Shown here: positions 1 through 64,000 of the stretch, piece by piece
Numbering within the stretch: the stretch's first letter is position 1
Layout of the letters: every line of letters begins with the position of its first letter
NCBI GenBank assembly: GCA_963765835.1
Contig: CAVXYF010000016.1
Span: forward strand, 8,050-72,049
DNA: 64,000 bases
From: an uncultured Acidobacteriota bacterium
Lineage (GTDB): Bacteria > Acidobacteriota > Thermoanaerobaculia > UBA5066 > Gp7-AA6
Direction of reading: 5' to 3'
Made by a program: the position numbers and the translations under genes
The notes under the pieces: generated by a model
The model's input: the letters and a program-made list of their open reading frames with translations, nothing else
Told to the model about the DNA's origin: nothing
Databases searched by the model: none

Positions 1-660
1 TGGAACGGAGGATCCCTTCTCCGCGACGCGCGGCCTCGCGCGCAGATCGGCGAGCTTCGCCCGATACCAGCGGCCCACGGCGGAGAGGATCACCATCGCG
101 AGCAGGGCGACGACGGAGAACCAGGCGATGCTCGGCTGCCCGAACGGTACGACGATGAAGGCCGCGAGCAGCGGCCCGAGCGCGCTTCCCATATTGCCGC
201 CGACCTGGAACACCGATTGCGCCAGGCCATGCCGCCCGCCCGAGGCGAGGCGCGCGACGCGGGAGGATTCCGGGTGGAAGACCGAGGAGCCCATGCCGAT
301 CAGGGCCGCGGCGAGCAGCAGCATCGGATAGGACCCGGCCCGCGACAGCGTCAGCAGGCCGACGAGGGTAAAGCCCATGCCGACGACCAGCGAGAACGGC
401 TGCGGCCGGCGGTCGGTGAAGGTCCCGACCAGGGGCTGGAGCAGCGAGGCGGTGCACTGGAAGGTCAGCGTCAGAAGCCCGATCTGGCCGAAATCCAGAT
501 GGAAGCTGCTCTTGAGGATCGGGTAGATCGCCGGCAGCAGGGACTGCATCAGGTCGTTCAGCAGGTGGGAGACGCTGATGGCCGCCAGGATCGGAACCGC
601 GACGCGCTCCGCTGATGGACGGGCAGGCGCGACGGAGATGGCGGAGGATTCGGTGGTCAT
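1..660 (-). CDS. MFS transporter (Fsr/fosmidomycin-resistance-like), 3' end beyond window start
   Basis: Manual minus-strand translation from the ATG at 660..658 gives MTTESSAISVAPA...LLNDLMQSLLPAIYP...GMGSSVFHPESSRVARLASGG.... This is MFS-like with multiple TM segments. It is absent from the ORF track because it runs off the window edge. Confidence 0.75.
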   Translation of the reverse strand, partial: MTTESSAISVAPARPSAERVAVPILAAISVSHLLNDLMQSLLPAIYPILKSSFHLDFGQIGLLTLTFQCTASLLQPLVGTFTDRRPQPFSLVVGMGFTLVGLLTLSRAGSYPMLLLAAALIGMGSSVFHPESSRVARLASGGRHGLAQSVFQVGGNMGSALGPLLAAFIVVPFGQPSIAWFSVVALLAMVILSAVGRWYRAKLADLRARPRVAEKGSSVP

Positions 661-931
661 CGACAGTCTTCTTGATGCAGCCAAGCTTGCGTTCGAGCCG
701 GGCCTGAGGCGTTTCCAGATCTTCCTATAGACCAGAATGGAGGACCGATCTCCACCCGCTCCTGCAGGGCTGGGTTACGGCCCAGGTAGGGCCTGCCCTC
801 GCTTCGGCCCCTGCGGCAATGAAACACTAGAACGCATCGGCCACACCTTTACCCTATTTGGCCTTAAGCTGCCGAGGATCTCGCCAATTGGCCCGCGACA
901 TGGGCAAAAACATAAGACCAAGGGGTATTTC

Positions 932-2145
932 ATGTCGCAAGCCACGGCCTACGAGCAGTTCATGCTCGAACTGGTGAACCGCGAGCGTGCCAAGACGGGC
1001 GCCCAGCCGCTCGTCTTCAACGGCAACCTCAACGATTCTGCGGATGCGCACAGCAGCTGGATGATCGGAACCGATACCTTCTCCCACATCGGGCTGAGTG
1101 GCTCGTCGCCGACCGACCGGATGAGGAATGCCGGCTACGCCTTCTCCGGAACCTGGGCCTCGGCCGAGAACATCGCCTGGGCGAGCACGCGCGACCCGGC
1201 GGGCTATCAGGACGAGGTGCAGCTGCTGCACACGAACCTGATGAACAGCCCCGGCCACAAGGCCAATATCCTCAACGGCACTTATCGCGAGATCGGCATC
1301 GGCTTCCAGACCGGCGCCTACCAGACCTGGGACGGCGCCTTCGTCACCCAGAATTTCGCCCTGTCCGGCACAAAGGTTTTCCTCACCGGCGTGACCATGG
1401 ACGACAAGGACGGCGACCATTTCTACGATGTCGGAGAAGGATTGGGCGGCCTCACGATCACCGCCGTCAGCACGACGGGCGCGAGCACCAGCACCACCTC
1501 CCAGAGCGCCGGCGGCTACAGCCTCGCGCTGGATCCCGGCACCTATACGATCACCTTCTCCGGCGGCGGCTATTCCTCCGTGACCAAGACGGTGACCGTC
1601 GGCTCCAAGAACGTGAAGCTCGATCTCGTCGATCCCGCCGGAGCACCCGTGGCCACTCCGACGGCAGCCGATCGACGGCACCGCCGCCGGCAACACCCTC
1701 AACGGCACGGGCGGCGCCAACACGATCAACGGCCTCGCCGGCAACGACAGGATCTACGGCAAGGCCGGAAGCGACCGTCTCTATGGCGGAACGGGCAACG
1801 ACAAGCTCTACGGCGATGCCGGCAATGACCGGCTCTATGGGGATTCCGGCAAGGACATTCTCAACGGCGGCAGCGGCAACGACATCCTCACCGGCGGCAC
1901 GAACGCAGATACGTTCCGCTTCTCGGGCAAGTGGGGGAAGGACAAGATCGTCGACTTCAAGAATGCCAGCGACCACATCGATCTGCGCGGCAATGGTCTG
2001 AGCTTCGACAAGCTGAGCATCGGCGCAGTACAACGCGGACAGCGACGGCAAGGCGGACGACGTGCTGATCAAGGCCGGCAGCCAGTCGATCACGCTGCTC
2101 AACGTGAAGCTCGCGCTGATCGGCGCTTCCGACTTTTTGTTCTGA
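932..2145 (+). CDS. Secreted CAP/SCP-domain protein fused to RTX (GGxGxD) calcium-binding repeats; two apparent frameshifts (about 1660, about 2030)
   Basis: ATG at 932 with an AAGGGG RBS. The CAP-domain signature is LVNRERAKTG...HSSWM...FSHIG...ENIAW. The RTX nonapeptides GNDRIYGKAGSDRLYGGTGNDKLYGDAGNDRLYGDSGKD sit in another frame, and the C-terminus ...LLNVKLALIGASDFLF* sits in a third frame. Confidence 0.6.
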
Positions 2146-2160
2146 GACAAGACGAATTCA

Positions 2161-2194
2161 AAAAAGGCGGGCCCGACGGCCCGCCTTTCTCATT
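2161..2194. terminator. Bidirectional rho-independent terminator hairpin between convergent genes
   Basis: aaaaaGGCGGGCCcgacGGCCCGCCtttctcatt. An 8-bp GC stem is flanked by an A-run and a T-run, between the CAP/RTX gene (+) and the dicarboxylate symporter (-). Confidence 0.6.
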
Positions 2195-2212
2195 GGCTCG
2201 CTTGCACGACGA

Positions 2213-3488
2213 TCACTCGGCGGCGACGAGAACGGCTTCTCCCGCCGGCGTGTGCGTCTCGACGGCGCCGTCATAGACGGCCCGGTCGAGAACGCGCTCC
2301 TCCTGCGCCACGATCACCGGCACGAGGATCTGGCCCGTCACGTTGGTCATGGTGCGCATCATGTCGACGACGCGGTCGATGGCGACGATGTAGCCGATGC
2401 CCTCCAGCGGCAGGCCCGCGGTGCTCAAGGTCAGCGTCAGCATGACGATGGAGGTGCCCGGCACGCCGGCGGTGCCGAGCGAGCCCAGAACGGCGGTGAG
2501 GCCGATCAGCACATACTGCGTCAGCGAGAGGTCGAGGCCGAAATACTGCGCGATGAAGATCGAGGCGATGGCGGGATAGATCGCGCCGCAGCCGTCCATC
2601 TTCACATTGGCGCCGAGCGGCACCGCGAAGCTCGCATAGCTCTGCGGCACGCCGAGCTTCTCGACGGCGACGCGCAGGGACATCGGCAGCGTGGCGAGGC
2701 TCGACGAGGTGGCGAAGGCCATCTGCATCGCAGGCGCCGCGCCGCGGAAGAAGCGGCCGACCTTCAGGCCGTGCAGCTTCAAGCAGGCCGCCATAGACCA
2801 CGACGATGTGGAACAGGCAGGCGAGATACATGGCCGCGATGAACTTGCCGAGCGGCAGCAGCGAGGCAAGGCCGTAGCGCCCGACGACCCAGGCGATCAG
2901 GCCGAAGGTGCCGATGGGCGTGAGCTGCAGCACCCAGCGCGTGATGCGGAAGACGAGCGTCGCGCCCTGATCGACCAGGTCGCGGATGCCGGCGGTCTTC
3001 TCGCCGAGCGAGACGAGCGCCGCACCGACGATGCCGGCGAAGAACAGCACCTGCAGCACGTTGGTGTCGGCCATGGCCTTGATCGGGTTCGTCGGCACGA
3101 TGCCGATCAGCACCTCGAGCGGGCTCGGGATCGTGCGCGGCTTCACCTCGCCGAGCGGCAGGTTCGACAGGCCGAGGCCGGGATCGATCAGATGGCCGAA
3201 GGCGATGCCCACGAGCACGGCGATGGCCGAGGTGGCGATGAACCAGAACAGGGTGCGCAACCCTAAGCTTGCCACGTTGCCGGCTTCCGCCAGCTTGGCC
3301 ACGCTCGACGTGATGGTGAAGAACACGAGCGGGATGACGATCATCCGCACGAGGTTCAGGTAGATGTCGCCGAGCGGCTTGAACCAGATCGCCGCCTGCT
3401 CGCCCGCCAGCACGCCGGCCAGGATGCCGAGGGCGAAGCCCACCGCGACCCGCTGCCAGAGCGGGCGGGTAAACCACGATTTCAACAT
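2213..3488 (-). CDS. dctA: Dicarboxylate/amino acid:cation symporter (DctA/GltP family); one frameshift near 2797
   Basis: The two minus ORFs 2271..3488 and 2213..2869 join at ...VVVYGGLL|KLHGLKVGRFFRGAAPAMQMAFATSSSLATLPMS.... A 1-bp indel sits in CTTGAAGCTG. Confidence 0.75.
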
Positions 3489-3671
3489 GTTGATTGCCTT
3501 ATATTCACGAATTTACGTGCAAATAAGAGCTTTCGGCGCAAAAGCTCAATTGCGGCCGGCGCAGGGCAGGGTCTGGAGCGCCGCATGGGTAGGAGTGGGC
3601 TCACAATGGCGTGTGAGGACGTTGCCCCTCCGGAACGCCCGTCCATCTTCGGTTCTTGTCCGACAGCGACC

Positions 3672-4801
3672 ATGGATGTCCCGAGCTCTTCATGCATCTC
3701 CTCTCAAGCTTCGCCCGACCCTAAAGCCGGATTGGCGTTCCTCCTGGCGCTGACCTTCGCGAGCGGCGCGTCCGCCCAGCCTGCCGCCCCTCCTCTCACG
3801 CCGGACAGGACGCTGATCGAGGAGACGGTCGAGCGCGCCGCGGCTCTGCCCAATCTCCGCTCGCTCATCGTGTCCCATGACGGCAACGGTGCTGGCGGAA
3901 CGGGCGCTCCAGGGCGCGCGGCTCGACCGGCCGACGAACATCAAGTCGGCCTCCAAGACGATCATGTCGGCGCTCGTCGGCATCGCCATCGAGCGCGGCG
4001 TCCTGCAGGGCACCGGGCAGCCCATCGCATCGATCCTGGGGCCGAGCATTCCGTCCGATGCCGATGCGCGGATCCGGCAGGTCACCATCGGCCATCTCCT
4101 GTCCATGCAGGCAGGATTGGAGCGCACCTCGGGCCGCAATTACGGCGCCTGGATCGGCAGCGGCAACTGGGTCCGCTACGCGCTCTCGCGTCCCTTCGTC
4201 GACGAGCCCGGCGGGCGCATGCTCTATTCCACCGGCAGCACGCATCTCCTCTCGGCGGCACTGACGCGCGCCGCGAAGCGCAGCACCCTGGAGCTTGCCC
4301 GCGACTGGCTCGGCGAGCCGCTCGAGATCACGATCGCGCCGTGGACACGCGATCCGCAGGGCATCTTTCTCGGCGGCAACGAGATGGCGCTCTCGCCCCG
4401 CGCGCTTCATCGCTTCGGCGAGATGTACCGGCTCGGCGGCACTCATCGACGGCAAGCGCGTGGTGCCGGAGAACTGGATTCGGGAATCCTGGACGCCGCG
4501 CACGTCCTCGCCCTTCACCGGCGACCGATACGGCTATGGCTGGTTCCTGCGCGAGATGCACGGACACATGGCCTATTACGCCTGGGGCTTCGGCGGGCAG
4601 ATGCTCTACGTGATCCCGAGCCTCGGGCTGACGGTGACGATGACCTCCAATTCCACGGAACCCTCGCGTGAGGACAATTATGTCGGACAGCTTCACGCGC
4701 TCGTCGCGGACGGCATCGTTCCGGCGTTGCTGCCGAAGCAGAACGAGACGACCGGCAGCTTGGGAACGAACGATCCGCAGCCGTCCGAGAAACCGCTTTA
4801 G
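3672..4801 (+). CDS. Serine hydrolase, beta-lactamase/PBP4*-like family (SxxK = SASK); two frameshifts (about 3893, about 4440)
   Basis: Signal-peptide-like N-terminus MDVPSSS...AGLAFLLALTFASGASAQP. The motif ...LIVSHDG|VLAERALQGARLDRPTNIKSASKT... is present. The C-terminal part ...YGYGWFLREMHGHMAYYAWGFGGQMLYVIPSLGLTVTMTS lies across three frames. Confidence 0.65.
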
Positions 4802-4896
4802 GTGTGATGCATGTTTCCTCTTCCTTGCGAGAAGGGATGACGGGTGAAGGTCGGAACTCGACACCTCATCCAGCATGCACAAAGTCTATACAGCAC

Positions 4897-4940
4897 ATCC
4901 CCTCTCCCGAGCGGGAGAGGGGCAGGGGTGAGGGTTGGGA
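4897..4940. repeat. REP-like GC-rich palindromic element (copy 1)
   Basis: tcccCTCTCCCGagcgGGGAGAGGggcaggggtgaggg. An internal hairpin is followed by a G-rich tail. Related copies are at 5011..5049 (inverted) and 15131..15164. Confidence 0.6.
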
Positions 4941-5010
4941 CGCTTCACCAGTCAAGCGCCATCGTCTCCGCTGCAACAAGTCGCTCTCAGCACTTCATTC
5001 GGCACCGGCC

Positions 5011-5049
5011 TTCCCTCACCCCGACCCTCTCCCACCCGGGAGAGGGAGA
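5011..5049. repeat. REP-like GC-rich palindromic element (copy 2, inverted)
   Basis: ccctcaccccgaccCTCTCCCaccCGGGAGAGgg. Its reverse complement matches copy 1. Confidence 0.6.
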
Positions 5050-5064
5050 AATGCCAATCTGGTT

Positions 5065-5508
5065 TTAAGATTTCACCTTCCCGGCGGCTTTCTTCGACGT
5101 GTTCAGCGCGACCGCCGCACGAATGAGCGCCTTCAACGCCTCTTCATCGATCGTCTCGCCCTCACGGATATCGATGGCGCGCCTGGTATTGCCTTCGAGG
5201 CTGGAATTGAAGAGGCCTGAAGGATCCTCCAGCGAAGCCCCCTTGGCGAAGGTCAGCTTCACGACGTTCTTGTAGGTCTCGCCGGTGCAGATGATGCCGG
5301 CATGCGACCACACCGGAACGCCTCGCCATTTCCACTCCTCGATCACGTCGGGATCGGCCTGCTTGATGAGAGATCGGACCCGGGCGAGCGTCTCACCGCG
5401 CCAGTCGCTCAACTCCTCGATCTTCGCATCGATCAGCCGAGAGGGATTGTCTCCTCCATTGGCCTCCACCGCATCGTTCTTCTTCATGATTGTCGTCGCT
5501 TTCTTCAT
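5065..5508 (-). CDS. DUF1801 domain protein
   Basis: The intact 147-aa ORF MKKATTIMKKNDAVEANGG...EELSDWRGETLARVRSLIKQADPDVIEEWKW... is a typical DUF1801/YdhG-like sequence. Confidence 0.6.
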   Translation of the reverse strand: MKKATTIMKKNDAVEANGGDNPSRLIDAKIEELSDWRGETLARVRSLIKQADPDVIEEWKWRGVPVWSHAGIICTGETYKNVVKLTFAKGASLEDPSGLFNSSLEGNTRRAIDIREGETIDEEALKALIRAAVALNTSKKAAGKVKS

Positions 5509-5520
5509 GGTCGTTGCCGC

Positions 5521-6033
5521 TCACATTCGTTCGCCGGGCAATTGGCTGGCTTGCTTCACCCAGTCGACGAACTGAGCTTCGTCGAGTCGGTCATCCTCAT
5601 GGATGTCGAGGTAGCGCACTTCCTTTTGCTTGGACTCGCCGGGAGGGACAGGGTTCAGCGACGTGCCGCGGAAGAAAGCCACCTTGATGTATTTTGTGAA
5701 GCAATGAAGGCTGAGGAACCAGCCCTCGCCCTCGACGCCATAGAACGGCGAGTTCCATTTGACGGCCTTGCGCACGTCGGGGAACGTGCGCGCGATGAGC
5801 GCGTCGAGGCGGCGTCCGACATCGCTTTTCCAGCCCGGCATGGCGGCGATATAGGCCTGCACGGGAGCATCGCCATAGCCTTTCGCGATCTGGGGATTGC
5901 CACCCGAGAGGAGAGTCGGCTGCGCGGCGTTGGCCGGCTTGCGGATCGACGACTTCTGAGGTGTGGCCGCCTTTGCGGCCTTCGCCGGCTTCTTGGGCGT
6001 CTTTTAACCGCAGGATCGGTCATGATGGGTGCC
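5521..6033 (-). CDS. DUF1801 domain protein; frameshift in an AAAA homopolymer near the 5' end
   Basis: C-terminal part ...QAYIAAMPGWKSDVGRRLDALIARTFPDVRKAVKWNSPFYGVEGEGWFLSLHCF.... The N-terminus MTDPAVKKTPKKPAKAAKAATPQKSS... is recovered by a 1-nt shift in gttAAAAga. Confidence 0.55.
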
Positions 6034-6090
6034 TTCATGATTGGCGATGTGCTGATGCGCTTCATACTGCTCCTATTGTGTAAACGAGCC

Positions 6091-6813
6091 CTAATCCAGC
6101 AGCAGCTTCAGCACCAGCGGCAGAAGCAGCGCGGTGACGAGCGCGTTGAGGCCCATGGCGATGCCGGCGAAGGTGCCGGCGAGCGAATTGACCTGAAACG
6201 CGCGCGCCGTCCCGATGCCGTGCGAGGCGAGCCCCACCGCGAAGCCGCGGGCGCGCCAGTCCTTCATGCGCAAGGCGTTCATGAGCGGCGTGACCATGAT
6301 CGAACCGGTGACGCCGGTGAGCATGACGAGAATGGCGGTGAGAGCCGGATCGCCGCCGAGCGCTTCCGTGATGCCCATGCCCACCGGCGCGGTGACGGAT
6401 TTCGGCGCGAGCGAGATGAGAATGGATTTCGGCATGCCGAAGAGCTGCGCGATGCCCACCGCCGAGACGATGGCGGTCACCGAGCCGACCACGAGCGCCA
6501 CCGTCATCGGCACGATGGAGCGCAGCACGATGTGCCGGTTCTCGTAGAGCGGAATGGCCAGCGCCACGGTCGCGGGACCGAGCAGGAAATGCACGAATTT
6601 CGCGCCCTCGAAATAGACCGGATAGGATGTGCGCGTCGCCCACAGCACGAGCGCGACGGCGACGACCGAGATCAGCACCGGATTGAAGAGCGGATGCCGC
6701 TTGAAGGCCTGCGAGATGCGGTCCGCGACGATATAGGCGCAGAGCGTCACGACGAGCCAGAGCAGCGGGGTCTGCGAGAGATAGACCCAGAGCGAGAAGG
6801 CCTGGTCAGTCAC
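6091..6813 (-). CDS. lrgB: LrgB/CidB family membrane protein
   Basis: Intact 240-aa polytopic membrane ORF with typical LrgB sequence (…GIGTARAFQVNSLAGTFAGIAMGLNALVTALLLPLVL). It overlaps the upstream lrgA stop. Confidence 0.8.
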   Translation of the reverse strand: MTDQAFSLWVYLSQTPLLWLVVTLCAYIVADRISQAFKRHPLFNPVLISVVAVALVLWATRTSYPVYFEGAKFVHFLLGPATVALAIPLYENRHIVLRSIVPMTVALVVGSVTAIVSAVGIAQLFGMPKSILISLAPKSVTAPVGMGITEALGGDPALTAILVMLTGVTGSIMVTPLMNALRMKDWRARGFAVGLASHGIGTARAFQVNSLAGTFAGIAMGLNALVTALLLPLVLKLLLD

Positions 6814-7207
6814 GGGCTTTGCCCTCCTCCGCGGATTCCATCGACGAGCCGCTGAGACGCGACACCACGACGAAGGTCACCACCGTCACGACCAGGGTCA
6901 CGAAGGTCGATACGACGAGCGCGACGGCAAGGCCGGTGCCGTAATCCGCCAGCACGTCGAGCCGCTGAACCACGCCGACGCTCGCGGGAATGAAGAGCAG
7001 CGAGAGATGCGCCAGAAGCCCCTTGCCCGTCGAGTCGAGGGTCTTGCCGAGTTCGGGCACCTTTTTCGCGACGCTGTCGCGCAGGCTCAGGAAGACGAGG
7101 AGAAAAAGCATCCCGAGCACCGGACCGGGCAGCGGCCAGCCGAGCCCGCGGGCGACGACCTCGCCGAGGAGCTGGCAGAGGAGGATGACGGTCAGGCCGA
7201 TGATCAT
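6806..7207 (-). CDS. lrgA: CidA/LrgA holin-like family protein
   Basis: 133-aa membrane protein MIIGLTVILLCQLLGEVVARGLGWPLPGPVLGMLFLL.... It overlaps lrgB by 8 nt, so the two are an operon. Confidence 0.8.
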   Translation of the reverse strand: MIIGLTVILLCQLLGEVVARGLGWPLPGPVLGMLFLLVFLSLRDSVAKKVPELGKTLDSTGKGLLAHLSLLFIPASVGVVQRLDVLADYGTGLAVALVVSTFVTLVVTVVTFVVVSRLSGSSMESAEEGKARD

Positions 7208-7384
7208 GGAAAAGCCTCTCTATCCGGCCGCGCGATAACACGGGTGCGGAGCCCCTGGTATAATGGCCGCGGTCCGATGCAAAGCGCCCGCCTCCGACAG
7301 ATCGGGCCGGCATTGTTGCGCCAAGCTTGACCATGATACGAACCGGAGGAGCACGGTCAAAGGGCACGGAGGGCGAAAAGCCGG

Positions 7385-8646
7385 ATGGACGATACCTCTC
7401 TCTTCTTTCGCCTGGCGGTCGCCCTCGCCATCGGCCTGCTCGTCGGCCTGGAGCGCGGCTGGCAGCAGCGGGAGCGAGGCGGAGGGAGAGCGCACCGCGG
7501 GCCTGCGCACCTACACGCTGGTCGCCCTGCTCGGCGCCCTGTCGGCGGTCCTGACGAGCCATACCGATGCCGCCTTCCTCGCCCTCTCGTTTCTCGGCTT
7601 TTCCCTGGCCTTCACCGCCTTCTCCTGGCTGGAGGCGAAGGCGGAGGGCAATTTCAGCGTCACCGGCGTCGTGGCCGGGCTCATCACCTTCGCCCTCGGC
7701 GCCTATGCGGTGCTCGGCGAGCTTCAGGTTGCGATCGCGGCCGGCGTGGTCGTCACCCTCATCCTGGCGCTGAAGCGGCCGCTCCACCAATGGCTGCGGC
7801 AGCTGACCTGGCTGGAGATCCGCTCCGCGCTGATCCTGCTCGCCATGACGTTCCTGGCGCTGCCGCTGCTGCCGGACCGGACGGTCGATCCATGGGATTC
7901 CGTCAACCCATCGGAGATCTGGCTGCTCGCCATCATCATCGCGGCGGTGTCCTTCGCCGGCTACATCGCGGTCAAGATCATGGGGAGCCAGGCCGGCGTG
8001 GCGCTTGCGGCGCTCGCAGGCGGCCTCGCCTCCTCCACCGCCACCACGGTCACCCTCGCGCCGCATGGCGCGCGAGCATCCGGATGCGAGCCCGCTGCTC
8101 GCCGGCGGCATCCTTCTGTCGGGTTCGGTGATGGTCGCCCGCGTGCTGGTCGTGGCGAGCGCCCTGAACCGGGAACTTCTCCTCCCGCTCGCATGGCCCC
8201 TCGGCGCGGCAGGCCTCGTGATGATCGCGACCGCAGGCCTGCTGTTCTTCACCCACGGCAGAGGACGCAGCGAGCATCCGCAGCTTTCCATGAAGAGCCC
8301 CTTCGAGCTCGGCACCGCGTTGAAGCTCGCAGGTTTGATCGCCGTGATCAGCCTGCTGGCGAAGGTGATCAGCACATCCGTGGGCGATGCCGGCATCACC
8401 GTTCTGGCGATCCTCTCCGGCATCGCCGATGTGGATGCCATCACGCTCTCGCTGGCGCGACTGGCGAATAACGGCATCGGCCTTGCGACCGCAGCGCTCG
8501 GCATCGCCATCGCCGCGGCGGTGAACACGGTCGTGAAGGCCGGGATGACGGTGAGCTTAGGGGGAATGAAGGCCGGCTGGATCGTGTCGGCGGCGAGCGC
8601 CGCCGCCATCGCGGCGGGCGGCGCGGCCTTCGCGTTCTTCGGCTGA
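7385..8646 (+). CDS. MgtC/SapB N-terminal domain + DUF4010 membrane protein; frameshifts about 7470 and about 8060
   Basis: [30 protein letters not shown]... is an MgtC-like start. The rest of the protein is distributed over ORFs 7385, 7263 and 8005 and ends ...[14 protein letters not shown]. Confidence 0.6.
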
Positions 8647-8658
8647 CAGGAACGGAAT

Positions 8659-8690
8659 GAAAAAGGCGGGTCGTGAGACCCGCCTTTGAA
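8659..8690. terminator. Bidirectional terminator between MgtC-like (+) and rpoD (-)
   Basis: gaaaaaGGCGGGTCgtgaGACCCGCCtttgaa. Confidence 0.6.
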
Positions 8691-8697
8691 CTCTGCT

Positions 8698-10704
<2,007 letters not shown>

Positions 10705-10807
10705 GCTTTGCTCAACTCCAGCGCCCCGCCCGTCCCCCCTACAGGACCTGCGATGCGCGAATGGGCGGCAAGCCTGGAAGGCTCCACCACCCGAAATTCA
10801 TTCCCGA

Positions 10808-12797
10808 CTATAAACAGCGAGTCGCTTGACTAACCGTTAACCATCCCCTGCTCGGACTGCGGCAGCCGCCCTGCCTGCCGCACCCTGACGTGTGAGACAT
10901 CAGTGACCCCCGAGAGATCCCTGCATCGTCCATGTCGGCCTCGGCACCTTCGACGGAGGACAGCTGGTTTTGGACCTCCCGCAGCCAGGCGAGATTGGCC
11001 TCATTGTCCTCTTCGGCGAGCGCGCGCTCGGCAGCCCGAAGTTCGCTATGTAACGTGCGTGCGCGGCGATGCAAGGTGATGGCTTGCCTCAATGCGTCCT
11101 CAAGCCGCAAGGGATCCGCATGCGGATCGAGCATCCACCGGTCGCCGGGACGGACCAGAGCCGTCAGCCTGTCCGCCGCCGGCGTCAGGCCGGCCCGTTC
11201 CAGGCGAGCCTTCATGACCGCCGGATCGGCAGGTTCGCCGCTCGCCGCTCCATCGAGCAGGAGACTGCGCACCATTTGGGTGGCCCGGCCCTCAAGTTCA
11301 AGATCTGCAAGGGTTTCCGCATGATTTTGAACGAGTTCCGGATGGATCAGGAACGTGCAGAGGATCATCGCCTCCCGGGGGCTCTCCGCCGTGTCGCCGG
11401 CAAAAAGCGCGCTGCGCGCGAGCAGCGGCGACGACGCTCAGGCGGGCGCTCGGCGTCATCGGCTGAGGCCGCTGGAAGTCCCGCCGGGAGCCGCCGCCCT
11501 GGCGGTTGAAACGGCCCGACCGGGTGTCGGGACTTAAGCCCGAAAGCCGGCTTTCGACCTCCTCCCGGTAGTAGCGCTTGAGGGTTTCGTCGCGAATCAG
11601 CGCAAGTGATTCGCGCAGGCGCCGCTCCAGGGCCGCCCGCCGCTCCGGCGTATCGAGCGGTCCCGCCTCGAGCTCCCGCGCCCAGAGCACGTCCACGAGG
11701 GGCCGCGCCGAGGCCAGCACCCGCTCGACGGCGGCGCTGCCGCCGGCGCGGGCGAGATCGTCGGGGTCCTGCCCCTCCGGCAGCATGGCGAAGCGCAGGG
11801 ACTTGCCCGGCGTCAGGTTGGGCAGGGCCACGTCGAGCGCCCGGTAGGCCGCCCGCTGCCCGGCCTTGTCGCCGTCGAAGCAGAGGATCGGCTCCTCCGC
11901 GAGGCGCCAGAGCAGGGTCGAGCTGGTCCTCGGTCAGCGCGGTGCCGAGCGGCGCGACCGCGTGGGGAAAGCCCGCGACGGTCAAGCGAAATCACGTCCA
12001 CATAGCCCTCGACCGCGATCACCGTGCCCCGGTCATGGGCCGGCTGGCGGGCGGCGTGATAGTTGTAGAGCAGCCGCCCCTTGTTGAAGAGCGGCGTATC
12101 GGGGGAGTTGAGGTACTTGGCCGGCACGTCGGCGCTCATGGCCCGCCCGCCGAAGGCGATGACCCGGCCGCGCACGTCGCAGATCGGGAACATGACCCGG
12201 TCGCGGAAGCGGTCGTAGGGGATCTTCACGTCCTCGCCCGTGATCAGCGAGCCCGGCCTCCTCCATCATCTCGACGGTCACGCCCTTGCCGGCGAGATGA
12301 TCGCGCAGGGCGAAGCGCTCGGGCGGCGCATAGCCGATGCGGAAGCGCACCTGCGTGTCGCGGCTCAAGGAGCGCCCGGCGAGGTAGTCCCGCGCCTTCG
12401 CCCCGAAGCGGCCCTGCAGCGAGGCCTCGAAGAACTCCGCCGCCATCTCCATGACGTCGTGGAGGCTCTTGCGCTTGACCTCCTCTTCCCGGTCCTCGCG
12501 GGAGAGCTTCGGCAGGGGCACCCCCGCCTCGCCGGCGAGCCGCTCGACGGCCTCGGGAAAGGACAGCCCCTCGGTCTCCATGAGGAAGGTGAAGATGTCC
12601 CCGTGCTTGCCGGAGGAGAAGCAATGGTAGAACTGCTTCTGGTCGTTCACGTAGAAGGACGGCGTCTTCTCCGCGTTGAACGGCGACAGCCCCTTCCACT
12701 CCCGCCCCGCCTTCTTCAGCCGCACGCGCTTGCCGACGACCGCCGAGGTCGGCAGCCGGGCGCGGATCTCTTCGAGGATCTGGGGCGGGTAGCGCAC
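10808..12797 (-). CDS. dnaG: DNA primase DnaG; multiple frameshifts, 3' end uncertain (about 10810-10930)
   Basis: GTG start VRYPPQILEEIRARLP. The zinc-finger region ...FYHCFSSGKHGDIFTF... and the TOPRIM region ...IAVEGYVDVISL... are present. The C-terminal helicase-binding region ...NLAWLREVQNQLSSVEGAEADMDDAG lies in shifted frames. dnaG sits directly upstream of rpoD as in most Proteobacteria. Confidence 0.85.
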
Positions 12798-13012
12798 GAG
12801 GCGTGAATCTCCAAACCTGCTCCATAAACTAGAGCGGCTGCCGGCGAGGTTAAAAACCCAAGGCCACGCTTTTCTGTGCCCGCAATCCACAGGGCTGGAT
12901 CCAGGAGTCTTGCTTCTCAAGACCGCCTCCGACGGAACCACGAAGCGTGGCCGTCGATTGAATAGGATAGAAGCCTTTCCTGTGAAAGGTATGTCCAAGC
13001 CAGGGCCGACCC

Positions 13013-13363
13013 ATGCCGCACACTCAAAATCCCATCGTCGAATGGCCGACGGAGTTCCACCACCTTCTGGCAGGCTTCGAAGTGGCGACCGGCGGGGACG
13101 GAAAGCGCTTCGGCCGCGTCGACATCGACATCGATCCCGAGACGCTGTTCCTCCTCAACGATTTCGAGGCGCATGTGCGCCATCGCCAGGTCCGGCTGAG
13201 ACTGGCAGACAGTGCCGATTGTCTCGTGGGCGAGATGAACGTGCTGATCGGTCTGGGTGCCGCGGCCGATACGACCCGGCACGCCAGCCGGATCCGGATC
13301 AGCTTTCACGACCTTCTGGACGACGACTGCGTCGATCGCCACGCTCGCGTGTTGAGGCCTTAA
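13013..13363 (+). CDS. Hypothetical protein (116 aa)
   Basis: The ORF has strong GC3 bias, and the overlapping antisense ORF 12917..13390 looks less coding-like. No recognisable domain. Confidence 0.3.
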   Translation: MPHTQNPIVEWPTEFHHLLAGFEVATGGDGKRFGRVDIDIDPETLFLLNDFEAHVRHRQVRLRLADSADCLVGEMNVLIGLGAAADTTRHASRIRISFHDLLDDDCVDRHARVLRP

Positions 13364-13417
13364 GGACACAGGAACGTCGACGTGCCACACTGCATCGGAA
13401 AAAGCGGTGGGGCACCA

Positions 13418-13821
13418 TGAACCAGAGCATTGCTCATATCGCCATCGTCGTTCGCGACTACGACGACGCCATCGACTTTTACGTCAACAAGCTTCGATTC
13501 GAGCTGGTCGAGGACATCTACCAGCCGGAGCAGGACAAGCGCTGGGTGATCGTCAGGCCGCCGGGAAGCGCAGGCACCTCGCTGCTGCTGGCGCGTGCCT
13601 CCACGGCTCATCAGGAAACGTTCATCGGCAACCAGGCCGGCGGCCGGGTCTTCCTGTTTCTCCGGACCGACGACTTCCGGCGCGATCATGCCGCCATGAT
13701 CGAGGCAGGCATCACCTTCGTCCGCGAGCCGAAACAGGCTTCCTACGGCATCGTTGCGGTCTTCGAGGATCTGTACGGCAATCTATGGGATCTCGTTCAA
13801 TTCACGGACGGCCGCCCGTGA
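13418..13821 (+). CDS. VOC family protein (glyoxalase/bleomycin-resistance fold)
   Basis: MNQSIAHIAIVVRDYDDAIDFYVNKLRFELVEDIY...VFEDLYGNLWDLVQF. Confidence 0.7.
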
Positions 13822-13864
13822 CGATCCCGGGGTCGGATGATATCGGGGATCGATGGTTCCGACC

Positions 13865-14293
13865 TTAGGCACTGCGCCGTCGCTCGGCCGACTTGCTTGC
13901 CCGCTTGGCGCGTTCGGCCTTGGTCTTCTGCAAGGTGACCTGGGTTTCCTTGGCCATCTGCTCGCAGCGCTCGTGGAGAACTTCCAGCTCCTTGTCGGTC
14001 AGCTTCTCGATTCCCATGAACACGTCGTCTGCGCTCGATGACCGGATGAGTTCGTCGAGCTTGGTCTGCACGGCGGCGCCGTCGCGGTTCTGCGTGTTCT
14101 GGATCAGGAAGACCATCAGGAAGGTCACGATGGTCGTTCCGGTATTGATCACCAGCTGCCACGTCTCCGAGAAACCGAAGAAGGGGCCCGACACGGCCCA
14201 GACCAGCACGACGACGACGCAGGCCAGGAACACCGCCGGCGTTCCCGCCACATGGGCCGTGGCATTGGCGAACTTGGCGAAGAATTTGTCCAT
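13865..14293 (-). CDS. Low-affinity iron permease family membrane protein (PF04120-like)
   Basis: MDKFFAKFANATAHVAGTPAVFLACVVVVLVWAVSGPFFGFSETWQLVINTGTTIVTFLMVFLIQNTQNRD..., intact 142 aa. Confidence 0.65.
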   Translation of the reverse strand: MDKFFAKFANATAHVAGTPAVFLACVVVVLVWAVSGPFFGFSETWQLVINTGTTIVTFLMVFLIQNTQNRDGAAVQTKLDELIRSSSADDVFMGIEKLTDKELEVLHERCEQMAKETQVTLQKTKAERAKRASKSAERRRSA

Positions 14294-14366
14294 CGCGACT
14301 CCGCAGCGCTTGTGGAATCATAACGGTCGAGCTGGCTTTTCCGTTCAATTCGAGGTGCTGCGGCCT

Positions 14367-14989
14367 CTAGCGGCTCGCCGTGGTCAGCGCCGCGCCGATG
14401 CCGACGAAAGTCGCGCCGGCGGCGCGGTTGAACCATCGGCCGTGGCGGGTCAGCCAGGGCGCGATGCGCTCGGCCATGACGGCGAGGAGCAGCTCGTAGA
14501 GGACCTCCACGATCACGAAGGTGCCGCCGAAGATGGCAAGCTGAACCGTGAAGGAGACGCCCGGCACCATGAATTGCGGCAGGAAGGCCGCGAAGAAGAT
14601 CAGCGCCTTCGGGTTCGACACCGCCACCAGGAAGCCCTGGTTGAACATCCAGAGCGGCCGCGCCCTGCGCGGTCCCCCTCCTGTGCGGCAACCTCCAGGA
14701 CGGAGGCCGGCGCCCGCCAGATGCGGATGCCGAGATAGACGAGGTAGGCCGCACCGATCCACTTGGCGATGGTGAAGGCCTGCTCCGAGGCGGCGAGCAG
14801 GGCTCCCATGCCGGCGAGCGACGCCGCGATGAGGATGAAGAACCCGAGCGCCCCGCCGAGCACCGTGTAGATCGTCGGCCGGAAGCCGTAGCAGACCCCA
14901 TGCGTCAACGACAGCAACCCGTTGGGTCCGGGCGTGAGCGAGAGGCCGATGGCGGCCACGAGATAGATCAGCCAGAGTTCAAGGCCCAT
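14367..14989 (-). CDS. LysE/RhtB family amino-acid exporter; frameshift about 14650
   Basis: MGLELWLIYLVAAIGLSLTPGPNGLLSLTHG... and ...FNQGFLVAVSNPKALIFFAAFLPQF... lie in two overlapping frames. Confidence 0.7.
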
Positions 14990-15130
14990 GTGTCACCGCC
15001 GCCCGCTCCTGCGGATTCCTCATCGATAGGGAGAACCGTCGCTCCTCTTAACACGATGCGCGCGAAAACCCCGAGCAGGAAATCGCCTGCCCGACCGCCG
15101 CCGCGATCCGCAGCCGACAGGCAGCGACAC

Positions 15131-15164
15131 TCCCTCTCCCGGTCGGGAGAGGGTGGGGGAGAGG
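15131..15164. repeat. REP-like palindromic element (copy 3)
   Basis: tcCCTCTCCCGgtCGGGAGAGGgtgggggagagg. Same family as 4897..4940. Confidence 0.55.
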
Positions 15165-15476
15165 CCGGTGCCGGATGAGGCGTGACGCGCGCGGCAGGTC
15201 AGTGCGGAGGCCTGGGAGAGGGGATGTCATCTCCGCAGCCGGGAAGGGGTCCGACTCGCTATGGATTCCCGTTCCCTCCGATGGCTGCGCCATCTCCGGC
15301 CGGGAATGACACGACTTCCTCATCCCTCACGTCATCACCGGCCTCGTGCCGGTGATCCCGATTGTCTGAGGCGCCGCGCTTGTCCGCATCGGGATGGCCG
15401 GCACGAGGCCGGCCATGACGTGGGAGGGTGACGGAGGTGAGCGGAGAGCGCGGCAACGTTATGTTCTCACTTTGTT

Positions 15477-15505
15477 CTTGACAATAGTCCCAACCTCGGC
15501 TATAC
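15477..15505 (+). promoter_or_regulatory. Consensus-like sigma-70 promoter (TTGACA-N17-TATACC) inside a 1.1-kb non-coding region
   Basis: ttgacaatagtcccaacctcggctataccc. No convincing ORF lies downstream. Confidence 0.3.
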
Positions 15506-16080
15506 CCTTGCGCAAGATCTGCTCCTGACGAGGGGCGCGCTCGCGAGGCGTCGCAGTGTGGGAGCAGGCACGGTCCCGTGCAGGTGCCGATACGCAGGTG
15601 CGTGTGACGGGAGGCCCAGGCTGTGTGCCGCTGAATAGGGATTGGGTCCGAGGCCGCCGCTGACCTTGCGGTCACCGCCTCGGGCAGTCACCGAACCGGC
15701 ACCGCCTGTCCGCCTAAAAAAGCCGTGCGCGAAGCGGCCTCCCGGCTCTTCCATCACACGCATGCATCATCGAGCCGGGCCGCCGTTCGCGCCACCCTCG
15801 ATCGCACCACAGGCTCGGAGCCCAACGGCTCCGGGCCCACAGGTGCTGGCTGTTTGCCATCGCTCTTTGACATCGAAGATCGCCACTCCCCTCGCCGTCA
15901 TGGCCGGACTCGGTCCGGCCACCCACGTCTTGCGACCCTCTGCGCTGTCAAGACGTGGATCCCCGGGACAGGTGCGGCTTGAGAGAGCTGGACGAGAGGG
16001 CGCAGCCCACCTCGCCTTGCGGGAGAGGTCGCGCCGGATGCGGGCGAGGGGTTACACGCGCTCGGATCGACCTTACTCCC

Positions 16081-16716
16081 TCACCCTTGTGCGCGAGACT
16101 CTGGAGAGGGGGGTGTCGGCGCTGAGGCCGCTGGATGACACGCCAGCATCCCGCCTCCTTGCGACCCTCCCCCCGGGCAAGCCGAGAAGGAATGGCGCCA
16201 GATGCGCACCCGATCCCGGATCGTCGCTCGCGCACCGTCCGCGGTGACAGCCCGCTCACCCCTTCGGCAGCATGATCCTTCACGAGGCCGCTCGCCTTGG
16301 CGAAATCCATGCGGCCGGCGTATTTGGCGCGCAGCGACGCCGACGACCTTGCCCATGTCCTTCATGGAGGCGGCGCCGGTCTCGGCGATGGCGGCCTCGA
16401 TGGCGGCCTTGGTCTCGGCCTCGTCCATCTGCTGCGGCAGGTAGGAGGTGATCACCGCGACCTCGTCCTTCTCCTGCTGGGCAAGCTCGGTGCGCCCGCC
16501 CTGCTCGTACATCGCGATCGATTCCTGGCGCTGCTTCACCATCTTCTGCAGCAGGGCCAGGATCTCCTCGTCGGAGAGCGGCTCCTTGCCGTCGCCGCGC
16601 GCCTCGATGTCCTTGTCCTTCAGGGCGGCCTGGATCAGGCGGATGGCGCCGAGGCGGCCCTTCTCGCCGGCCTTCATGGCCTCCTTCATCTCGGCGGTGA
16701 AACGTTCGCGCAGCAT
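16081..16716 (-). CDS. GatB/YqeY domain protein; 3' end uncertain (frameshift about 16300)
   Basis: MLRERFTAEMKEAMKAGEKGRLGAIRLIQAALKDKDIEARGDGKEPLSDEEILALLQKMVKQRQESIAMYEQGGRTELAQQEKDEVAVITSYLPQQM...MKDMGKV. A likely true C-terminus ...LRAKYAGRMDFAKASGLVKDH... lies in another frame. Confidence 0.65.
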   Translation of the reverse strand: MLRERFTAEMKEAMKAGEKGRLGAIRLIQAALKDKDIEARGDGKEPLSDEEILALLQKMVKQRQESIAMYEQGGRTELAQQEKDEVAVITSYLPQQMDEAETKAAIEAAIAETGAASMKDMGKVVGVAARQIRRPHGFRQGERPREGSCCRRGERAVTADGARATIRDRVRIWRHSFSACPGGGSQGGGMLACHPAASAPTPPSPESRAQG

Positions 16717-16750
16717 GGGGTTCTCCTTGGTTTTTCAGGTCGCTCGAGCG

Positions 16751-16779
16751 TTGACGGGACGCGCATCGGCCCCTTAAGT
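16751..16779 (+). promoter_or_regulatory. Putative sigma-70 promoter for carA (TTGACG-N17-TTAAGT)
   Basis: ttgacgggacgcgcatcggccccttaagt lies about 80 bp upstream of the carA ATG. Confidence 0.3.
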
Positions 16780-16855
16780 CACGGGGATAGTTCACGGGCG
16801 GCTCGGTTCTGGCCTGCTCAAGCACGGCCTCTTGGCCCCGGACTTACAAGAGATC

Positions 16856-18177
16856 ATGACGATGCTGCAAGACAAAGACACCGCCGGGTCCCTCTCGGGT
16901 GGCTGGACCGAGCCGCGCGCGACGGCCGTTCTCGTGCTCCAGGACGGCACGGTGCTCGAAGGCTTCGGCATCGGCGCCGTCGGCGAGGCGACCGGCGAGG
17001 TCTGCTTCAACACCGCGATGACGGGCTACCAGGAGATCCTGACCGACCCGTCCTATGCCGGCCAGATCATCACCTTCACCTTCCCGCATATCGGCAATGT
17101 GGGCACCAACGAGGAGGACATCGAGAGCGTCAACGCCGCCTCGTCCTCCGGGGTGCGCGGCGTCGTGCTGGCGGCCTCGATCACCGAGCCCGTCCAACTG
17201 GCGCGCCTCCCGCGATCTCGATGCCTGGCTGAAAGCCCGCAGCATCGTCGGCCTCACCGGCATCGACACCCGGGCGCTGACCGCGCTCATCCGCGACAAG
17301 GGCATGCCGAACGCGGTCATCGCCCACAACCCCGAGGGCGACTTCGACCTCGAGGCCCTGAAGGCCAAGGCCGCCGCCCTGCCCTCCATGGACGGCCTGG
17401 ACCTCGTGCCGCTGGTCACCAGCGCCCAGCGCTTCGACTGGGACGAGACCACCTGGACGCGGGGCGAAGGCTACGGCCATCAGGACGGCGCGACCAAGCA
17501 TCACGTGGTCGCCATCGATTACGGCGTGAAGCGCAACATCCTGCGGCTTCTGGCCCGCGCCGGCTGCAAGGTCACGGTGGTGCCCGCCACCGCCACGGCC
17601 GAGGACGTGCTGGCGCTCAAGCCCGACGGCGTGTTCCTGTCGAACGGCCCCGGCGATCCGGCCGCGACCGGCGAATATGCGGTGCCGGTGATCCGCAAGG
17701 TGCTCGACGAGAAGATCCCGACCTTCGGCATCTGCCTCGGCCACCAGATGCTGAGCCTCGCCGTCGGCGCCAAGACCAAGAAGATGCACCAGGGCCACCA
17801 TGGGGCGAACCATCCGGTGAAGGACAGGACCACCGGCAAGGTCGAGATCACCTCCATGAACCACGGCTTCGCGGTGGATCCCGCAGACCCTGCCGACGAA
17901 CGCGGTCGAGACCCACGTCTCCCTGTTCGACGGCTCGAATTGCGGCATCTCGCTCACCGACCGCCCGGCCTTCTCGGTGCAGTACCACCCGGAGGCCTCG
18001 CCCGGCCCGCAGGACAGCCATTACCTCTTCGACCGCTTCGTGCAGCTGATGGACGAGAAGAAGGCCGAAGCGCCTGACAAGACTGGGCCTGACGGACCTC
18101 AGCCTGACGAAAATGTGTTGGGAGAGCCGGCGCCGCGACAAACGGGTCGATTGCGCCGGCCGCCCAAATCACGGTAA
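16856..18177 (+). CDS. carA: Carbamoyl-phosphate synthase small (glutamine amidotransferase) subunit; two frameshifts (about 17190, about 17885)
   Basis: [20 protein letters not shown]...[20 protein letters not shown]... with the GATase motif [17 protein letters not shown] and the C-terminus ...[27 protein letters not shown].... Confidence 0.9.
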
Positions 18178-18201
18178 CCGATCATTAACCATAAAAAGCA
18201 A

Positions 18202-18609
18202 ATGATTCCGGTCCTTGGTTTGGGGGTTTCTCCAATGGATTTCGATGACGATTCCGGCGAATTCAGCCGCCTGCACAACCTGTTCACGTTTCATCTCGGC
18301 ATCGCGGTCACGCTCTCCTGGCTGACCTCGCTCTATGCCGCCCTCTACGCTCCCTGGGTGCGCAACATCCGTCCCCTGATCGACCCCGACCATGTGGGCA
18401 CGGTCGAGAGCACCTGGTCCTATCTCTTCATCTTCCCGGTGGTGCTCACGGCGGCCTGGCTGATCTCGGTCTTCGGCCAGAACCTGTTCGCCCGGTTCCG
18501 GATCATGAAGAGCCAGGCGGCCGAGTTCGCCATCGCCGCCCTCGTCGCCTTCGCGATGTTCTACCTGTCCATCGACCGCGCCGTCGCGGCGATGCTGATC
18601 GGCATGTAG
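18202..18609 (+). CDS. Hypothetical membrane protein (135 aa)
   Basis: Intact ORF with 3-4 hydrophobic helices between carA and the cupin gene. Confidence 0.5.
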   Translation: MIPVLGLGVSPMDFDDDSGEFSRLHNLFTFHLGIAVTLSWLTSLYAALYAPWVRNIRPLIDPDHVGTVESTWSYLFIFPVVLTAAWLISVFGQNLFARFRIMKSQAAEFAIAALVAFAMFYLSIDRAVAAMLIGM

Positions 18610-18688
18610 GACGGGAGGGGCTTCGCAAGGCCCCGCTCGATCTTTCGCCTGCGCCGGACGTTTTCTCCCGACCTCACGGGAGAGTTTC

Positions 18689-19236
18689 ATGGCTCAGGCA
18701 AAAGGATATGGCGACCCGCATGGCTACAATGCCCCGCTCGGGACGGAGACTTACGTCTTCCGCAGCAACGGCATCGTGCCGAACTCGTCCCTGCCGCTGA
18801 TCGTGCGCCGCGGGGCGGTCTCGCCCTCCGAACATGACCGGTCAGGACCTTCAAGGCGACCTTCGCCAGGAACGGCTGGACGAATGCCTGGCTCGACGGC
18901 ATCCACGACTTCCACCACTACCATCCCAACGCCCATGAGGTGCTCGGCATCGTCTCCGGCTCGGCCCAGGTGCGCTTCGGCGGCGAGGATGGCGATCTCG
19001 TCGGCGTGACCGCCGGCGACGTGGTCGTGATCCCGGCCGGCGTCGCCCATGCCTGCATCGAAGCGAGCGACGACTTCGCGGTGGTCGGCGCCTATCCGAA
19101 CGGCGCCGACTACGACACGATCCGCGACGATCCCGGCGCGCTCGCGGCCTCGCAGCAGCGCATCGCGCAGGTCCCCTGCCCGACGCCGATCCGGTGGACG
19201 GCGCCGACGGTCCGCTCGTCAAGCTCTGGACCTGAG
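18689..19236 (+). CDS. Cupin domain protein; frameshifts about 18840 and about 19195
   Basis: MAQAKGYGDPHGYNAPLGTETYVFRSNGIVPNSSLPLIVRRGAVSP... then ...FHHYHPNAHEVLGIVSGSAQVRFGGEDGDLVGVTAGDVVVIPAGVAHA... in a shifted frame. Confidence 0.6.
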
Positions 19237-19335
19237 AGCGCGAAGACCGTCCAACCGTCGAAAGCCGGTGTTGCGAAACGGTGCCTGACGCTCCATGACT
19301 CATGGCCAGGGACTTAAGCGGGGCACTTCTTCCAA

Positions 19336-20052
19336 TGAACTGGCGCGATTACTGGAACCAGGACACGCCGATCTATACGAGCGAGCGGCACAAGCTTCTG
19401 CATTATCGCCTGATCGCGAACGACATCGTCGGGCCTCATCCCCTCGCCCGAGGCGATCGTGCTCGATTATGGCTGCGGCGAAGCGCTGTTCGCCGATACG
19501 ATCGCGACCAAATGCGCCCGTCTCTATCTCAGCGATGCCGCGCCGCTGGTGCGTGAGCGCCTGAACGACAGGTTCAGGGGCAACGGGCGGATCACCGTTC
19601 TCTCGACGGACGATGTGGCCCACCTGCCCGAGGCTTCGCTCGACCTCATCGTCGTGAACTCGCTCGTCCAGTATCTCTCCCTCGACGAGTTCCGCGCCCT
19701 GCTGAAGCTCGTGCGCGGCAAGCTGAAAGCCGACGGCCGGCTGGTGCTGGGCGACATCATCCCGCCCGACATCAGCCCCGTCACCGACGCGAAGGCGCTG
19801 CTGTCCTTCGCCTGGCAGGGCGGCTTCCTGCGATCGGCCGTCACCGGCCTCGCCCGCACCGCCTTCTCGGAATACCGCAAGATCCGCGAGGAGATCGGCC
19901 TGGCTCAATACAGCGAGGAGGAGATCGTCGACATTCTGAAGGATGCCGGCTTCGAGCCCGAGCGTGCCGCGCGCAATCTCGGCCACAATCAGGCCCGCAT
20001 GACCTTCGTGGCGCGGCCCGCTCAGGCCCGCGACAGCGAGGACCTCGTCTAG
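19336..20052 (+). CDS. Class I SAM-dependent methyltransferase; frameshift about 19435
   Basis: MNWRDYWNQDTPIYTSERHKLLHYRLIANDIVG... then ...IVLDYGCGEALFADTIATKCARLYLSDAA... (GxGxG-like motif I) and ...LVLGDIIPPD.... Confidence 0.7.
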
Positions 20053-21343
20053 CGCATCGTGCGGAAGAGTGGTTCCGGTTTTCCGCCTTCAACGATGCGC
20101 CAGCCGAGCAGATTGCCGCCACGGAGCGCTGATCGCTTACGAGCGACAGGCCGAACACCACGAGGCCGGCAACGGCCAGAACCGCGCCGACCCATCCGGT
20201 CGAGGCAAAGCCGTAGCCTGCCGCGATCGCAAGGCCGCCGAGCCAGGCGCCGAGCGCATTGGCGATGTTGAAGGCCGAGTGGTTGAGGGCCGCGGCAAGG
20301 GTCTGCGCGTCGGCCGCCACGTCCATGAGCCGGGTCTGGAGCGCCGGCCCGATGGCGACGCTGCAGCCGACGAGGAAGACGCAGGCCGAGAGCATGAACG
20401 GGTTCTCGGCGGTGAGCCAGAGCACCGTCATCACCACGACGCTGCCGGCCAGCGTCCCGCCGATGGTCGCCATCAGGTTCCTGTCGGCGAACCAGGCGCC
20501 GACGAGGTTGCCGACGATCATGCCGGAGCCGAACAGCGCCATCATCATCGGAACGGCGCTTTCCGGCATCCCGGCGACCTCCGTCGCGGTCGAGGCGATG
20601 TAGGAGAAGACGGAGAACAGGCCGCCGAAGCCGACCGCGCCGATGCCGAGCGTGAACCAGACCTGCTTGCGCCTGAAGGCCCCGAGCTCGCGCATCGGGC
20701 TTGCGCCCTCCTGCACCTTGTCCTTCGGCAGGAAGAGCCAGATCAGGACGACCGTCAGCGCTCCCATGAAGCCGACGGCGCCGAAGGCGATGCGCCAGCT
20801 CAGGGCCTGCCCGAACCAGGTCGCCACCGGCGTGCCGATGAGGGTCGCGACGGTCAGGCCCATCATGACGCGGGCGACCGCCTGGGTGCGCTTGTTGGGC
20901 GGGACCAGGGAGGCGGCCACGAGCGCGGCGACGCCGAAATAGGCCCCGTGCGGCAGGCCGGTGAGGAAGCGCAGGAGCACGAAGGATTCGAAGGTCGGCG
21001 CAACGGCGCTGACCACATTGCCGACGGCGAAGACCGCCATCAGCAAGAGGAGAAGCGTCTGGCGCGCGAGCTTCGCCGCCAGCACCGCGATGATCGGAGC
21101 GCCGACCACGACGCCGAGCGCATAGGCGCTGATGGCGTGTCCGGCCTGGGGCGTCGTGACGTTGAATTCCTGGGCGAGGTTCGGCAGCAGGCCCATGATC
21201 GCGAACTCGCCCGTGCCGATGCCGAAGCTGCCGACCGCGAGCGCCAGCTCGATCAGGGCGACGGCGAGGTCGCGATGCGCGAACGGCGGGGCCCTGTCCT
21301 TCGCGGCCAGACAGACTTCCTCGGCAATGGTCATGTCGGACAT
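20050..21343 (-). CDS. MFS transporter; C-terminal region possibly frameshifted
   Basis: MSDMTIAEEV...GTGEFAIMGLLPNLAQEF...12-TM-like profile. Its stop overlaps the convergent methyltransferase stop. Confidence 0.7.
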
Positions 21344-21499
21344 GAAGGCCCCAGGCTTCTCATGGGAAATATCGGAACAAGGCAACCGAGAGCTTTATAT
21401 TGCACCGCAAAAAGATTCGGGGGACCCGCCGGAATGCAGCCCTGCCCTGCACTGAGACGTCTGAAACTTCGCCGGTGCCCGTCAAAAGGCAGGCGAGGC

Positions 21500-21895
21500 C
21501 TAGGCAAATGTCCAAATCTTGTGCGCCATGAAGCTCCAGAGCATCACGACGCCCGTGGTGACGATCTGCGCCGGCAGGTAGGGCGCGTCGAGCCACACCG
21601 TGAAGGCATGCATCAGGAACCAGGTCACCAGGAAGCCGACGAAGGCGACGAGGGCGAAGCGCCAGGTGGCCTCCCGGTGCGGCCGGTCGCTGGCATAGGT
21701 GTGCCTGCGGTTGAGGACATAGGAGACGGCACCGCCGGCCACATAGCCGGCAAGCGTCGCCGGAACCGGGTGCGCGCCGGCTCCCTCCACGAGCGCGATG
21801 AGAAGCCCGTAATGGACCACGGCCGCGGCAAGGCCGACGCCGAAGAAGGCGGAGAACTGCCGGGCGAGGCCGTGAAGAGGACGAGAGACGGTCAC
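21500..21895 (-). CDS. GtrA family membrane protein
   Basis: 131 aa: MTVSRPLHGLARQFSAFFGVGLAAAVVHYGLLIALVEG...FMAHKIWTF. Confidence 0.7.
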   Translation of the reverse strand: MTVSRPLHGLARQFSAFFGVGLAAAVVHYGLLIALVEGAGAHPVPATLAGYVAGGAVSYVLNRRHTYASDRPHREATWRFALVAFVGFLVTWFLMHAFTVWLDAPYLPAQIVTTGVVMLWSFMAHKIWTFA

Positions 21896-21931
21896 GGCGC
21901 TTCGATAGCCGCTTCAGGCCGGCCCGTCACC

Positions 21932-22720
21932 TCATTCCCTGGAGGAGCCCCGCGATCCTGCGGGAGACGGAGCGTGGCGCGAACTTCGAGCCGAGGGCTC
22001 CGGCCCGGTTCCTGGCTCCCGGGATGACGATGGCCCGGCCCGCCTCGTAGCCCTCGACTCCGGCGCGGGCGACTTCCGCCGAGCGACATGACGCCCGCCT
22101 CGAAGAGCCGCGAATCCTTCAGGCCCGCCGTGTCCGAGAACTCGCTCTCGGTCGGTCCGGGACAGAGCGCCGTCACGGTGACCCCATGCGGCTTGGCCTC
22201 GTCGTGCAGAGCCTCGGACAGGGACAGCACGAAGGCCTTGGTCGCGTAATAGACCGCCATGTAGGGCCCGGCCTGGAAGGCCGCGAGGGAGGCGACGTTG
22301 AGGATGCCGCCCTGCCGGCGCTCGATCATGCCGGGCAGCATGAGGCGGCAGAGGGAGGTCAGCGCCGTCACGTTGAGGTCGATCATGGCGAGCTGCTTCT
22401 CGTGCGGAAGGCCTTCGAAGTACCCCCGCAGCCCGAACCCGGCATTGTTGACGAGGGTGTGGACCGCGATGCCCCGCTCCCGGAGCATGTCGTGAAGGTC
22501 CAGGGGCGCCTCCGCGGTCCCCGAGGTCGAGGGCGATGGGCTCGACCGGGACGCCATGGGCCTGCGCGAATCTCTGTCGCCGAGAGCCTCGAGCCGTCTC
22601 GTGCCGCCGGGCGGTCAGGGCGAGCGCATATCCCCGGGCGGCGAAAGCGCGGGCCAGCTCCGCGCCGATGCCGCTCGATGCCCCCGTGATCACCGCCCAG
22701 CGCGGTTCTTCGATCATGGC
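21932..22720 (-). CDS. SDR family oxidoreductase; two frameshifts
   Basis: MAMIEEPRWAVITGASSGIGAELARAFAARGYALALTARR..., then ...LVNNAGFGLRGYFEGLPHEKQLAMIDLNVTALTSLCRLMLPGMIERRQGGILNVASLAAFQAGPYMAVYYATKAFVLSLSEALHDE... (catalytic YxxxK) in another frame. Confidence 0.75.
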   Translation of the reverse strand, partial: AMIEEPRWAVITGASSGIGAELARAFAARGYALALTARRHETARGSRRQRFAQAHGVPVEPIALDLGDRGGAPGPSRHAPGAGHRGPHPRQQCRVRAAGVLRRPSAREAARHDRPQRDGADLPLPPHAARHDRAPAGRHPQRRLPRGLPGRALHGGLLRDQGLRAVPVRGSARRGQAAWGHRDGALSRTDRERVLGHGGPEGFAALRGGRHVARRKSPAPESRATRRAGPSSSREPGTGPEPSARSSRHAPSPAGSRGSSRE

Positions 22721-22923
22721 CATGTTTTCCCAGCTCCGTTCCTGCCTCGCCCTTAGCGGATCTGACCGCATGGGCATTGCCTGTCTAAATCATGGCTCAG
22801 GCCTTTGAATTTGCTCAAGGTCCGTGTAAGAGCCTCTCTCAACCTACAATCCGATCACATCCCAGCTGCGCTCGAAGCGCCGTAGCTTTACGGCCGCGCG
22901 GCTGGACACGCCTGGGTGGCCCA

Positions 22924-26398
<3,475 letters not shown>

Positions 26399-26504
26399 GG
26401 CATCCGGCCTCACATTGGAACTGCGAAGCTTCTGGTAAGTTTTCGTTGACATGCGAGGGCGCTGGCGACAGCGGCCTCGTACCTCTTTTTGGACGAGACA
26501 AACG

Positions 26505-26984
26505 ATGGACAAGGTCCCTCTGACGATCAAGGGTTATGCGGCGCTCGAGGAGGAGCTCAAGCACCGGCAGCAGGTTGAACGCCCCCGGATCATCCAGGCG
26601 ATCGCGGAAGCCCGCGCGCTTGGCGACCTGTCGGAAAACGCCGAATACCATGCCGCCAAGGAAGCCCAGTCCCTCAACGAGGGCCGGGTTCTCGAGCTCG
26701 AAAGCCTGATTTCCCGCGCCGAGGTCATCGATATCGCGAAGCTCTCCGGCGACCGGATCAAGTTCGGCGCGACGGTGAAGCTCGTCGACGAGGACACCGA
26801 GGAAGAGAAGACCTACCAGATCGTGGGCGAGCCCGAAGCCGACGTGCGCTCGGGCCGGGTCTCCGTCGCCTCCCCCATCGCCCGCGCCCTCATGGGCAAG
26901 ACCATCGGCGACACGGTGGAGGTCTCCACCCCCGGCGGCGGCAAGTCCTACGAGGTCGTGGGCGTCCGGTTCGGCGCCGCCTGA
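26505..26984 (+). CDS. greA: Transcription elongation factor GreA
   Basis: Intact 159 aa: [69 protein letters not shown].... Confidence 0.9.
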
Positions 26985-27119
26985 TCGGCGAAAGAGGAGC
27001 GGGCCTGGAGCAGGGCCCGTTCCTCACGAAGCGGCCAATCAAGGCAGAATCAGCGCATTCGTTTGTTATTTTATATAATTCCATTTAACTAGGCTGTCGC
27101 TTTCCCTAAGGGGCCGATC

Positions 27120-29433
27120 ATGCCTTACGTTCGCCGCGGTTCTGAAACTCGTACCCACACGACCACCGCGGGAGAGGAGAGAAATGCCGAAAGGCTTCTC
27201 ACCACCCTCTCCGACGGGACCATGGTCGCCACCTGGATGGTCGTGGACAACGGGGACGAGGGGGTGGCGCCGGGCGTCTTTCAGCAGCGTTTCGACCGTC
27301 TGGGAAACCGCATCGGCGCTGAAGTGCAGGTCAACACGACGGCCGCGGCCTCGTTTGACGGCACCGTCAGGACGATCGCCCTTCCCGGCGGGCGCTGGGC
27401 AACCTCATGGGTGACGCACGACGGGGTCTCCAAACCGCTCGGTGCCTATGTCCAGATTTTCGACGCTCAGGGAAAAGTCGGGAGCGAGATCCAGCTCGAC
27501 GCCGAGCAAGGGGAGATCCTGAACTGGCAGGTGTGGACCTTTCCGCAGGCGGACGGTGGCTTCGTCGCAATCTGGGGCGGCGAAAGCAGCGAGGGCCGCG
27601 AAGACGTTTACATGCAGCGTTTCGATCGGACGGGCGCCACGGTCGGCGACCCGCAGGCAGTCGGCGGGTCCGGCACCGCCGGATTGTACGACCTTTCCGT
27701 GGTCGAGACGGACGATGGATTCACTGCCATCTGGAACACGAAGATCAACGACACCGGCGAGGATCCGGACGTTTTGCTGCGCCGCTTCGACAAGAACTTC
27801 GAACCGCTGGGCGAGGCGGCGACCCGCGTCAACGAGGCCGTGGAGGGTCGCGCCGAGAGTTTTTCTAGCGGCGGCCATGCACAGCTGTCGGATGGCAGGT
27901 TCGTGATCGTCTATGGCAATCCCGGAGGGTATTTCCAGCAGCTCTTCGACGCAGACGGCACGAAGATTCGCGAAATCACCGTCCCCGAGGGTCCGAGCCA
28001 GGGTGGGGAATATTACCCTCCCCTCGTCTATGCCCTGGAGGACGGCAAATGGATGGTGGCCTGGAGCGGAATAACCCCGGGCAACGTCACCGACGCCTAT
28101 TACCAGGTCTACAACGCCGATGGCACTTCGGACGGCGAACCTGTCCGCGTTTCCGCATCCACTTCAAACTCTCAGTCCCTGACCGCGCAAACCGTGCGGC
28201 TGCGGGACGGCGGCCTCGTGCTCTTTTGGGGAGGCATGGCACGCAGGAGGGCCAGGAGGATCCTGACGGCCTGTTCTTCCAGCGCTTTGACGCGCAGGGC
28301 CAGAAGGTCGGCGGTGAGACGCGGATCAACACCTCGACGAATGGCGAGATCTTCAACCTGCAGGCCGCGGCCCTTCCCAGCGGCCACTTCGTCCTCACTT
28401 GGAACGGCGCAGGCACTCAGCCGGGGCAGCAGGATGACGCGGGCGTCTTTCAGCAGGTCTTCGACGCCGATTTCCGGCGCGTCGGCGGCGAGACCCGCGT
28501 GGCGACGTCGGTCGACGGCTACCAGGGCGTGCCCCAGATCAACGTCCTTCCCGACGGCTCGTGGGCGGTCATCTGGTCCGGCCGAGGCACGCAGAAGGAT
28601 CAGGAGGACAGCTGGGGCCTCTTCTTCCAGCGCTTCGGGTTCAACGCAGCGCCGACGAGCATCGCTCTGGCCGGGGCCTCCATTCGGGAGGACGCGAAAG
28701 GCGGCGATGCGGTGGGAGTTCTGTCGGGCACCGACCCGGACGGCGACAGCCTCGCCTTCACCTTGCTCTCGCATCAGAACCTGTTCGAGATCGCCGGCAC
28801 CACCTTGCGCCTCAAGCCCGGCGCGACGCTCGACCATGAGACGGCGCCGTCTCTCACCCTGCGCATCGAGGCCGATGACGGTTATGGGGAAAGCCATGTT
28901 CGCGATCTGACCGTCACCGTCACGAACACTCTCGAGACGACCCCTTCGTCAGGACCGGCACGCCCGGCGACGATGCGCTCTTCGGCGAGCTGGGCAACGA
29001 CACGCTGCAGGGCGGCAGCGGGAACGACACCCTCGACGGCGATGCTGGGAACGATGTCCTCTACGGCGGCGCCGGCAAGGACCTCCTGAAGGGCGGCGCG
29101 GGCCGGGACATCTTCGTCTTCGACAAGCCCCTCAACAAGAAGACCAATCTCGACCGGATCGCCGACTTCAGCGTGAAGGACGACACGATCTGGCTCGACA
29201 ATGCCGTCTTCAAGAAACTGGGCAAGGGCAGCCTGACGAAGAAAGGCAAGCTCGACAAGGAGTTCTTCGTCATCGACACCAAGGCGAGGGAGAGCGACGA
29301 TTACCTGATCTACAACAAGAAGACCGGCGTCCTCTCCTACGACGCGGACGGTTCCGGGTCGAAGAAGGCGGTCGAGATCGCTACCCTCACCGAAGAACCT
29401 CAAGCTGACCTCCGCCGACTTCCTGATCGTCTG
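27120..29433 (+). CDS. Large secreted repeat protein: N-terminal degenerate ~48-aa repeats + cadherin-like domain + RTX GGxGxD repeats + T1SS C-terminal secretion signal; about 3 frameshifts
   Basis: ATG at 27120 (MPYVRRG...) with an AAGGGG RBS. The repeated module is ...VNT.T.G.Q..P.V..L.DGGFV..W.G.G.QEGQED..GVF.QRFD..G...G.E.... The cadherin-like segment is ...[58 protein letters not shown].... The RTX segment is [46 protein letters not shown]. The C-terminus ...[20 protein letters not shown] parallels the paralog at 30269. Confidence 0.75.
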
Positions 29434-29649
29434 ATGCTGCCGCGGCGCGAGGGTCCGTAACGGCGCCCGGTCTTCGGATGCTGCGATGCCGTGAGAGCGG
29501 GCGGCCGAGTCCACATTTTCGCGCGCTGCACTAGAACAATCCGTGGCGGAGCGAAATCGCTTCGCCGTTCAGAGCATGCAGCACGTTCAAGTGAGGATCG
29601 GTTTCGCGCAAGCGGGATCGGCTCCTGAGAGGGTCGAGGACCGTTCACG

Positions 29650-30189
29650 ATGCAAGAGAAGCCCATGACCCTCTTTTCCCGCCGTTCGATTCTGGCGGCT
29701 TTGTCGGTCGGCATCGCTGTTACAGGGGCGGGCTGCGTCCCGGCGGGTCTTTCATCCGACGGCTCGCCCTTCCCGCAGGCTTTCTCCGGGTTCTCGGTGG
29801 ATGTCAGCGCCCTGAAGGCCAAGGGTCTCGGCCCTTTCGCCGATCTCATCGGCGCGGCCGCCCTCGATGAATTGCAGCGCTCCTTCGCCGACCGCGTCGA
29901 CCCGCGCGGCCCCCGTCTCGTCCTGCGCGTGACGAGCGTGTTTTTCACGCCGTTTCCCGACAATAGCTCCGGCCGCCTGGGCCACGGAGGCAGCCGCGGC
30001 GGCGGCAACAGCGGGCACGATGCGATGGAAGGCGAAGCCCTGGCCGTCGGCCGCAGGGGCGAGGTTCTGGCGAGCCATCCGATGCTGGCCGTGCGCGACG
30101 TGAACACCAGTCCTCTAACGCCCGACGAACAGGCTCGCGCCGTCGCCGTGGCGCAGCATTACGTCCGCTGGCTGCGGCGGCAGATCTAA
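29650..30189 (+). CDS. Hypothetical lipoprotein (signal peptide with LxxC-like lipobox ...VTGAGC)
   Basis: MQEKPMTLFSRRSILAALSVGIAVTGAGCVP.... Intact 179 aa, placed between the two repeat-protein paralogs. Confidence 0.45.
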   Translation: MQEKPMTLFSRRSILAALSVGIAVTGAGCVPAGLSSDGSPFPQAFSGFSVDVSALKAKGLGPFADLIGAAALDELQRSFADRVDPRGPRLVLRVTSVFFTPFPDNSSGRLGHGGSRGGGNSGHDAMEGEALAVGRRGEVLASHPMLAVRDVNTSPLTPDEQARAVAVAQHYVRWLRRQI

Positions 30190-30268
30190 GACGGCTCGAA
30201 CTAAAAATATTGCAAATATATAACCTTACCTTAAGCTACGCCGCACCGCGTTCTTAAGGTCTCCAGCC

Positions 30269-32752
30269 ATGCCTTACAATGTTGTCAGCCTCGGCGGGGA
30301 AACCCGCATCCACACGTCTACGGGCGGAGTGCAGGCCGCACCCCAGTTCATCAGGCTGCCGGACGGGCGGTTCATCCTGCAATGGGTCGGCAACGGAACC
30401 GTTCACGGACAGGAGGATACAAACGGCTATTTTCAGCAGCTTTTCGACGCCAACGGGGTGAAGATCGGCAGCGAGATTCGCGTCAACGCCATGACGGACG
30501 GCGAGGTCAAACCGGATTTCGTTTCGGTCGCCCTCCCTGGCGTCGGATGGGGCTCCATCTGGAAGTCAGTCTCGGACGATCCTGCTGTCGGCGGCAACGC
30601 CTATTTCCGCACCTTTGACATGAACGGTACTCCCGGGCAGCAGCTCAGGATCAACGAGACAGAGAACGGCATATCGGAAGACTGGCGGAACGTGTTCCTG
30701 CGCAACGCCAATTCGATCGTCCTCTGGAACGGAAAAGGCACTCAGGAAGATCAGACGGACGACGCAGGCATCTTCTTCCGCCTCATGGACGAGGATGGCG
30801 ACTTCATCGGAGGGGAGACGCGCGTGAACGTTGCCGTGGAGGGGCGTGAAGAAACGCTGACCGGCGTCACGGCTCTCTCGAACGGCGGATTTGTCGTCAC
30901 CTATCGTGCCGGATCCGAGGCGTTTCAACAGGCCTTCGACCGCAATGGTGCGAAGGTCGGGGAAGAATTCACCCTCATCTCCAACGCGAGCATCACGCCA
31001 TCCGCCCGCAGCCTGGCGGACGGCAAATGGGCGACCTTCTGGAATCTTCCCGTCACCGCCCAAATCAGGGACATCTACTATCAGGTCTTCAACGCCGATG
31101 GCACAGCCGACGGCGAGGCAAAAACCGTCAATACAACCGTCGACGGAGATCAGATCAGAGCAGCCACCCTGACGATGGAGAGCGGCGGCCCGCTGATATT
31201 CTGGCAGGGGAATGGCACGCAGGAGGGCCAGGAGGACGATCATGGGCTCTTCTACCAGCGCTTCGATGCCCATGGGAGGAAGATCGGCTCCGAAACGCGT
31301 CTCAACACGACCGTCGACGGGGAACAGTCCAACCTCCGGATCTTCACCAGCTACCAGTTCAATGAGAGCACCAGCCGATACGTCGTCAAGCACTACGTCA
31401 CAGCTTGGACAATCGGTGACCCCGAGGCGCAGGATCCCGATGATCTATTCGTCCAGGTGCTCGATCCGTCCGGGGGCAAGATCGGCCCTGAAATCCGCTT
31501 CCAGGCAGTCGGCGACTTTCTCGATACGAACTTTGCGTATCTCCCTACCACCGGGCGTTCCGTTCTCACCTGGTCGGGCAAGAGTACGCGACAGGGACAC
31601 GAGGACGATGCCGGCGTCTTCATGCAGCTCTTCGACGTCAACGGCACGAGGATCGGCGCGGAGGTGCGCGTCAACAGCAGCACGGAAGGGGTCCAGAGCG
31701 GCGCCATGATCCGCGTATTGCCGAACGGCAGCTTCGTGGTGGCCTGGAACGGATCCGACGGCAGCGAAACCGGCCTCTTCATGCAGGTCTTCGATGCCAA
31801 CGGCCAACGCGTCGGCGGCGAGATCCTGGTCAACACCTCGAAGACCGGCGCTCAGATGGGCACGTTCCTGGAATTCACGGCGGATGGCACGCTTGGTCGG
31901 CTGGGAGGGTGTCGGCGATCAGCCTGACCAGCAAGACGGGACGGCGGCATGTTCTTCCAGCGCTTCAAGATCAATTCGGCGCCGGAGAGCATCGCCGTCA
32001 GCGGATCGATCCAGGAAACGGCAGCCGCGGGCACAACGGCGGGCACACTCTCGACCGTCGATCTCGACCAGTCCGACAGACACACCTTCACCCTCGTCGA
32101 CGCGGGCAATGCGCCGACGACGAATCCGCTTTTCGAGATCTCGGGCAGCACGATCAAGCTCAAGTCGGGCGCCAAGCTCAATTACGAGGCGGCGACATCC
32201 CACAATCTGCGCGTCAAGGTCACGGACGCCTTCGGCGGCAGCTATGTCCAGGACGTGGCGGTGAGCGTCACCAACGTGCGCGAAAAAACGCCGCTGCGGA
32301 AGAACGGCACCGCGGGCGCCGACATCCTGTTCGGCGAACTCGGCAACGACACGCTGTCGGGTGCGGGCGGCAACGACCGCCTGCATGGCGATCTCGGGCG
32401 CGACCGGATCTCCACCGGCAGCGGCAAGGATGTGGTGGTCTTCGACCAGCGCCCGTCGAGCAGCAACCGCGACACGATCACCGATTTCGACCCGAAGAAG
32501 GACTCGCTCTATCTCGACAATGCCTTCTTCACCAAGCTGGGAAAGAAGGGCTCGCTCGAGAAGCCGGCCAAGCTGTCCAAGACCTATCTCGAGTTCGACG
32601 CACCGAACGACGCCAACGATTACCTGATCTACAACCGCAAGACCGGCGTGCTGTCCTACGACGCCGATGGCAACAAGGCAGGAAAAGCTGTCGAGATCGC
32701 GGTCTTCACCAACAAGCCCAAGCTCACCTACGCCGACTTCTTCGTGATCTGA
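30269..32752 (+). CDS. Paralogous large secreted repeat/cadherin-like/RTX T1SS-substrate protein; about 2 frameshifts near 31890-31940
   Basis: ATG at 30269 (MPYNVVSLGGETRIHTSTGG...). It has the same ~48-aa repeat module as 27120 (...[42 protein letters not shown]...), a cadherin-like region, and the RTX run [37 protein letters not shown]. The C-terminus is ...AVFTNKPKLTYADFFVI*. Confidence 0.75.
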
Positions 32753-32786
32753 GCCTGCCGCGGGAGGTGGATCCGGCCCCGCCGGA

Positions 32787-33272
32787 TCAGGCCTTCTCCG
32801 GCTCGACTTCCTCGATCGGCACCAGAGGCTCGTCCTTGACGAGGTCGAGGGTCAGCGCCGTGCGGACGTTGCGCACGTTCGGCAGGGAGGTGAGCTCGGA
32901 GACGAGGCCCTGGAAGGAGGCGAGGTTCGGCGCCACGCATTTCATGATGAAGTCGATGTCGCCCGACAGGGTCCAGCACTCGCGGACCATGGACCAGTCC
33001 TTCACCTTCTGCTCGAATTCCTTGAGCTCCTTCTTGCCCTGCACGTCGAGCTGCACCATGGCGAAGCAGACGATCTCGAAGCCGAGATTCTTCGGGTCGA
33101 GGATCGCCCGGTAGGCCTTGATGATGCCGGCGCTCTCGAGCGCCCGCACCCGGCGCAGGCAGGGCGGCGCCGACAGGCCGACGCGGCGCGCCAGCTCCAC
33201 ATTGGTGATGCTGCCGTCGGCCTGCAGTTCTTTCAGGATGGCCCAGTCGATGGAATCGAGGCGTCCGCGCAC
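32787..33272 (-). CDS. Lrp/AsnC family transcriptional regulator
   Basis: Intact 161 aa: MRGRLDSIDWAILKELQADGSITNVELARRVGLSAPPCLRRVRALESAGIIKAYRAILDPKNLGF.... Confidence 0.85.
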   Translation of the reverse strand: MRGRLDSIDWAILKELQADGSITNVELARRVGLSAPPCLRRVRALESAGIIKAYRAILDPKNLGFEIVCFAMVQLDVQGKKELKEFEQKVKDWSMVRECWTLSGDIDFIMKCVAPNLASFQGLVSELTSLPNVRNVRTALTLDLVKDEPLVPIEEVEPEKA

Positions 33273-33447
33273 GGTAACTCCGCTAGAGCACGATCGGGAG
33301 GGCGGGAACCGGCCGGCGGCCCGGATCGTGCGGGATCAGGTCAAAAAATCTCGTCTTGGCTGAGTAGACCGTGTAGAGGGTCTGCACAAGAAGGACAGGC
33401 GATTAAGTCGCAACGAACTTCATGAACTCCACAGGCTCGTTGATCGA

Positions 33448-35428
<1,981 letters not shown>

Positions 35429-35548
35429 AATTTATTAACAACTGGTTAGCTCTCAGGCCGATTTCCTGTTGCGTCGAACCCTCGGCTCATAAGAGATAAG
35501 AGATGCCTCCGCATAAGGTAGCATGCGGGGCATCGAGGGGAATCCGCC

Positions 35549-36442
35549 GTGGACTGGGACAAGATCCGGATTTTCTACACGGTCGCGGAAGCGGGCAGCT
35601 TCACGCGGGCCGGTGACGATCTGGGCTTGAGCCAGTCCGCCGTGAGCCGCCAGATCAGCGCCCTCGAGCGCGAGCTGAAGGCGCCGCTCTTCCACCGCCA
35701 TGCCCGCGGCCTGATCCTGACCGAGCAGGGCGACCTGCTGTTCCGCGCCGCCCGCGACATGCGCATGCGGCTGGAGACCACCAGGGCCCGCCTCGTCGAG
35801 ACCAGCGAGCGCCCCTCGGGCGAGCTGAAGGTGACGACCACCGTCGGCCTCGGCTCGATCTGGCTCGCCCAGCGCATCGCCGAGTTCCTCGACCTCTACC
35901 CGGACGTGCGCGTCGAGCTGATCCTCACCAACGAGGAGCTCGATCTCGCCATGCGCGAGGCCGACGTGGCGATCCGCCTGCGCCGCCCGGCCCAGCCGGA
36001 CCTGATCCAGCGCCGGCTCTTCACGGTGCATTTCCACGTCTATGCCTCGACCGACTACATCAAGCGCTTCGGCGAGCCGAAGACCCTGGAGGATCTCGAC
36101 GAGCACCGCATCGTCTCCTTCGGCGGCGACCAGCCCTCCTACCTGATGGCCGTGCACTGGCTCTCGACCGCCGGGCGCGAGGGGCAGCGAGCCGCGCCAG
36201 TACCATTACGTGGTCAACAACATCACGGCCCTGAAGCTCGCCGTCGAGACCGGAGCCGGCATCGCCGTGCTGCCGGATTACGCGGTCGGTCGGCAATCCG
36301 GACCTCGATCCAGATCCTGCGCGACGTGGAGATGCCCTCCCTCGACAGCTATCTCGTCTATGCCGAGGAGATGCGCTCCGTCGCCCGCGTCCAGGCCTTC
36401 CGCGACTTCCTGATCTCCAAGGCCCAGCGCTGGACGTTCTAA
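35549..36442 (+). CDS. LysR family transcriptional regulator; about 2 frameshifts near 36190-36290
   Basis: GTG start MDWDKIRIFYTVAEAGSFTRAGDDLGLSQSAVSRQISALERELKAPLFHRHARGL... (HTH), then a LysR substrate-binding domain. Confidence 0.8.
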   Translation: MDWDKIRIFYTVAEAGSFTRAGDDLGLSQSAVSRQISALERELKAPLFHRHARGLILTEQGDLLFRAARDMRMRLETTRARLVETSERPSGELKVTTTVGLGSIWLAQRIAEFLDLYPDVRVELILTNEELDLAMREADVAIRLRRPAQPDLIQRRLFTVHFHVYASTDYIKRFGEPKTLEDLDEHRIVSFGGDQPSYLMAVHWLSTAGREGQRAAPVPLRGQQHHGPEARRRDRSRHRRAAGLRGRSAIRTSIQILRDVEMPSLDSYLVYAEEMRSVARVQAFRDFLISKAQRWTF

Positions 36443-36699
36443 CCTGCCATCAGGCTCGCTTTGACTGCGCTCAGTTGAAGCCGGATCTGATCAGCTCGGC
36501 GAATTCCAATTTTGCTCACCGACCATGACGCGAAGCCATGCAGCTCAGCGCAGCCCTTTCATGAGGCATGTTGCATTGCAAATAAGCGCAGATGCGGCCG
36601 ATATCAGCCTTGGCTGATTTCAACGCGGCACCGCTTTCTTCCTCCCGGCGATGCCGTGTCGGCCGTTCCCTCTGGAAGGTTTTGACTTTTGTCGGACCT

Positions 36700-38510
36700 C
36701 TACTTTAGCCGGGCCTTCGAGCCCGGCTTTTTTCTTTCGGCCCTGCGACGGCAGTACGGCTCCAGCGCTGACGATCGCGGACTGCGTCCACCTCTTCCTT
36801 CAGCGCCCGGCGCAGCACCTTGCCGACATTGGTCTTCGGCAGCGCCTCGCGGAACTCGATCCGGCGCGGCACCTTGTAGCCGGTCAGGTTCTCGCGGCAG
36901 AACTCGCGCAGCTCCTCGGCGGTGAGGGTCGGGTCCTTGCGCACCACATAGGCCACGACGGCCTCGCCCGAATGCTCGTCCGGCAGGCCGATGACCGCCG
37001 CCTCCAGCACGCCGGGATGCTGGGCGAGCACGTCCTCGACCTCGTTCGGATAGACGTTGAAGCCGGAGACGAGGACCATGTCCTTCATCCGGTCGACGAT
37101 CTTCACCTGCCCGTCCGGCAGGATGACCGCGACGTCGCCGGTGCGGAAGTAGCCGTCCGGCGTCATCGACCTTCGCGGTCTCGTCCGGCCGCTGCCAGTA
37201 GCCCGCCATCACCTGCGGGCCCTTCACGCAGAGCTCGCCCCGCTCGCCGAGCGGCAGCGACCGCGCCGTCGGCGGCGCGGATCGACACGTCCGTCGACGG
37301 CAGCGGATAGCCGATGGTGCCGGTGAACTCCTCGATGTCGAGGCGGTTGGCGCAGACCACCGGCGAGGTCTCCGACAGGCCGTAGCCTTCGACGATCGGC
37401 TGCCCGGTCACCTCCTTCCATTTCTTCGCCACGGCCTCCTGGGTCGCCATGCCGCCGGACACGGCGAAGACCAGCTGGGAGAAATCCACCTCCTCGATGC
37501 CGGGCGCGTTGGCGAGGGCATTGTAGAGCGTGTTGACGCCCGGACATCAGCGTGAACGGGCTCGTTCTGCAGGGTCTTGACGAAGCCCGGGATGTCGCGC
37601 GGATTGGCGATCAGCAGCTGGCATCCGCCGATCCGCGTCATCAGCAGCGCGCAGACCGTGAGCGCGAAGATGTGATAGAGCGGCAGCGCCGTCACCATCA
37701 CATGGTCCGTCGCGCTCGCCGAAGAACGGGCGCATCCAGGCCTCGCACTGGAGCACGTTGGCGGCCACGTTGCGGTGGAGCAGCGATGGCGCCCTTGGCG
37801 ACGCCGGTCGTGCCGCCGGTATATTGCAGGAACGCGATGTCGTCGGGCGAGACGGCCACCGGCTTGCGGCTTGCGCTTCGCACCCTCCGCGATGACGGCC
37901 TTGAAGGCGATCGCCTGCGGCAGCTCGAACGGCTTCACCGCCTTCTTCACGTGCCGCGAAACCAGATTGACGATCGCGCCCTTGAGGCCGAGCAGATCGC
38001 CGGGCGTCGACCAGCGACCACGCGGTCGAGCTTCAGCTCGGGCAGCGCCTCCTGCACGGTGTGCCGCGAAGTTCTCGAGCACGAACAGGAAGCGTGCGCC
38101 GGAATCCTTGAGCTGATGGGTGAGCTCGCGCGGCGTGTAGAGCGGGTTGACGTTGACCACGGTGCCGCCGGCCAGCAGGACGCCGAACAGGATCGCCGGA
38201 TAGGCCATCACGTTCGGCAGCATGATCGCGACCCGGTCGCCCTTCTTCAGCCCCTGCGCCCTGCAGCCAGGAGGCCACCGCATCGGCCTCGCGGCCCAGC
38301 TCGGCATAGGTCATGCGCTTGCCGAAGCTCTCGACGGCGGCGCGGTTCGGATAATCCGCGACGGCCTTGCGGAAGATATCGACGAGAGTGCCGATCCTCG
38401 CCTCGTCGATCGTCGGCGGAACCTGGGCGGGATAGGAGCTCAGCCAGGGGCGGGCCGCAGAAGGGTCCGGCGCGCCTGCGGTGGCAGGCCGCCTGGGTCG
38501 TGGCGTTCAT
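36700..38510 (-). CDS. fadD: Long-chain-fatty-acid--CoA ligase (AMP-binding); at least four frameshifts
   Basis: ATG at 38510 with a [16 protein letters not shown]...[18 protein letters not shown]...[44 protein letters not shown]...[18 protein letters not shown]...[12 protein letters not shown]...[60 protein letters not shown]...[24 protein letters not shown]. Confidence 0.85.
36706..36736 (+). terminator. Rho-independent terminator hairpin with T-run on the plus strand
   Basis: ttaGCCGGGCcttcgaGCCCGGCttttttctttc. It lies about 260 bp downstream of the LysR stop and overlaps the last codons of the minus-strand fadD. Confidence 0.45.
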
Positions 38511-38657
38511 CGTTGTCCTCCGCTTCGCGGCGAGGTTTGCTTCATGGGAGATGGCGTCTCCGTAAAGCACAACTTGGCGCGGAAGACCGCGTTTGTCGAT
38601 GGGAATAGTTTAGGCCTGAACGATCGTGATGCGGATCGCTCAGAGCCGCGGTCAGTC

Positions 38658-40706
38658 TCAATGCGCCTTCTGCAGCACCATGCTCGGCCGGGCGGCCGCT
38701 GAGTTCCGCCATGTGGTCGAAGCGGGTCGAGAAGGTGCCGACGCCGGCCGTGGCCGAGCGCAGCTCGACGATGAGATCGCCGATCTCCGATTCCGGGATC
38801 GTGGCGCTGAGCACGTCCCAGCCGTTCCAGCCGGGCCGCTCGTCATAGCCGAGGATCTGCCCGCGCCGTGCCGGTGACGAGGCCGGTCGCCTTGGACAGC
38901 GCCTCGGACGGGATCGTGATCTCGACCGACAGCACCGGCTCCAGCAGCACCGGCTTCGCCTTCGGCAGGGCCTCCGCCAGGGCGAGCTTCGCCGCCGCCT
39001 GGAAGGCGGCATCGGAGGAATCGACCGTGTGGTAGGAGCCGTCCGTCAGCGTCACGGCGAGATCGACCACCGGGAAGCCGAGCGGGCCCGCATTTGAGCG
39101 CATCCCGCACGCCGGTCTCGACGGACGGGATGTACTGGCGCGGCACCACGCCGCCGGTGATCTTGTCCTGGAAGGCGAAGCCCTCGCCGCGCGGCAGCGG
39201 CTTGATCTCGATCATCACGTCGCCGAACTGGCCGTGGCCGCCGGTCTGCTTCCGGTGCCGGCCCCGGGCCGATGACGGGCAGCTTGATCGTCTCGCAATA
39301 GGCGACCTTCGGCTTGCCGGTCTCGACGCCGACCTGGAAGCGGGAGGCGAGCCTTTCGACCGCGACGCGCAGGTGCATCTCGCCCTGCCCGAGCAGGCGG
39401 ATCTCGCCCATCTCGGGCCGGGTCTCGACCACGAGGGACGGATCCTCCTCGGTGATCTTGGCAAGCGCGCTCGAGAGGCGCACGTCGTCCTTGCGGTCCT
39501 TGACCTTGAGCGCGAGCGCGTAGACCGGCTCCGGCGGCGCGACGGACACGATGGCGTCCGGCCGCGCCTTGCCGGCCGCGAAGCTGTCGCCGGTGGCGAT
39601 GCCCTCCAGCCGGCCGAAGCCGACCGTGTCGCCCGCCTTGGCCTCGGCGATGCGGGTCGTCGTGCTGCCCACGAGCGTCAGCAGGCTGCCGATCCGCGCC
39701 TCCGCGCCGCGCGAGCCGATCACCGTATCGCCCTCGTGGAACGCGCCGCGCAGGACGCGGGCGATCGAGAGCTTGCCGCCCTGCCCCATATGCAGGGTCT
39801 TCATGACCTGGGCGAGCGGCGGGCCCTCCTCGGGAATGCCGAGGCGCGCGCGGGTCTCGGCAAGCGTCGGCGCCTCGTGGCGCAGCGCCTTGAGAAGCCG
39901 CGTGACGCCGTTGCCGCGCTCGGCCGAGCCGATGAGGGCCGGCACCACGTGCCGCTCCTTCAGCTCCTTCGACGAGATCGTCGAAGACCCGGTCGCGCGG
40001 CGGCTCGATCTCGGAGATCAGCTCCTCCATCAGGTCGTCGTCGTAGTCGGCGAGGCGCTCGAGCATGGCGAAGCGCGCTTCGCGTTCTCGCGCGGCAGCT
40101 CGCCGTCCGGCAGCTCGACGACCTCGCTCGGCGCATGCTCGCGATAGATGAAGGCGCGCTCGAGCGCGAGATCGATGAAGCCGACCGCGATGCCGTCCTT
40201 CCAGAGCGGGATCTGGCGCAGGAGCAGCGGCGTGCGCGAGGCCCGCTGCAGCAGCGCCAGCGTCTCGCGGACGCGCTGCGTCGGCCGTGTCGATCTTGTT
40301 GATGAAGAGGAAGCGCGGGATGTCGGCTTCCTCCAGCTCGCGCAGGATGATCTCGAGCGCCGGGATCTTGCGCTCGTCCGCCTCGCAGACGACGATCGCC
40401 GCGTCGCAGACCGGCGTGACGTTGCGCATCTCGTGCAGGAATTCCGTCGAGCCGGGGCAATCGACGAAGGTCATGCGTCTCGCCGAGAAATTCGACCGTC
40501 GCCACGTTCGGCTCGATGCTCATGCCGTGGGCGCGGGCCTCGGCGCTCGCATCGCCCACGCTGTCCCCGTTCGCGACGCGGCCGGCGCGGGAGATCGCGC
40601 CGGTGCGCTCCAGGATCGCCTCGAGGAGGGTGGTCTTGCCGCTCTGAAACGGGCCGACGATGGCGATGCATCGCGGGCCCGCCGCTCGTCTGCCGTTGGG
40701 TGCCAT
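38658..40706 (-). CDS. Elongation factor G-like GTPase paralog (EF-G 2 / EF-G-like); multiple frameshifts
   Basis: MAPNGRRAAGPRCIAIVGPFQSGKTTLLEAILERTGAI... (G1 motif), ...DCPGSTEFLHEM..., ...FINKIDT.... EF-G domain IV/V-like parts: ...HGQFGDVMIEIKPLPRGEGFAFQDKITGGVVPRQYIPSVETGVRDAL... and ...LGFPVVDLAVTLTDGSYHTVDSSDAAFQAAAKLA.... Confidence 0.7.
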
Positions 40707-40881
40707 GAGGACGTCATCCTTCCCTGCCCCCGCTTTGGCGCGCTCTTGTCCGGGCGCGTTGAGGTCGATGCTCTGCCTCTCGGCGCAGCGTTGGCAAGAG
40801 GTCTTTAAGTCAAGCGGGATCACAGAGAAACGGCCGAGCTCGCGCCCGGCCGTTCCATGTGAGGCAATCTCCGTGAGACGA

Positions 40882-41358
40882 TTACCGCGCCGGGCGCAGC
40901 TCGAGATCGCCGACGCCGAGGGCGAAGTTGAGGCCGGTCTGGCCGCTGACGGAGACGGGCTGGAGGGCGATGGAGCGGTTGGAGCCGCCGACGAGGACGT
41001 TGGCGCCGAGCCCCGCGCCGACCGTCGCCTCGGCGGCACGCGCCCACATAGCTGCCGGCGAGCGAGCCGCGGCGCCACGCTGCCGCCGGAGAAGACCGCC
41101 CAGGCCAGCACGCCCGCGGCGGGTCGCGCCGATGTCGAGGCCGAACCGGCGGATCACGCCGACATAGCGCTCGTTGCGGCCACGGCGCGGATTGAAGGTG
41201 CAGACGTGCTCTTCTGCGAGTCGACGATGAGGCCGATGCCGCCGGACACGTTGCAGGTCAGGACGCCCGCGCGGGTGCGGTTCTGGGCTTGAGCCTCGGT
41301 CGACCCCGAGGGATGCCAGGAGCGCGAGAGCGGCAAGGGGGAAAGCGGCGCGGAGCAT
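40882..41358 (-). CDS. Small secreted protein, DUF992-like; probably frameshifted
   Basis: Signal peptide MLRAAFPLAALALLASL.... The alternative frame carries ...GVLTCNVSGGIGLIVDSQ..., reminiscent of DUF992 proteins of Rhizobiales. Confidence 0.35.
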   Translation of the reverse strand: MLRAAFPLAALALLASLGVDRGSSPEPHPRGRPDLQRVRRHRPHRRLAEEHVCTFNPRRGRNERYVGVIRRFGLDIGATRRGRAGLGGLLRRQRGAAARSPAAMWARAAEATVGAGLGANVLVGGSNRSIALQPVSVSGQTGLNFALGVGDLELRPAR

Positions 41359-41439
41359 GGTGATCTCCTAAGCTCGGCTGAAGCTTAGCGATCAACGGCG
41401 CTGAAGGGGCGCCGTTCCATGCGGAGGACGTCAACCTTA

Positions 41440-42950
<1,511 letters not shown>

Positions 42951-43053
42951 TTAGAAGGGACCGTGACGGCGGCGGACCCTAGTCGCGGCCAAGCCGTCCA
43001 AGCAAGCAAAACAGCCCGCGCTCGAACGGGTTTTCGAGGAGACGCCTTGTCCG

Positions 43054-44038
43054 ATGACCACGTCCGTCACCCGCCGCCTCGCGCTCGGCCTCTTCGCCGG
43101 CGCGACCCTCCTCGCCACCGCCGCCGCCGCCCAGGACCTTCCCGAACCGCGTCATCAAGATGGTGGTGCCCTATCCGGCCGGCGGCCCGACCGACGTGAT
43201 CGCCCGCATCGTGGCGGAGGAGATGGGCAAGGCTCTCGGCCAGAACGTGATCGTCGAGAACCTCGCCGGCGCCTCCGGCGCGGTCGGCACCCGCACGGTC
43301 GCGAAGGCCGAGCCCGACGGCTACACCATCATGTTCGGCAACAACCAGACCCACGGGAACAACATGTTCCTGCTCAAGGAGCCGGGCTACGACGCGGTGA
43401 AGGATTTCGCGCCGCTCGCCGGCGCCGGCGCCTTCGAGCACGTCTTCGTGGTCAGGAACGACCTGCCCGCGAAGATCGATCCCGGAGCTCGTCGCGCTCG
43501 CCAAGAAGGACCCGGGCAAGCTGAATTACGGCTCGACCGGCGTCGGCTCGGGCTCGCATCTGGCGACCGAGCTGTTCATGGTGCGCACCGGCACCAAGAT
43601 GACCCACGTGCCCTTCCGCGGCGCGGCGCCCCTGGTGCACGGAGCTCATGGCCGGCCGCATCGACGTGTCGAACTCGACCCTGCCCAGCGTGCTCGGCCA
43701 GATCCAGGCCGGCCAGATGCGCGCCATCGGCATCGCGAGCCCGCAGCGCAACCCGCAGGCTCCCGGACGTGCCGACCCTGCGCGAGCAGGGCATCACCAA
43801 TGCGGACGCGGAATCCTGGGCCGCCTTCTTCGCGCCGGTGAACACGCCCAAGCCCATCCTCGACAAGCTGTCCGGCACGATCATCGCGATCCTGAACAAG
43901 CCCGACGTGAAGGAGCGCATCACCAAGCTCGGCTTCACCCTGAACGTCCGCGATCCGGAGGCGTTCAGGCCCTATCTCGCCAAGGAGATCCAGACCTGGG
44001 CCGAGATCATCAAGGCGGCGAACATCAAGGCCGAGTGA
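43054..44038 (+). CDS. Tripartite tricarboxylate transporter substrate-binding protein (TctC/Bug family); about 3 frameshifts
   Basis: Signal peptide MTTSVTRRLALGLFAGATLLATAAAAQ. Then ...VVPYPAGGPTDVIARIVAEEMGKALGQNVIVENLAGASGAVGTRTVAKAEPDGYTIMFGNNQTHGNN..., ending ...AEIIKAANIKAE*. Confidence 0.8.
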
Positions 44039-44146
44039 CGGCTCTCGCCACGGTCATCCCGGACGGCGTCAGCCGATCCGGGATCGCGCTCCGGATAAGG
44101 CGCCATACTCGTCGACCGATCCCGGGCTCCGCTGCGCAGCCCCGGG

Positions 44147-44575
44147 ATGACGCGAAGGAGCGACTGCATGGAATTTCATCAAGGCCGCCTGATCGATCAC
44201 GTCCACCTGCGCGTCTCGGACCTCGAGGCGAGCCGGCGCTTCTATCGGGCCGTCCTGAAGGCGGTCGGGCGTGAGCTTCACCTCGGAAAGCCCGAAGCAT
44301 TTCGCCTGCGACGAACTGTGGGTCGATCGGCGGACGGCCCGGTGTCGCGGGTCCACCTCGCCTTCCAGGCCCGGGACCGGGAGGCCGTTCACGCCTTCCA
44401 TGCGGCGGCGCTCGCCAATGGCGGACGCGACAATGGCGGGCCGGGAGAACGCTCCTATCACCCGGGCTATTATGCCGCCTTCGCCTTCGATCCGGACGGC
44501 CACAACATCGAGGCGGTCTTCCACGGACCGGCGGAACGCTCCGCCGAATCCGTCGTGGTACGCGCAAAGGCCTAA
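44147..44575 (+). CDS. VOC family (glyoxalase-like) protein; two frameshifts
   Basis: MEFHQGRLIDHVHLRVSDLEASRRFYRAVLKAVGRELHLG... and ...VHLAFQARDREAVHAFHAAALANGGRDNGGPGERSYHPGYYAAFAFDPDGHNIEAVFHG.... Confidence 0.65.
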   Translation: MTRRSDCMEFHQGRLIDHVHLRVSDLEASRRFYRAVLKAVGRELHLGKPEAFRLRRTVGRSADGPVSRVHLAFQARDREAVHAFHAAALANGGRDNGGPGERSYHPGYYAAFAFDPDGHNIEAVFHGPAERSAESVVVRAKA

Positions 44576-44994
44576 TGCCACGCTGCCACATTGGTTAATG
44601 ATTAGTTAACGCCGATACTTAGCCAGAGATTCCGGAAGCAGCACTTTCGGATGATGCGGGAACTTTCTTGAATCGACAAGTTTTTCTCCCGCAGTCACCG
44701 TTCGGTTGCTAGGGTAAGGTCCGATGAAAACATTCCAGCCAAGAAACGCCTGCCACGTCTCATCCCGCGCCCAGCGCCTCGATCCGCGCCAGGAAAGCCG
44801 CTGCTCGCTGGCTCTGATCATGCTGATGGGCCTCGCGACGCTCTCCGTGATGGCGACCACCCAGGCCCTTTCGGCTCAGGACACGAAGGCTGCCCACGTC
44901 CATTTCCAGCGGTAACGCGTGAGTGAACGGCGGCGCGGTTGACGCCCTGCCGCAGGAGGTTAGCTCTCCGGCATCGGAACGACGGAGAGATCCG

Positions 44995-46140
44995 ATGTTG
45001 AGACTTCGCCTTGCCCTGGCCTGCGCCCTGGCCTTCGGCGCGCATCCCCGCCGCCCTGGCCCAGGACACGCAGCGTCTTCGCACCGACAAGGTGGAGGTG
45101 ATCGTCGAGACGGTCGCCCGCAATCTCCAGAACCCCTGGGGCCTCGCCTTCCTGCCCGACGGCCGCATGCTGGTGACCGGAACGGCCGGGCCGCCTGCGC
45201 ATCGTCGATGCCGACGGCACGCTCTCCGAGCCGATCAAGGGCGTCCCGCGCATCGCGGCCCGCGGGCAGGGCGGGCTTCTCGACGTGGCGCTCGATCCGA
45301 ACTTCGCGCAGAACCGCCTCGTCTATCTGAGCTTTGCCGAGGATCGCGGCGAAGGCCGCGCCGGCACCAGCGTGGCGCGGGGCCGCCTCGAGCGAGGACG
45401 GCACGGCGCTCGAAGCCGTTCAGGTCATCTTCCGCCAGGAGCCGGCCTATACCGGCGGCAACCATTGGGGCTCGCGCCTCGTCTTCGACCGCGACGGCAA
45501 CCTCTTCGTCACCCTGGGCGACCGGTTCGACCTGCGCGACCAGGCGCAGAACCCGGCCAACCACCTCGGCAAGATCGTCCGCATCAAGCCGGACGGCGGG
45601 GCGGCGCCGGACAATCCGTTCCTCGAACCGCGAGGACGCCAGGCCCGAGATCTGGTCCCTCGGCCACCGCAACCTGCAATCGGCGGCGCTTCACCCGACC
45701 ACCGGCGAGCTCTGGACCGTCGAGCACGGCGCGCGCGGCGGCGACGAGGTCAACATCCCGCAGAAGGGCAAGAACTACGGCTGGCCGGTCATCTCCTACG
45801 GCGTCGATTATTCCGGCGCGAAGATCGGCGAAGGCACCGAAGAAGCCGGGTCTGGAGCAGCCGGTCTATTACTGGGACCCGTCCATCGCCCCTCCGGCAT
45901 GGCCTTCTACACCGGCGACAAGTTCCCGGCCTGGCGCGGCAGCATTCTCGTCGGCGCGCTCGCCGGCAAGCTCGTCTCGCGGCTGGAGACCAACGGCAAC
46001 AGGGTGACGGGCGAGGAGCGCATGCTGCAGAACCTCGGCGAGCGCATCCGCGACGTGCGCCAGGGCCCGGACGGCTTCGTCTATCTCCTGACCGATTCGC
46101 CGCAAGGACGCATCCTGCGGATGAGACCGAGCTCGGCGCA
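44995..46140 (+). CDS. PQQ-dependent soluble sugar (aldose/sorbosone) dehydrogenase, YliI-like beta-propeller; about 5 frameshifts, 3' end approximate
   Basis: [16 protein letters not shown]... signal peptide. Motifs include ...[25 protein letters not shown]..., ...[18 protein letters not shown]..., ...[51 protein letters not shown]..., ...[14 protein letters not shown]..., ...[14 protein letters not shown].... Confidence 0.75.
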
Positions 46141-46180
46141 CGTGAGATTCGCTCCGGGCAGCGGTCCGTACCAGAATCGC

Positions 46181-46522
46181 TCAGCGCCCCTGGAAGATGA
46201 AGGCCGCGCCGGCCGCGATCAGGCGAAGCCGATCGAGATGGTTCCAGCCCAGCGGCTCCTTCAGGTAGAGCACCGAGAAGCCGGCGAAGACCACGAGCGT
46301 GATGACCTCCTGCATGGTCTTCAGCTCGGCCGCCGAATAGACCGCGGAGCCGATGCGGTTGGCCGGCACGGCGAACCAGTATTCGACGAAGGCGATGCCC
46401 CAGCTGGCCAGCACCGCGATCCAGAGCGGCGATGTCTTGAACTTGAGATGCCCGTACCAGGCGAAGGTCATGAAGACGTTCGATGCGATCAGCATCAGGA
46501 CGGGCGCGATGTGGGGGTTCAT
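46181..46522 (-). CDS. DUF486 family (DMT superfamily) small membrane protein
   Basis: MNPHIAPVLMLIASNVFMTFAWYGHLKFKTSPLWIAVLASWGIAFVEYWFAVPANRIG.... Confidence 0.7.
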   Translation of the reverse strand: MNPHIAPVLMLIASNVFMTFAWYGHLKFKTSPLWIAVLASWGIAFVEYWFAVPANRIGSAVYSAAELKTMQEVITLVVFAGFSVLYLKEPLGWNHLDRLRLIAAGAAFIFQGR

Positions 46523-46733
46523 GTCGGAAGACCGGAGGAGAGGTGGTGAGGAGCGCCCTGCCCTATTCTCCCGAGGCGGTGTCAAGCTGCCGGAGGGCGA
46601 CGCAGATGAGCGAAGAAGCCGCCATCATGGGCGCCTCGATCTCGGCTATGCCGTGGCCGCTGAGCAGCCGATCGGGTGCGCAGACTTTCGCTCCCGTCGC
46701 CGAGGATCAAGCGGCGGAGCAGCCGTACGAGCC

Positions 46734-47693
46734 TCATCGGACCGGGCACAGGACCGCTATTCCGAGTCCCGCTTCGCTTTCCGGCCCGTGGACGTCAAGC
46801 GTCGATCGGCGAAGTGGCGACGCCGACCTGCGAGCGATCGACAGCTCGTGGGACAGCGCGATCTGGCGCCAGTGCACCGGTGCGTCCTCGCGATAGCGCT
46901 TGAACTCGGCGGGCAGCGCTAGCGCGCTGAGGCGCTCCAGCACCTGCGCGCCGCCCGCGATCTGCGGGTTGGACGGGTCGAAGCCCTCCCGCCGCTCCCG
47001 CTGCGTCACGAGGCCGCGGGCGCGCTCGAAGGCGGTGTCGAGGCGGCGCTCGCCGCGCAGGGCCTTGTTGAAGAAGGCGTCGCCGAAATAGGTCCAGGTC
47101 GCGCCGTCGCGGCAGCCGAAGGACGGCTTGTCGGCCGCCGCCGCCGTGATGACGAGGGTGCGCTCGTCGGCGAGCGCCCTGGCGAAGATGCCGGAATAGC
47201 AGGCCGAGACGATCACGACCCGGTGCTGCGCCCGGGTCTCGTCGAGGAGCGTCCGCGACGTCGCCGCGGCGTCACGAGGCGCTGCGTCGCGTCCGGCCAC
47301 GAGCCCGATGCCCTCGGGCGCCCCGTGCGAGGTGAGGACGAGCACCACGACGTCCTCCGCCGGATCGAGAACCTGTCCCGCGGCCTGCGGCGGCGGCCAG
47401 CAGGGAGGCGGGCGTCGCGCCGGACGCGGCGCTTGGTGTTGAAGCGGACGATGGTGCGTCCTTTCGCGTCGAGCTGCGCCTCGAGAACCCGCGCCGCGCC
47501 CTTGGCCTCGCTCTCGAACACGCTCTGCGGTCCCCAGAGCCCGAAGGACAGGATGTAGACATCGACTACCGCCCGGACGCTGCGGCGCCAGCCGGACCGG
47601 GTCGGCCCGGCGTGCCGCCTGCGCATGGGCGTCGTGAAGCGGGCTCAAGGCGAGCGAGAGCCCAACCAGACAGAAAGCGATCAACCGGCGCAT
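46734..47693 (-). CDS. Peptidase C13 (legumain/caspase-like) family protein; about 3 frameshifts, 3' end uncertain
   Basis: Signal peptide MRRLIAFCLVGLSLALSPL.... Then ...VVLVLTSHGAPEGIGLVAG... (His) and ...HRVVIVSACYSGIFA... (catalytic Cys). The N-terminal part ...VDVYILSFGLWGPQSVFESEAKGAARVLEAQLDAKGRTIVRFNTK... lies in other frames. Confidence 0.6.
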   Translation of the reverse strand: MRRLIAFCLVGLSLALSPLHDAHAQAARRADPVRLAPQRPGGSRCLHPVLRALGTAERVRERGQGRGAGSRGAARRERTHHRPLQHQAPRPARRPPPCWPPPQAAGQVLDPAEDVVVLVLTSHGAPEGIGLVAGRDAAPRDAAATSRTLLDETRAQHRVVIVSACYSGIFARALADERTLVITAAAADKPSFGCRDGATWTYFGDAFFNKALRGERRLDTAFERARGLVTQRERREGFDPSNPQIAGGAQVLERLSALALPAEFKRYREDAPVHWRQIALSHELSIARRSASPLRRSTLDVHGPESEAGLGIAVLCPVR

Positions 47694-47800
47694 GAATACC
47701 CCACCCTCGACTTACTTTACGCGCAGCCGGTGCCGAAAGCCAAGGAACGGCCCAGTGAACGACATCTGCCGAACCGAATCCCCTCTTCCGGGTTTCCCTG

Positions 47801-49525
47801 TCAGAGATTTCTCGACAGAGGGCTTACATGGACATCGCGCTCGACAAGGTTTTCGTCGGCGGCGGCGGAGAGCGGCGCGACGTTCTTCAGCCCGAACGCG
47901 TCGCGTGAACCGGTCCGGTAGCGGTACTTGCGGGCGTCCGGCGGTGGGGGGAGCGCGCCTCGCGCGAGCTCCTTCATTTGCGTCTCGATCCAGGGCTCCG
48001 CATGGAGGCCCCAGCCGGTGAACGCTCCTTCGTACTGCTGCGACTCGTACTCCTCCGGGGTCGCGAAGTAGGAGAGGTACTCGTTCGCGAGGCCGACCGT
48101 CACGACGTTCTCCGGCACGGAGGCCGCGCCGGCGGCGACCGCCGCGGCAACGCGCCGCCCCGCGACCACGGTGAACTCGCCCGGCAAGGTGGCAAGGAGG
48201 ATCCGGCCGATCCGGTGGACTGCGACCGGGACGCGGTCCGGGATCCGGAGGAGCGCCACGATCGCTTTCGTCAGCGGGAACGGAACGCCGTCGAGGTCGA
48301 GCGCTCCGAGCTTGCTTCCGTGATCCTCGCTCGGGAATAGCGTCTTCGTCCCTTCTCGCCAGAGCCCGGCGAGCGGGGTGCGGCCGTCCTCCGCGCCGCC
48401 GAGGACGGGCGCGCCGGGCATGGCGGACTCCGCCGTGCACCGCCGTTTCCCCTGAGCGTCGTGAAAACACTGCTTCTTGATGGGAACGATCGCCAGGGCA
48501 GAGGAGACGTCGCCGTCGACCCGGTCTCGATGAGAGGTCGCTGCGGCGATCGCGTCGGCGAGCCGTCCTCCCAGGCCGATCGCGTCCCGGCGGTCCTGGA
48601 AGAGCCACGCGGGTGAGACGTCGCCCTCCGGACCCGCGAAGACGGCGACGACGGGCGTCACGTCGCCGGAAGCGAGCTGTCGTTCGGCCGTCCGGGCCGC
48701 TACCCCGAAAAAGTCGGCGCTGTAGACCTCGAGCTCGTGCCCCATCGCGGTCGCGTGCGCGCCCGCGAACGCAGCGACAGCGATGACGCGATCGTTATCG
48801 GCGCTGCGCAGGGTGAGAACGCGCACCACCGGATCGACCGCGCGGCCGCACATCTCGTCCGGGTACTCGGGAGTCGGTGTGACGAGAGGGCAGTCGGCGT
48901 TCGCTGCGAGGATCTCCCCGCTCTCGTGATCGAGACGGAAGGCAACGAGGCTGCGGTTGCGCCACAAGCCGGGCGCGCGGGCCGTCGAGAAGTCGAGGGT
49001 CGCGGGCCGTTTCCCCGCCGCGGCCTTTTCAATCGCGTCGGCGATCCGTTTGGCGAGGAACCGGAACAGATGCGGATCGAAGCCGGGCACCTTGGACGCG
49101 AAGACGTTGTACGCGGGGCTCGTCGAGTAGTTCGCGGGACTCTGATGCGTGTGGGTCGCGGCGAGCAGGAGCTGACCTCGAGCCAGGTGCCGCGTCGCCG
49201 CTCTCTCGGAGAGGAGCTGCGCGACTCGGTCACCCAGCCCGGCCGGCATCGACCAGAGATCGGTGGCCACCAGGACCACCGCCTTTCCGTTGCGATCCTC
49301 GACGTAGACGGCTCGGGCATAGAGCCGCGTCCAGACGCCCCGGCCGATCTGGCCAACGGACCCGTGACCGCCCATCGAGAACCCGGGAATCGGCGTGATG
49401 TCGACGCTCGCGGCGCCGCCCTGGAACGACCCGCTCGGCGGCAGGAGGGCAGGCGCGGTCAACCGACCCGAGATCGAGGAGCAACCCAACTGAGCGAGGG
49501 CCAGTAACCATGCTCCCGCCGTCAC
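47801..49525 (-). CDS. Neutral/alkaline ceramidase family protein (secreted); intact 574 aa
   Basis: GTG start MTAGAWLLALAQLGCSS... signal peptide. ...VLVATDLWSMPAGL...LLLAATHTHQSPANYS... is the neutral-ceramidase N-terminal domain signature. No frameshift. Confidence 0.75.
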   Translation of the reverse strand: MTAGAWLLALAQLGCSSISGRLTAPALLPPSGSFQGGAASVDITPIPGFSMGGHGSVGQIGRGVWTRLYARAVYVEDRNGKAVVLVATDLWSMPAGLGDRVAQLLSERAATRHLARGQLLLAATHTHQSPANYSTSPAYNVFASKVPGFDPHLFRFLAKRIADAIEKAAAGKRPATLDFSTARAPGLWRNRSLVAFRLDHESGEILAANADCPLVTPTPEYPDEMCGRAVDPVVRVLTLRSADNDRVIAVAAFAGAHATAMGHELEVYSADFFGVAARTAERQLASGDVTPVVAVFAGPEGDVSPAWLFQDRRDAIGLGGRLADAIAAATSHRDRVDGDVSSALAIVPIKKQCFHDAQGKRRCTAESAMPGAPVLGGAEDGRTPLAGLWREGTKTLFPSEDHGSKLGALDLDGVPFPLTKAIVALLRIPDRVPVAVHRIGRILLATLPGEFTVVAGRRVAAAVAAGAASVPENVVTVGLANEYLSYFATPEEYESQQYEGAFTGWGLHAEPWIETQMKELARGALPPPPDARKYRYRTGSRDAFGLKNVAPLSAAADENLVERDVHVSPLSRNL

Positions 49526-49576
49526 ATTCGCGCGGGAAGGGCGTTTTCGAGTCCCGGCCTGGCGGATCAGATGAAT

Positions 49577-49972
49577 TTACCTCTTCAGAGCGTAGAACCC
49601 GAAGGTCCGGCCTCCCCAATAAGTCGTTCCGGCGAGCTTCTTCTTGTCCCAGCTGAAGATGCGCGCATCGAACTTCTGGGTGTTACCCGGAAAGTTGATG
49701 GAAAACGCCATGTGTTGAAGGCGATCGTCGATGCGGTCGATCTTTCCCGAATGCGTTTTCCCCTGAGAGTCGGTGTAGCGGACTGCCATGTCACACCACA
49801 CCGGGCCCCCGCAGTCGGCTTTGATGTCCGTGATCATCAACGTGCCGACGTGTCCGTCATGGTTCATCGACCATTGGCCGAACCACTCTCCCTTCTGCGC
49901 ATCCGCGAACGCGAACCCGGGAACGACGAGCAAAGCCAGCAATGCACAAGGGGCAAGTCTTCTCGCTTTCAT
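49577..49972 (-). CDS. Small secreted hypothetical protein (131 aa)
   Basis: GGAGG RBS. The signal peptide MKARRLAPCALLALLVVPGFAFA is followed by a Cys-containing mature domain. No known domain. Confidence 0.5.
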   Translation of the reverse strand: MKARRLAPCALLALLVVPGFAFADAQKGEWFGQWSMNHDGHVGTLMITDIKADCGGPVWCDMAVRYTDSQGKTHSGKIDRIDDRLQHMAFSINFPGNTQKFDARIFSWDKKKLAGTTYWGGRTFGFYALKR

Positions 49973-50000
49973 CGGCGTATTCCTCCATTCGGAAAAGTCT

Positions 50001-50519
50001 TCACTGCGTCACCAGTCCCGGAATAATTCGGGTCAGGGGTCGAAGTGCGACCTTCGACACCGTCGGATACAGCCCGTCCATGAGGCTCCAGCCGACGATG
50101 TAGGCGAGGTTTCCTCGAAACACCCAGAAGAAGTGATCGTGCTCCCACGTCCCCAGGATCACGTGCTCGGCGGCCTTCACGATGAAGCTGAAGATCGCGA
50201 AGAGCAGGAACTGCTCGATCCACGGCCGGCGGTGCGCGCCGCCATAGAGGAAACCGAGGCACAGTCCGATCCAGATGAAAGTGTGGAAGAAGTTGTTCAG
50301 CCAGGGGAGAAAGCTCATCAAACCGAGACGGTACAGTCCGTAGTTCGCGAGGAACGTGCCGACGCCCCAACCCCAGAACAGCACCCAGAACGTCCGGCGG
50401 AAGTTCAGCTCGACGTGGTCCTGCGCGTACCGCAGGATCACGAAGAGCGCGGCATAGACGAACAGCACGAGCGCGTAGTCGCCCAGGTCGTTCCCCGTAC
50501 CGAGCCACCGATCGGCCAT
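50001..50519 (-). CDS. Hypothetical polytopic membrane protein (about 172 aa)
   Basis: MADRWLGTGNDLGDYALVLFVYAALFVILRY...FWVLFWGWGVGTFLANYGLYRLGLMSF.... Its start overlaps the stop of the upstream GMC gene (ATGA), so the two are translationally coupled. Confidence 0.55.
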   Translation of the reverse strand: MADRWLGTGNDLGDYALVLFVYAALFVILRYAQDHVELNFRRTFWVLFWGWGVGTFLANYGLYRLGLMSFLPWLNNFFHTFIWIGLCLGFLYGGAHRRPWIEQFLLFAIFSFIVKAAEHVILGTWEHDHFFWVFRGNLAYIVGWSLMDGLYPTVSKVALRPLTRIIPGLVTQ

Positions 50520-52918
50520 CACTTCACCAGAGGCACGGCGTAATCGGCGAGAGCCATCACCGTCAGCTGGGGGTTCACTCCGATCGACGTGGGAAAGACG
50601 CTCGCGTCCACCACGTACAGGTTCCGATAGCCGTGAACGCGGAACTCGGGATCGACGACGCCCTTCTTCGGATCGGCGCTCATCGGGTTCCCTCCCTGCG
50701 GGTGTCCGGTGCCGAGGGTGATGTCGCTCGCGTCCTTCACCAGCTCCGGCAGGCGCCGGAGCTCGGTCGGCGTACGGAACTCGTGGTATTCGAACGTCGT
50801 CGGGATGACGCACTCCGCGCCGGCGGCGAGAAACGCGTTGCCGACGAGCATCAGTCCGTCGAAAAGCTTTTCGAGGTCCGCGCGGGTCGGCTCGTATGCG
50901 ACCTCGCGCCCGGTCAGACCACCGCGTCGCGCCCGCGCGTTGCCCTCGGTGCCGACGAGGATTCCGGCGCAGGTCATCCGATTGTAGCGATGCATGTTGC
51001 GCTCGTGCTCGTGGAACCACCCCGGCATGGTCAGCGCCTGCGCGACGGGAGGGTTGAACCACGTCTCGACGACGAAGCCGCGGTCCGGGGACAGCCGAAG
51101 GTAGTGGGAGATCTGCAACCCGTCGTACGAATTGATGACCTCTGGGAAAACCGCGGTGATCGGAGATCCCATGTTGAATGCCAGGCGATTGCCGGCGCGG
51201 TCCGCCGCGACCCCGGAGTTCTTGAGCAGAAGGCTCGAGGAAACGGCGCCCGCGCTGACGACGAACGTGTTGCCGCGTACGTCGAGCCGGCGGCCGCTGC
51301 GGAATCGGCAAGTCAGACTCGTGACCTCCTCGCCTCGAGCTCGAATCCTTTCGGCTTCGCACCCTGCGATGATGCGCAGTCCCCGACGGCCGTCGACGTT
51401 GTGGTCGCGCTGGATCCACGGGAGCACGGTGTCGAGCATGGACAGCTTGCGGCCGTACGCGCAGCCGATGTTGCAGTAGCCGCATCCGAGACATCGGGAG
51501 ATGTTCGCGTCGACGACGCCGGAGTCGTTGGGCGGCAGATCGAGTCCGAGAGCGTGAACGCCTTCGACGAAGAAACGAGCGCCCGGGTTCAGATTCGAAT
51601 GGTTCTGAGGCTGGATGGTCAGGAGCTCCCGGACCCTCGCGAAGGACTCCCAGAGTCCCGGGGAGTGGATACCCGCGTCTCCCTCCGCCGGATCGTTCCA
51701 CCGGGCAAGGACGTCCTTCGGGATGTCGAAACAGACCGCGTTGTTGACGACCGTCGTGCCCCCGACGCAGCTGCCCTGAAGGACTTGGAACCGAAAGTCG
51801 CGGGTGAGCTGGAGGGCTCCCTGGTCGTACAGCCGGGCGAGCATCTCGACCTCGTCTTCGGTGAACGTCGACGGATCGTGGTGGTCGCCGCGCTCGATCA
51901 TGAGGACGTCGCGCCCCTGCGCGACGAGACCCCTCGCGAGAATGGCGGCGCCCGCGCCGGAGCCGACGATCACGACGTCGGCCGACACGACCTCCGCAGT
52001 GATCTTGGACTCCGTGTCGACTTCGAGCGGGAGCCGCACCGGAGAAGGACTCTGCGCCAATTTCGCGGGGGTCGCCGGGCGCTCCGAGAACGGCACGTAG
52101 CCGGTCACGGCGTGCGTGCGGCGGTCGCTGTAGTAACCGAGGTAGCAGAGCTGCTTGCCCATCCGGATCATGCCCTGGACGATCGTTCGCCAGACCGGCG
52201 GCACGAGGCGGCGGGTGACCTCTTCGTAAAACCGTTTGTGGAGGAACGCGTGGCGGGCGGACCGATCGAGAACCGAGAGAGGCGGGTGGAACGTGAGCAG
52301 GGGATACCACTCGAGGCCGATGAGCACGGCCTTCATGACCCAACGGCTGCGCGCCCGGAAGTCCGCCAGGTAGCGATCGACCGTGTGCGCGACGGTCGCC
52401 GGATCCGCGACGGGTCGGTCCGTGATGACGACTTCGAGCATCGAGGCGAGCGTCCGGAACTGGCCGGCCGAGAGGTATCGCAGCGCGAACCGCGCCCGCT
52501 CGGCCGCACGGTAGAACCAGATCAGAAAAACGAGGATCAGGCCATCCATCGCGACCGCTCCCCAGAGGAGAGCTCGCACCGGCAGTTGCCCGACCGTTCC
52601 CGACGTCTCTCCCCAGAGCAGCACGGCGATCGTCGCGAGCTCCGAGATGAGGTGGCCGAAGATCACGATCAGGACGAGGGCGCGGTATCGCCGTGTGTTC
52701 CCGGATGCGATGAACGCCAGCGCCGCCAGCACGCCGATCTTCACCACCGAGTTCGTGACGAACGGAAGCTGGATGAAATGGGGCTTCCAGGGACCCACGA
52801 GCGCGGGGAGCAGATACCCGAAGATCGCGAGCGTGAAGAGGAATGCGAGAACGCGCAGGAGACCGGCGAGGCGCCGCTCCTCGGGGGTCATGGCGCCGGC
52901 TTCCGAGCTCATCCGCAA
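50519..52918 (-). CDS. GMC family FAD-dependent oxidoreductase with N-terminal multi-TM membrane domain (799 aa, intact)
   Basis: The N-terminal about 140 aa has about 4 hydrophobic helices. The FAD motif is ...DVVIVGSGAGAAILARGL.... The GMC C-terminal signature is ...HGYRNLYVVDASVFPTSIGVNPQLTVMALADYA.... Confidence 0.8.
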   Translation of the reverse strand: MRMSSEAGAMTPEERRLAGLLRVLAFLFTLAIFGYLLPALVGPWKPHFIQLPFVTNSVVKIGVLAALAFIASGNTRRYRALVLIVIFGHLISELATIAVLLWGETSGTVGQLPVRALLWGAVAMDGLILVFLIWFYRAAERARFALRYLSAGQFRTLASMLEVVITDRPVADPATVAHTVDRYLADFRARSRWVMKAVLIGLEWYPLLTFHPPLSVLDRSARHAFLHKRFYEEVTRRLVPPVWRTIVQGMIRMGKQLCYLGYYSDRRTHAVTGYVPFSERPATPAKLAQSPSPVRLPLEVDTESKITAEVVSADVVIVGSGAGAAILARGLVAQGRDVLMIERGDHHDPSTFTEDEVEMLARLYDQGALQLTRDFRFQVLQGSCVGGTTVVNNAVCFDIPKDVLARWNDPAEGDAGIHSPGLWESFARVRELLTIQPQNHSNLNPGARFFVEGVHALGLDLPPNDSGVVDANISRCLGCGYCNIGCAYGRKLSMLDTVLPWIQRDHNVDGRRGLRIIAGCEAERIRARGEEVTSLTCRFRSGRRLDVRGNTFVVSAGAVSSSLLLKNSGVAADRAGNRLAFNMGSPITAVFPEVINSYDGLQISHYLRLSPDRGFVVETWFNPPVAQALTMPGWFHEHERNMHRYNRMTCAGILVGTEGNARARRGGLTGREVAYEPTRADLEKLFDGLMLVGNAFLAAGAECVIPTTFEYHEFRTPTELRRLPELVKDASDITLGTGHPQGGNPMSADPKKGVVDPEFRVHGYRNLYVVDASVFPTSIGVNPQLTVMALADYAVPLVK

Positions 52919-52943
52919 TCCGGTGCCGTCGCAGAGGACAGAG

Positions 52944-55061
52944 TCAGATCCGGACGTCTTCCAGGGACTCGATCCGTTTCTTTCTCGCCTCCTCTGGCAG
53001 GCCTAGCATCGCATCTGCGTTGAGAACGCTTTGGTCGAAGGTGACACCGGTGTCCGTGGATAGATCCTCCAGAGTGACCTGATCAACGTCGAATTTGCCG
53101 GCAGAAAAGTCTTCGATTCCGAATTCGTCGATCGCGTCGCTCTGATCGAGAACGAACGCATACGCACGAAGCGTCGGATTCGAGTCGGCGTCCTGCGCGA
53201 CGAGCAGCACCTTCCAGAAGCGGCGCGGGATCTTGACCGGTCCTGCACCGAAGTCATGGTCTATGTCGGCCTGGTCATCGAGGACCGGCCCGGCATAGAG
53301 CGACATCTTTGGCCCCACGTTCTTTACCTGAGACTGAATGTGATTCTCGAGCTCGCCCCAGAGCCCCCGAAAGCCGAACGCTGCCCGGTTGAATTGCTCG
53401 TGCTGCGGCGTGCAGTTGGTCCAGTGGAAGCTGTCGGAATTCGCGAATACTTCATCCTTTGCGGTGTCGCCCCACGCCGTGTCCTCGCGGCGGACGATGT
53501 GTCCCCGGTCGAACTTCGCGGCGGGCTCGTACAGCTCGGGGTCCTGAATCTGATCCTCTGCCGGAATCCGAGGATCGGGAACCCACGTGTCCGTCCCGAA
53601 TTGCTCTCGCTTCTTACGTCTCTTCGACTTCGTGTAATCCACATTGACCGCGGACCACATCATGAGACGCCGCTTCTTGTTCATCACGAGCGAATAGTGG
53701 TGATAGGCGAGGACGAGCATCTTCCCGGCTTTCTTGAGGATCTCGGAGGCACGGCCGGGTGAGACTCCCGGAAGAGGGACGTCGATCCCGAGGAATGCCG
53801 CGTCGTATCCGGAGCGATTCGGATAATCCGGGTCGAAACGGAGCTTCTTCTCGACGGCCAGCGCATCCACCGGCGGCGCGGGGAGAGCGGGCTGAGAACC
53901 GACCGCGCGCTCGACGCCGAAGTAGAAATTGGCGGTTCCGTTCACGGTGATCGCAACGCCGCGGCCGGGTTTCGGTGCCGGCGCGACCACATCTCCTCCC
54001 TCGACCTGACTCTGAACAGCCGGCAGGTTCTCGAAGTCGTCGCCGAACGTTCGAAGGAGCTTGTCGAGAGCGGCGCGCTGCGTTGGCGAGACGCTCGCCG
54101 TCCTCAAGTAATCACAGATCCGGCTGATCCGTACCCCCTCGTTCGCCACCCAATGAATATCGTCGTCCGGCATGCCGCGTTGCCAGGGCGTGCCCGCTAT
54201 CGTCATGATCGTTCCGTTCTGCATCTCGGGAACGCCGCTGTGATGCAGCGCGACCACCTCCCAGTCCTTGTTGAACGCCGGCGAGCCGGAAGAACCGGGG
54301 AGAGTGTCCGTCGTGTATTGGAGATAGGAGTCTCGATCGGTCGGCGCGAGAAGCAACTCGTTGTCGCGAACGCCGTATTTCTTGGGTCCTCCCTCGGGAT
54401 ACTGAATGATGCTGATCGATTGACCGACGAGGACTTTTCCGGTCGTCGGACTGAGTGTCAGGGTCTTGAACTGACTGACATCCGCGACGCCGTCGGTCGC
54501 GAAAGGTTGAATCCCGACGATGGCGAAGTCGAGATCTTTCGATGCATGGAAGAGAACCGTCGGATCGAGGCGGAAGATCGTGCCTGCCGACAAGCTGCCG
54601 TTCCGCAGCTCGTAACCGAACTGGATGCCGCATCCTCGACACTCGCTCGCTTTGGCGAAAACGTGGTGGTTGGTCAACATGACGTCGCCCGCTATGAGAA
54701 ACCCGGTCGCGAAGCCGTCGCGAACGGTGCCGTCATCGCCGAGCTCGACAATCCGTCCGACCGGCAGACCCGCCCGGCTGGCGGCTTCGTTCGGAGGCGT
54801 CTCATCGAGATCCAGCGTCGGCCCGATTCTGCGCTCCAGGGGACGGAGGTCACCGATGCCGGCCTTCGCGTAGACGGTCTTCTTCGCCGCCTCGCGAGCG
54901 CGGTACGCACGGACGCGCTCGGGCGTGTCCGCGTGCTCCGGCCCGCCGCGCTTCAGCCGCCGGACGGCTTCGGCGCGACGCGGAAGCGCCGCCTGCCAGC
55001 GTTGTCCGGCTTCTTGTGCCTGCTCGATCTGCCTCCGCCTGACTTCCTCAGCGTGACCCAT
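52944..55061 (-). CDS. Fusion protein: trypsin-like serine peptidase (Trypsin_2/S1) + DNA/RNA non-specific endonuclease (Endonuclease_NS, DRGH motif); 705 aa, intact, no signal peptide
   Basis: ATG about 55061 (MGHAEEVRRRQIEQAQ..., a charged helical N-terminus with no hydrophobic stretch). Protease region: ...DGFATGFLIAGDVMLTNHHVF... (His), ...DLDFAIV... (Asp), ...TDTLPGSSGSPAF... (GSSGSP Ser). Nuclease region: ...LAYHHYSLVMNKKRRLMMWSAVNVDY...FDRGHIVRRED...FHWTNCTPQHEQFNR... (DRGH/N catalytic motif of NucA/EndoG-type nucleases). Confidence 0.7.
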   Translation of the reverse strand: MGHAEEVRRRQIEQAQEAGQRWQAALPRRAEAVRRLKRGGPEHADTPERVRAYRAREAAKKTVYAKAGIGDLRPLERRIGPTLDLDETPPNEAASRAGLPVGRIVELGDDGTVRDGFATGFLIAGDVMLTNHHVFAKASECRGCGIQFGYELRNGSLSAGTIFRLDPTVLFHASKDLDFAIVGIQPFATDGVADVSQFKTLTLSPTTGKVLVGQSISIIQYPEGGPKKYGVRDNELLLAPTDRDSYLQYTTDTLPGSSGSPAFNKDWEVVALHHSGVPEMQNGTIMTIAGTPWQRGMPDDDIHWVANEGVRISRICDYLRTASVSPTQRAALDKLLRTFGDDFENLPAVQSQVEGGDVVAPAPKPGRGVAITVNGTANFYFGVERAVGSQPALPAPPVDALAVEKKLRFDPDYPNRSGYDAAFLGIDVPLPGVSPGRASEILKKAGKMLVLAYHHYSLVMNKKRRLMMWSAVNVDYTKSKRRKKREQFGTDTWVPDPRIPAEDQIQDPELYEPAAKFDRGHIVRREDTAWGDTAKDEVFANSDSFHWTNCTPQHEQFNRAAFGFRGLWGELENHIQSQVKNVGPKMSLYAGPVLDDQADIDHDFGAGPVKIPRRFWKVLLVAQDADSNPTLRAYAFVLDQSDAIDEFGIEDFSAGKFDVDQVTLEDLSTDTGVTFDQSVLNADAMLGLPEEARKKRIESLEDVRI

Positions 55062-55073
55062 GGCCCCCGCTCT

Positions 55074-56180
55074 CTACTTGACGACCCGGATCGGGATGTA
55101 GGTCGCGTTGTTTCCCTCAACCACCTCACGGAGCGCACCCCTTTCGTCGATGACGACGCCGAGCCAGTAGCTCGTGTCCGTAGAGAGATCTCTCGGAATG
55201 GTGAGGGTGACTCTCGTCGTGTACACGTCGCCGCGGCTCAGCGTGAACGTGGCCCCGCCGATTCGGCGATCCAGCGTCGTGATGAGATCGTTCGTGGAAA
55301 TGTAGTACCCCGCCGGCACCCCGCTCTGGGTCGTCTTCCCCATGTTTTCGTAGGTGAACTCCGCCTGTACTCTCACGCCCGGGGTTACCCTGTAGCCGGT
55401 CTCTCCGTTCACAGTGAAGGTCGGCAGGTCTCCGCCGGCTGCGGTGTAGAGCTTGGTCTTGGTGTGGTCGGAGTACTCGCCCGAGGCGCCGGAGTACTTC
55501 CAGTGCACGACGCCCAGGTCTTCCCACGCGTCGGGTCGAGCGCCGTATAAGAAGACCGCGCCGTCCGCGGCATCCTCGCCCATGTAGGCCCGTGCCGTGG
55601 AACCGTTGACGTGGATGTGCTCGAAGTCCGTGCCCATTACGTTGTATTCGGTGTTGACATGATTCAGCTTCAGGCCATGTCCGAACTCATGGGAGGCAGT
55701 GGTCTGAAGAGGACGAAGACTGCCGGTGTACCGGATGAGCGACGACTTGACAGTGTCAGCTGTCCACTGCCAGGGACTCATCGAGTAGTCGAAGATCACG
55801 TCCACCTCGTTCATGTGAACGTGGTCTCCGAAGAACCAGTAGCATGTCCAGTAGGAGTAGGCGATCGCCGGAGCGCCGTCCAGAATCGATCCGGTATCGC
55901 CCCAGGCTTCGCTTTGGCCGTTGTCCCGGCCGACACCGCCGCTGTCGGTCCCGAGTGAATACCGGAACTTGCTCGGGTTCAGATTGAATCGGTTGATCCC
56001 GTCCTGGAGGCCGTTGCGCCAGTAGCCGGTGGGGAAGCTGACCCCGCTCGCACCCAAGGTTTTGGAGTTGGAGCTCCACTTCAGTTTCTCGCCGAGGCAC
56101 GTACTGTAGCTGTAGGCGATAGCGGGGCTCACCTGAACGAGAGCGGCTGCCGCGGCGATCAGGACGAACTTCTTTCGCAT
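55074..56180 (-). CDS. Secreted metzincin-type zinc metalloprotease (HEFGHGLKLNH + Met-turn), 368 aa intact
   Basis: GGAGG RBS and signal peptide MRKKFVLIAAAAALVQVSPAIA. HExxHxxGxxH is at ...TASHEFGHGLKLNHVNTEYNVMG.... A C-terminal beta-rich domain follows. It sits 12 nt upstream of the protease-nuclease gene. Confidence 0.75.
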   Translation of the reverse strand: MRKKFVLIAAAAALVQVSPAIAYSYSTCLGEKLKWSSNSKTLGASGVSFPTGYWRNGLQDGINRFNLNPSKFRYSLGTDSGGVGRDNGQSEAWGDTGSILDGAPAIAYSYWTCYWFFGDHVHMNEVDVIFDYSMSPWQWTADTVKSSLIRYTGSLRPLQTTASHEFGHGLKLNHVNTEYNVMGTDFEHIHVNGSTARAYMGEDAADGAVFLYGARPDAWEDLGVVHWKYSGASGEYSDHTKTKLYTAAGGDLPTFTVNGETGYRVTPGVRVQAEFTYENMGKTTQSGVPAGYYISTNDLITTLDRRIGGATFTLSRGDVYTTRVTLTIPRDLSTDTSYWLGVVIDERGALREVVEGNNATYIPIRVVK

Positions 56181-56210
56181 GGTGAACCTCCTCCGCGCGG
56201 ATCGCGCGAC

Positions 56211-57227
56211 CTATCGGGGCTTCAGTACCGGATCGAAGTCCTGCTTCTTTGCGGCCGCGAGCTCGGCAGCTTCTTCCTTGCTCCTGGGCGCTGCCTCCGC
56301 TCGAGCCGGCACCGGTCGGTGCGGAGCGCTCGCCTTCGCGGGCGCGACGATGATCGGAGCGTCGCGGGCGATGCTCCGGATCGGCGACGGGGCGCGCTTC
56401 GTGTGTCCCAGGATCGACTTCAGGACGGTCGTGAACTCCTCGACCGCCATCGGACCTTCCGGGATTGCGTCGGGTGTCGTTGCGATCGCCGACCTCTCGG
56501 CCTGCTGGACCTCGCCCAGTGAGTCCTTATCAATTGCCGCCGGAATGTCGCGCCCGAGCTCGATCTGCTTGGGCGCCTCCGCCTCGTATCGCCGGCGTAT
56601 TTCGTCGAGTGACATCTTCTGCCGCTCCATGAGCGCGCGAACCTCCGCGTTCTTGACGAGGTCATCGAACCTGGGCGCGGGGTAGCGGAACGTGAGGAAC
56701 TCCTTGGGGGGCATCCCACGGGCGATCGCGTTCGTCTTGCGGACTGCGCGCACGGGAAAGCCGTGGTGGTTGTAGACGCCGCCGCGAAGTATTCGGAATC
56801 GGCCCCATTCGCACAGGACGAGCGGGCAGACCCTTTCCCCGTTGCCGGAGACGAACAGCAAGTCTTCTTCGCCAAGCTGGAACATGGGAACTCCGCTGAC
56901 CTCCATGAACCGCCCGGCGCCGTCGGAACCGCCGATAAATCGCATCATGAACGTCTTTCCGTACGGCTGGCCTCGAAGGACGCTGCCAATCTCGTACGTG
57001 ACGATCGTGTGCGGCAGCCCGCCCCCTTCTCCGGCCCGCTTCTCCGAACGGCGATACTCGACGTTCGCAACCCGACCGATGAAGACCAGGTTGGAGCGCT
57101 CGGCGAGTGCCGCGAGGTCGCCCCCTTTGTCGCTGCCGATGTCGCTATGTCCGAACGCGCGTCCGGCTCCGGCGTACCAGGCGACCCAAACGAGCAGTGC
57201 GCAAAAAGCGAGCTTCAGGGAACGCAT
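56211..57227 (-). CDS. Secreted hypothetical protein with disordered Ala/Pro-rich C-terminal tail (338 aa, intact)
   Basis: Signal-peptide-like MRSLKLAFCALLVWVAWYAGAGRAFG. No recognisable domain. It sits 30 nt upstream of the metzincin gene. Confidence 0.5.
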   Translation of the reverse strand: MRSLKLAFCALLVWVAWYAGAGRAFGHSDIGSDKGGDLAALAERSNLVFIGRVANVEYRRSEKRAGEGGGLPHTIVTYEIGSVLRGQPYGKTFMMRFIGGSDGAGRFMEVSGVPMFQLGEEDLLFVSGNGERVCPLVLCEWGRFRILRGGVYNHHGFPVRAVRKTNAIARGMPPKEFLTFRYPAPRFDDLVKNAEVRALMERQKMSLDEIRRRYEAEAPKQIELGRDIPAAIDKDSLGEVQQAERSAIATTPDAIPEGPMAVEEFTTVLKSILGHTKRAPSPIRSIARDAPIIVAPAKASAPHRPVPARAEAAPRSKEEAAELAAAKKQDFDPVLKPR

Positions 57228-57356
57228 CTCGACCTCCCGGCGAACGATCGCGCGAAACTAAGAGAAAACGCATACCTCCGTTACACATGCCGGCATCACG
57301 GGATCATCAGCTGAGACTCCATCGAATCAAGATCGTCCACCCCGGAGGATCTAGCT

Positions 57357-57440
57357 GGAATGGGACCGTGCAGACTCGGAATGGGACCGTGCAGACTCGG
57401 AATCGGACCGTGTAGACTCGGAATCGGACCGTGTAGACCG
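57357..57440. repeat. Tandem direct repeat, 4 x 21 bp (ggaatgggaccgtgcagactc x2; ggaatcggaccgtgtagactc x2)
   Basis: Read directly from the sequence. It lies in the 356-bp gap between the anti-sigma stop (57584) and the start of the downstream secreted-protein gene (57227). Confidence 0.9.
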
Positions 57441-57583
57441 TTCACAGGAACCTCCTTGCCGGCCCGACCTGCGGGCAGGGTTAGAGGCGGGCTGTGGAGC
57501 GCTCCGTTCCGCCTAGTTTTGGAGTTGAAGTGCTCGAGGAGGGACGGGATTAGGACAGCCGGAGAACGACGCGGGTTTCGGGT

Positions 57584-58978
57584 CTAGCCGGTTTTCTCCC
57601 TCGCGGTCTGCGCCAGCAGCTCTTCGACCTGCAGTCGAAGCGTGCTCAACCTTTCGAGGTCCGGGTCGGCGCCGGAGAGCGACTCGGCGATGTCACGGAT
57701 CACCTTCGGGTCGAGCGTCCGGTCGCGGGAGATCTCTCGCTGGAGGAGATCCAGCCGATGCCGCGCGCGGTCGAGGCCGCCCTGGCGGGCCCGGCTCTCG
57801 ATTTCGAGCAAAGTCGCGATGTAGGCGTTCGCCCGCATACCGGCATCCCGGAACACCTGGGCGGCCCGCGCGGCGGAGACCGAGGCCTCGGAGAACCGGC
57901 CGGCGGCGAACAGGGTTTCCGCGAGGCCCGTCCTCAGGTAGCCCAGCCAGTACCGATGCCGTTCCTGGGAGAACCGCCGGAGCGCCCGGGCGTACTCGCG
58001 GCGCGCCTCGTCAACGCGGCCCAGGCTGGTCAGCGACGTCGCAATGCTGTTGAGACAGCCGACGTAGTTACTCCAGAGCTCGTGCCGCTCGTAGACCGGC
58101 AGGGCTTCGCGGAAGCACCGGACGGCGTCCTCCTCGCGGCCGAGGGTCGAGTACGCCAGACCGCGAGCTCCGATCGCTCGGGCGGCGAAGTCATCGAGGC
58201 CGAGCTCTTCGAACGTCGTCTGGGCGCGGCGCGCGAGAACCAGGGCAGCCGCGCCTTCGTTCGCGAATGCGCGCCGCTGCGCCTCGACGAGCTCTACGTG
58301 CGCCAGGTCCAACTCTCCGCCGCCCCCTCGGGCGAAGGCTCGATACGCGAGCACGAGGCTCGATCGGGCGCGGGAGAAGTCCCGGGTCCACATGCACGCC
58401 ATCGCAGTCAGAAGGTGCGCCTGACCGCGGATGACCGGCAGGGGCACGAACTGGTCCGCCGGTTCCCGCGGACGCCGGGCGGCGGCTTCCGAGCGAACTC
58501 TCCGCAGAACGGCTTCGGCAAAGCCCGAGGCCCGCACCGGGTCCTCCGCGATCTCTCGTCCGGCCTGCTGCAGCGCGTAGAGGAGCGCGTACCGGTCTTC
58601 TGCTTCGCGCAGGGGGAGGTCGGGCAAACCGTCGTCGCGTCGGACCGCCTCGAGAATCCGATCCCGCAGGACCATGCCTCGCTCCGACGCCGCGATGGCG
58701 GTCGACACCGGCGGAATCCCGACGCCAGTCCGGTCGGGGATCCGGAGACGCGACCGCCGGCGGAAAGGGTCGTCCGGCGGGAGATCCGTCCACCCCTCGC
58801 CGAAGGCGCCGGCCGAGGCGACCGCGCGCAGCTCCCCGTCGAGCTTCTCGAGGGTCGTCACGGTCGCGCTGCACTCAGGGCACTCGCCCAGGTGGGAGAC
58901 GACGGACGCCCGCTCGTCCTCCGCGAGGTCTTCCACGACGCACCGCAGGAGAACGAAGTCGTCGAGGTGGCGTGTCAT
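57584..58978 (-). CDS. Anti-sigma factor: N-terminal zinc-finger (zf-HC2, HxxxCxxC) + C-terminal TPR-like domain
   Basis: MTRHLDDFVLLRCVVEDLAEDERASVVSHLGECPECSATV.... The start ATG overlaps the ECF sigma stop (ATGA). The C-terminal about 300 aa is helical repeat-rich. Confidence 0.75.
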   Translation of the reverse strand: MTRHLDDFVLLRCVVEDLAEDERASVVSHLGECPECSATVTTLEKLDGELRAVASAGAFGEGWTDLPPDDPFRRRSRLRIPDRTGVGIPPVSTAIAASERGMVLRDRILEAVRRDDGLPDLPLREAEDRYALLYALQQAGREIAEDPVRASGFAEAVLRRVRSEAAARRPREPADQFVPLPVIRGQAHLLTAMACMWTRDFSRARSSLVLAYRAFARGGGGELDLAHVELVEAQRRAFANEGAAALVLARRAQTTFEELGLDDFAARAIGARGLAYSTLGREEDAVRCFREALPVYERHELWSNYVGCLNSIATSLTSLGRVDEARREYARALRRFSQERHRYWLGYLRTGLAETLFAAGRFSEASVSAARAAQVFRDAGMRANAYIATLLEIESRARQGGLDRARHRLDLLQREISRDRTLDPKVIRDIAESLSGADPDLERLSTLRLQVEELLAQTAREKTG

Positions 58979-59478
58979 GCGAAGCATTTCCGGAGCTTCT
59001 TCAGGCAGCGGCTGATCGTCTTGGCCACACTCGAGTATTGCAGGGAGACGACCCGGGCGGCCTCGCGCAAACTGTGCCCCTCGATGTAATAAGCGGCCAG
59101 GAGTCGTCGGCACGAGGCGGAAATCTCGTCCAGCGCCTCACGGAGTGCGAACTGGCGATCGACACCCTCGGGCAGGCACGGGTCGCACGCCTCCGCGTCC
59201 TCCGACCCACCCGGGAACACCTGACGGCGGAGCCGGGCGCGCTGGACGAATCGCGCGCAACGCGCCCGAAAGACCGCAAACACGAAGCCGTCCGGACTCC
59301 GGACGTAGCCGCGGTGGCGGAGAAGCTCCAACGCGGTCTCCTGCAGGAGATCCTGGGCGTCGTCCGATCCGATGCCGAATCGGGAGCGCGCGAAGGCGAA
59401 GAGCTTATTTCGACGGACTCCGTCCAGAAGGATCGCCTCGGCGATCTGCCGGGTGGGCGGCGGCGCATCTGCACCCAT
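58975..59478 (-). CDS. ECF-type RNA polymerase sigma-70 factor (about 167 aa)
   Basis: MGADAPPPTRQIAEAILLDGVRRNKLFAFARSRFGIGSDDAQDLLQETALELLRH... (region 2) and ...CRRLLAAYYIEGHSLREAARVVSLQYSSVAKTISRCLKKLRKC (region 4 HTH). Confidence 0.8.
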   Translation of the reverse strand: MGADAPPPTRQIAEAILLDGVRRNKLFAFARSRFGIGSDDAQDLLQETALELLRHRGYVRSPDGFVFAVFRARCARFVQRARLRRQVFPGGSEDAEACDPCLPEGVDRQFALREALDEISASCRRLLAAYYIEGHSLREAARVVSLQYSSVAKTISRCLKKLRKCFA

Positions 59479-59679
59479 TTTTTTTGAAAGGCCCCTGGGA
59501 GTCGGTGAGCGGAGTCTAGCGTAGGAGAGAGCGTCGGCGGGCAGCCGGAATCGAGTCGTGAATGGCCAATTCTGGTGAAGCGTGGAGCGAGGTCTCCACG
59601 CTCGACGGGCGAGCTCGACCGCAACGTGACACGCGGAGAATGCTGTCGCCGCGGGCGGTTTTCCGGGGCTTGACTCCCA

Positions 59680-59701
59680 TACCAACCAGTTGGTATGGTC
59701 C
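59680..59701. promoter_or_regulatory. Near-perfect 22-bp palindrome, likely TetR operator
   Basis: CCATACCAACcaGTTGGTATGG (10-bp arms) lies about 30 bp upstream of the TetR start, in the divergent region shared with the ECF sigma gene. Confidence 0.55.
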
Positions 59702-59730
59702 CGGGGTGATTCAGAAAAGCCAGCCAGTCC

Positions 59731-60347
59731 CGGTGGTGCCGACCGCGCCCCATCACGGATCCAAGGTCCGATTCTTGGACGCGGCGATGCACGTCATTCG
59801 CGCGCAGGGGTACTCCCGGACCACCATCGACGACGTCTGCGAGGCCGCGGGCCTGACCAAGGGCAGCTTCTTCCACCACTTCGACAGCAAGGAAGCTCTC
59901 GCGCTCGCGGCGGCCGATCACTTCGCGGCGATGGCCGATCGCGCGTTCGCGGCGGCGCCCTACCAGAGGATCGTGGACCCGCTCGATCGGCTCCTCGCCT
60001 ACGTGGATTTCCGTGGCTCCATCCTCCAGGGCGCTCTGCCGGATTACACGTGCCTCCTCGGGACGATGGTCCAGGAGGTCTACGAAACGCACCCGGCGAT
60101 CCGCGCCGCGTGCGAGAGGCACATCAGCGCGCACGCCGCGGCGGTCGCGCGCGACGTCGCGCAAGCCAAGAAGCGATACGCCCCGAGGAGGCGATGGTCC
60201 CCGGAGAGCCTCGCTCTCTTCACCCAGGCCGTGATCCAGGGCGCCTTCGTGCTCGCCAAGGCGAAGCACGGGCCCGAGGTCGCCGCCGAGTGCCTGCGTC
60301 ACCTGCGCCGCTATCTGGAAACCCAGTTCGACCGAAACCGAAACTAA
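59731..60347 (+). CDS. TetR/AcrR family transcriptional regulator (GTG start assumed)
   Basis: ...SKVRFLDAAMHVIRAQGYSRTTIDDVCEAAGLTKGSFFHHFDSKEAL... is a canonical TetR HTH. The ORF is intact to 60347. Confidence 0.75.
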
Positions 60348-60360
60348 AGGAGGATCGAGA

Positions 60361-60867
60361 ATGACCACAATCACCGAAACTCGGACCCAGACCGCGAAGA
60401 TCGTTCCCCACCTCTGGTTCACCGACAAGGCCATCGAGGCCGCCAACTTCTATACGGCGCTCTTTCCCGACTCGCGCGTCGAGGACGTGACCGGCTCCCC
60501 GGCCGATTCGCCGGGTGGCGCCGCCGGCTCGGTCCAGATCGTCGAGTTCACCCTCGCCGGCCAGCCGTTCATGGCGATGAACGCGGGTCCGCTCGACCCG
60601 TTCAACCACGCGATCTCGTTCATCGTGAACTGCGACGACCAGGCCGAGGTGGACCGGCTGTGGGACGCGCTGGGAGAGGGAGGCACGATCGAGCAGTGCG
60701 GCTGGTTGAAGGACCGCTTCGGCGTCTCCTGGCAGATCGTGCCGACCGTGCTCGGCGAAATGATGAAGGACAAGGACCGCGCGCGCGCCAAGCGCGTCAT
60801 GGAGGCGATGCTCCAGATGAAGAAGCTCGACATTGCGGGCCTGGAAAGGGCGTACGCCGGACGATAG
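60361..60867 (+). CDS. VOC superfamily protein, PhnB/3-demethylubiquinone-9 methyltransferase-domain-like
   Basis: MTTITETRTQTAKIVPHLWFTDKAIEAANFYTALFPDSRVEDV...QCGWLKDRFGVSWQIVP... is the typical PhnB-like sequence. It sits 13 nt after TetR. Confidence 0.7.
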   Translation: MTTITETRTQTAKIVPHLWFTDKAIEAANFYTALFPDSRVEDVTGSPADSPGGAAGSVQIVEFTLAGQPFMAMNAGPLDPFNHAISFIVNCDDQAEVDRLWDALGEGGTIEQCGWLKDRFGVSWQIVPTVLGEMMKDKDRARAKRVMEAMLQMKKLDIAGLERAYAGR

Positions 60868-60902
60868 GAATCCCAGGTTTCCAACCCGAAAGGAGTCCAA
60901 GT

Positions 60903-61712
60903 ATGGCTACGGAAGAGACGAGAAAAGTGGATCGAAAGCCGCTTCCCGGGAAGTTCGTGTGGTTCGAGCACGTGTCCCGCGACGCGAAGAAGGCTCAGAA
61001 GTTCTACGACGAGGTGCTCGGGTGGAAAGTCGAGCCGTTCGGCGACTCGGACTACGACATGATCCTCGCCGGCGACACGCCCGACACGATGATCGGCGGC
61101 TACACCGAGCCGACCGGCCGGCAGGAGCCGCACTGGATCTCGTACGTGTCGGTCGAGGATGTCGACCGGGCCGCGAAGGCCGCCGCCGCCAACGGCGGGA
61201 AGGTGATCCAGGCGCCGCACGACCTTCCGGGCGTCGGCCGCGCCGCCCGCATCGCGGACCCGCAGGGGGCGGAGCTCTTCGTTTTCAAGAACGACGCGGG
61301 AGATCCCGCGGACCCGCCCGCGACCGAGGCGCCGCCGGAGCGCCGCTTCTTCTGGAACGAGCTCCACACCACCGACCCCGAGAAAGCCGTGGCGTTCTAC
61401 GAGAAGGTGTTCGGGTTCACGCGCCAGACGATGGACATGGGTCCCGCCGGCAACTACTACATCCTGGCGAGGGACGGCGTCAGCCGCGCCGGAGTGACGG
61501 GGCATCTGCCGGCCGGAACGCCGCCGCACTGGCTTCCCTACGTCGAGGTTAGCGACCCCGACGCGACGATCGCGCGCGCGAAGAAGCTCGGCGCGAAGAT
61601 CCCGATGCAGCCGGAGGACATCCCGGGAGTCGGACGGTTCGGCATCTTCGAGGATCCGACCGGGGCGGTGCTCGCGGTCATGAAGGCCCAGCCGCGGGCC
61701 GCGGGGAACTAG
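60903..61712 (+). CDS. VOC family protein with two glyoxalase-like domains
   Basis: Two repeated halves: ...KFVWFEHVSRDAKKAQKFYDEVLGWKV... and ...RFFWNELHTTDPEKAVAFYEKVFGFT.... Confidence 0.65.
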   Translation: MATEETRKVDRKPLPGKFVWFEHVSRDAKKAQKFYDEVLGWKVEPFGDSDYDMILAGDTPDTMIGGYTEPTGRQEPHWISYVSVEDVDRAAKAAAANGGKVIQAPHDLPGVGRAARIADPQGAELFVFKNDAGDPADPPATEAPPERRFFWNELHTTDPEKAVAFYEKVFGFTRQTMDMGPAGNYYILARDGVSRAGVTGHLPAGTPPHWLPYVEVSDPDATIARAKKLGAKIPMQPEDIPGVGRFGIFEDPTGAVLAVMKAQPRAAGN

Positions 61713-61727
61713 GGACCCGACAGGACT

Positions 61728-61808
61728 GGGGACAGATTTGTTTTTTCGGAAGCTTGGGTGATTCAACGAATCTTCGAAAAATAAATCTGTCCCCTTCCCC
61801 CCTTTTTT
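61728..61808. terminator. Long bidirectional terminator hairpin (about 20-bp arms) + T-run
   Basis: GGGGACAGATTTGTTTTTTCG ...26 nt... CGAAAAATAAATCTGTCCCC ttcccccctttttt, between the convergent VOC (+) and DUF2277 (-) genes. Confidence 0.65.
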
Positions 61809-61821
61809 CCGGAGTTGAGAC

Positions 61822-62124
61822 CTACGGAATCGGATCGATCGGCGTGCGCCTGGGCTCCTTGCCGAATCGCACCCGCGATTTCTCGATCATCTTCCGAATC
61901 TCCACGTCGCGATCCTTCGGCGGCGCGCCGGTGACCCATCCCCGAATCAGCCGCTCCGCGGCCGCGGTCACCTCCTCCACGGCGCGCTGAAACAGCTCCT
62001 CGTTCGCTTTGGAAGGCTTGTTGGCGCCGGAGAGCTTGCGCACGAACTGAAGGGAGGAGGCCCGGATCTCGGCCTCGGTCGCCGGCGGTGCGAAATTGGC
62101 GAGCGTACGGATATTGCGGCACAT
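61822..62124 (-). CDS. DUF2277 domain protein (100 aa)
   Basis: MCRNIRTLANFAPPATEAEIRASSLQFVRKLSGANKPSKANEELFQRAVEEVTAAAERLI..., intact. Confidence 0.6.
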   Translation of the reverse strand: MCRNIRTLANFAPPATEAEIRASSLQFVRKLSGANKPSKANEELFQRAVEEVTAAAERLIRGWVTGAPPKDRDVEIRKMIEKSRVRFGKEPRRTPIDPIP

Positions 62125-62150
62125 GGGGACACTCTAACCGGATGGCATGG

Positions 62151-64000
62151 CTACCGCTTTATCGCCGGAATGATCTCCTGCGCCACGATCTCGTCGCGGA
62201 AGCGGCCCCAGATGTTGCCCAGCCTGTAGTTCCCGGCGGTGAAGACGACCACGAGCTCGAGCTCCGGGATCACCATCAGGATCTGGCCGCCGTTTCCGTT
62301 CGCCTCGTACTCGCGATACGTCCTTTCCCCGGACTTCAACTGGTTCGGGTGCCAGGCCCAGGAGTCCTCGCCTTCGCCGTGCTGCTCCCCGAACGCCTCC
62401 TCGCTCAAGCCGGTCGTCTCGGGCGAGATCTTCACGTGCGGCCGGGTCGACCGCTCGACCCACGAGGCGTCCACGATCCTCCGGCCCCGCCAGGTGCCGC
62501 CGTCCAGATACGCCTGGCCGACCTTGAGCAGGTCTCTCGACTTGAGGAACGCGCCGCCGCCCAGGTATCCCTCGCCGGTCGGCATCAGGTACCAGTAGTA
62601 GCGGCCGAAGTCGAGCGGGCGCGCCACCCACTGGTCGAAGAGCTCCGGCAGAGAGGTCTTCGTCGCCGTCTTCAGCACGGCGCCCACGAGGTTCGAGTTC
62701 GCCGAGCAGTACGCGTAGCGGACGCCCGGCTCGTGCGCCTGCGGCAGATCGAGCGTGTACTTCCACCAGTCGGGCTGGGCAGTCTGCGAGCTCATCGTCT
62801 CCTCGTTTCCGGGCGACGCCTCGTCGTTGTCGTCGCAGGCCAGCCCCGAGGTGTGCGTCATGAGGTGCGCCACGGTCAGGCGCGCCTTGCGCGGGTCGGG
62901 GTTTGCGAAGGGTCCCATGCCGGCGAGCGCGTCGTACACCGGCGTCTCGGGCCCGACCTTCGCCCCCCGCCTCATCGCCGCGCCCAGGAGGACCGACCCG
63001 AACGTCTTGGCCACCGACCGGGTGTCGTGGAGACGCTCGCGGTCGAAGCCGAAGAAGTATTCCTCGAGGACGAGCTTGCCCCGCCGCGCGACGAGGATCG
63101 AGTGGATGAGCTGCGGCAGCTGGATTGAGGGGTCGGCGGTGGCGAGGCGCTGCACGAGCTTGGCGAGCGTGGCCTCGTCCATGCCGGCGTCGCGGGCGCG
63201 CGCCGTCGACCACCCGTCGGCGAGCGGCGGGGGCTTCCCGTAGACGTACGGCCGAGCGCCGGGAGGGCGCGGGAAGAAGGCGGCGGCCTGCGCGGGCGTT
63301 GCGCGCGAGAGCTCCACGGTGCGCTGGGAGTTTCGCCAGGGAATTCGGATGCGATCCGGCGACCGGAGGACGGTCCCGACGTGGCGGAGCACCGGGTTCG
63401 CCGGATCGGGGCCGGCGTTGAACTCGACCGTCTCGGAGTCGGCTGCGCGAACGACGCGGTACAGCGTCGTCCCGCCGATGTCGCCCCGCTCCGGGTTCCG
63501 GAAGGCGGCGAGAATCCTTCCCGAGGGCTCGCGGAAGATCTTGAGGTACAGCGTGAACGCCTCCTCGAGGGGCACGACGGTCCCGCGCCAGGCGTTCCCT
63601 TTCGCGCCTCCCGCCGGTTTCAGAACGATAGGCGAGGCGAAGGAGTAGCCGAATCCGCCGGGCGGCTGGATCCAGACCCCGGTGACCGCGCCGTCCTGAA
63701 GCGTCCCGCGGAAGCCGCCGCCGTCGCCGGCAAAGGCGAAGCGGACCTGGTTGCCGTCGCGTGGGAAGGTCGCGCGGGCGTCGCCGAGGGTCGCTCGCCA
63801 GGTCGACGCGCCGCGCGTCAGCGTGAGCTCCCCCCGCGGGGACGGGGGGGCGACGTCCGGGCGAACCAGAGACCGACGAGCGGGTCTGCTCCGGTCGGCG
63901 CGGTCGCAGCCGGCGGCGTCTGGGCGGACGGCGTCAGCCCGATCAGGACGACCACGACGATCGGGATTGCGGAGCTCGCCACCGGAAAGGATTAGACGGT
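62151..64000 (-). CDS. Serine hydrolase, beta-lactamase family (SxxK = SVAKT) with N-terminal extension; 5' end beyond window
   Basis: The manual translation is continuous from the window end (...IGLTPSAQTPPAATAPTGADPLVGLWFARTS...GTVVPLEEAFTLYLKIF...) through ...HDTRSVAKTFGSVLLGAAM... to ...VAQEIIPAIKR*. No frameshift over about 1.85 kb. Confidence 0.7.
   Translation of the reverse strand, partial: RLILSGGELRNPDRRGRPDRADAVRPDAAGCDRADRSRPARRSLVRPDVAPPSPRGELTLTRGASTWRATLGDARATFPRDGNQVRFAFAGDGGGFRGTLQDGAVTGVWIQPPGGFGYSFASPIVLKPAGGAKGNAWRGTVVPLEEAFTLYLKIFREPSGRILAAFRNPERGDIGGTTLYRVVRAADSETVEFNAGPDPANPVLRHVGTVLRSPDRIRIPWRNSQRTVELSRATPAQAAAFFPRPPGARPYVYGKPPPLADGWSTARARDAGMDEATLAKLVQRLATADPSIQLPQLIHSILVARRGKLVLEEYFFGFDRERLHDTRSVAKTFGSVLLGAAMRRGAKVGPETPVYDALAGMGPFANPDPRKARLTVAHLMTHTSGLACDDNDEASPGNEETMSSQTAQPDWWKYTLDLPQAHEPGVRYAYCSANSNLVGAVLKTATKTSLPELFDQWVARPLDFGRYYWYLMPTGEGYLGGGAFLKSRDLLKVGQAYLDGGTWRGRRIVDASWVERSTRPHVKISPETTGLSEEAFGEQHGEGEDSWAWHPNQLKSGERTYREYEANGNGGQILMVIPELELVVVFTAGNYRLGNIWGRFRDEIVAQEIIPAIKR

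Follow-up and report, generated by a model that had tools for sequence, protein, structure and literature searches.

The 64-kb stretch of DNA analyzed here, called the window, very probably contains a cross-phylum mis-join in a public metagenome contig, which would have connected a Microvirga genome of thin coverage to an Acidobacteriota-like one that was well covered. Judged from the sequence, this reading is based on the coincidence at one base of the ends of homology, of two truncated genes, and of changes in indel density, codon and tetranucleotide usage, and taxonomic hits, together with the lack of any mobile-element mark at this site. Bases 1 to 47,852 would originate from a Microvirga-like alphaproteobacterium with a poor consensus, interrupted by one-base indels every 0.15 to 2 kb. 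The bases from 47,853 onward would come from a different, well-resolved genome, with Acidobacteriota (Thermoanaerobaculia-like) metagenome-assembled genomes (MAGs) and unbinned soil contigs as the nearest relatives. The first-pass annotation had preferred two differently sourced sequences over a mobile-element boundary, and this preference is supported since a synteny break, a composition shift, and a taxonomy switch all coincide with the step in the error rate.

The G+C content is about 66% across the whole 64-kb window, and in such high-G+C DNA the G+C content at the third codon position (GC3) serves as a marker of the reading frame. A six-frame GC3-phase HMM was run window-wide, and a same-strand phase switch was taken as a frameshift candidate if the ending frame had no stop codon within 75 nt. 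This reference-free scoring yielded 40 frameshift candidates upstream of the join versus none in the 16.1 kb downstream of it. Upstream, the coding phase jumps every few hundred bases inside what are clearly single genes; in the downstream part, changes are confined to gene ends, with seven of seven frame switches located on stop codons and representing gene boundaries. The rate of candidates was 0.5 to 0.75 per kb between 1 and 33.9 kb and at least 1.4 (1.43) per kb between 33.9 and 47.85 kb, the second value being a lower bound because closely spaced shifts merge in the HMM. Zero events in 16.1 kb have a probability of about 1e-6 at the mean upstream rate and of about 3e-4 at the lowest regional rate. 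The abrupt change in gene integrity that had been proposed at first reading is real, as indicated by the 40 candidates versus none and by 68 one-base indels in the alignment to Microvirga sp. VF16. The accompanying fall of the consensus indel rate, from about 5 to 0 per kb, can be used only as an indirect proxy for coverage.

The region from 1 to 47,852 was assigned to a Microvirga-like chromosomal segment (Alphaproteobacteria, Hyphomicrobiales) with many one-base indels, based on the identity of FadD, the gene order, and the codon usage (RSCU). It contains rpoD, dnaG, carA, carB, greA, trxB, lysR, fadD, and genes for an EF-G-like GTPase and an aspartate aminotransferase (AAT), and furthermore tctC, GSDH, DMT_6, a C13 peptidase gene, and a gene for a 161-aa AsnC protein. 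Translation of the phase segments made the housekeeping proteins recognizable (RpoD, DnaG, CarA, CarB, GreA, TrxB, FadD, the EF-G-like GTPase, and the aspartate aminotransferase). When FadD was stitched together from ten pieces, the product displayed 85% identity over 100% of the length to 576-aa Microvirga proteins. Upstream genes had been described as needing 1 to 4 frameshifts each to be read; the frameshifting as such holds, but the upper figure is too low because some genes need far more, about 10 in the case of FadD. A seemingly intact 552-aa ORF at 30,269 to 31,927 is actually a fragment of an 828-aa Microvirga protein.

The genome of Microvirga sp. VF16 (CP069354.1; locus L001) was used as the upstream reference. 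Its gene order is identical to that of the window, carB, greA, trxB, lysR, fadD, EF-G-like, AAT, tctC, GSDH, DMT_6, Peptidase_C13, DUF3775, and the positions from 24.2 to 47.86 kb aligned with 81 to 92% identity (blastn). The last upstream gene, located on the minus strand at 46,734 to 47,693, encodes a Peptidase_C13-like secreted protein, the VF16 orthologue of which is annotated as PF01650 Peptidase_C13. It is present as pieces in three frames, is readable only after several frame corrections, and carries one-base indels compared to VF16 at 47,257 to 47,575. This gene is followed by a divergent intergenic region (47,694 to 47,827) between the C13 peptidase and DUF3775 genes, which is conserved with Microvirga: blastn aligned window positions 47,685 to 47,746 and 47,768 to 47,855 with positions 738 to 800 and 528 to 624, respectively, of the VF16 locus L001. 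The first 8 codons (MDIALDKV) of the DUF3775 gene are located on the plus strand at 47,828 to 47,852. In a tblastn search with the VF16 DUF3775 protein, residues 1 to 8 matched 47,828 to 47,851 at 100% identity, and there was no match to the residues beyond residue 8 anywhere in the window.

Alignment to VF16 revealed 68 high-confidence one-base indels, 56 insertions and 12 deletions. Among the 56 inserted bases, 45 were G or C. A CpG was created by 54% of the insertions (null 23%, p = 7e-7), and a homopolymer was extended by only 18% (null 49%, p = 1e-6), so that 82% were outside homopolymers. The indel signature is insertion-biased, often CpG-creating, and homopolymer-avoiding, and is not the classical nanopore pattern of homopolymer deletions. 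Homopolymer under-calling as the main cause of the frameshifts was considered and rejected since the mapped indels are mostly non-homopolymer insertions; runs of four or more G or C are rarer upstream (4.2 versus 7.0 per kb downstream). In 16 of 28 cases, the partner base of the newly created CpG occupied codon position 3, compared to about 0.42 expected by chance, which is not significant; this count tested the idea that both alleles of a strain polymorphism had been emitted in series and appeared as insertions.

The density of the indels was not uniform. Compared to VF16, it was about 1 per kb over carB (24.2 to 27.0 kb), about 0.6 per kb over 24.2 to 33.9 kb, and highest, at about 4.7 high-confidence one-base indels per kb, in the sub-block from 33,900 to 47,852. 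Synteny with VF16 is continuous through the step at about 33.9 kb, and this internal step fits a polishing or coverage boundary within one genome. Since the density changes there without a synteny break, a step in the error rate alone does not prove a join. The rise from about 33.9 kb onward may reflect a thinning of the read support toward the join.

The frameshifts upstream of the join appear, from the sequence, to be consensus errors and not pseudogenes. Once corrected, the proteins run to full length without internal stops and share about 85% identity with their orthologues; essential genes are among those affected (rpoD, dnaG, carA and carB, trxB), and GC3 stays at 0.8 to 0.9 throughout. 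A sister contig of a related Microvirga in an ENA assembly (L002) is damaged in a similar way at other sites, with EF-G called in three pieces and with 25 insertions and 19 deletions compared to VF16.

At the join, homology to Microvirga VF16 extends as far as 47,855, and two soil-metagenome contigs with a ceramidase gene cluster, L003 (JGI) and L004 (ENA), start to align at 47,853 (blastn). The overlap is at most 3 nt, and the TCG at 47,853 to 47,855, where homology ends on both sides, can be assigned to either side. The boundary had been placed at about 47.7 kb at first reading, within an interval ending about 55 nt short of this breakpoint, and has to be moved accordingly. A 574-aa ORF on the minus strand at 47,801 to 49,525 (Pfam Ceramidase_alk) is a truncated neutral/alkaline ceramidase. 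Homologues of this protein comprise 708 to 710 aa, and the ORF aligns only to residues 19 to 575 of a 710-aa homologue. The genuine part covers residues 1 to about 558, the final 16 or so residues plus the stop codon are read from the antisense of the Microvirga sequence, and about 137 C-terminal residues are missing and were not found anywhere in the window. Position 47,853 corresponds to position 3157 of L004, about residue 572 of a 709-aa ceramidase gene at L004 1443 to 3572. On L003 and L004, the end of the ceramidase gene, about 415 nt of which the window lacks, adjoins a convergent gene of about 285 aa. The join cuts two genes, DUF3775 after codon 8 and the ceramidase gene about 137 residues before its end, and colinearity with the relatives of each side ends at the breakpoint, as it should in a chimeric contig. 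The long downstream ORFs had been regarded as perfectly intact, which does not apply to the 574-aa ORF, a ceramidase cut at about residue 558 to 560.

No mark of a mobile element was found at this position. There is no tRNA in the 64-kb window and no match to Rfam in the window, there are no repeats at the join beyond chance matches, the ORFs flanking the join contain no integrase-type domain (Pfam), and no IS element was seen at the boundary. The searches for tRNAs, repeats, and domains in the flanking ORFs confirm the earlier statement that the junction has no integrase, tRNA, or direct-repeat signature. A classical mobile-element boundary, with a tRNA or tmRNA target, an integrase or recombinase, and flanking direct repeats, is not what is present at the join.

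Downstream of the join, the first 1,593 nt are 91.7% identical to L003, with 0 gaps. For nine of the 14 downstream genes, homologues align colinearly and in a single frame over essentially the full length. The matches comprised 131 of 131 residues for a 131-aa protein, 171 of 172 for a 172-aa membrane protein, 798 of 799 for a GMC oxidoreductase, 168 of 168 and 260 of 260 for two VOC proteins, 100 of 100 for DUF2277, 227 of 261 for TetR, 564 of 566 for a beta-lactamase, and the ceramidase up to the join. The genes for the 131-aa protein, the 172-aa membrane protein (50,001 to 50,519), and the 799-aa GMC oxidoreductase (50,519 to 52,918; Pfam GMC_oxred_N/C) are located on the minus strand between 49,577 and 52,918, and they form together with the ceramidase gene a cluster with the same order on L003 and L004. 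They are followed on the minus strand at 52,944 to 59,685 by genes assigned by Pfam, for a 705-aa protein with Trypsin_2 and Endonuclease_NS domains, a 368-aa CARDB protein, a 338-aa protein, a 509-aa TPR protein, and an ECF-type sigma factor (Sigma70_r2/r4). These genes are intact, being single uninterrupted frames with switches only at stop codons. The region from 59,562 to 63,851, assigned by homology to contig L005 with 88 to 94% nucleotide identity, contains a TetR gene, two VOC/glyoxalase-family genes, a DUF2277 gene (61,822 to 62,124, minus strand), and a gene for a class-C beta-lactamase-family serine hydrolase (62,151 to 63,851, minus strand), all of them intact. The other contigs that encode an identical DUF2277 protein measure only about 1 kb and offer no gene context. 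A plasmid origin of the region from 47.9 to 55.8 kb was also considered and found no support, since the plasmid search gave only short and weak matches with 1 to 4% coverage.

The two halves match different taxa, Microvirga upstream and Acidobacteriota/Thermoanaerobaculia downstream, as had been suspected. In a beta-lactamase profile scan over 185,579 species genomes, the best locus was in the Acidobacteriota MAG contig L006 (CAWHTA010000007.1, [quoted passage not shown]; 83% amino acid identity), followed by Thermoanaerobaculia and other Acidobacteriota MAGs with 71 to 77%. Among the best 80 loci listed, alphaproteobacterial loci had only 50 to 60% identity and none was from Microvirga. DUF2277 was 98% identical at the amino acid level to its counterpart in L006 and 84 to 85% identical to those of two short-read Thermoanaerobaculia MAGs, in both of which DUF2277 also adjoins a beta-lactamase gene, with a product 72% identical to that of the window. 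No close relative of the ceramidase was found in any GTDB genome scanned. L006 owes its Acidobacteriota label to a bin from the same kind of pipeline. A native linkage of the two halves had been considered because distant beta-lactamases occur beside trxB, greA, and carB in several Caulobacterales-like MAGs; it was rejected since those homologues are only 50 to 58% identical and the copy in the window groups with Acidobacteriota.

Composition changes at the join as well, so that the comparison of tetranucleotides and codon usage between the halves, which had been recommended as a check, indicates a shift in both. The correlation of tetranucleotide z-scores was 0.82 to 0.86 between 16-kb upstream pieces and the rest of the upstream part and 0.63 to 0.69 versus downstream. 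For RSCU, it was 0.985 to 0.988 among the three upstream thirds and 0.937 to 0.946 for each third versus downstream. The GGC share of the glycine codons was 0.77 upstream versus 0.52 downstream, and the CGC share of the arginine codons was 0.59 versus 0.38. The downstream RSCU correlated with r = 0.991 with the L006 genes that are non-homologous to the window and with r = 0.982 with those of L005; even the region from 47.9 to 59.6 kb, which is without any L006 homology, reached r = 0.985 with L006. The upstream RSCU correlated with r = 0.986 with VF16 and with r = 0.996 with L002. An abrupt switch in gene-level taxonomy and a composition shift that matches two genomes, which are characteristic of chimeric contigs, are both present in the window.

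Exact ORFs of both halves were traced to one public contig, as judged by the same length of 502,342 bp and the same sources (NCBI and ENA). The upstream ORFs on this contig were that of the 161-aa AsnC protein and the 552-aa fragment, and the downstream ORFs were the 574-aa truncated ceramidase, those of 131 aa, 100 aa, and 168 aa, and a 474-aa beta-lactamase call. This indicates that the join is part of the deposited record and was not made by cutting the window. A 35-nt pattern spanning the junction was absent from the JGI metagenome contigs, which says little since the source is an ENA/NCBI record.

Evaluation of the mis-join needs to consider whether the junction may be genuine, which is unlikely. 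A soil Microvirga may recently have taken up 16 kb or more from an Acidobacteriota-like donor through illegitimate recombination, or such an island, with its ceramidase, GMC oxidoreductase, ECF sigma factor, and secreted hydrolases, may have become fused to DUF3775 through a subsequent deletion. A point join that truncates two genes is also what a deletion scar looks like, and a recent island would carry the codon usage and the best hits of its donor. The error density varies even inside the Microvirga part, at about 33.9 kb, so that the consensus quality is not constant in one genome, and extra reads from a nearly identical, abundant donor that shared the sample could have improved the consensus of the island only. 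A genuine junction would explain all observations except that the consensus quality changes simultaneously. A single molecule should be read to a single depth, and a fall in indels from about 5 per kb to none over 16 kb at exactly this base needs an extra coincidence. Moreover, the boundary is without integrase, tRNA, repeat, or IS element, the Microvirga genomes scanned contain no close relative of the ceramidase or of the beta-lactamase, and, as a weak argument, no second copy of the junction was found in the JGI metagenome contigs.

Two other explanations do without a foreign sequence from a mis-join, and both are contradicted by the tests performed here. That the window represents one genome with no join, the boundary being that between a well-polished or well-covered and a poorly polished or covered stretch, was the alternative offered at first reading, and the shift in error density within unbroken Microvirga synteny at about 33.9 kb would agree with it. 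It is nevertheless highly improbable: the cut in DUF3775 at codon 8 and the end of the ceramidase about 137 residues early are not what a polishing boundary would produce, synteny with VF16 and L002 stops exactly at the boundary, and this is also where codon usage and the best taxonomic hits switch. Disruptions affect nearly all long genes upstream, as would also be the case if the frameshifts were real pseudogenization in a decaying genome beside a functional, recently acquired island, an interpretation that is hardly credible. Core essential genes would have decayed while their corrected products remained conserved over the full length and GC3 remained high, and the same kind of damage occurs at different sites in L002. 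Gene decay in bacteria produces a deletion-biased, repeat-associated indel spectrum, the opposite of the upstream indels, which are nearly all single-base, insertion-biased by 56 to 12, and avoid homopolymers.

The mis-join would most likely be an assembly error. The data would be Nanopore reads assembled with Flye and polished with Medaka, judging from the sister contigs and MAGs that resemble each half; ENA assemblies containing L002 and L005 have Flye-style contig names and L006 is a Microflora Danica MAG. This attribution of the data to Nanopore and Flye is indirect and derives from the relatives L002, L005, and L006 plus the sources of the contig. For the Microflora Danica MAGs, Nanopore R10.4.1 reads were assembled with metaFlye and polished by a single Medaka round, and short reads were not part of the pipeline (PMC12313526). 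The Microvirga side would have been of low read depth, and its last 14 kb or so may have been supported by as little as one read. A chimeric read or a spurious graph edge may then have linked this side to an abundant organism, the high depth of which would have led to the error-free consensus downstream.

Both parts of this scenario have counterparts in published cases. Cross-phylum chimeric contigs have been documented for metaFlye and metaMDBG, with sudden shifts in composition, coverage, and gene-level taxonomy as markers (bioRxiv 10.1101/2025.04.22.649783). The inter-phylum chimeric contigs of Trigodet et al. resemble the window in the sudden shift of taxonomy and composition at one point with no repeat or mobile element; those cases were defined by read clipping and a coverage step, whereas here the step in the consensus indel rate was used as a coverage proxy. 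A Nanopore consensus below about 40x retains frameshifting indels (PMC9262707), and the low-coverage frameshifts described by Sereika et al. in 2022 (PMC9262707), the IDEEL-type problem, are similar in that dense one-base indels split conserved genes, here on one side of the join only and also in the sister contig L002. That pattern was dominated by homopolymer indels, different from the mostly non-homopolymer, often CpG-creating insertions here. The window also resembles the boundary of a genomic island, since accessory genes for secreted hydrolases and regulators with foreign codon usage abut a conserved core block. Unlike at such a boundary, a tRNA, an integrase, direct repeats, and IS elements are all absent, each of the two genes at the join is truncated, and the consensus quality changes at the same base.

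For biology, these results carry little weight, and they reveal no new element or mechanism. They show that base-level placement of a chimeric join is feasible without reads when three criteria are combined: an abrupt change in frameshift density, codon usage, and the points where homology to the relatives of each side stops. The 502-kb contig in ENA and NCBI is flagged here as a probable cross-phylum chimera, with hundreds of gene calls disrupted by frameshifts in at least about 48 kb of it. Protein databases would receive truncated or fused products, for example that of the 574-aa ceramidase ORF. A MAG that includes the contig would mix Microvirga and Acidobacteriota-like genes, and apparent horizontal transfer would be inflated, for instance, by a "Microvirga ceramidase."

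One-base indels in the upstream, Microvirga-like half of the window were located between positions 33,900 and 47,700, and additionally at 24,571, 25,686 and 26,101. Insertions outnumbered deletions by 56 to 12, and the inserted base was a G or C in 45 of these 56 insertions. A new CpG was generated by 54% of the insertions, compared to 23% under the null expectation, and a homopolymer was lengthened by just 18%, compared to 49% under the null. This indel spectrum differs from the usual homopolymer deletions. The idea that the insertions arose through serial emission of the two alleles of a polymorphism was tested and gained weak support, with the CpG partner base falling on the third codon position for 16 of 28 insertions.

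The density of the indels was not uniform upstream of the probable chimeric join. A second, internal step from about 0.6 to about 4.7 indels per kb was found at positions ~33,300 to ~33,980, and the Microvirga synteny in the order AsnC-Elm1-TrxB was continuous through this region. The step looks like the result of read support that was falling over the final ~14 kb before the join.

A 552-aa open reading frame and the next one (31,949 to 32,752, 267 aa) on the plus strand constitute a single gene at positions 30,269 to 32,752, which a frameshift at about 31.9 kb interrupts; the 552-aa reading frame is intact in appearance only. The 90%-identity cluster that contains it is composed of 828-aa Microvirga cadherin/RTX-like proteins. 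Further upstream, a stretch of 1.3 kb without coding signal (15,016 to 16,335) carries palindromic REP-like elements, for instance, one with 89% complementarity between its arms at 15,328 to 15,362 and 15,388 to 15,422. An element that lies between genes in Microvirga sp. VF16 (L001, 4,370 to 4,469) was matched by copies at 15,317 to 15,420 and 15,896 to 15,970.

Consensus damage of the kind found in the window was present in sister contigs from neighbouring ENA analyses. In L002 (ERZ25039536 contig_29016), from a related Microvirga, EF-G was broken into three calls, and the GSDH call was 115 aa long. In the other contig, L005 (ERZ25039588 contig_47245), related to the downstream half, TetR and the adjoining VOC gene were merged into a single 361-aa call, and the one-frame match of its beta-lactamase to the window covered only 46% of the length. 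The Acidobacteriota MAG contig L006 harbors a full-length copy of the beta-lactamase gene at 10,001 to 11,683 and, at 16,700 to 17,550, a second, partial copy (87.6% nucleotide identity) followed by DUF2277 (96.7% nucleotide identity), the latter two being arranged as in the window.

Homologues of the downstream beta-lactamase (50 to 58% identity) directly adjoin trxB in MAGs of Terricaulis, Caulobacteraceae, Hyphomonadaceae and other alphaproteobacteria (loci L042, L050, L051, L054, L055, L058, L059, L063, L070, L082 and L084, at about 10 to 20 kb in each). The genes greA, carB and, in some loci, that for aspartate aminotransferase are located within 10 kb of the homologue, and all four housekeeping genes are also present in the upstream half of the window. 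This adjacency was rejected as evidence for a link between the two halves of the window and judged to be coincidental, the outcome of one lineage-specific insertion.

On the minus strand of the downstream half, positions 52,944 to 55,061 encode a 705-aa protein with a Trypsin_2 peptidase domain and a C-terminal DNA/RNA non-specific endonuclease domain. Plasmids of Rhizobium and Sinorhizobium carry endonuclease and trypsin-like genes with which short stretches of this gene share 74 to 80% nucleotide identity.

The region from 47,853 to 52,918 encodes a GMC oxidoreductase with an N-terminal membrane region of ~300 aa, a 172-aa membrane protein (followed by a 131-aa protein) and a neutral ceramidase. 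A scan of 185,579 species genomes with the ceramidase yielded no close relative of this cluster. It is kept on unrelated soil-metagenome contigs, L003 (JGI 3300048539, 3,852 to 8,924) and L004 (ENA, 1 to 3,572). On L003, the closest relative, the ceramidase (6,786 to 8,924) appeared as two calls of 431 and 273 aa, which is either an assembly error or a disruption of the gene in that contig. The cluster may be a bacterial module for the degradation of ceramides and sphingolipids.

Follow-up and report, generated by a model that had tools for sequence, protein, structure and literature searches.

A solitary protease-nuclease fusion gene from an uncultured Acidobacteriota bacterium is a member of the predicted NucA-trypsin family with candidate control elements of its own

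A non-specific nuclease has to be kept harmless inside the cell that produces it. Enzymes of the NucA/Serratia nuclease/EndoG-EXOG group are secreted or confined to an organelle and are neutralized by separate inhibitors (NuiA, EndoGI). The window analyzed here, a stretch of 64,000 nucleotides from an uncultured Acidobacteriota bacterium, contains a gene (52944..55061, minus strand, as are all of the features given below) whose product shares the fold and the need of that group but, unlike it, has neither an export signal nor a recurrent partner; its nuclease is instead preceded in the same polypeptide by an N-terminal tag, a protease, and a linker. The locus raises the question of how such a nuclease could be held in check and to what end.

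The gene is a complete open reading frame that encodes 705 amino acids (its coordinates include the stop codon), begins with ATG, and is the longest reading of its frame. The ORF call and Pfam agree on an intact fusion of two domains, Trypsin_2 (PF13365; residues 118 to 272, E = 6.2e-22, 79 bits against a cutoff of 27.6 bits) and Endonuclease_NS (PF01223; residues 450 to 679, E = 1.5e-40, 140 bits against a cutoff of 23 bits). Pfam, alignment, and Foldseek place an S1 (V8/Esp-like) serine protease domain at residues ~100 to 340 (54042..54764), for which the top Foldseek matches were Esp, V8, the FAM111A protease domain, and DegS, with a probability of 1.0 for Esp and V8. Its triad stands in the canonical His-Asp-Ser order with a G-x-S-G-x-P motif and consists of H133 (54663-54665), D178 (54528-54530), and S258 within GSSGSP (54288-54290); the S1-pocket residues are H273-H274. 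The nuclease domain, of the NucA/Serratia/EndoG-type ββα-Me fold, occupies residues 405 to 705 (52947..53849) and matched Serratia nuclease, EXOG, EndoG, and NucA in Foldseek. It contains DRGH at residues 518 to 521 (53499-53510), the Mg-ligand N549 (53415-53417), and E572 (53346-53348). In an alignment to Anabaena NucA (2o3b/1zm8), H521, N549, and E572 match the motifs RGH, TNMMPQ (which holds the Mg-ligand Asn), and WGNLE, so that DRGH, the Asn in N-x-x-P-Q, and the Glu of WGxLE are common to the fusion and the group. H133, D178, S258, D518, G520, H521, N549, N558, and E572 do not vary across a 114-sequence alignment, and D518-R-G-H521, N549, and E572 are present in 21 of 22 members of a diverse homologue set. 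The strings that an earlier note on this DNA had quoted for the two domains (LTNHHVF, DLDFAIV, GSSGSPAF, FDRGHIV, and TNCTPQHEQFNR) are all found in the translation, and the Ser/His/Asp triad and DRGH/Asn residues that it had read from them are kept both in profile searches and in the 114-sequence alignment. As judged from these residues, the protein combines two catalytically complete enzymes under strong purifying selection.

The earlier note took this architecture to be one not recognized before and hence a candidate new effector module, a view that the literature overturns. The pairing of Trypsin_2 with this nuclease domain was recorded in a survey of His-Me finger nucleases (Jablonska 2017; PMC5714182). 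Fused NucA and trypsin domains were described by Kaur et al. 2020 as the "System 3 / NucA-trypsin" conflict system, in which proteolysis was proposed, as a prediction only, to set the nuclease free (PMC7159879), and PMC8195603 likewise contains a conflict system whose nuclease is deployed by proteolysis. A plasmid-borne member, y4fB of pNGR234a, has a Swiss-Prot entry, and hundreds of genomes annotate the family as "DNA/RNA non-specific endonuclease." The description of the protein as uncharacterized does hold in the wet-lab sense, as no experimental characterization of any family member was found in the literature. PADLOC-DB v2 gave only weak matches to the protease part (RT-Protease_XI, E = 1e-7; PDC-S45, E = 3e-3), and no PADLOC or NCBIfam model recognizes the fusion beyond its protease fold.

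The set of Kaur et al. comprises 45 organisms, mostly alphaproteobacteria, and includes multicopy operons, transmembrane segments, EAD1 adaptors, and STAND/bDLD2 partners; further peptidases (S8, papain-like) and multiple copies are frequent there without being called obligatory, and EAD1 and STAND-bDLD2 occur in a subset (PMC7159879). [quoted passage not shown] The 64-kb window holds no multicopy or extra-peptidase operon of this kind and no second trypsin or NucA copy, no STAND protein is encoded by its large ORFs, and the gene itself has no EAD1 adaptor or STAND-bDLD2 partner. In contrast to the multicopy operons, the window ORF is thus a solitary fused member of the known, predicted NucA-trypsin family; across the family, paralogues lie near the fusion gene at only 1 of 87 loci.

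In its own genome, the fusion gene lies in a local four-gene cluster with genes for a 338-aa secreted protein, a metzincin/CARDB protein, and a membrane GMC oxidoreductase. The junction to the upstream gene is 12 nt long (55062..55073; TAG agagcgggggcc ATG) and contains a G-rich stretch that resembles a Shine-Dalgarno sequence, and because this gap and the one on the other side (~25 nt) are short and lack a terminator, cotranscription with the flanking genes is plausible. A functional meaning of the "secreted-enzyme operon" of the earlier note is not supported, however, and the arrangement occurs in no relative: the window neighbors are found next to no homologue, including relatives at 80%, 67%, and 61 to 67% identity. 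The secreted-protein neighbor genes are bystanders, and the arrangement is a local accident. It is very improbable that the fusion works as a functional part of this cluster under ECF sigma/anti-sigma control with the adjacent metalloprotease as its activating protease. Such a unit would suit the gaps of 12 to 30 nt without terminators, the ECF sigma gene and TPR anti-sigma-like gene upstream of the cluster, and the 21-bp tandem repeat in the promoter region, and metallopeptidase genes also occur near the copies in B. thuringiensis, Nostoc, and Rhodococcus; the window metalloprotease, however, bears a cleavable signal peptide, which would put it in a different compartment from the fusion, and none of the cluster genes accompanies any homologue. 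The metallopeptidase association was itself rejected and is treated as coincidence, since no two of the four proteins are homologous and their count is not above expectation.

Neighbors elsewhere are just as inconstant. All-versus-all clustering of ORFs around 84 loci yielded no recurrent neighbor except for a papain-like protein in one alphaproteobacterial subclade, and in a Pfam census of the nearest neighbors, no family was present at more than 2 of the 81 upstream or 4 of the 73 downstream positions. Approximately 10 of 154 nearest neighbors match any defense model in a PADLOC census, most of the others being ordinary metabolic genes. No recurrent immunity family lies directly downstream, where the called genes differ at every locus examined; the immunity protein that had gone unseen in the window is likewise not apparent as a recurring adjacent gene in the clustering or in the Pfam and PADLOC censuses.

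Relatives in which the domains are separate have another setting. Unfused operons of the order NucA→Trypsin_2→Peptidase_S8 have gaps of 1 to 4 bp or overlaps between their genes and are flanked by genes encoding TIR, pYEATS-TIR, TIR-nSTAND1-WD40, or TIR plus LD_cluster2 proteins, and a NucA→S8 arrangement occurs in Deinococcus. Among the fusions, a 61%-identical homologue has a gene for a 2,159-aa S8 protein 93 bp upstream, papain-like genes follow the fusion downstream in five alphaproteobacterial loci, and two other loci have caspase-PGRP genes nearby. Such papain-like, caspase, and subtilisin companions at some loci, together with the lack of a signal peptide, are features shared with the system of Kaur et al. 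The protease module of the family also occurs joined to a nuclease of an unrelated fold, Endonuclease_1 (PF04231).

The census recovered at least 120 full-length homologues with the same two domains at 45 to 80% identity, scattered patchily over at least 10 phyla and carried mostly by soil or rhizosphere bacteria; many "protease-only" or "nuclease-only" matches were contig fragments or frameshifted or split fusions and were discounted. Pseudogenized or split copies are common (P0121+P0260, L038, P0343, and others). Thirty-six copies are plasmid borne, many of them on large megaplasmids of rhizobia and Bacillus and, in the case of y4fB, on a symbiosis plasmid, and integrase genes adjoin two loci of the fusion family. 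A phage origin was considered and rejected, as no full-length phage match was found. This mobility, the solitary state of the gene without a partner, and a GC3 of 0.76 compared to 0.81 to 0.85 in the flanking window genes are what might be expected of a self-contained addiction or toxin-antitoxin-like module in which the fused protease or leader serves as an intramolecular antitoxin and which stabilizes plasmids or islands rather than acting against phage. Insertion scars in the form of flanking direct or inverted repeats or a tRNA are absent from the window locus. Classical addiction needs a pair of components that differ in stability, whereas a single polypeptide offers no such pair; the unfused versions moreover accompany immune-type genes, and a chromosomal copy is kept in synteny in ~30 Bradyrhizobium species, which leaves an addiction function distinctly unlikely.

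That Bradyrhizobium copy, set among pyrB-like, AidB, LysR, and GatA/GatB genes with a GC3 that matches the surrounding genes, has a stable synteny that fits with an "institutionalized" function and not with a mobile defense island. It is also the main argument for a housekeeping or stress enzyme that would turn over nucleic acids and proteins in a regulated way during, for example, starvation, development, or DNA damage, with no role in conflict; the mostly metabolic neighbors at other loci and the few PADLOC matches among them point the same way. Against this stand the extremely patchy spread with plasmid carriage, the frequency of pseudogenized or split copies, and the accessory papain-like, caspase, S8, and TIR/STAND partners, and a non-specific nuclease joined to a protease is implausible as a routine cytoplasmic enzyme. 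A housekeeping role is considered improbable.

Where the protein acts bears on its purpose. Because the ORF is the longest reading of its frame, no upstream start could supply a signal peptide, and the N terminus is a charged helical bundle without a hydrophobic h-region. No Sec or Tat signal was found across 22 diverse homologues, Bacillus and other Gram-positive members included, and the N-terminal leader (residues 1 to 66) contains no secretion-associated Pfam family. The absence of a signal peptide claimed in the earlier note is borne out by these observations, and with no export signal detected the fusion protein looks cytoplasmic. Many Endonuclease_NS enzymes are secreted, including the fold relatives Serratia nuclease and Anabaena NucA, and the window gene is packed between genes for signal-peptide proteins. 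An exported degradative enzyme or a toxin directed at other bacteria or a host, serving predation, scavenging, or competition and leaving the cell by a nonclassical route (T3SS in rhizobia, T6SS/T7SS, vesicles, or lysis), would also suit the soil and rhizosphere carriers and the presence of y4fB on a symbiosis plasmid, and a link of Trypsin_2-coupled nucleases to virulence has been the subject of speculation (PMC5714182). PAAR, Rhs, VgrG, LXG, and WXG, on the other hand, do not recur among the neighbors of homologues and are absent from the leader, and the secreted neighbors in the window are not conserved. Interbacterial nuclease toxins almost always have an immunity gene, and none recurs here; the unfused relatives, for their part, lie amid cytoplasmic TIR/STAND immune-type genes. 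A rhizobial T3SS effector was specifically rejected, as 0 of 87 upstream regions contain a motif resembling the tts box. Export is considered improbable.

Several candidate means of restraint are seen in the polypeptide itself. The N-terminal leader (54864..55061) is modeled by AF2 as a basic three-helix bundle (pLDDT ~93; helices at residues 2 to 24, 26 to 39, and 47 to 66) and is a candidate prodomain. It has no Pfam match at E ≤ 10, and a leader profile searched against 1.84e9 representatives retrieves only fusions or their fragments; the three-helix leader is private to the fusion clade. The leader shows no likeness to the adjacent papain-like and caspase proteins (hhalign probability <1%), and with these results an EAD/Death-like adaptor was rejected as its identity. 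Behind it lies a flexible motif, E76-R-x-I-G-x-T-x-D (residues 76 to 84; 54810..54836), a candidate processing or activation site with 3.57 bits per column and a pLDDT below 50 at residues 76 to 82. E76 is invariant in 114 of 114 aligned sequences and in 22 of 22 diverse members.

The closest relatives of the protease by both sequence (E = 5e-7) and fold are the glutamyl endopeptidases V8 (GluV8), Esp, and Spl (S1B). These enzymes need exact removal of a propeptide, after which the free N terminus helps to form the Glu-specific S1 site. The N-terminal extension of the fusion stops where the mature N terminus of V8 starts (query 117 aligns to V8 35), the E76 motif falls within ~5 residues of that position, and H273 aligns to the His of the V8 "IHWGG." From homology and from what is known of V8 and SGPE, we infer that the protease would be Glu specific. 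While V8, Esp, and Spl carry signal peptides and are secreted as virulence proteases, the protease of the fusion is predicted to be cytoplasmic and its leader to be a folded three-helix bundle.

Between the enzymes, the earlier note had placed a linker of ~140 residues. Most of this segment proves to be folded, as the protease with its helices extends to approximately residue 355 and the nuclease fold begins at ~405; the disordered part (residues 356 to 404; 53850..53996; pLDDT 35 to 53) is ~50 aa long and contains a conserved 14-aa element. Its end coincides with a border motif, V-E404-K-K-L-R-F-D-P-D-Y (residues 403 to 413; 53823..53855), at which pLDDT rises from <50 to >90, conservation reaches 3.48 bits per column, and cleavage could release the nuclease. 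E404 is conserved at ≥90% in A2 and is present in 16 of 22 diverse fusions, the border Glu being missing in the 6 distant members. Unfused NucAs mostly keep a Glu at the matching position, and a Deinococcus stand-alone NucA begins exactly at the border (MALRFDPDY). The AF2 model of the whole 705-aa fusion has a pTM of only 0.54.

The 14-aa element within the linker (residues 368 to 381, VAITVNGTANFYFG; 53919..53960) is a candidate protease-nuclease coupling tag, termed here the β-element. It has 3.06 bits per column compared to 1.4 to 1.6 in the flanking linker, is unstructured in monomer models, and has an equivalent in most other clades. By pattern, it is found at or near the C terminus of 57 of 114 protease-only relatives, and at least seven unfused NucA proteins have it at the N terminus. 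In two operons, L093 and L096, it is present on both the protease and nuclease partners: in L093, at the N terminus of NucA (IQVRIPIEIVVRVG) and the C termini of the trypsin (IRVRIPIEVTIRIG) and S8 (VRIRIDLEICIRVE) proteins, and in L096, as TIQIPIEIRIKIG and INVPIQITVSIR. Neighbors of the protease-only genes L094 and L095 have no matching tag by pattern. A short motif common to the termini of adjacent-gene products is a property of the unfused relatives only.

The best explanation, to which we assign a probability of roughly 0.55, is that the window gene encodes a solitary one-polypeptide member of the NucA-trypsin system, a cytoplasmic latent protease-nuclease whose full-length form is inactive and in which proteolysis would release the nuclease to kill the cell. 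The three-helix leader would serve as a prodomain in the manner of V8/Esp-type zymogens. A trigger such as infection or stress would activate the protease, possibly through self-association via the linker β-element, and the activated protease would cut at two conserved Glu sites, E76, with loss of the leader, and E404, where linker and nuclease meet. The freed nuclease would then degrade DNA and RNA indiscriminately, leading to growth arrest or cell death (abortive infection or programmed death). Control of the nuclease by its own protease domain, which the earlier note had offered as one possibility, is plausible and agrees with the published comparative genomics (PMC7159879). Counted in favor of this explanation were the operons that place the unfused nuclease clade with trypsin-like and subtilisin-like proteases near TIR/STAND genes, the nuclease swap to Endonuclease_1, the lack of a recurrent partner, the plasmid and integrase mobility, the zymogen-like features, and the β-element common to protease C termini and nuclease N termini. 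Counted against it were the mostly metabolic neighbors, the sparse defense-model matches, the lack of a PADLOC or NCBIfam model for the whole fusion, the Bradyrhizobium core-gene synteny, the missing border Glu in 6 of 22 distant members, and the absence at the window gene of the published EAD1, STAND, and multicopy features.

A more specific form of the idea, held only tentatively and as doubtful, is a one-polypeptide death switch resembling caspase/CAD in which a portable β-tag couples protease to nuclease and the prodomain-held protease cuts at E76 and E404. The tag could join the protease to the nuclease or several fusion protomers to one another, and it could act by β-augmentation or by BASS-like amyloid templating, the amyloid being conjecture. 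BASS (Dyrka et al., bioRxiv 10.1101/2020.01.06.895854) and the Bab/Agp Abi systems (bioRxiv 10.1101/2024.11.07.622273) similarly have a β-prone motif that spans the products of adjacent genes in an immune-type context. BASS, however, couples an NLR/STAND receptor with a pore-forming effector of the Bell type, whereas the NucA-trypsin tag would join a protease (and subtilisin) to a nuclease, and the window fusion, unlike the BASS pairs, has a single internal copy of the motif.

The proposed latent protease-nuclease also has eukaryotic parallels. HtrA2/Omi and EndoG are a trypsin-fold protease and an EndoG-type nuclease that act as death executioners, and the step from caspase-3 to ICAD/CAD follows the same logic of a proteolytic event that licenses a non-specific DNase. 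In those pairs each partner is a protein of its own, which mitochondria release or the cleavage of an inhibitor sets free, and the homology of HtrA2/EndoG to the window fusion is at the domain level only.

Several features are new beyond Kaur et al. 2020, which makes no mention of the leader, the E76 and E404 Glu motifs, the β-element shared by paired proteins, or the Endonuclease_1 variant (PMC7159879); the ~50-aa linker is a further addition. The range of the family is widened from ~45 mostly alphaproteobacterial genomes to at least 10 phyla and many plasmids, and its protease cassette appears to pair with at least two unrelated nuclease folds. Protease-gated effectors, such as gasdermins, Craspase, and CalpL, are a topic of present interest in the study of bacterial immunity. 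The window gene represents a minimal version of the NucA-trypsin system with a candidate leader, two Glu sites, and a β-element, and as a single gene that lacks partners and has evident candidates for control elements, it lends itself to a first biochemical test of the prediction. With it, the evolutionary link of bacterial death effectors to eukaryotic HtrA2/EndoG could be tested as well. If the tag does couple protease to nuclease, signals in bacterial immunity or programmed death would be transmitted in a way that is new and that differs from the EAD/Death-domain adaptors put forward for the NucA-trypsin system.

The open reading frame at positions 52944-55061 (minus strand) encodes a 705-aa protein that combines a complete protease and a complete nuclease, as the earlier note had read it. 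Pfam searches placed a Trypsin_2 domain at residues 118-272 (E = 6.2e-22) and an Endonuclease_NS domain at residues 450-679 (E = 1.5e-40), both far over their curated cutoffs. The protease triad (H133, D178, and S258, the last in GSSGSP) and the nuclease residues D518, G520, H521, N549, N558, and E572 are all present and show no variation among full-length relatives, in an alignment of 31 as well as one of 114. When the C-terminal half was aligned to Anabaena NucA using HMMER, the motifs corresponded one to one, with DRGH matching (D/A)RGH, TN549CTPQ matching TNMMPQ, and WGELE572 matching WGNLE. The AlphaFold model has a mean pLDDT of 85 and a pTM of 0.54, and Foldseek matched its N-terminal half to V8, Esp, the FAM111A protease domain, and DegS and its C-terminal half to Serratia nuclease, EndoG, EXOG, and NucA. 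The fusion is under strong purifying selection.

By all sequence criteria the fusion is cytoplasmic. Its start is the first start codon past an in-frame stop, and therefore no upstream sequence could supply an export signal. The N terminus is a charged helical bundle, and a signal peptide, whose absence had been noted earlier, was found in 0 of 22 very diverse homologs, a set that includes Bacillus, Rhodococcus, and cyanobacteria. An exported digestive enzyme or toxin is an unlikely identity for such a protein, which has no export signal, immunity gene, or secretion markers; tts-box-like motifs were found upstream in 0 of 87 cases.

The earlier note had not recognized this architecture and had proposed a new effector module. 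The architecture was correctly observed but is already catalogued: Endonuclease_NS is "often coupled with… Trypsin_2" according to a survey of His-Me finger nucleases (PMC5714182), and the pairing underlies a conflict system predicted computationally by Kaur et al. in 2020 (PMC7159879) that bears the name "NucA-trypsin" in PMC8195603. We place the fusion in this class with a probability of about 0.85. The architecture is common. Among 1,614 matches in a homolog search, the best 120 are all 640 to 740 aa long, carry both Pfam domains, and show 45 to 80% identity. With each species represented by one genome, a scan located 80 loci, in Binatia, several Acidobacteriota classes, Gemmatimonadota, Planctomycetota, Bacteroidota, Verrucomicrobiota, Alpha-, Beta-, and Gammaproteobacteria, Actinomycetota, Cyanobacteriota, and "Deltaproteobacteria." Full-length copies are carried by 36 plasmids of Rhizobium, Sinorhizobium, Bradyrhizobium, Bacillus cereus/thuringiensis, Paenibacillus, and Nostoc, and by none of the phages in the collection searched. 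The pNGR234a copy is the Swiss-Prot "uncharacterized protein y4fB." Neither PADLOC nor NCBIfam has a specific model for the fusion, and full-text searches (y4fB, "NucA-trypsin," and trypsin-like plus non-specific endonuclease plus anti-phage) found no experimental study.

The fusion is the third gene of a tight same-strand cluster of four. It is preceded by genes for a 338-aa signal peptide protein without a Pfam match (56211-57227, minus strand) and a 368-aa signal peptide protein with a metzincin-like HEFGHGLKLNH motif and a weak CARDB match (55074-56180, minus strand) and is followed by a gene for a membrane GMC oxidoreductase with an N-terminal multi-transmembrane extension of ~300 aa. Co-transcription of the four genes is plausible from the sequence, because the gaps are 12 to 30 nt, a G-rich Shine-Dalgarno-like stretch precedes the ATG of the fusion, and there is no terminator. 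Downstream, positions 46734-52918 (minus strand) hold a series of genes for enzymes that probably are exported or reside in the membrane, comprising a legumain-like Peptidase_C13 with a signal peptide, a neutral/alkaline ceramidase, a 131-aa signal peptide protein, and the GMC oxidoreductase. Directly upstream of the cluster are genes for an ECF-type sigma factor (Sigma70_r2/r4_2; 58975-59685, minus strand) and a 509-aa TPR-rich protein with a zinc-finger-like anti-sigma N terminus (57584-59113, minus strand); the true start of the latter is probably later than called, since the two open reading frames overlap by ~139 nt. A 21-bp tandem repeat with the consensus GGAATCGGACCGTGCAGACTC (57357-57438, with a trailing partial copy to ~57459; 3.9 copies, 96% matches; 4 pattern matches versus 0 expected) lies in the 356 intergenic bp that separate the TPR/anti-sigma-like gene from the first cluster gene; it may serve as an array for regulator binding or belong to an ECF-dependent promoter region.

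Positions 52000-56000 have the lowest G+C content in the right half of the window (0.62 to 0.635 versus ~0.66), and the GC3 of the fusion is 0.76 versus 0.81 to 0.85 in the flanking genes, a compositional pattern that gives a mild hint of horizontal acquisition. No flanking repeats or tRNA genes were found around the fusion, and neither another copy of trypsin or NucA nor a STAND NTPase is present in the 64-kb window. Elsewhere in the window, two large open reading frames with high GC3 had no Pfam match at E ≤ 1e-3 (27120-28910, plus strand, 596 aa; 30269-31927, plus strand, 552 aa).

The neighbors of the fusion clustered with no gene around 84 other loci, and the 338-aa and 368-aa proteins are found beside no homolog of it. 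The genes upstream of its closest relatives encode a GAF-SpoIIE phosphatase (80% identity), a small unknown protein and a LysR regulator (67%), and a 2,159-aa subtilisin-family protein (61%). Thus, although co-transcription stands as plausible, the arrangement is unconserved, and the "secreted-enzyme operon" of the earlier note is incidental. A role within a local ECF-linked secreted-protein cluster is very improbable given this total lack of conservation and the signal peptide on the metalloprotease. Among the two nearest genes per side at ~50 phylogenetically spread loci, each Pfam family occurred in at most 2 of the 81 upstream proteins; the only recurrent downstream family, a papain-like peptidase (4 of 73 proteins), was confined to one alphaproteobacterial subclade, and only ~10 of 154 neighbors matched any PADLOC model. 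At loci L017, L020, L023, L024, and L027, the fusion lies 14 to 39 bp before the gene for a ~720-aa protein without a signal peptide, which is papain-like (Peptidase_C1) in its N-terminal half and an α/β-hydrolase (DUF900) in its C-terminal half; a related protein occurs at L026. In Aquincola (L001) and Lysobacter (L028), proteins combining Amidase_2 and caspase (Peptidase_C14) domains are encoded near the fusion, integrases adjoin two copies, and paralogs are nearby at only 1 of 87 loci. No partner gene was found in the clade, and the fusion in the window is a solitary, self-contained version.

In ~30 Bradyrhizobium species the fusion is syntenic, with pyrB-like, AidB, LysR, and GatA/GatB neighbors and matching GC3. 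This synteny argues against an addiction module, which plasmid carriage would fit but which is improbable for a single polypeptide without a differential-stability pair. The same Bradyrhizobium context would suit a housekeeping turnover enzyme, itself an unlikely reading because the distribution is patchy, pseudogenes occur, and some partners are of immune type.

Searches were also made with each half separately. The leader and protease module is also joined to a non-homologous nuclease, Endonuclease_1 (PF04231), in three relatives of ~610 aa (P0225, P0233, and P0240). Many "protease-only" and "nuclease-only" matches represent pieces of the fusion or split, pseudogenized copies of it; the nuclease half also recovered true unfused relatives whose next genes encode proteases, as in Deinococcus koreensis, where NucA is followed by Peptidase_S8. 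Two metagenomic operons (L093, 1760-5692; L096, 4467-8524) have the order NucA, Trypsin_2, Peptidase_S8 with gaps or overlaps of 1 to 4 bp, and a three-gene operon also occurs on a 76.8-kb JGI contig. These unfused operons, flanked by TIR, pYEATS-TIR, and TIR-nSTAND1-WD40 genes or by TIR and LD_cluster2 genes, are the only clear immune-type context seen in this analysis, and they corroborate the system of Kaur et al. The protease-nuclease linkage thus recurs in fused and unfused forms, with the effector swapped between nuclease folds.

The "~140-aa linker" of the earlier note is mostly folded. In the AlphaFold model the protease fold and its helices extend to residue ~355 and the nuclease fold begins at ~405, and the disordered linker is therefore only ~356-404. 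A leader (residues 2-66), modeled confidently as a three-helix bundle, stayed unmatched in Pfam even with the threshold relaxed to E ≤ 10 and has nothing in common with the papain-like and caspase proteins encoded nearby (hhalign probability <1%). When 1.84 billion representatives were searched exhaustively with HMMER, the 87 leader matches lay only in ~700-aa fusions or their fragments, and an EAD-type promiscuous adaptor was rejected on this ground.

Between leader and protease, the E76-R-x-I-G-x-T motif varies little or not at all (E76 in all 114 aligned relatives and all 22 diverse members), with 3.57 bits per column yet a pLDDT of <50. In the alignment, residue 117 pairs with position 35 of mature V8, which puts the motif within ~5 residues of the mapped V8 mature N terminus. 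V8, Esp, and Spl enzymes require exact propeptide removal, and the top Foldseek matches include "N-terminus locked Esp with pro-peptide residues." At the nuclease border, the motif V-E404-K-K-L-R-F-D-P-D-Y (3.48 bits) places E404 exactly where pLDDT jumps from <50 to >90; this Glu is kept in 16/22 diverse fusions and most unfused NucAs, and a Deinococcus stand-alone nuclease begins precisely at this position (MALRFDPDY). Because the closest relatives on the protease side are glutamyl endopeptidases and H273 has the His of V8 "IHWGG" as its aligned counterpart, E76 and E404, both in flexible segments, are natural candidate autoprocessing sites.

Within the otherwise unconserved linker, a β-element, VAITVNGTANFYFG (residues 368-381), reaches 3.06 bits versus 1.4 to 1.6 in the rest, and most other clades have equivalents. 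By pattern match, it lies at or near the C terminus of 57/114 protease-only relatives (consensus W-T-[LI]-P-L-Q-[LV]-[ST]-[IV]-x-[VIL]-G), and seven or more unfused NucA proteins begin with it (M…RIPIEI..R.G). In L093 and L096, a related element of ~14 aa stands at a terminus of all three products: N-terminal in NucA, C-terminal in the trypsin, and, as a related strand, C-terminal in S8. Since AlphaFold leaves it unstructured in the fusion and in an unfused NucA (residues 1-40, pLDDT 47 to 59), a free docking tag would fit better than an integral strand. At L094 (1069-7719), a protease-only relative ending in the element is the last operon gene, after genes for S8-like, animal-heme-peroxidase-like, 196-aa unknown, and PGAP1/LCAT-like lipase proteins; this may be another multi-effector arrangement, and a pattern search found no matching tag on its partners.

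We favor, with modest confidence, a conflict or suicide-effector function with proteolytic gating. The full-length protein would be latent, with the three-helix leader serving as a prodomain; once activated, perhaps when the β-element brings partners into proximity, it would be cleaved at E76 and/or E404, and the freed nuclease would destroy cellular and invader nucleic acids, causing abortive infection or programmed death. As specifics of this scheme, the proposed roles of the Glu sites and the β-tag carry low confidence. To a specialist, the fusion itself is no surprise, its solitary fused form being a minimal version of a known, catalogued kind; it is the single-gene format, together with the newly noted control elements (a private leader, two conserved Glu sites, a portable β-tag, and an Endonuclease_1 variant), that makes the 2020 prediction directly testable.
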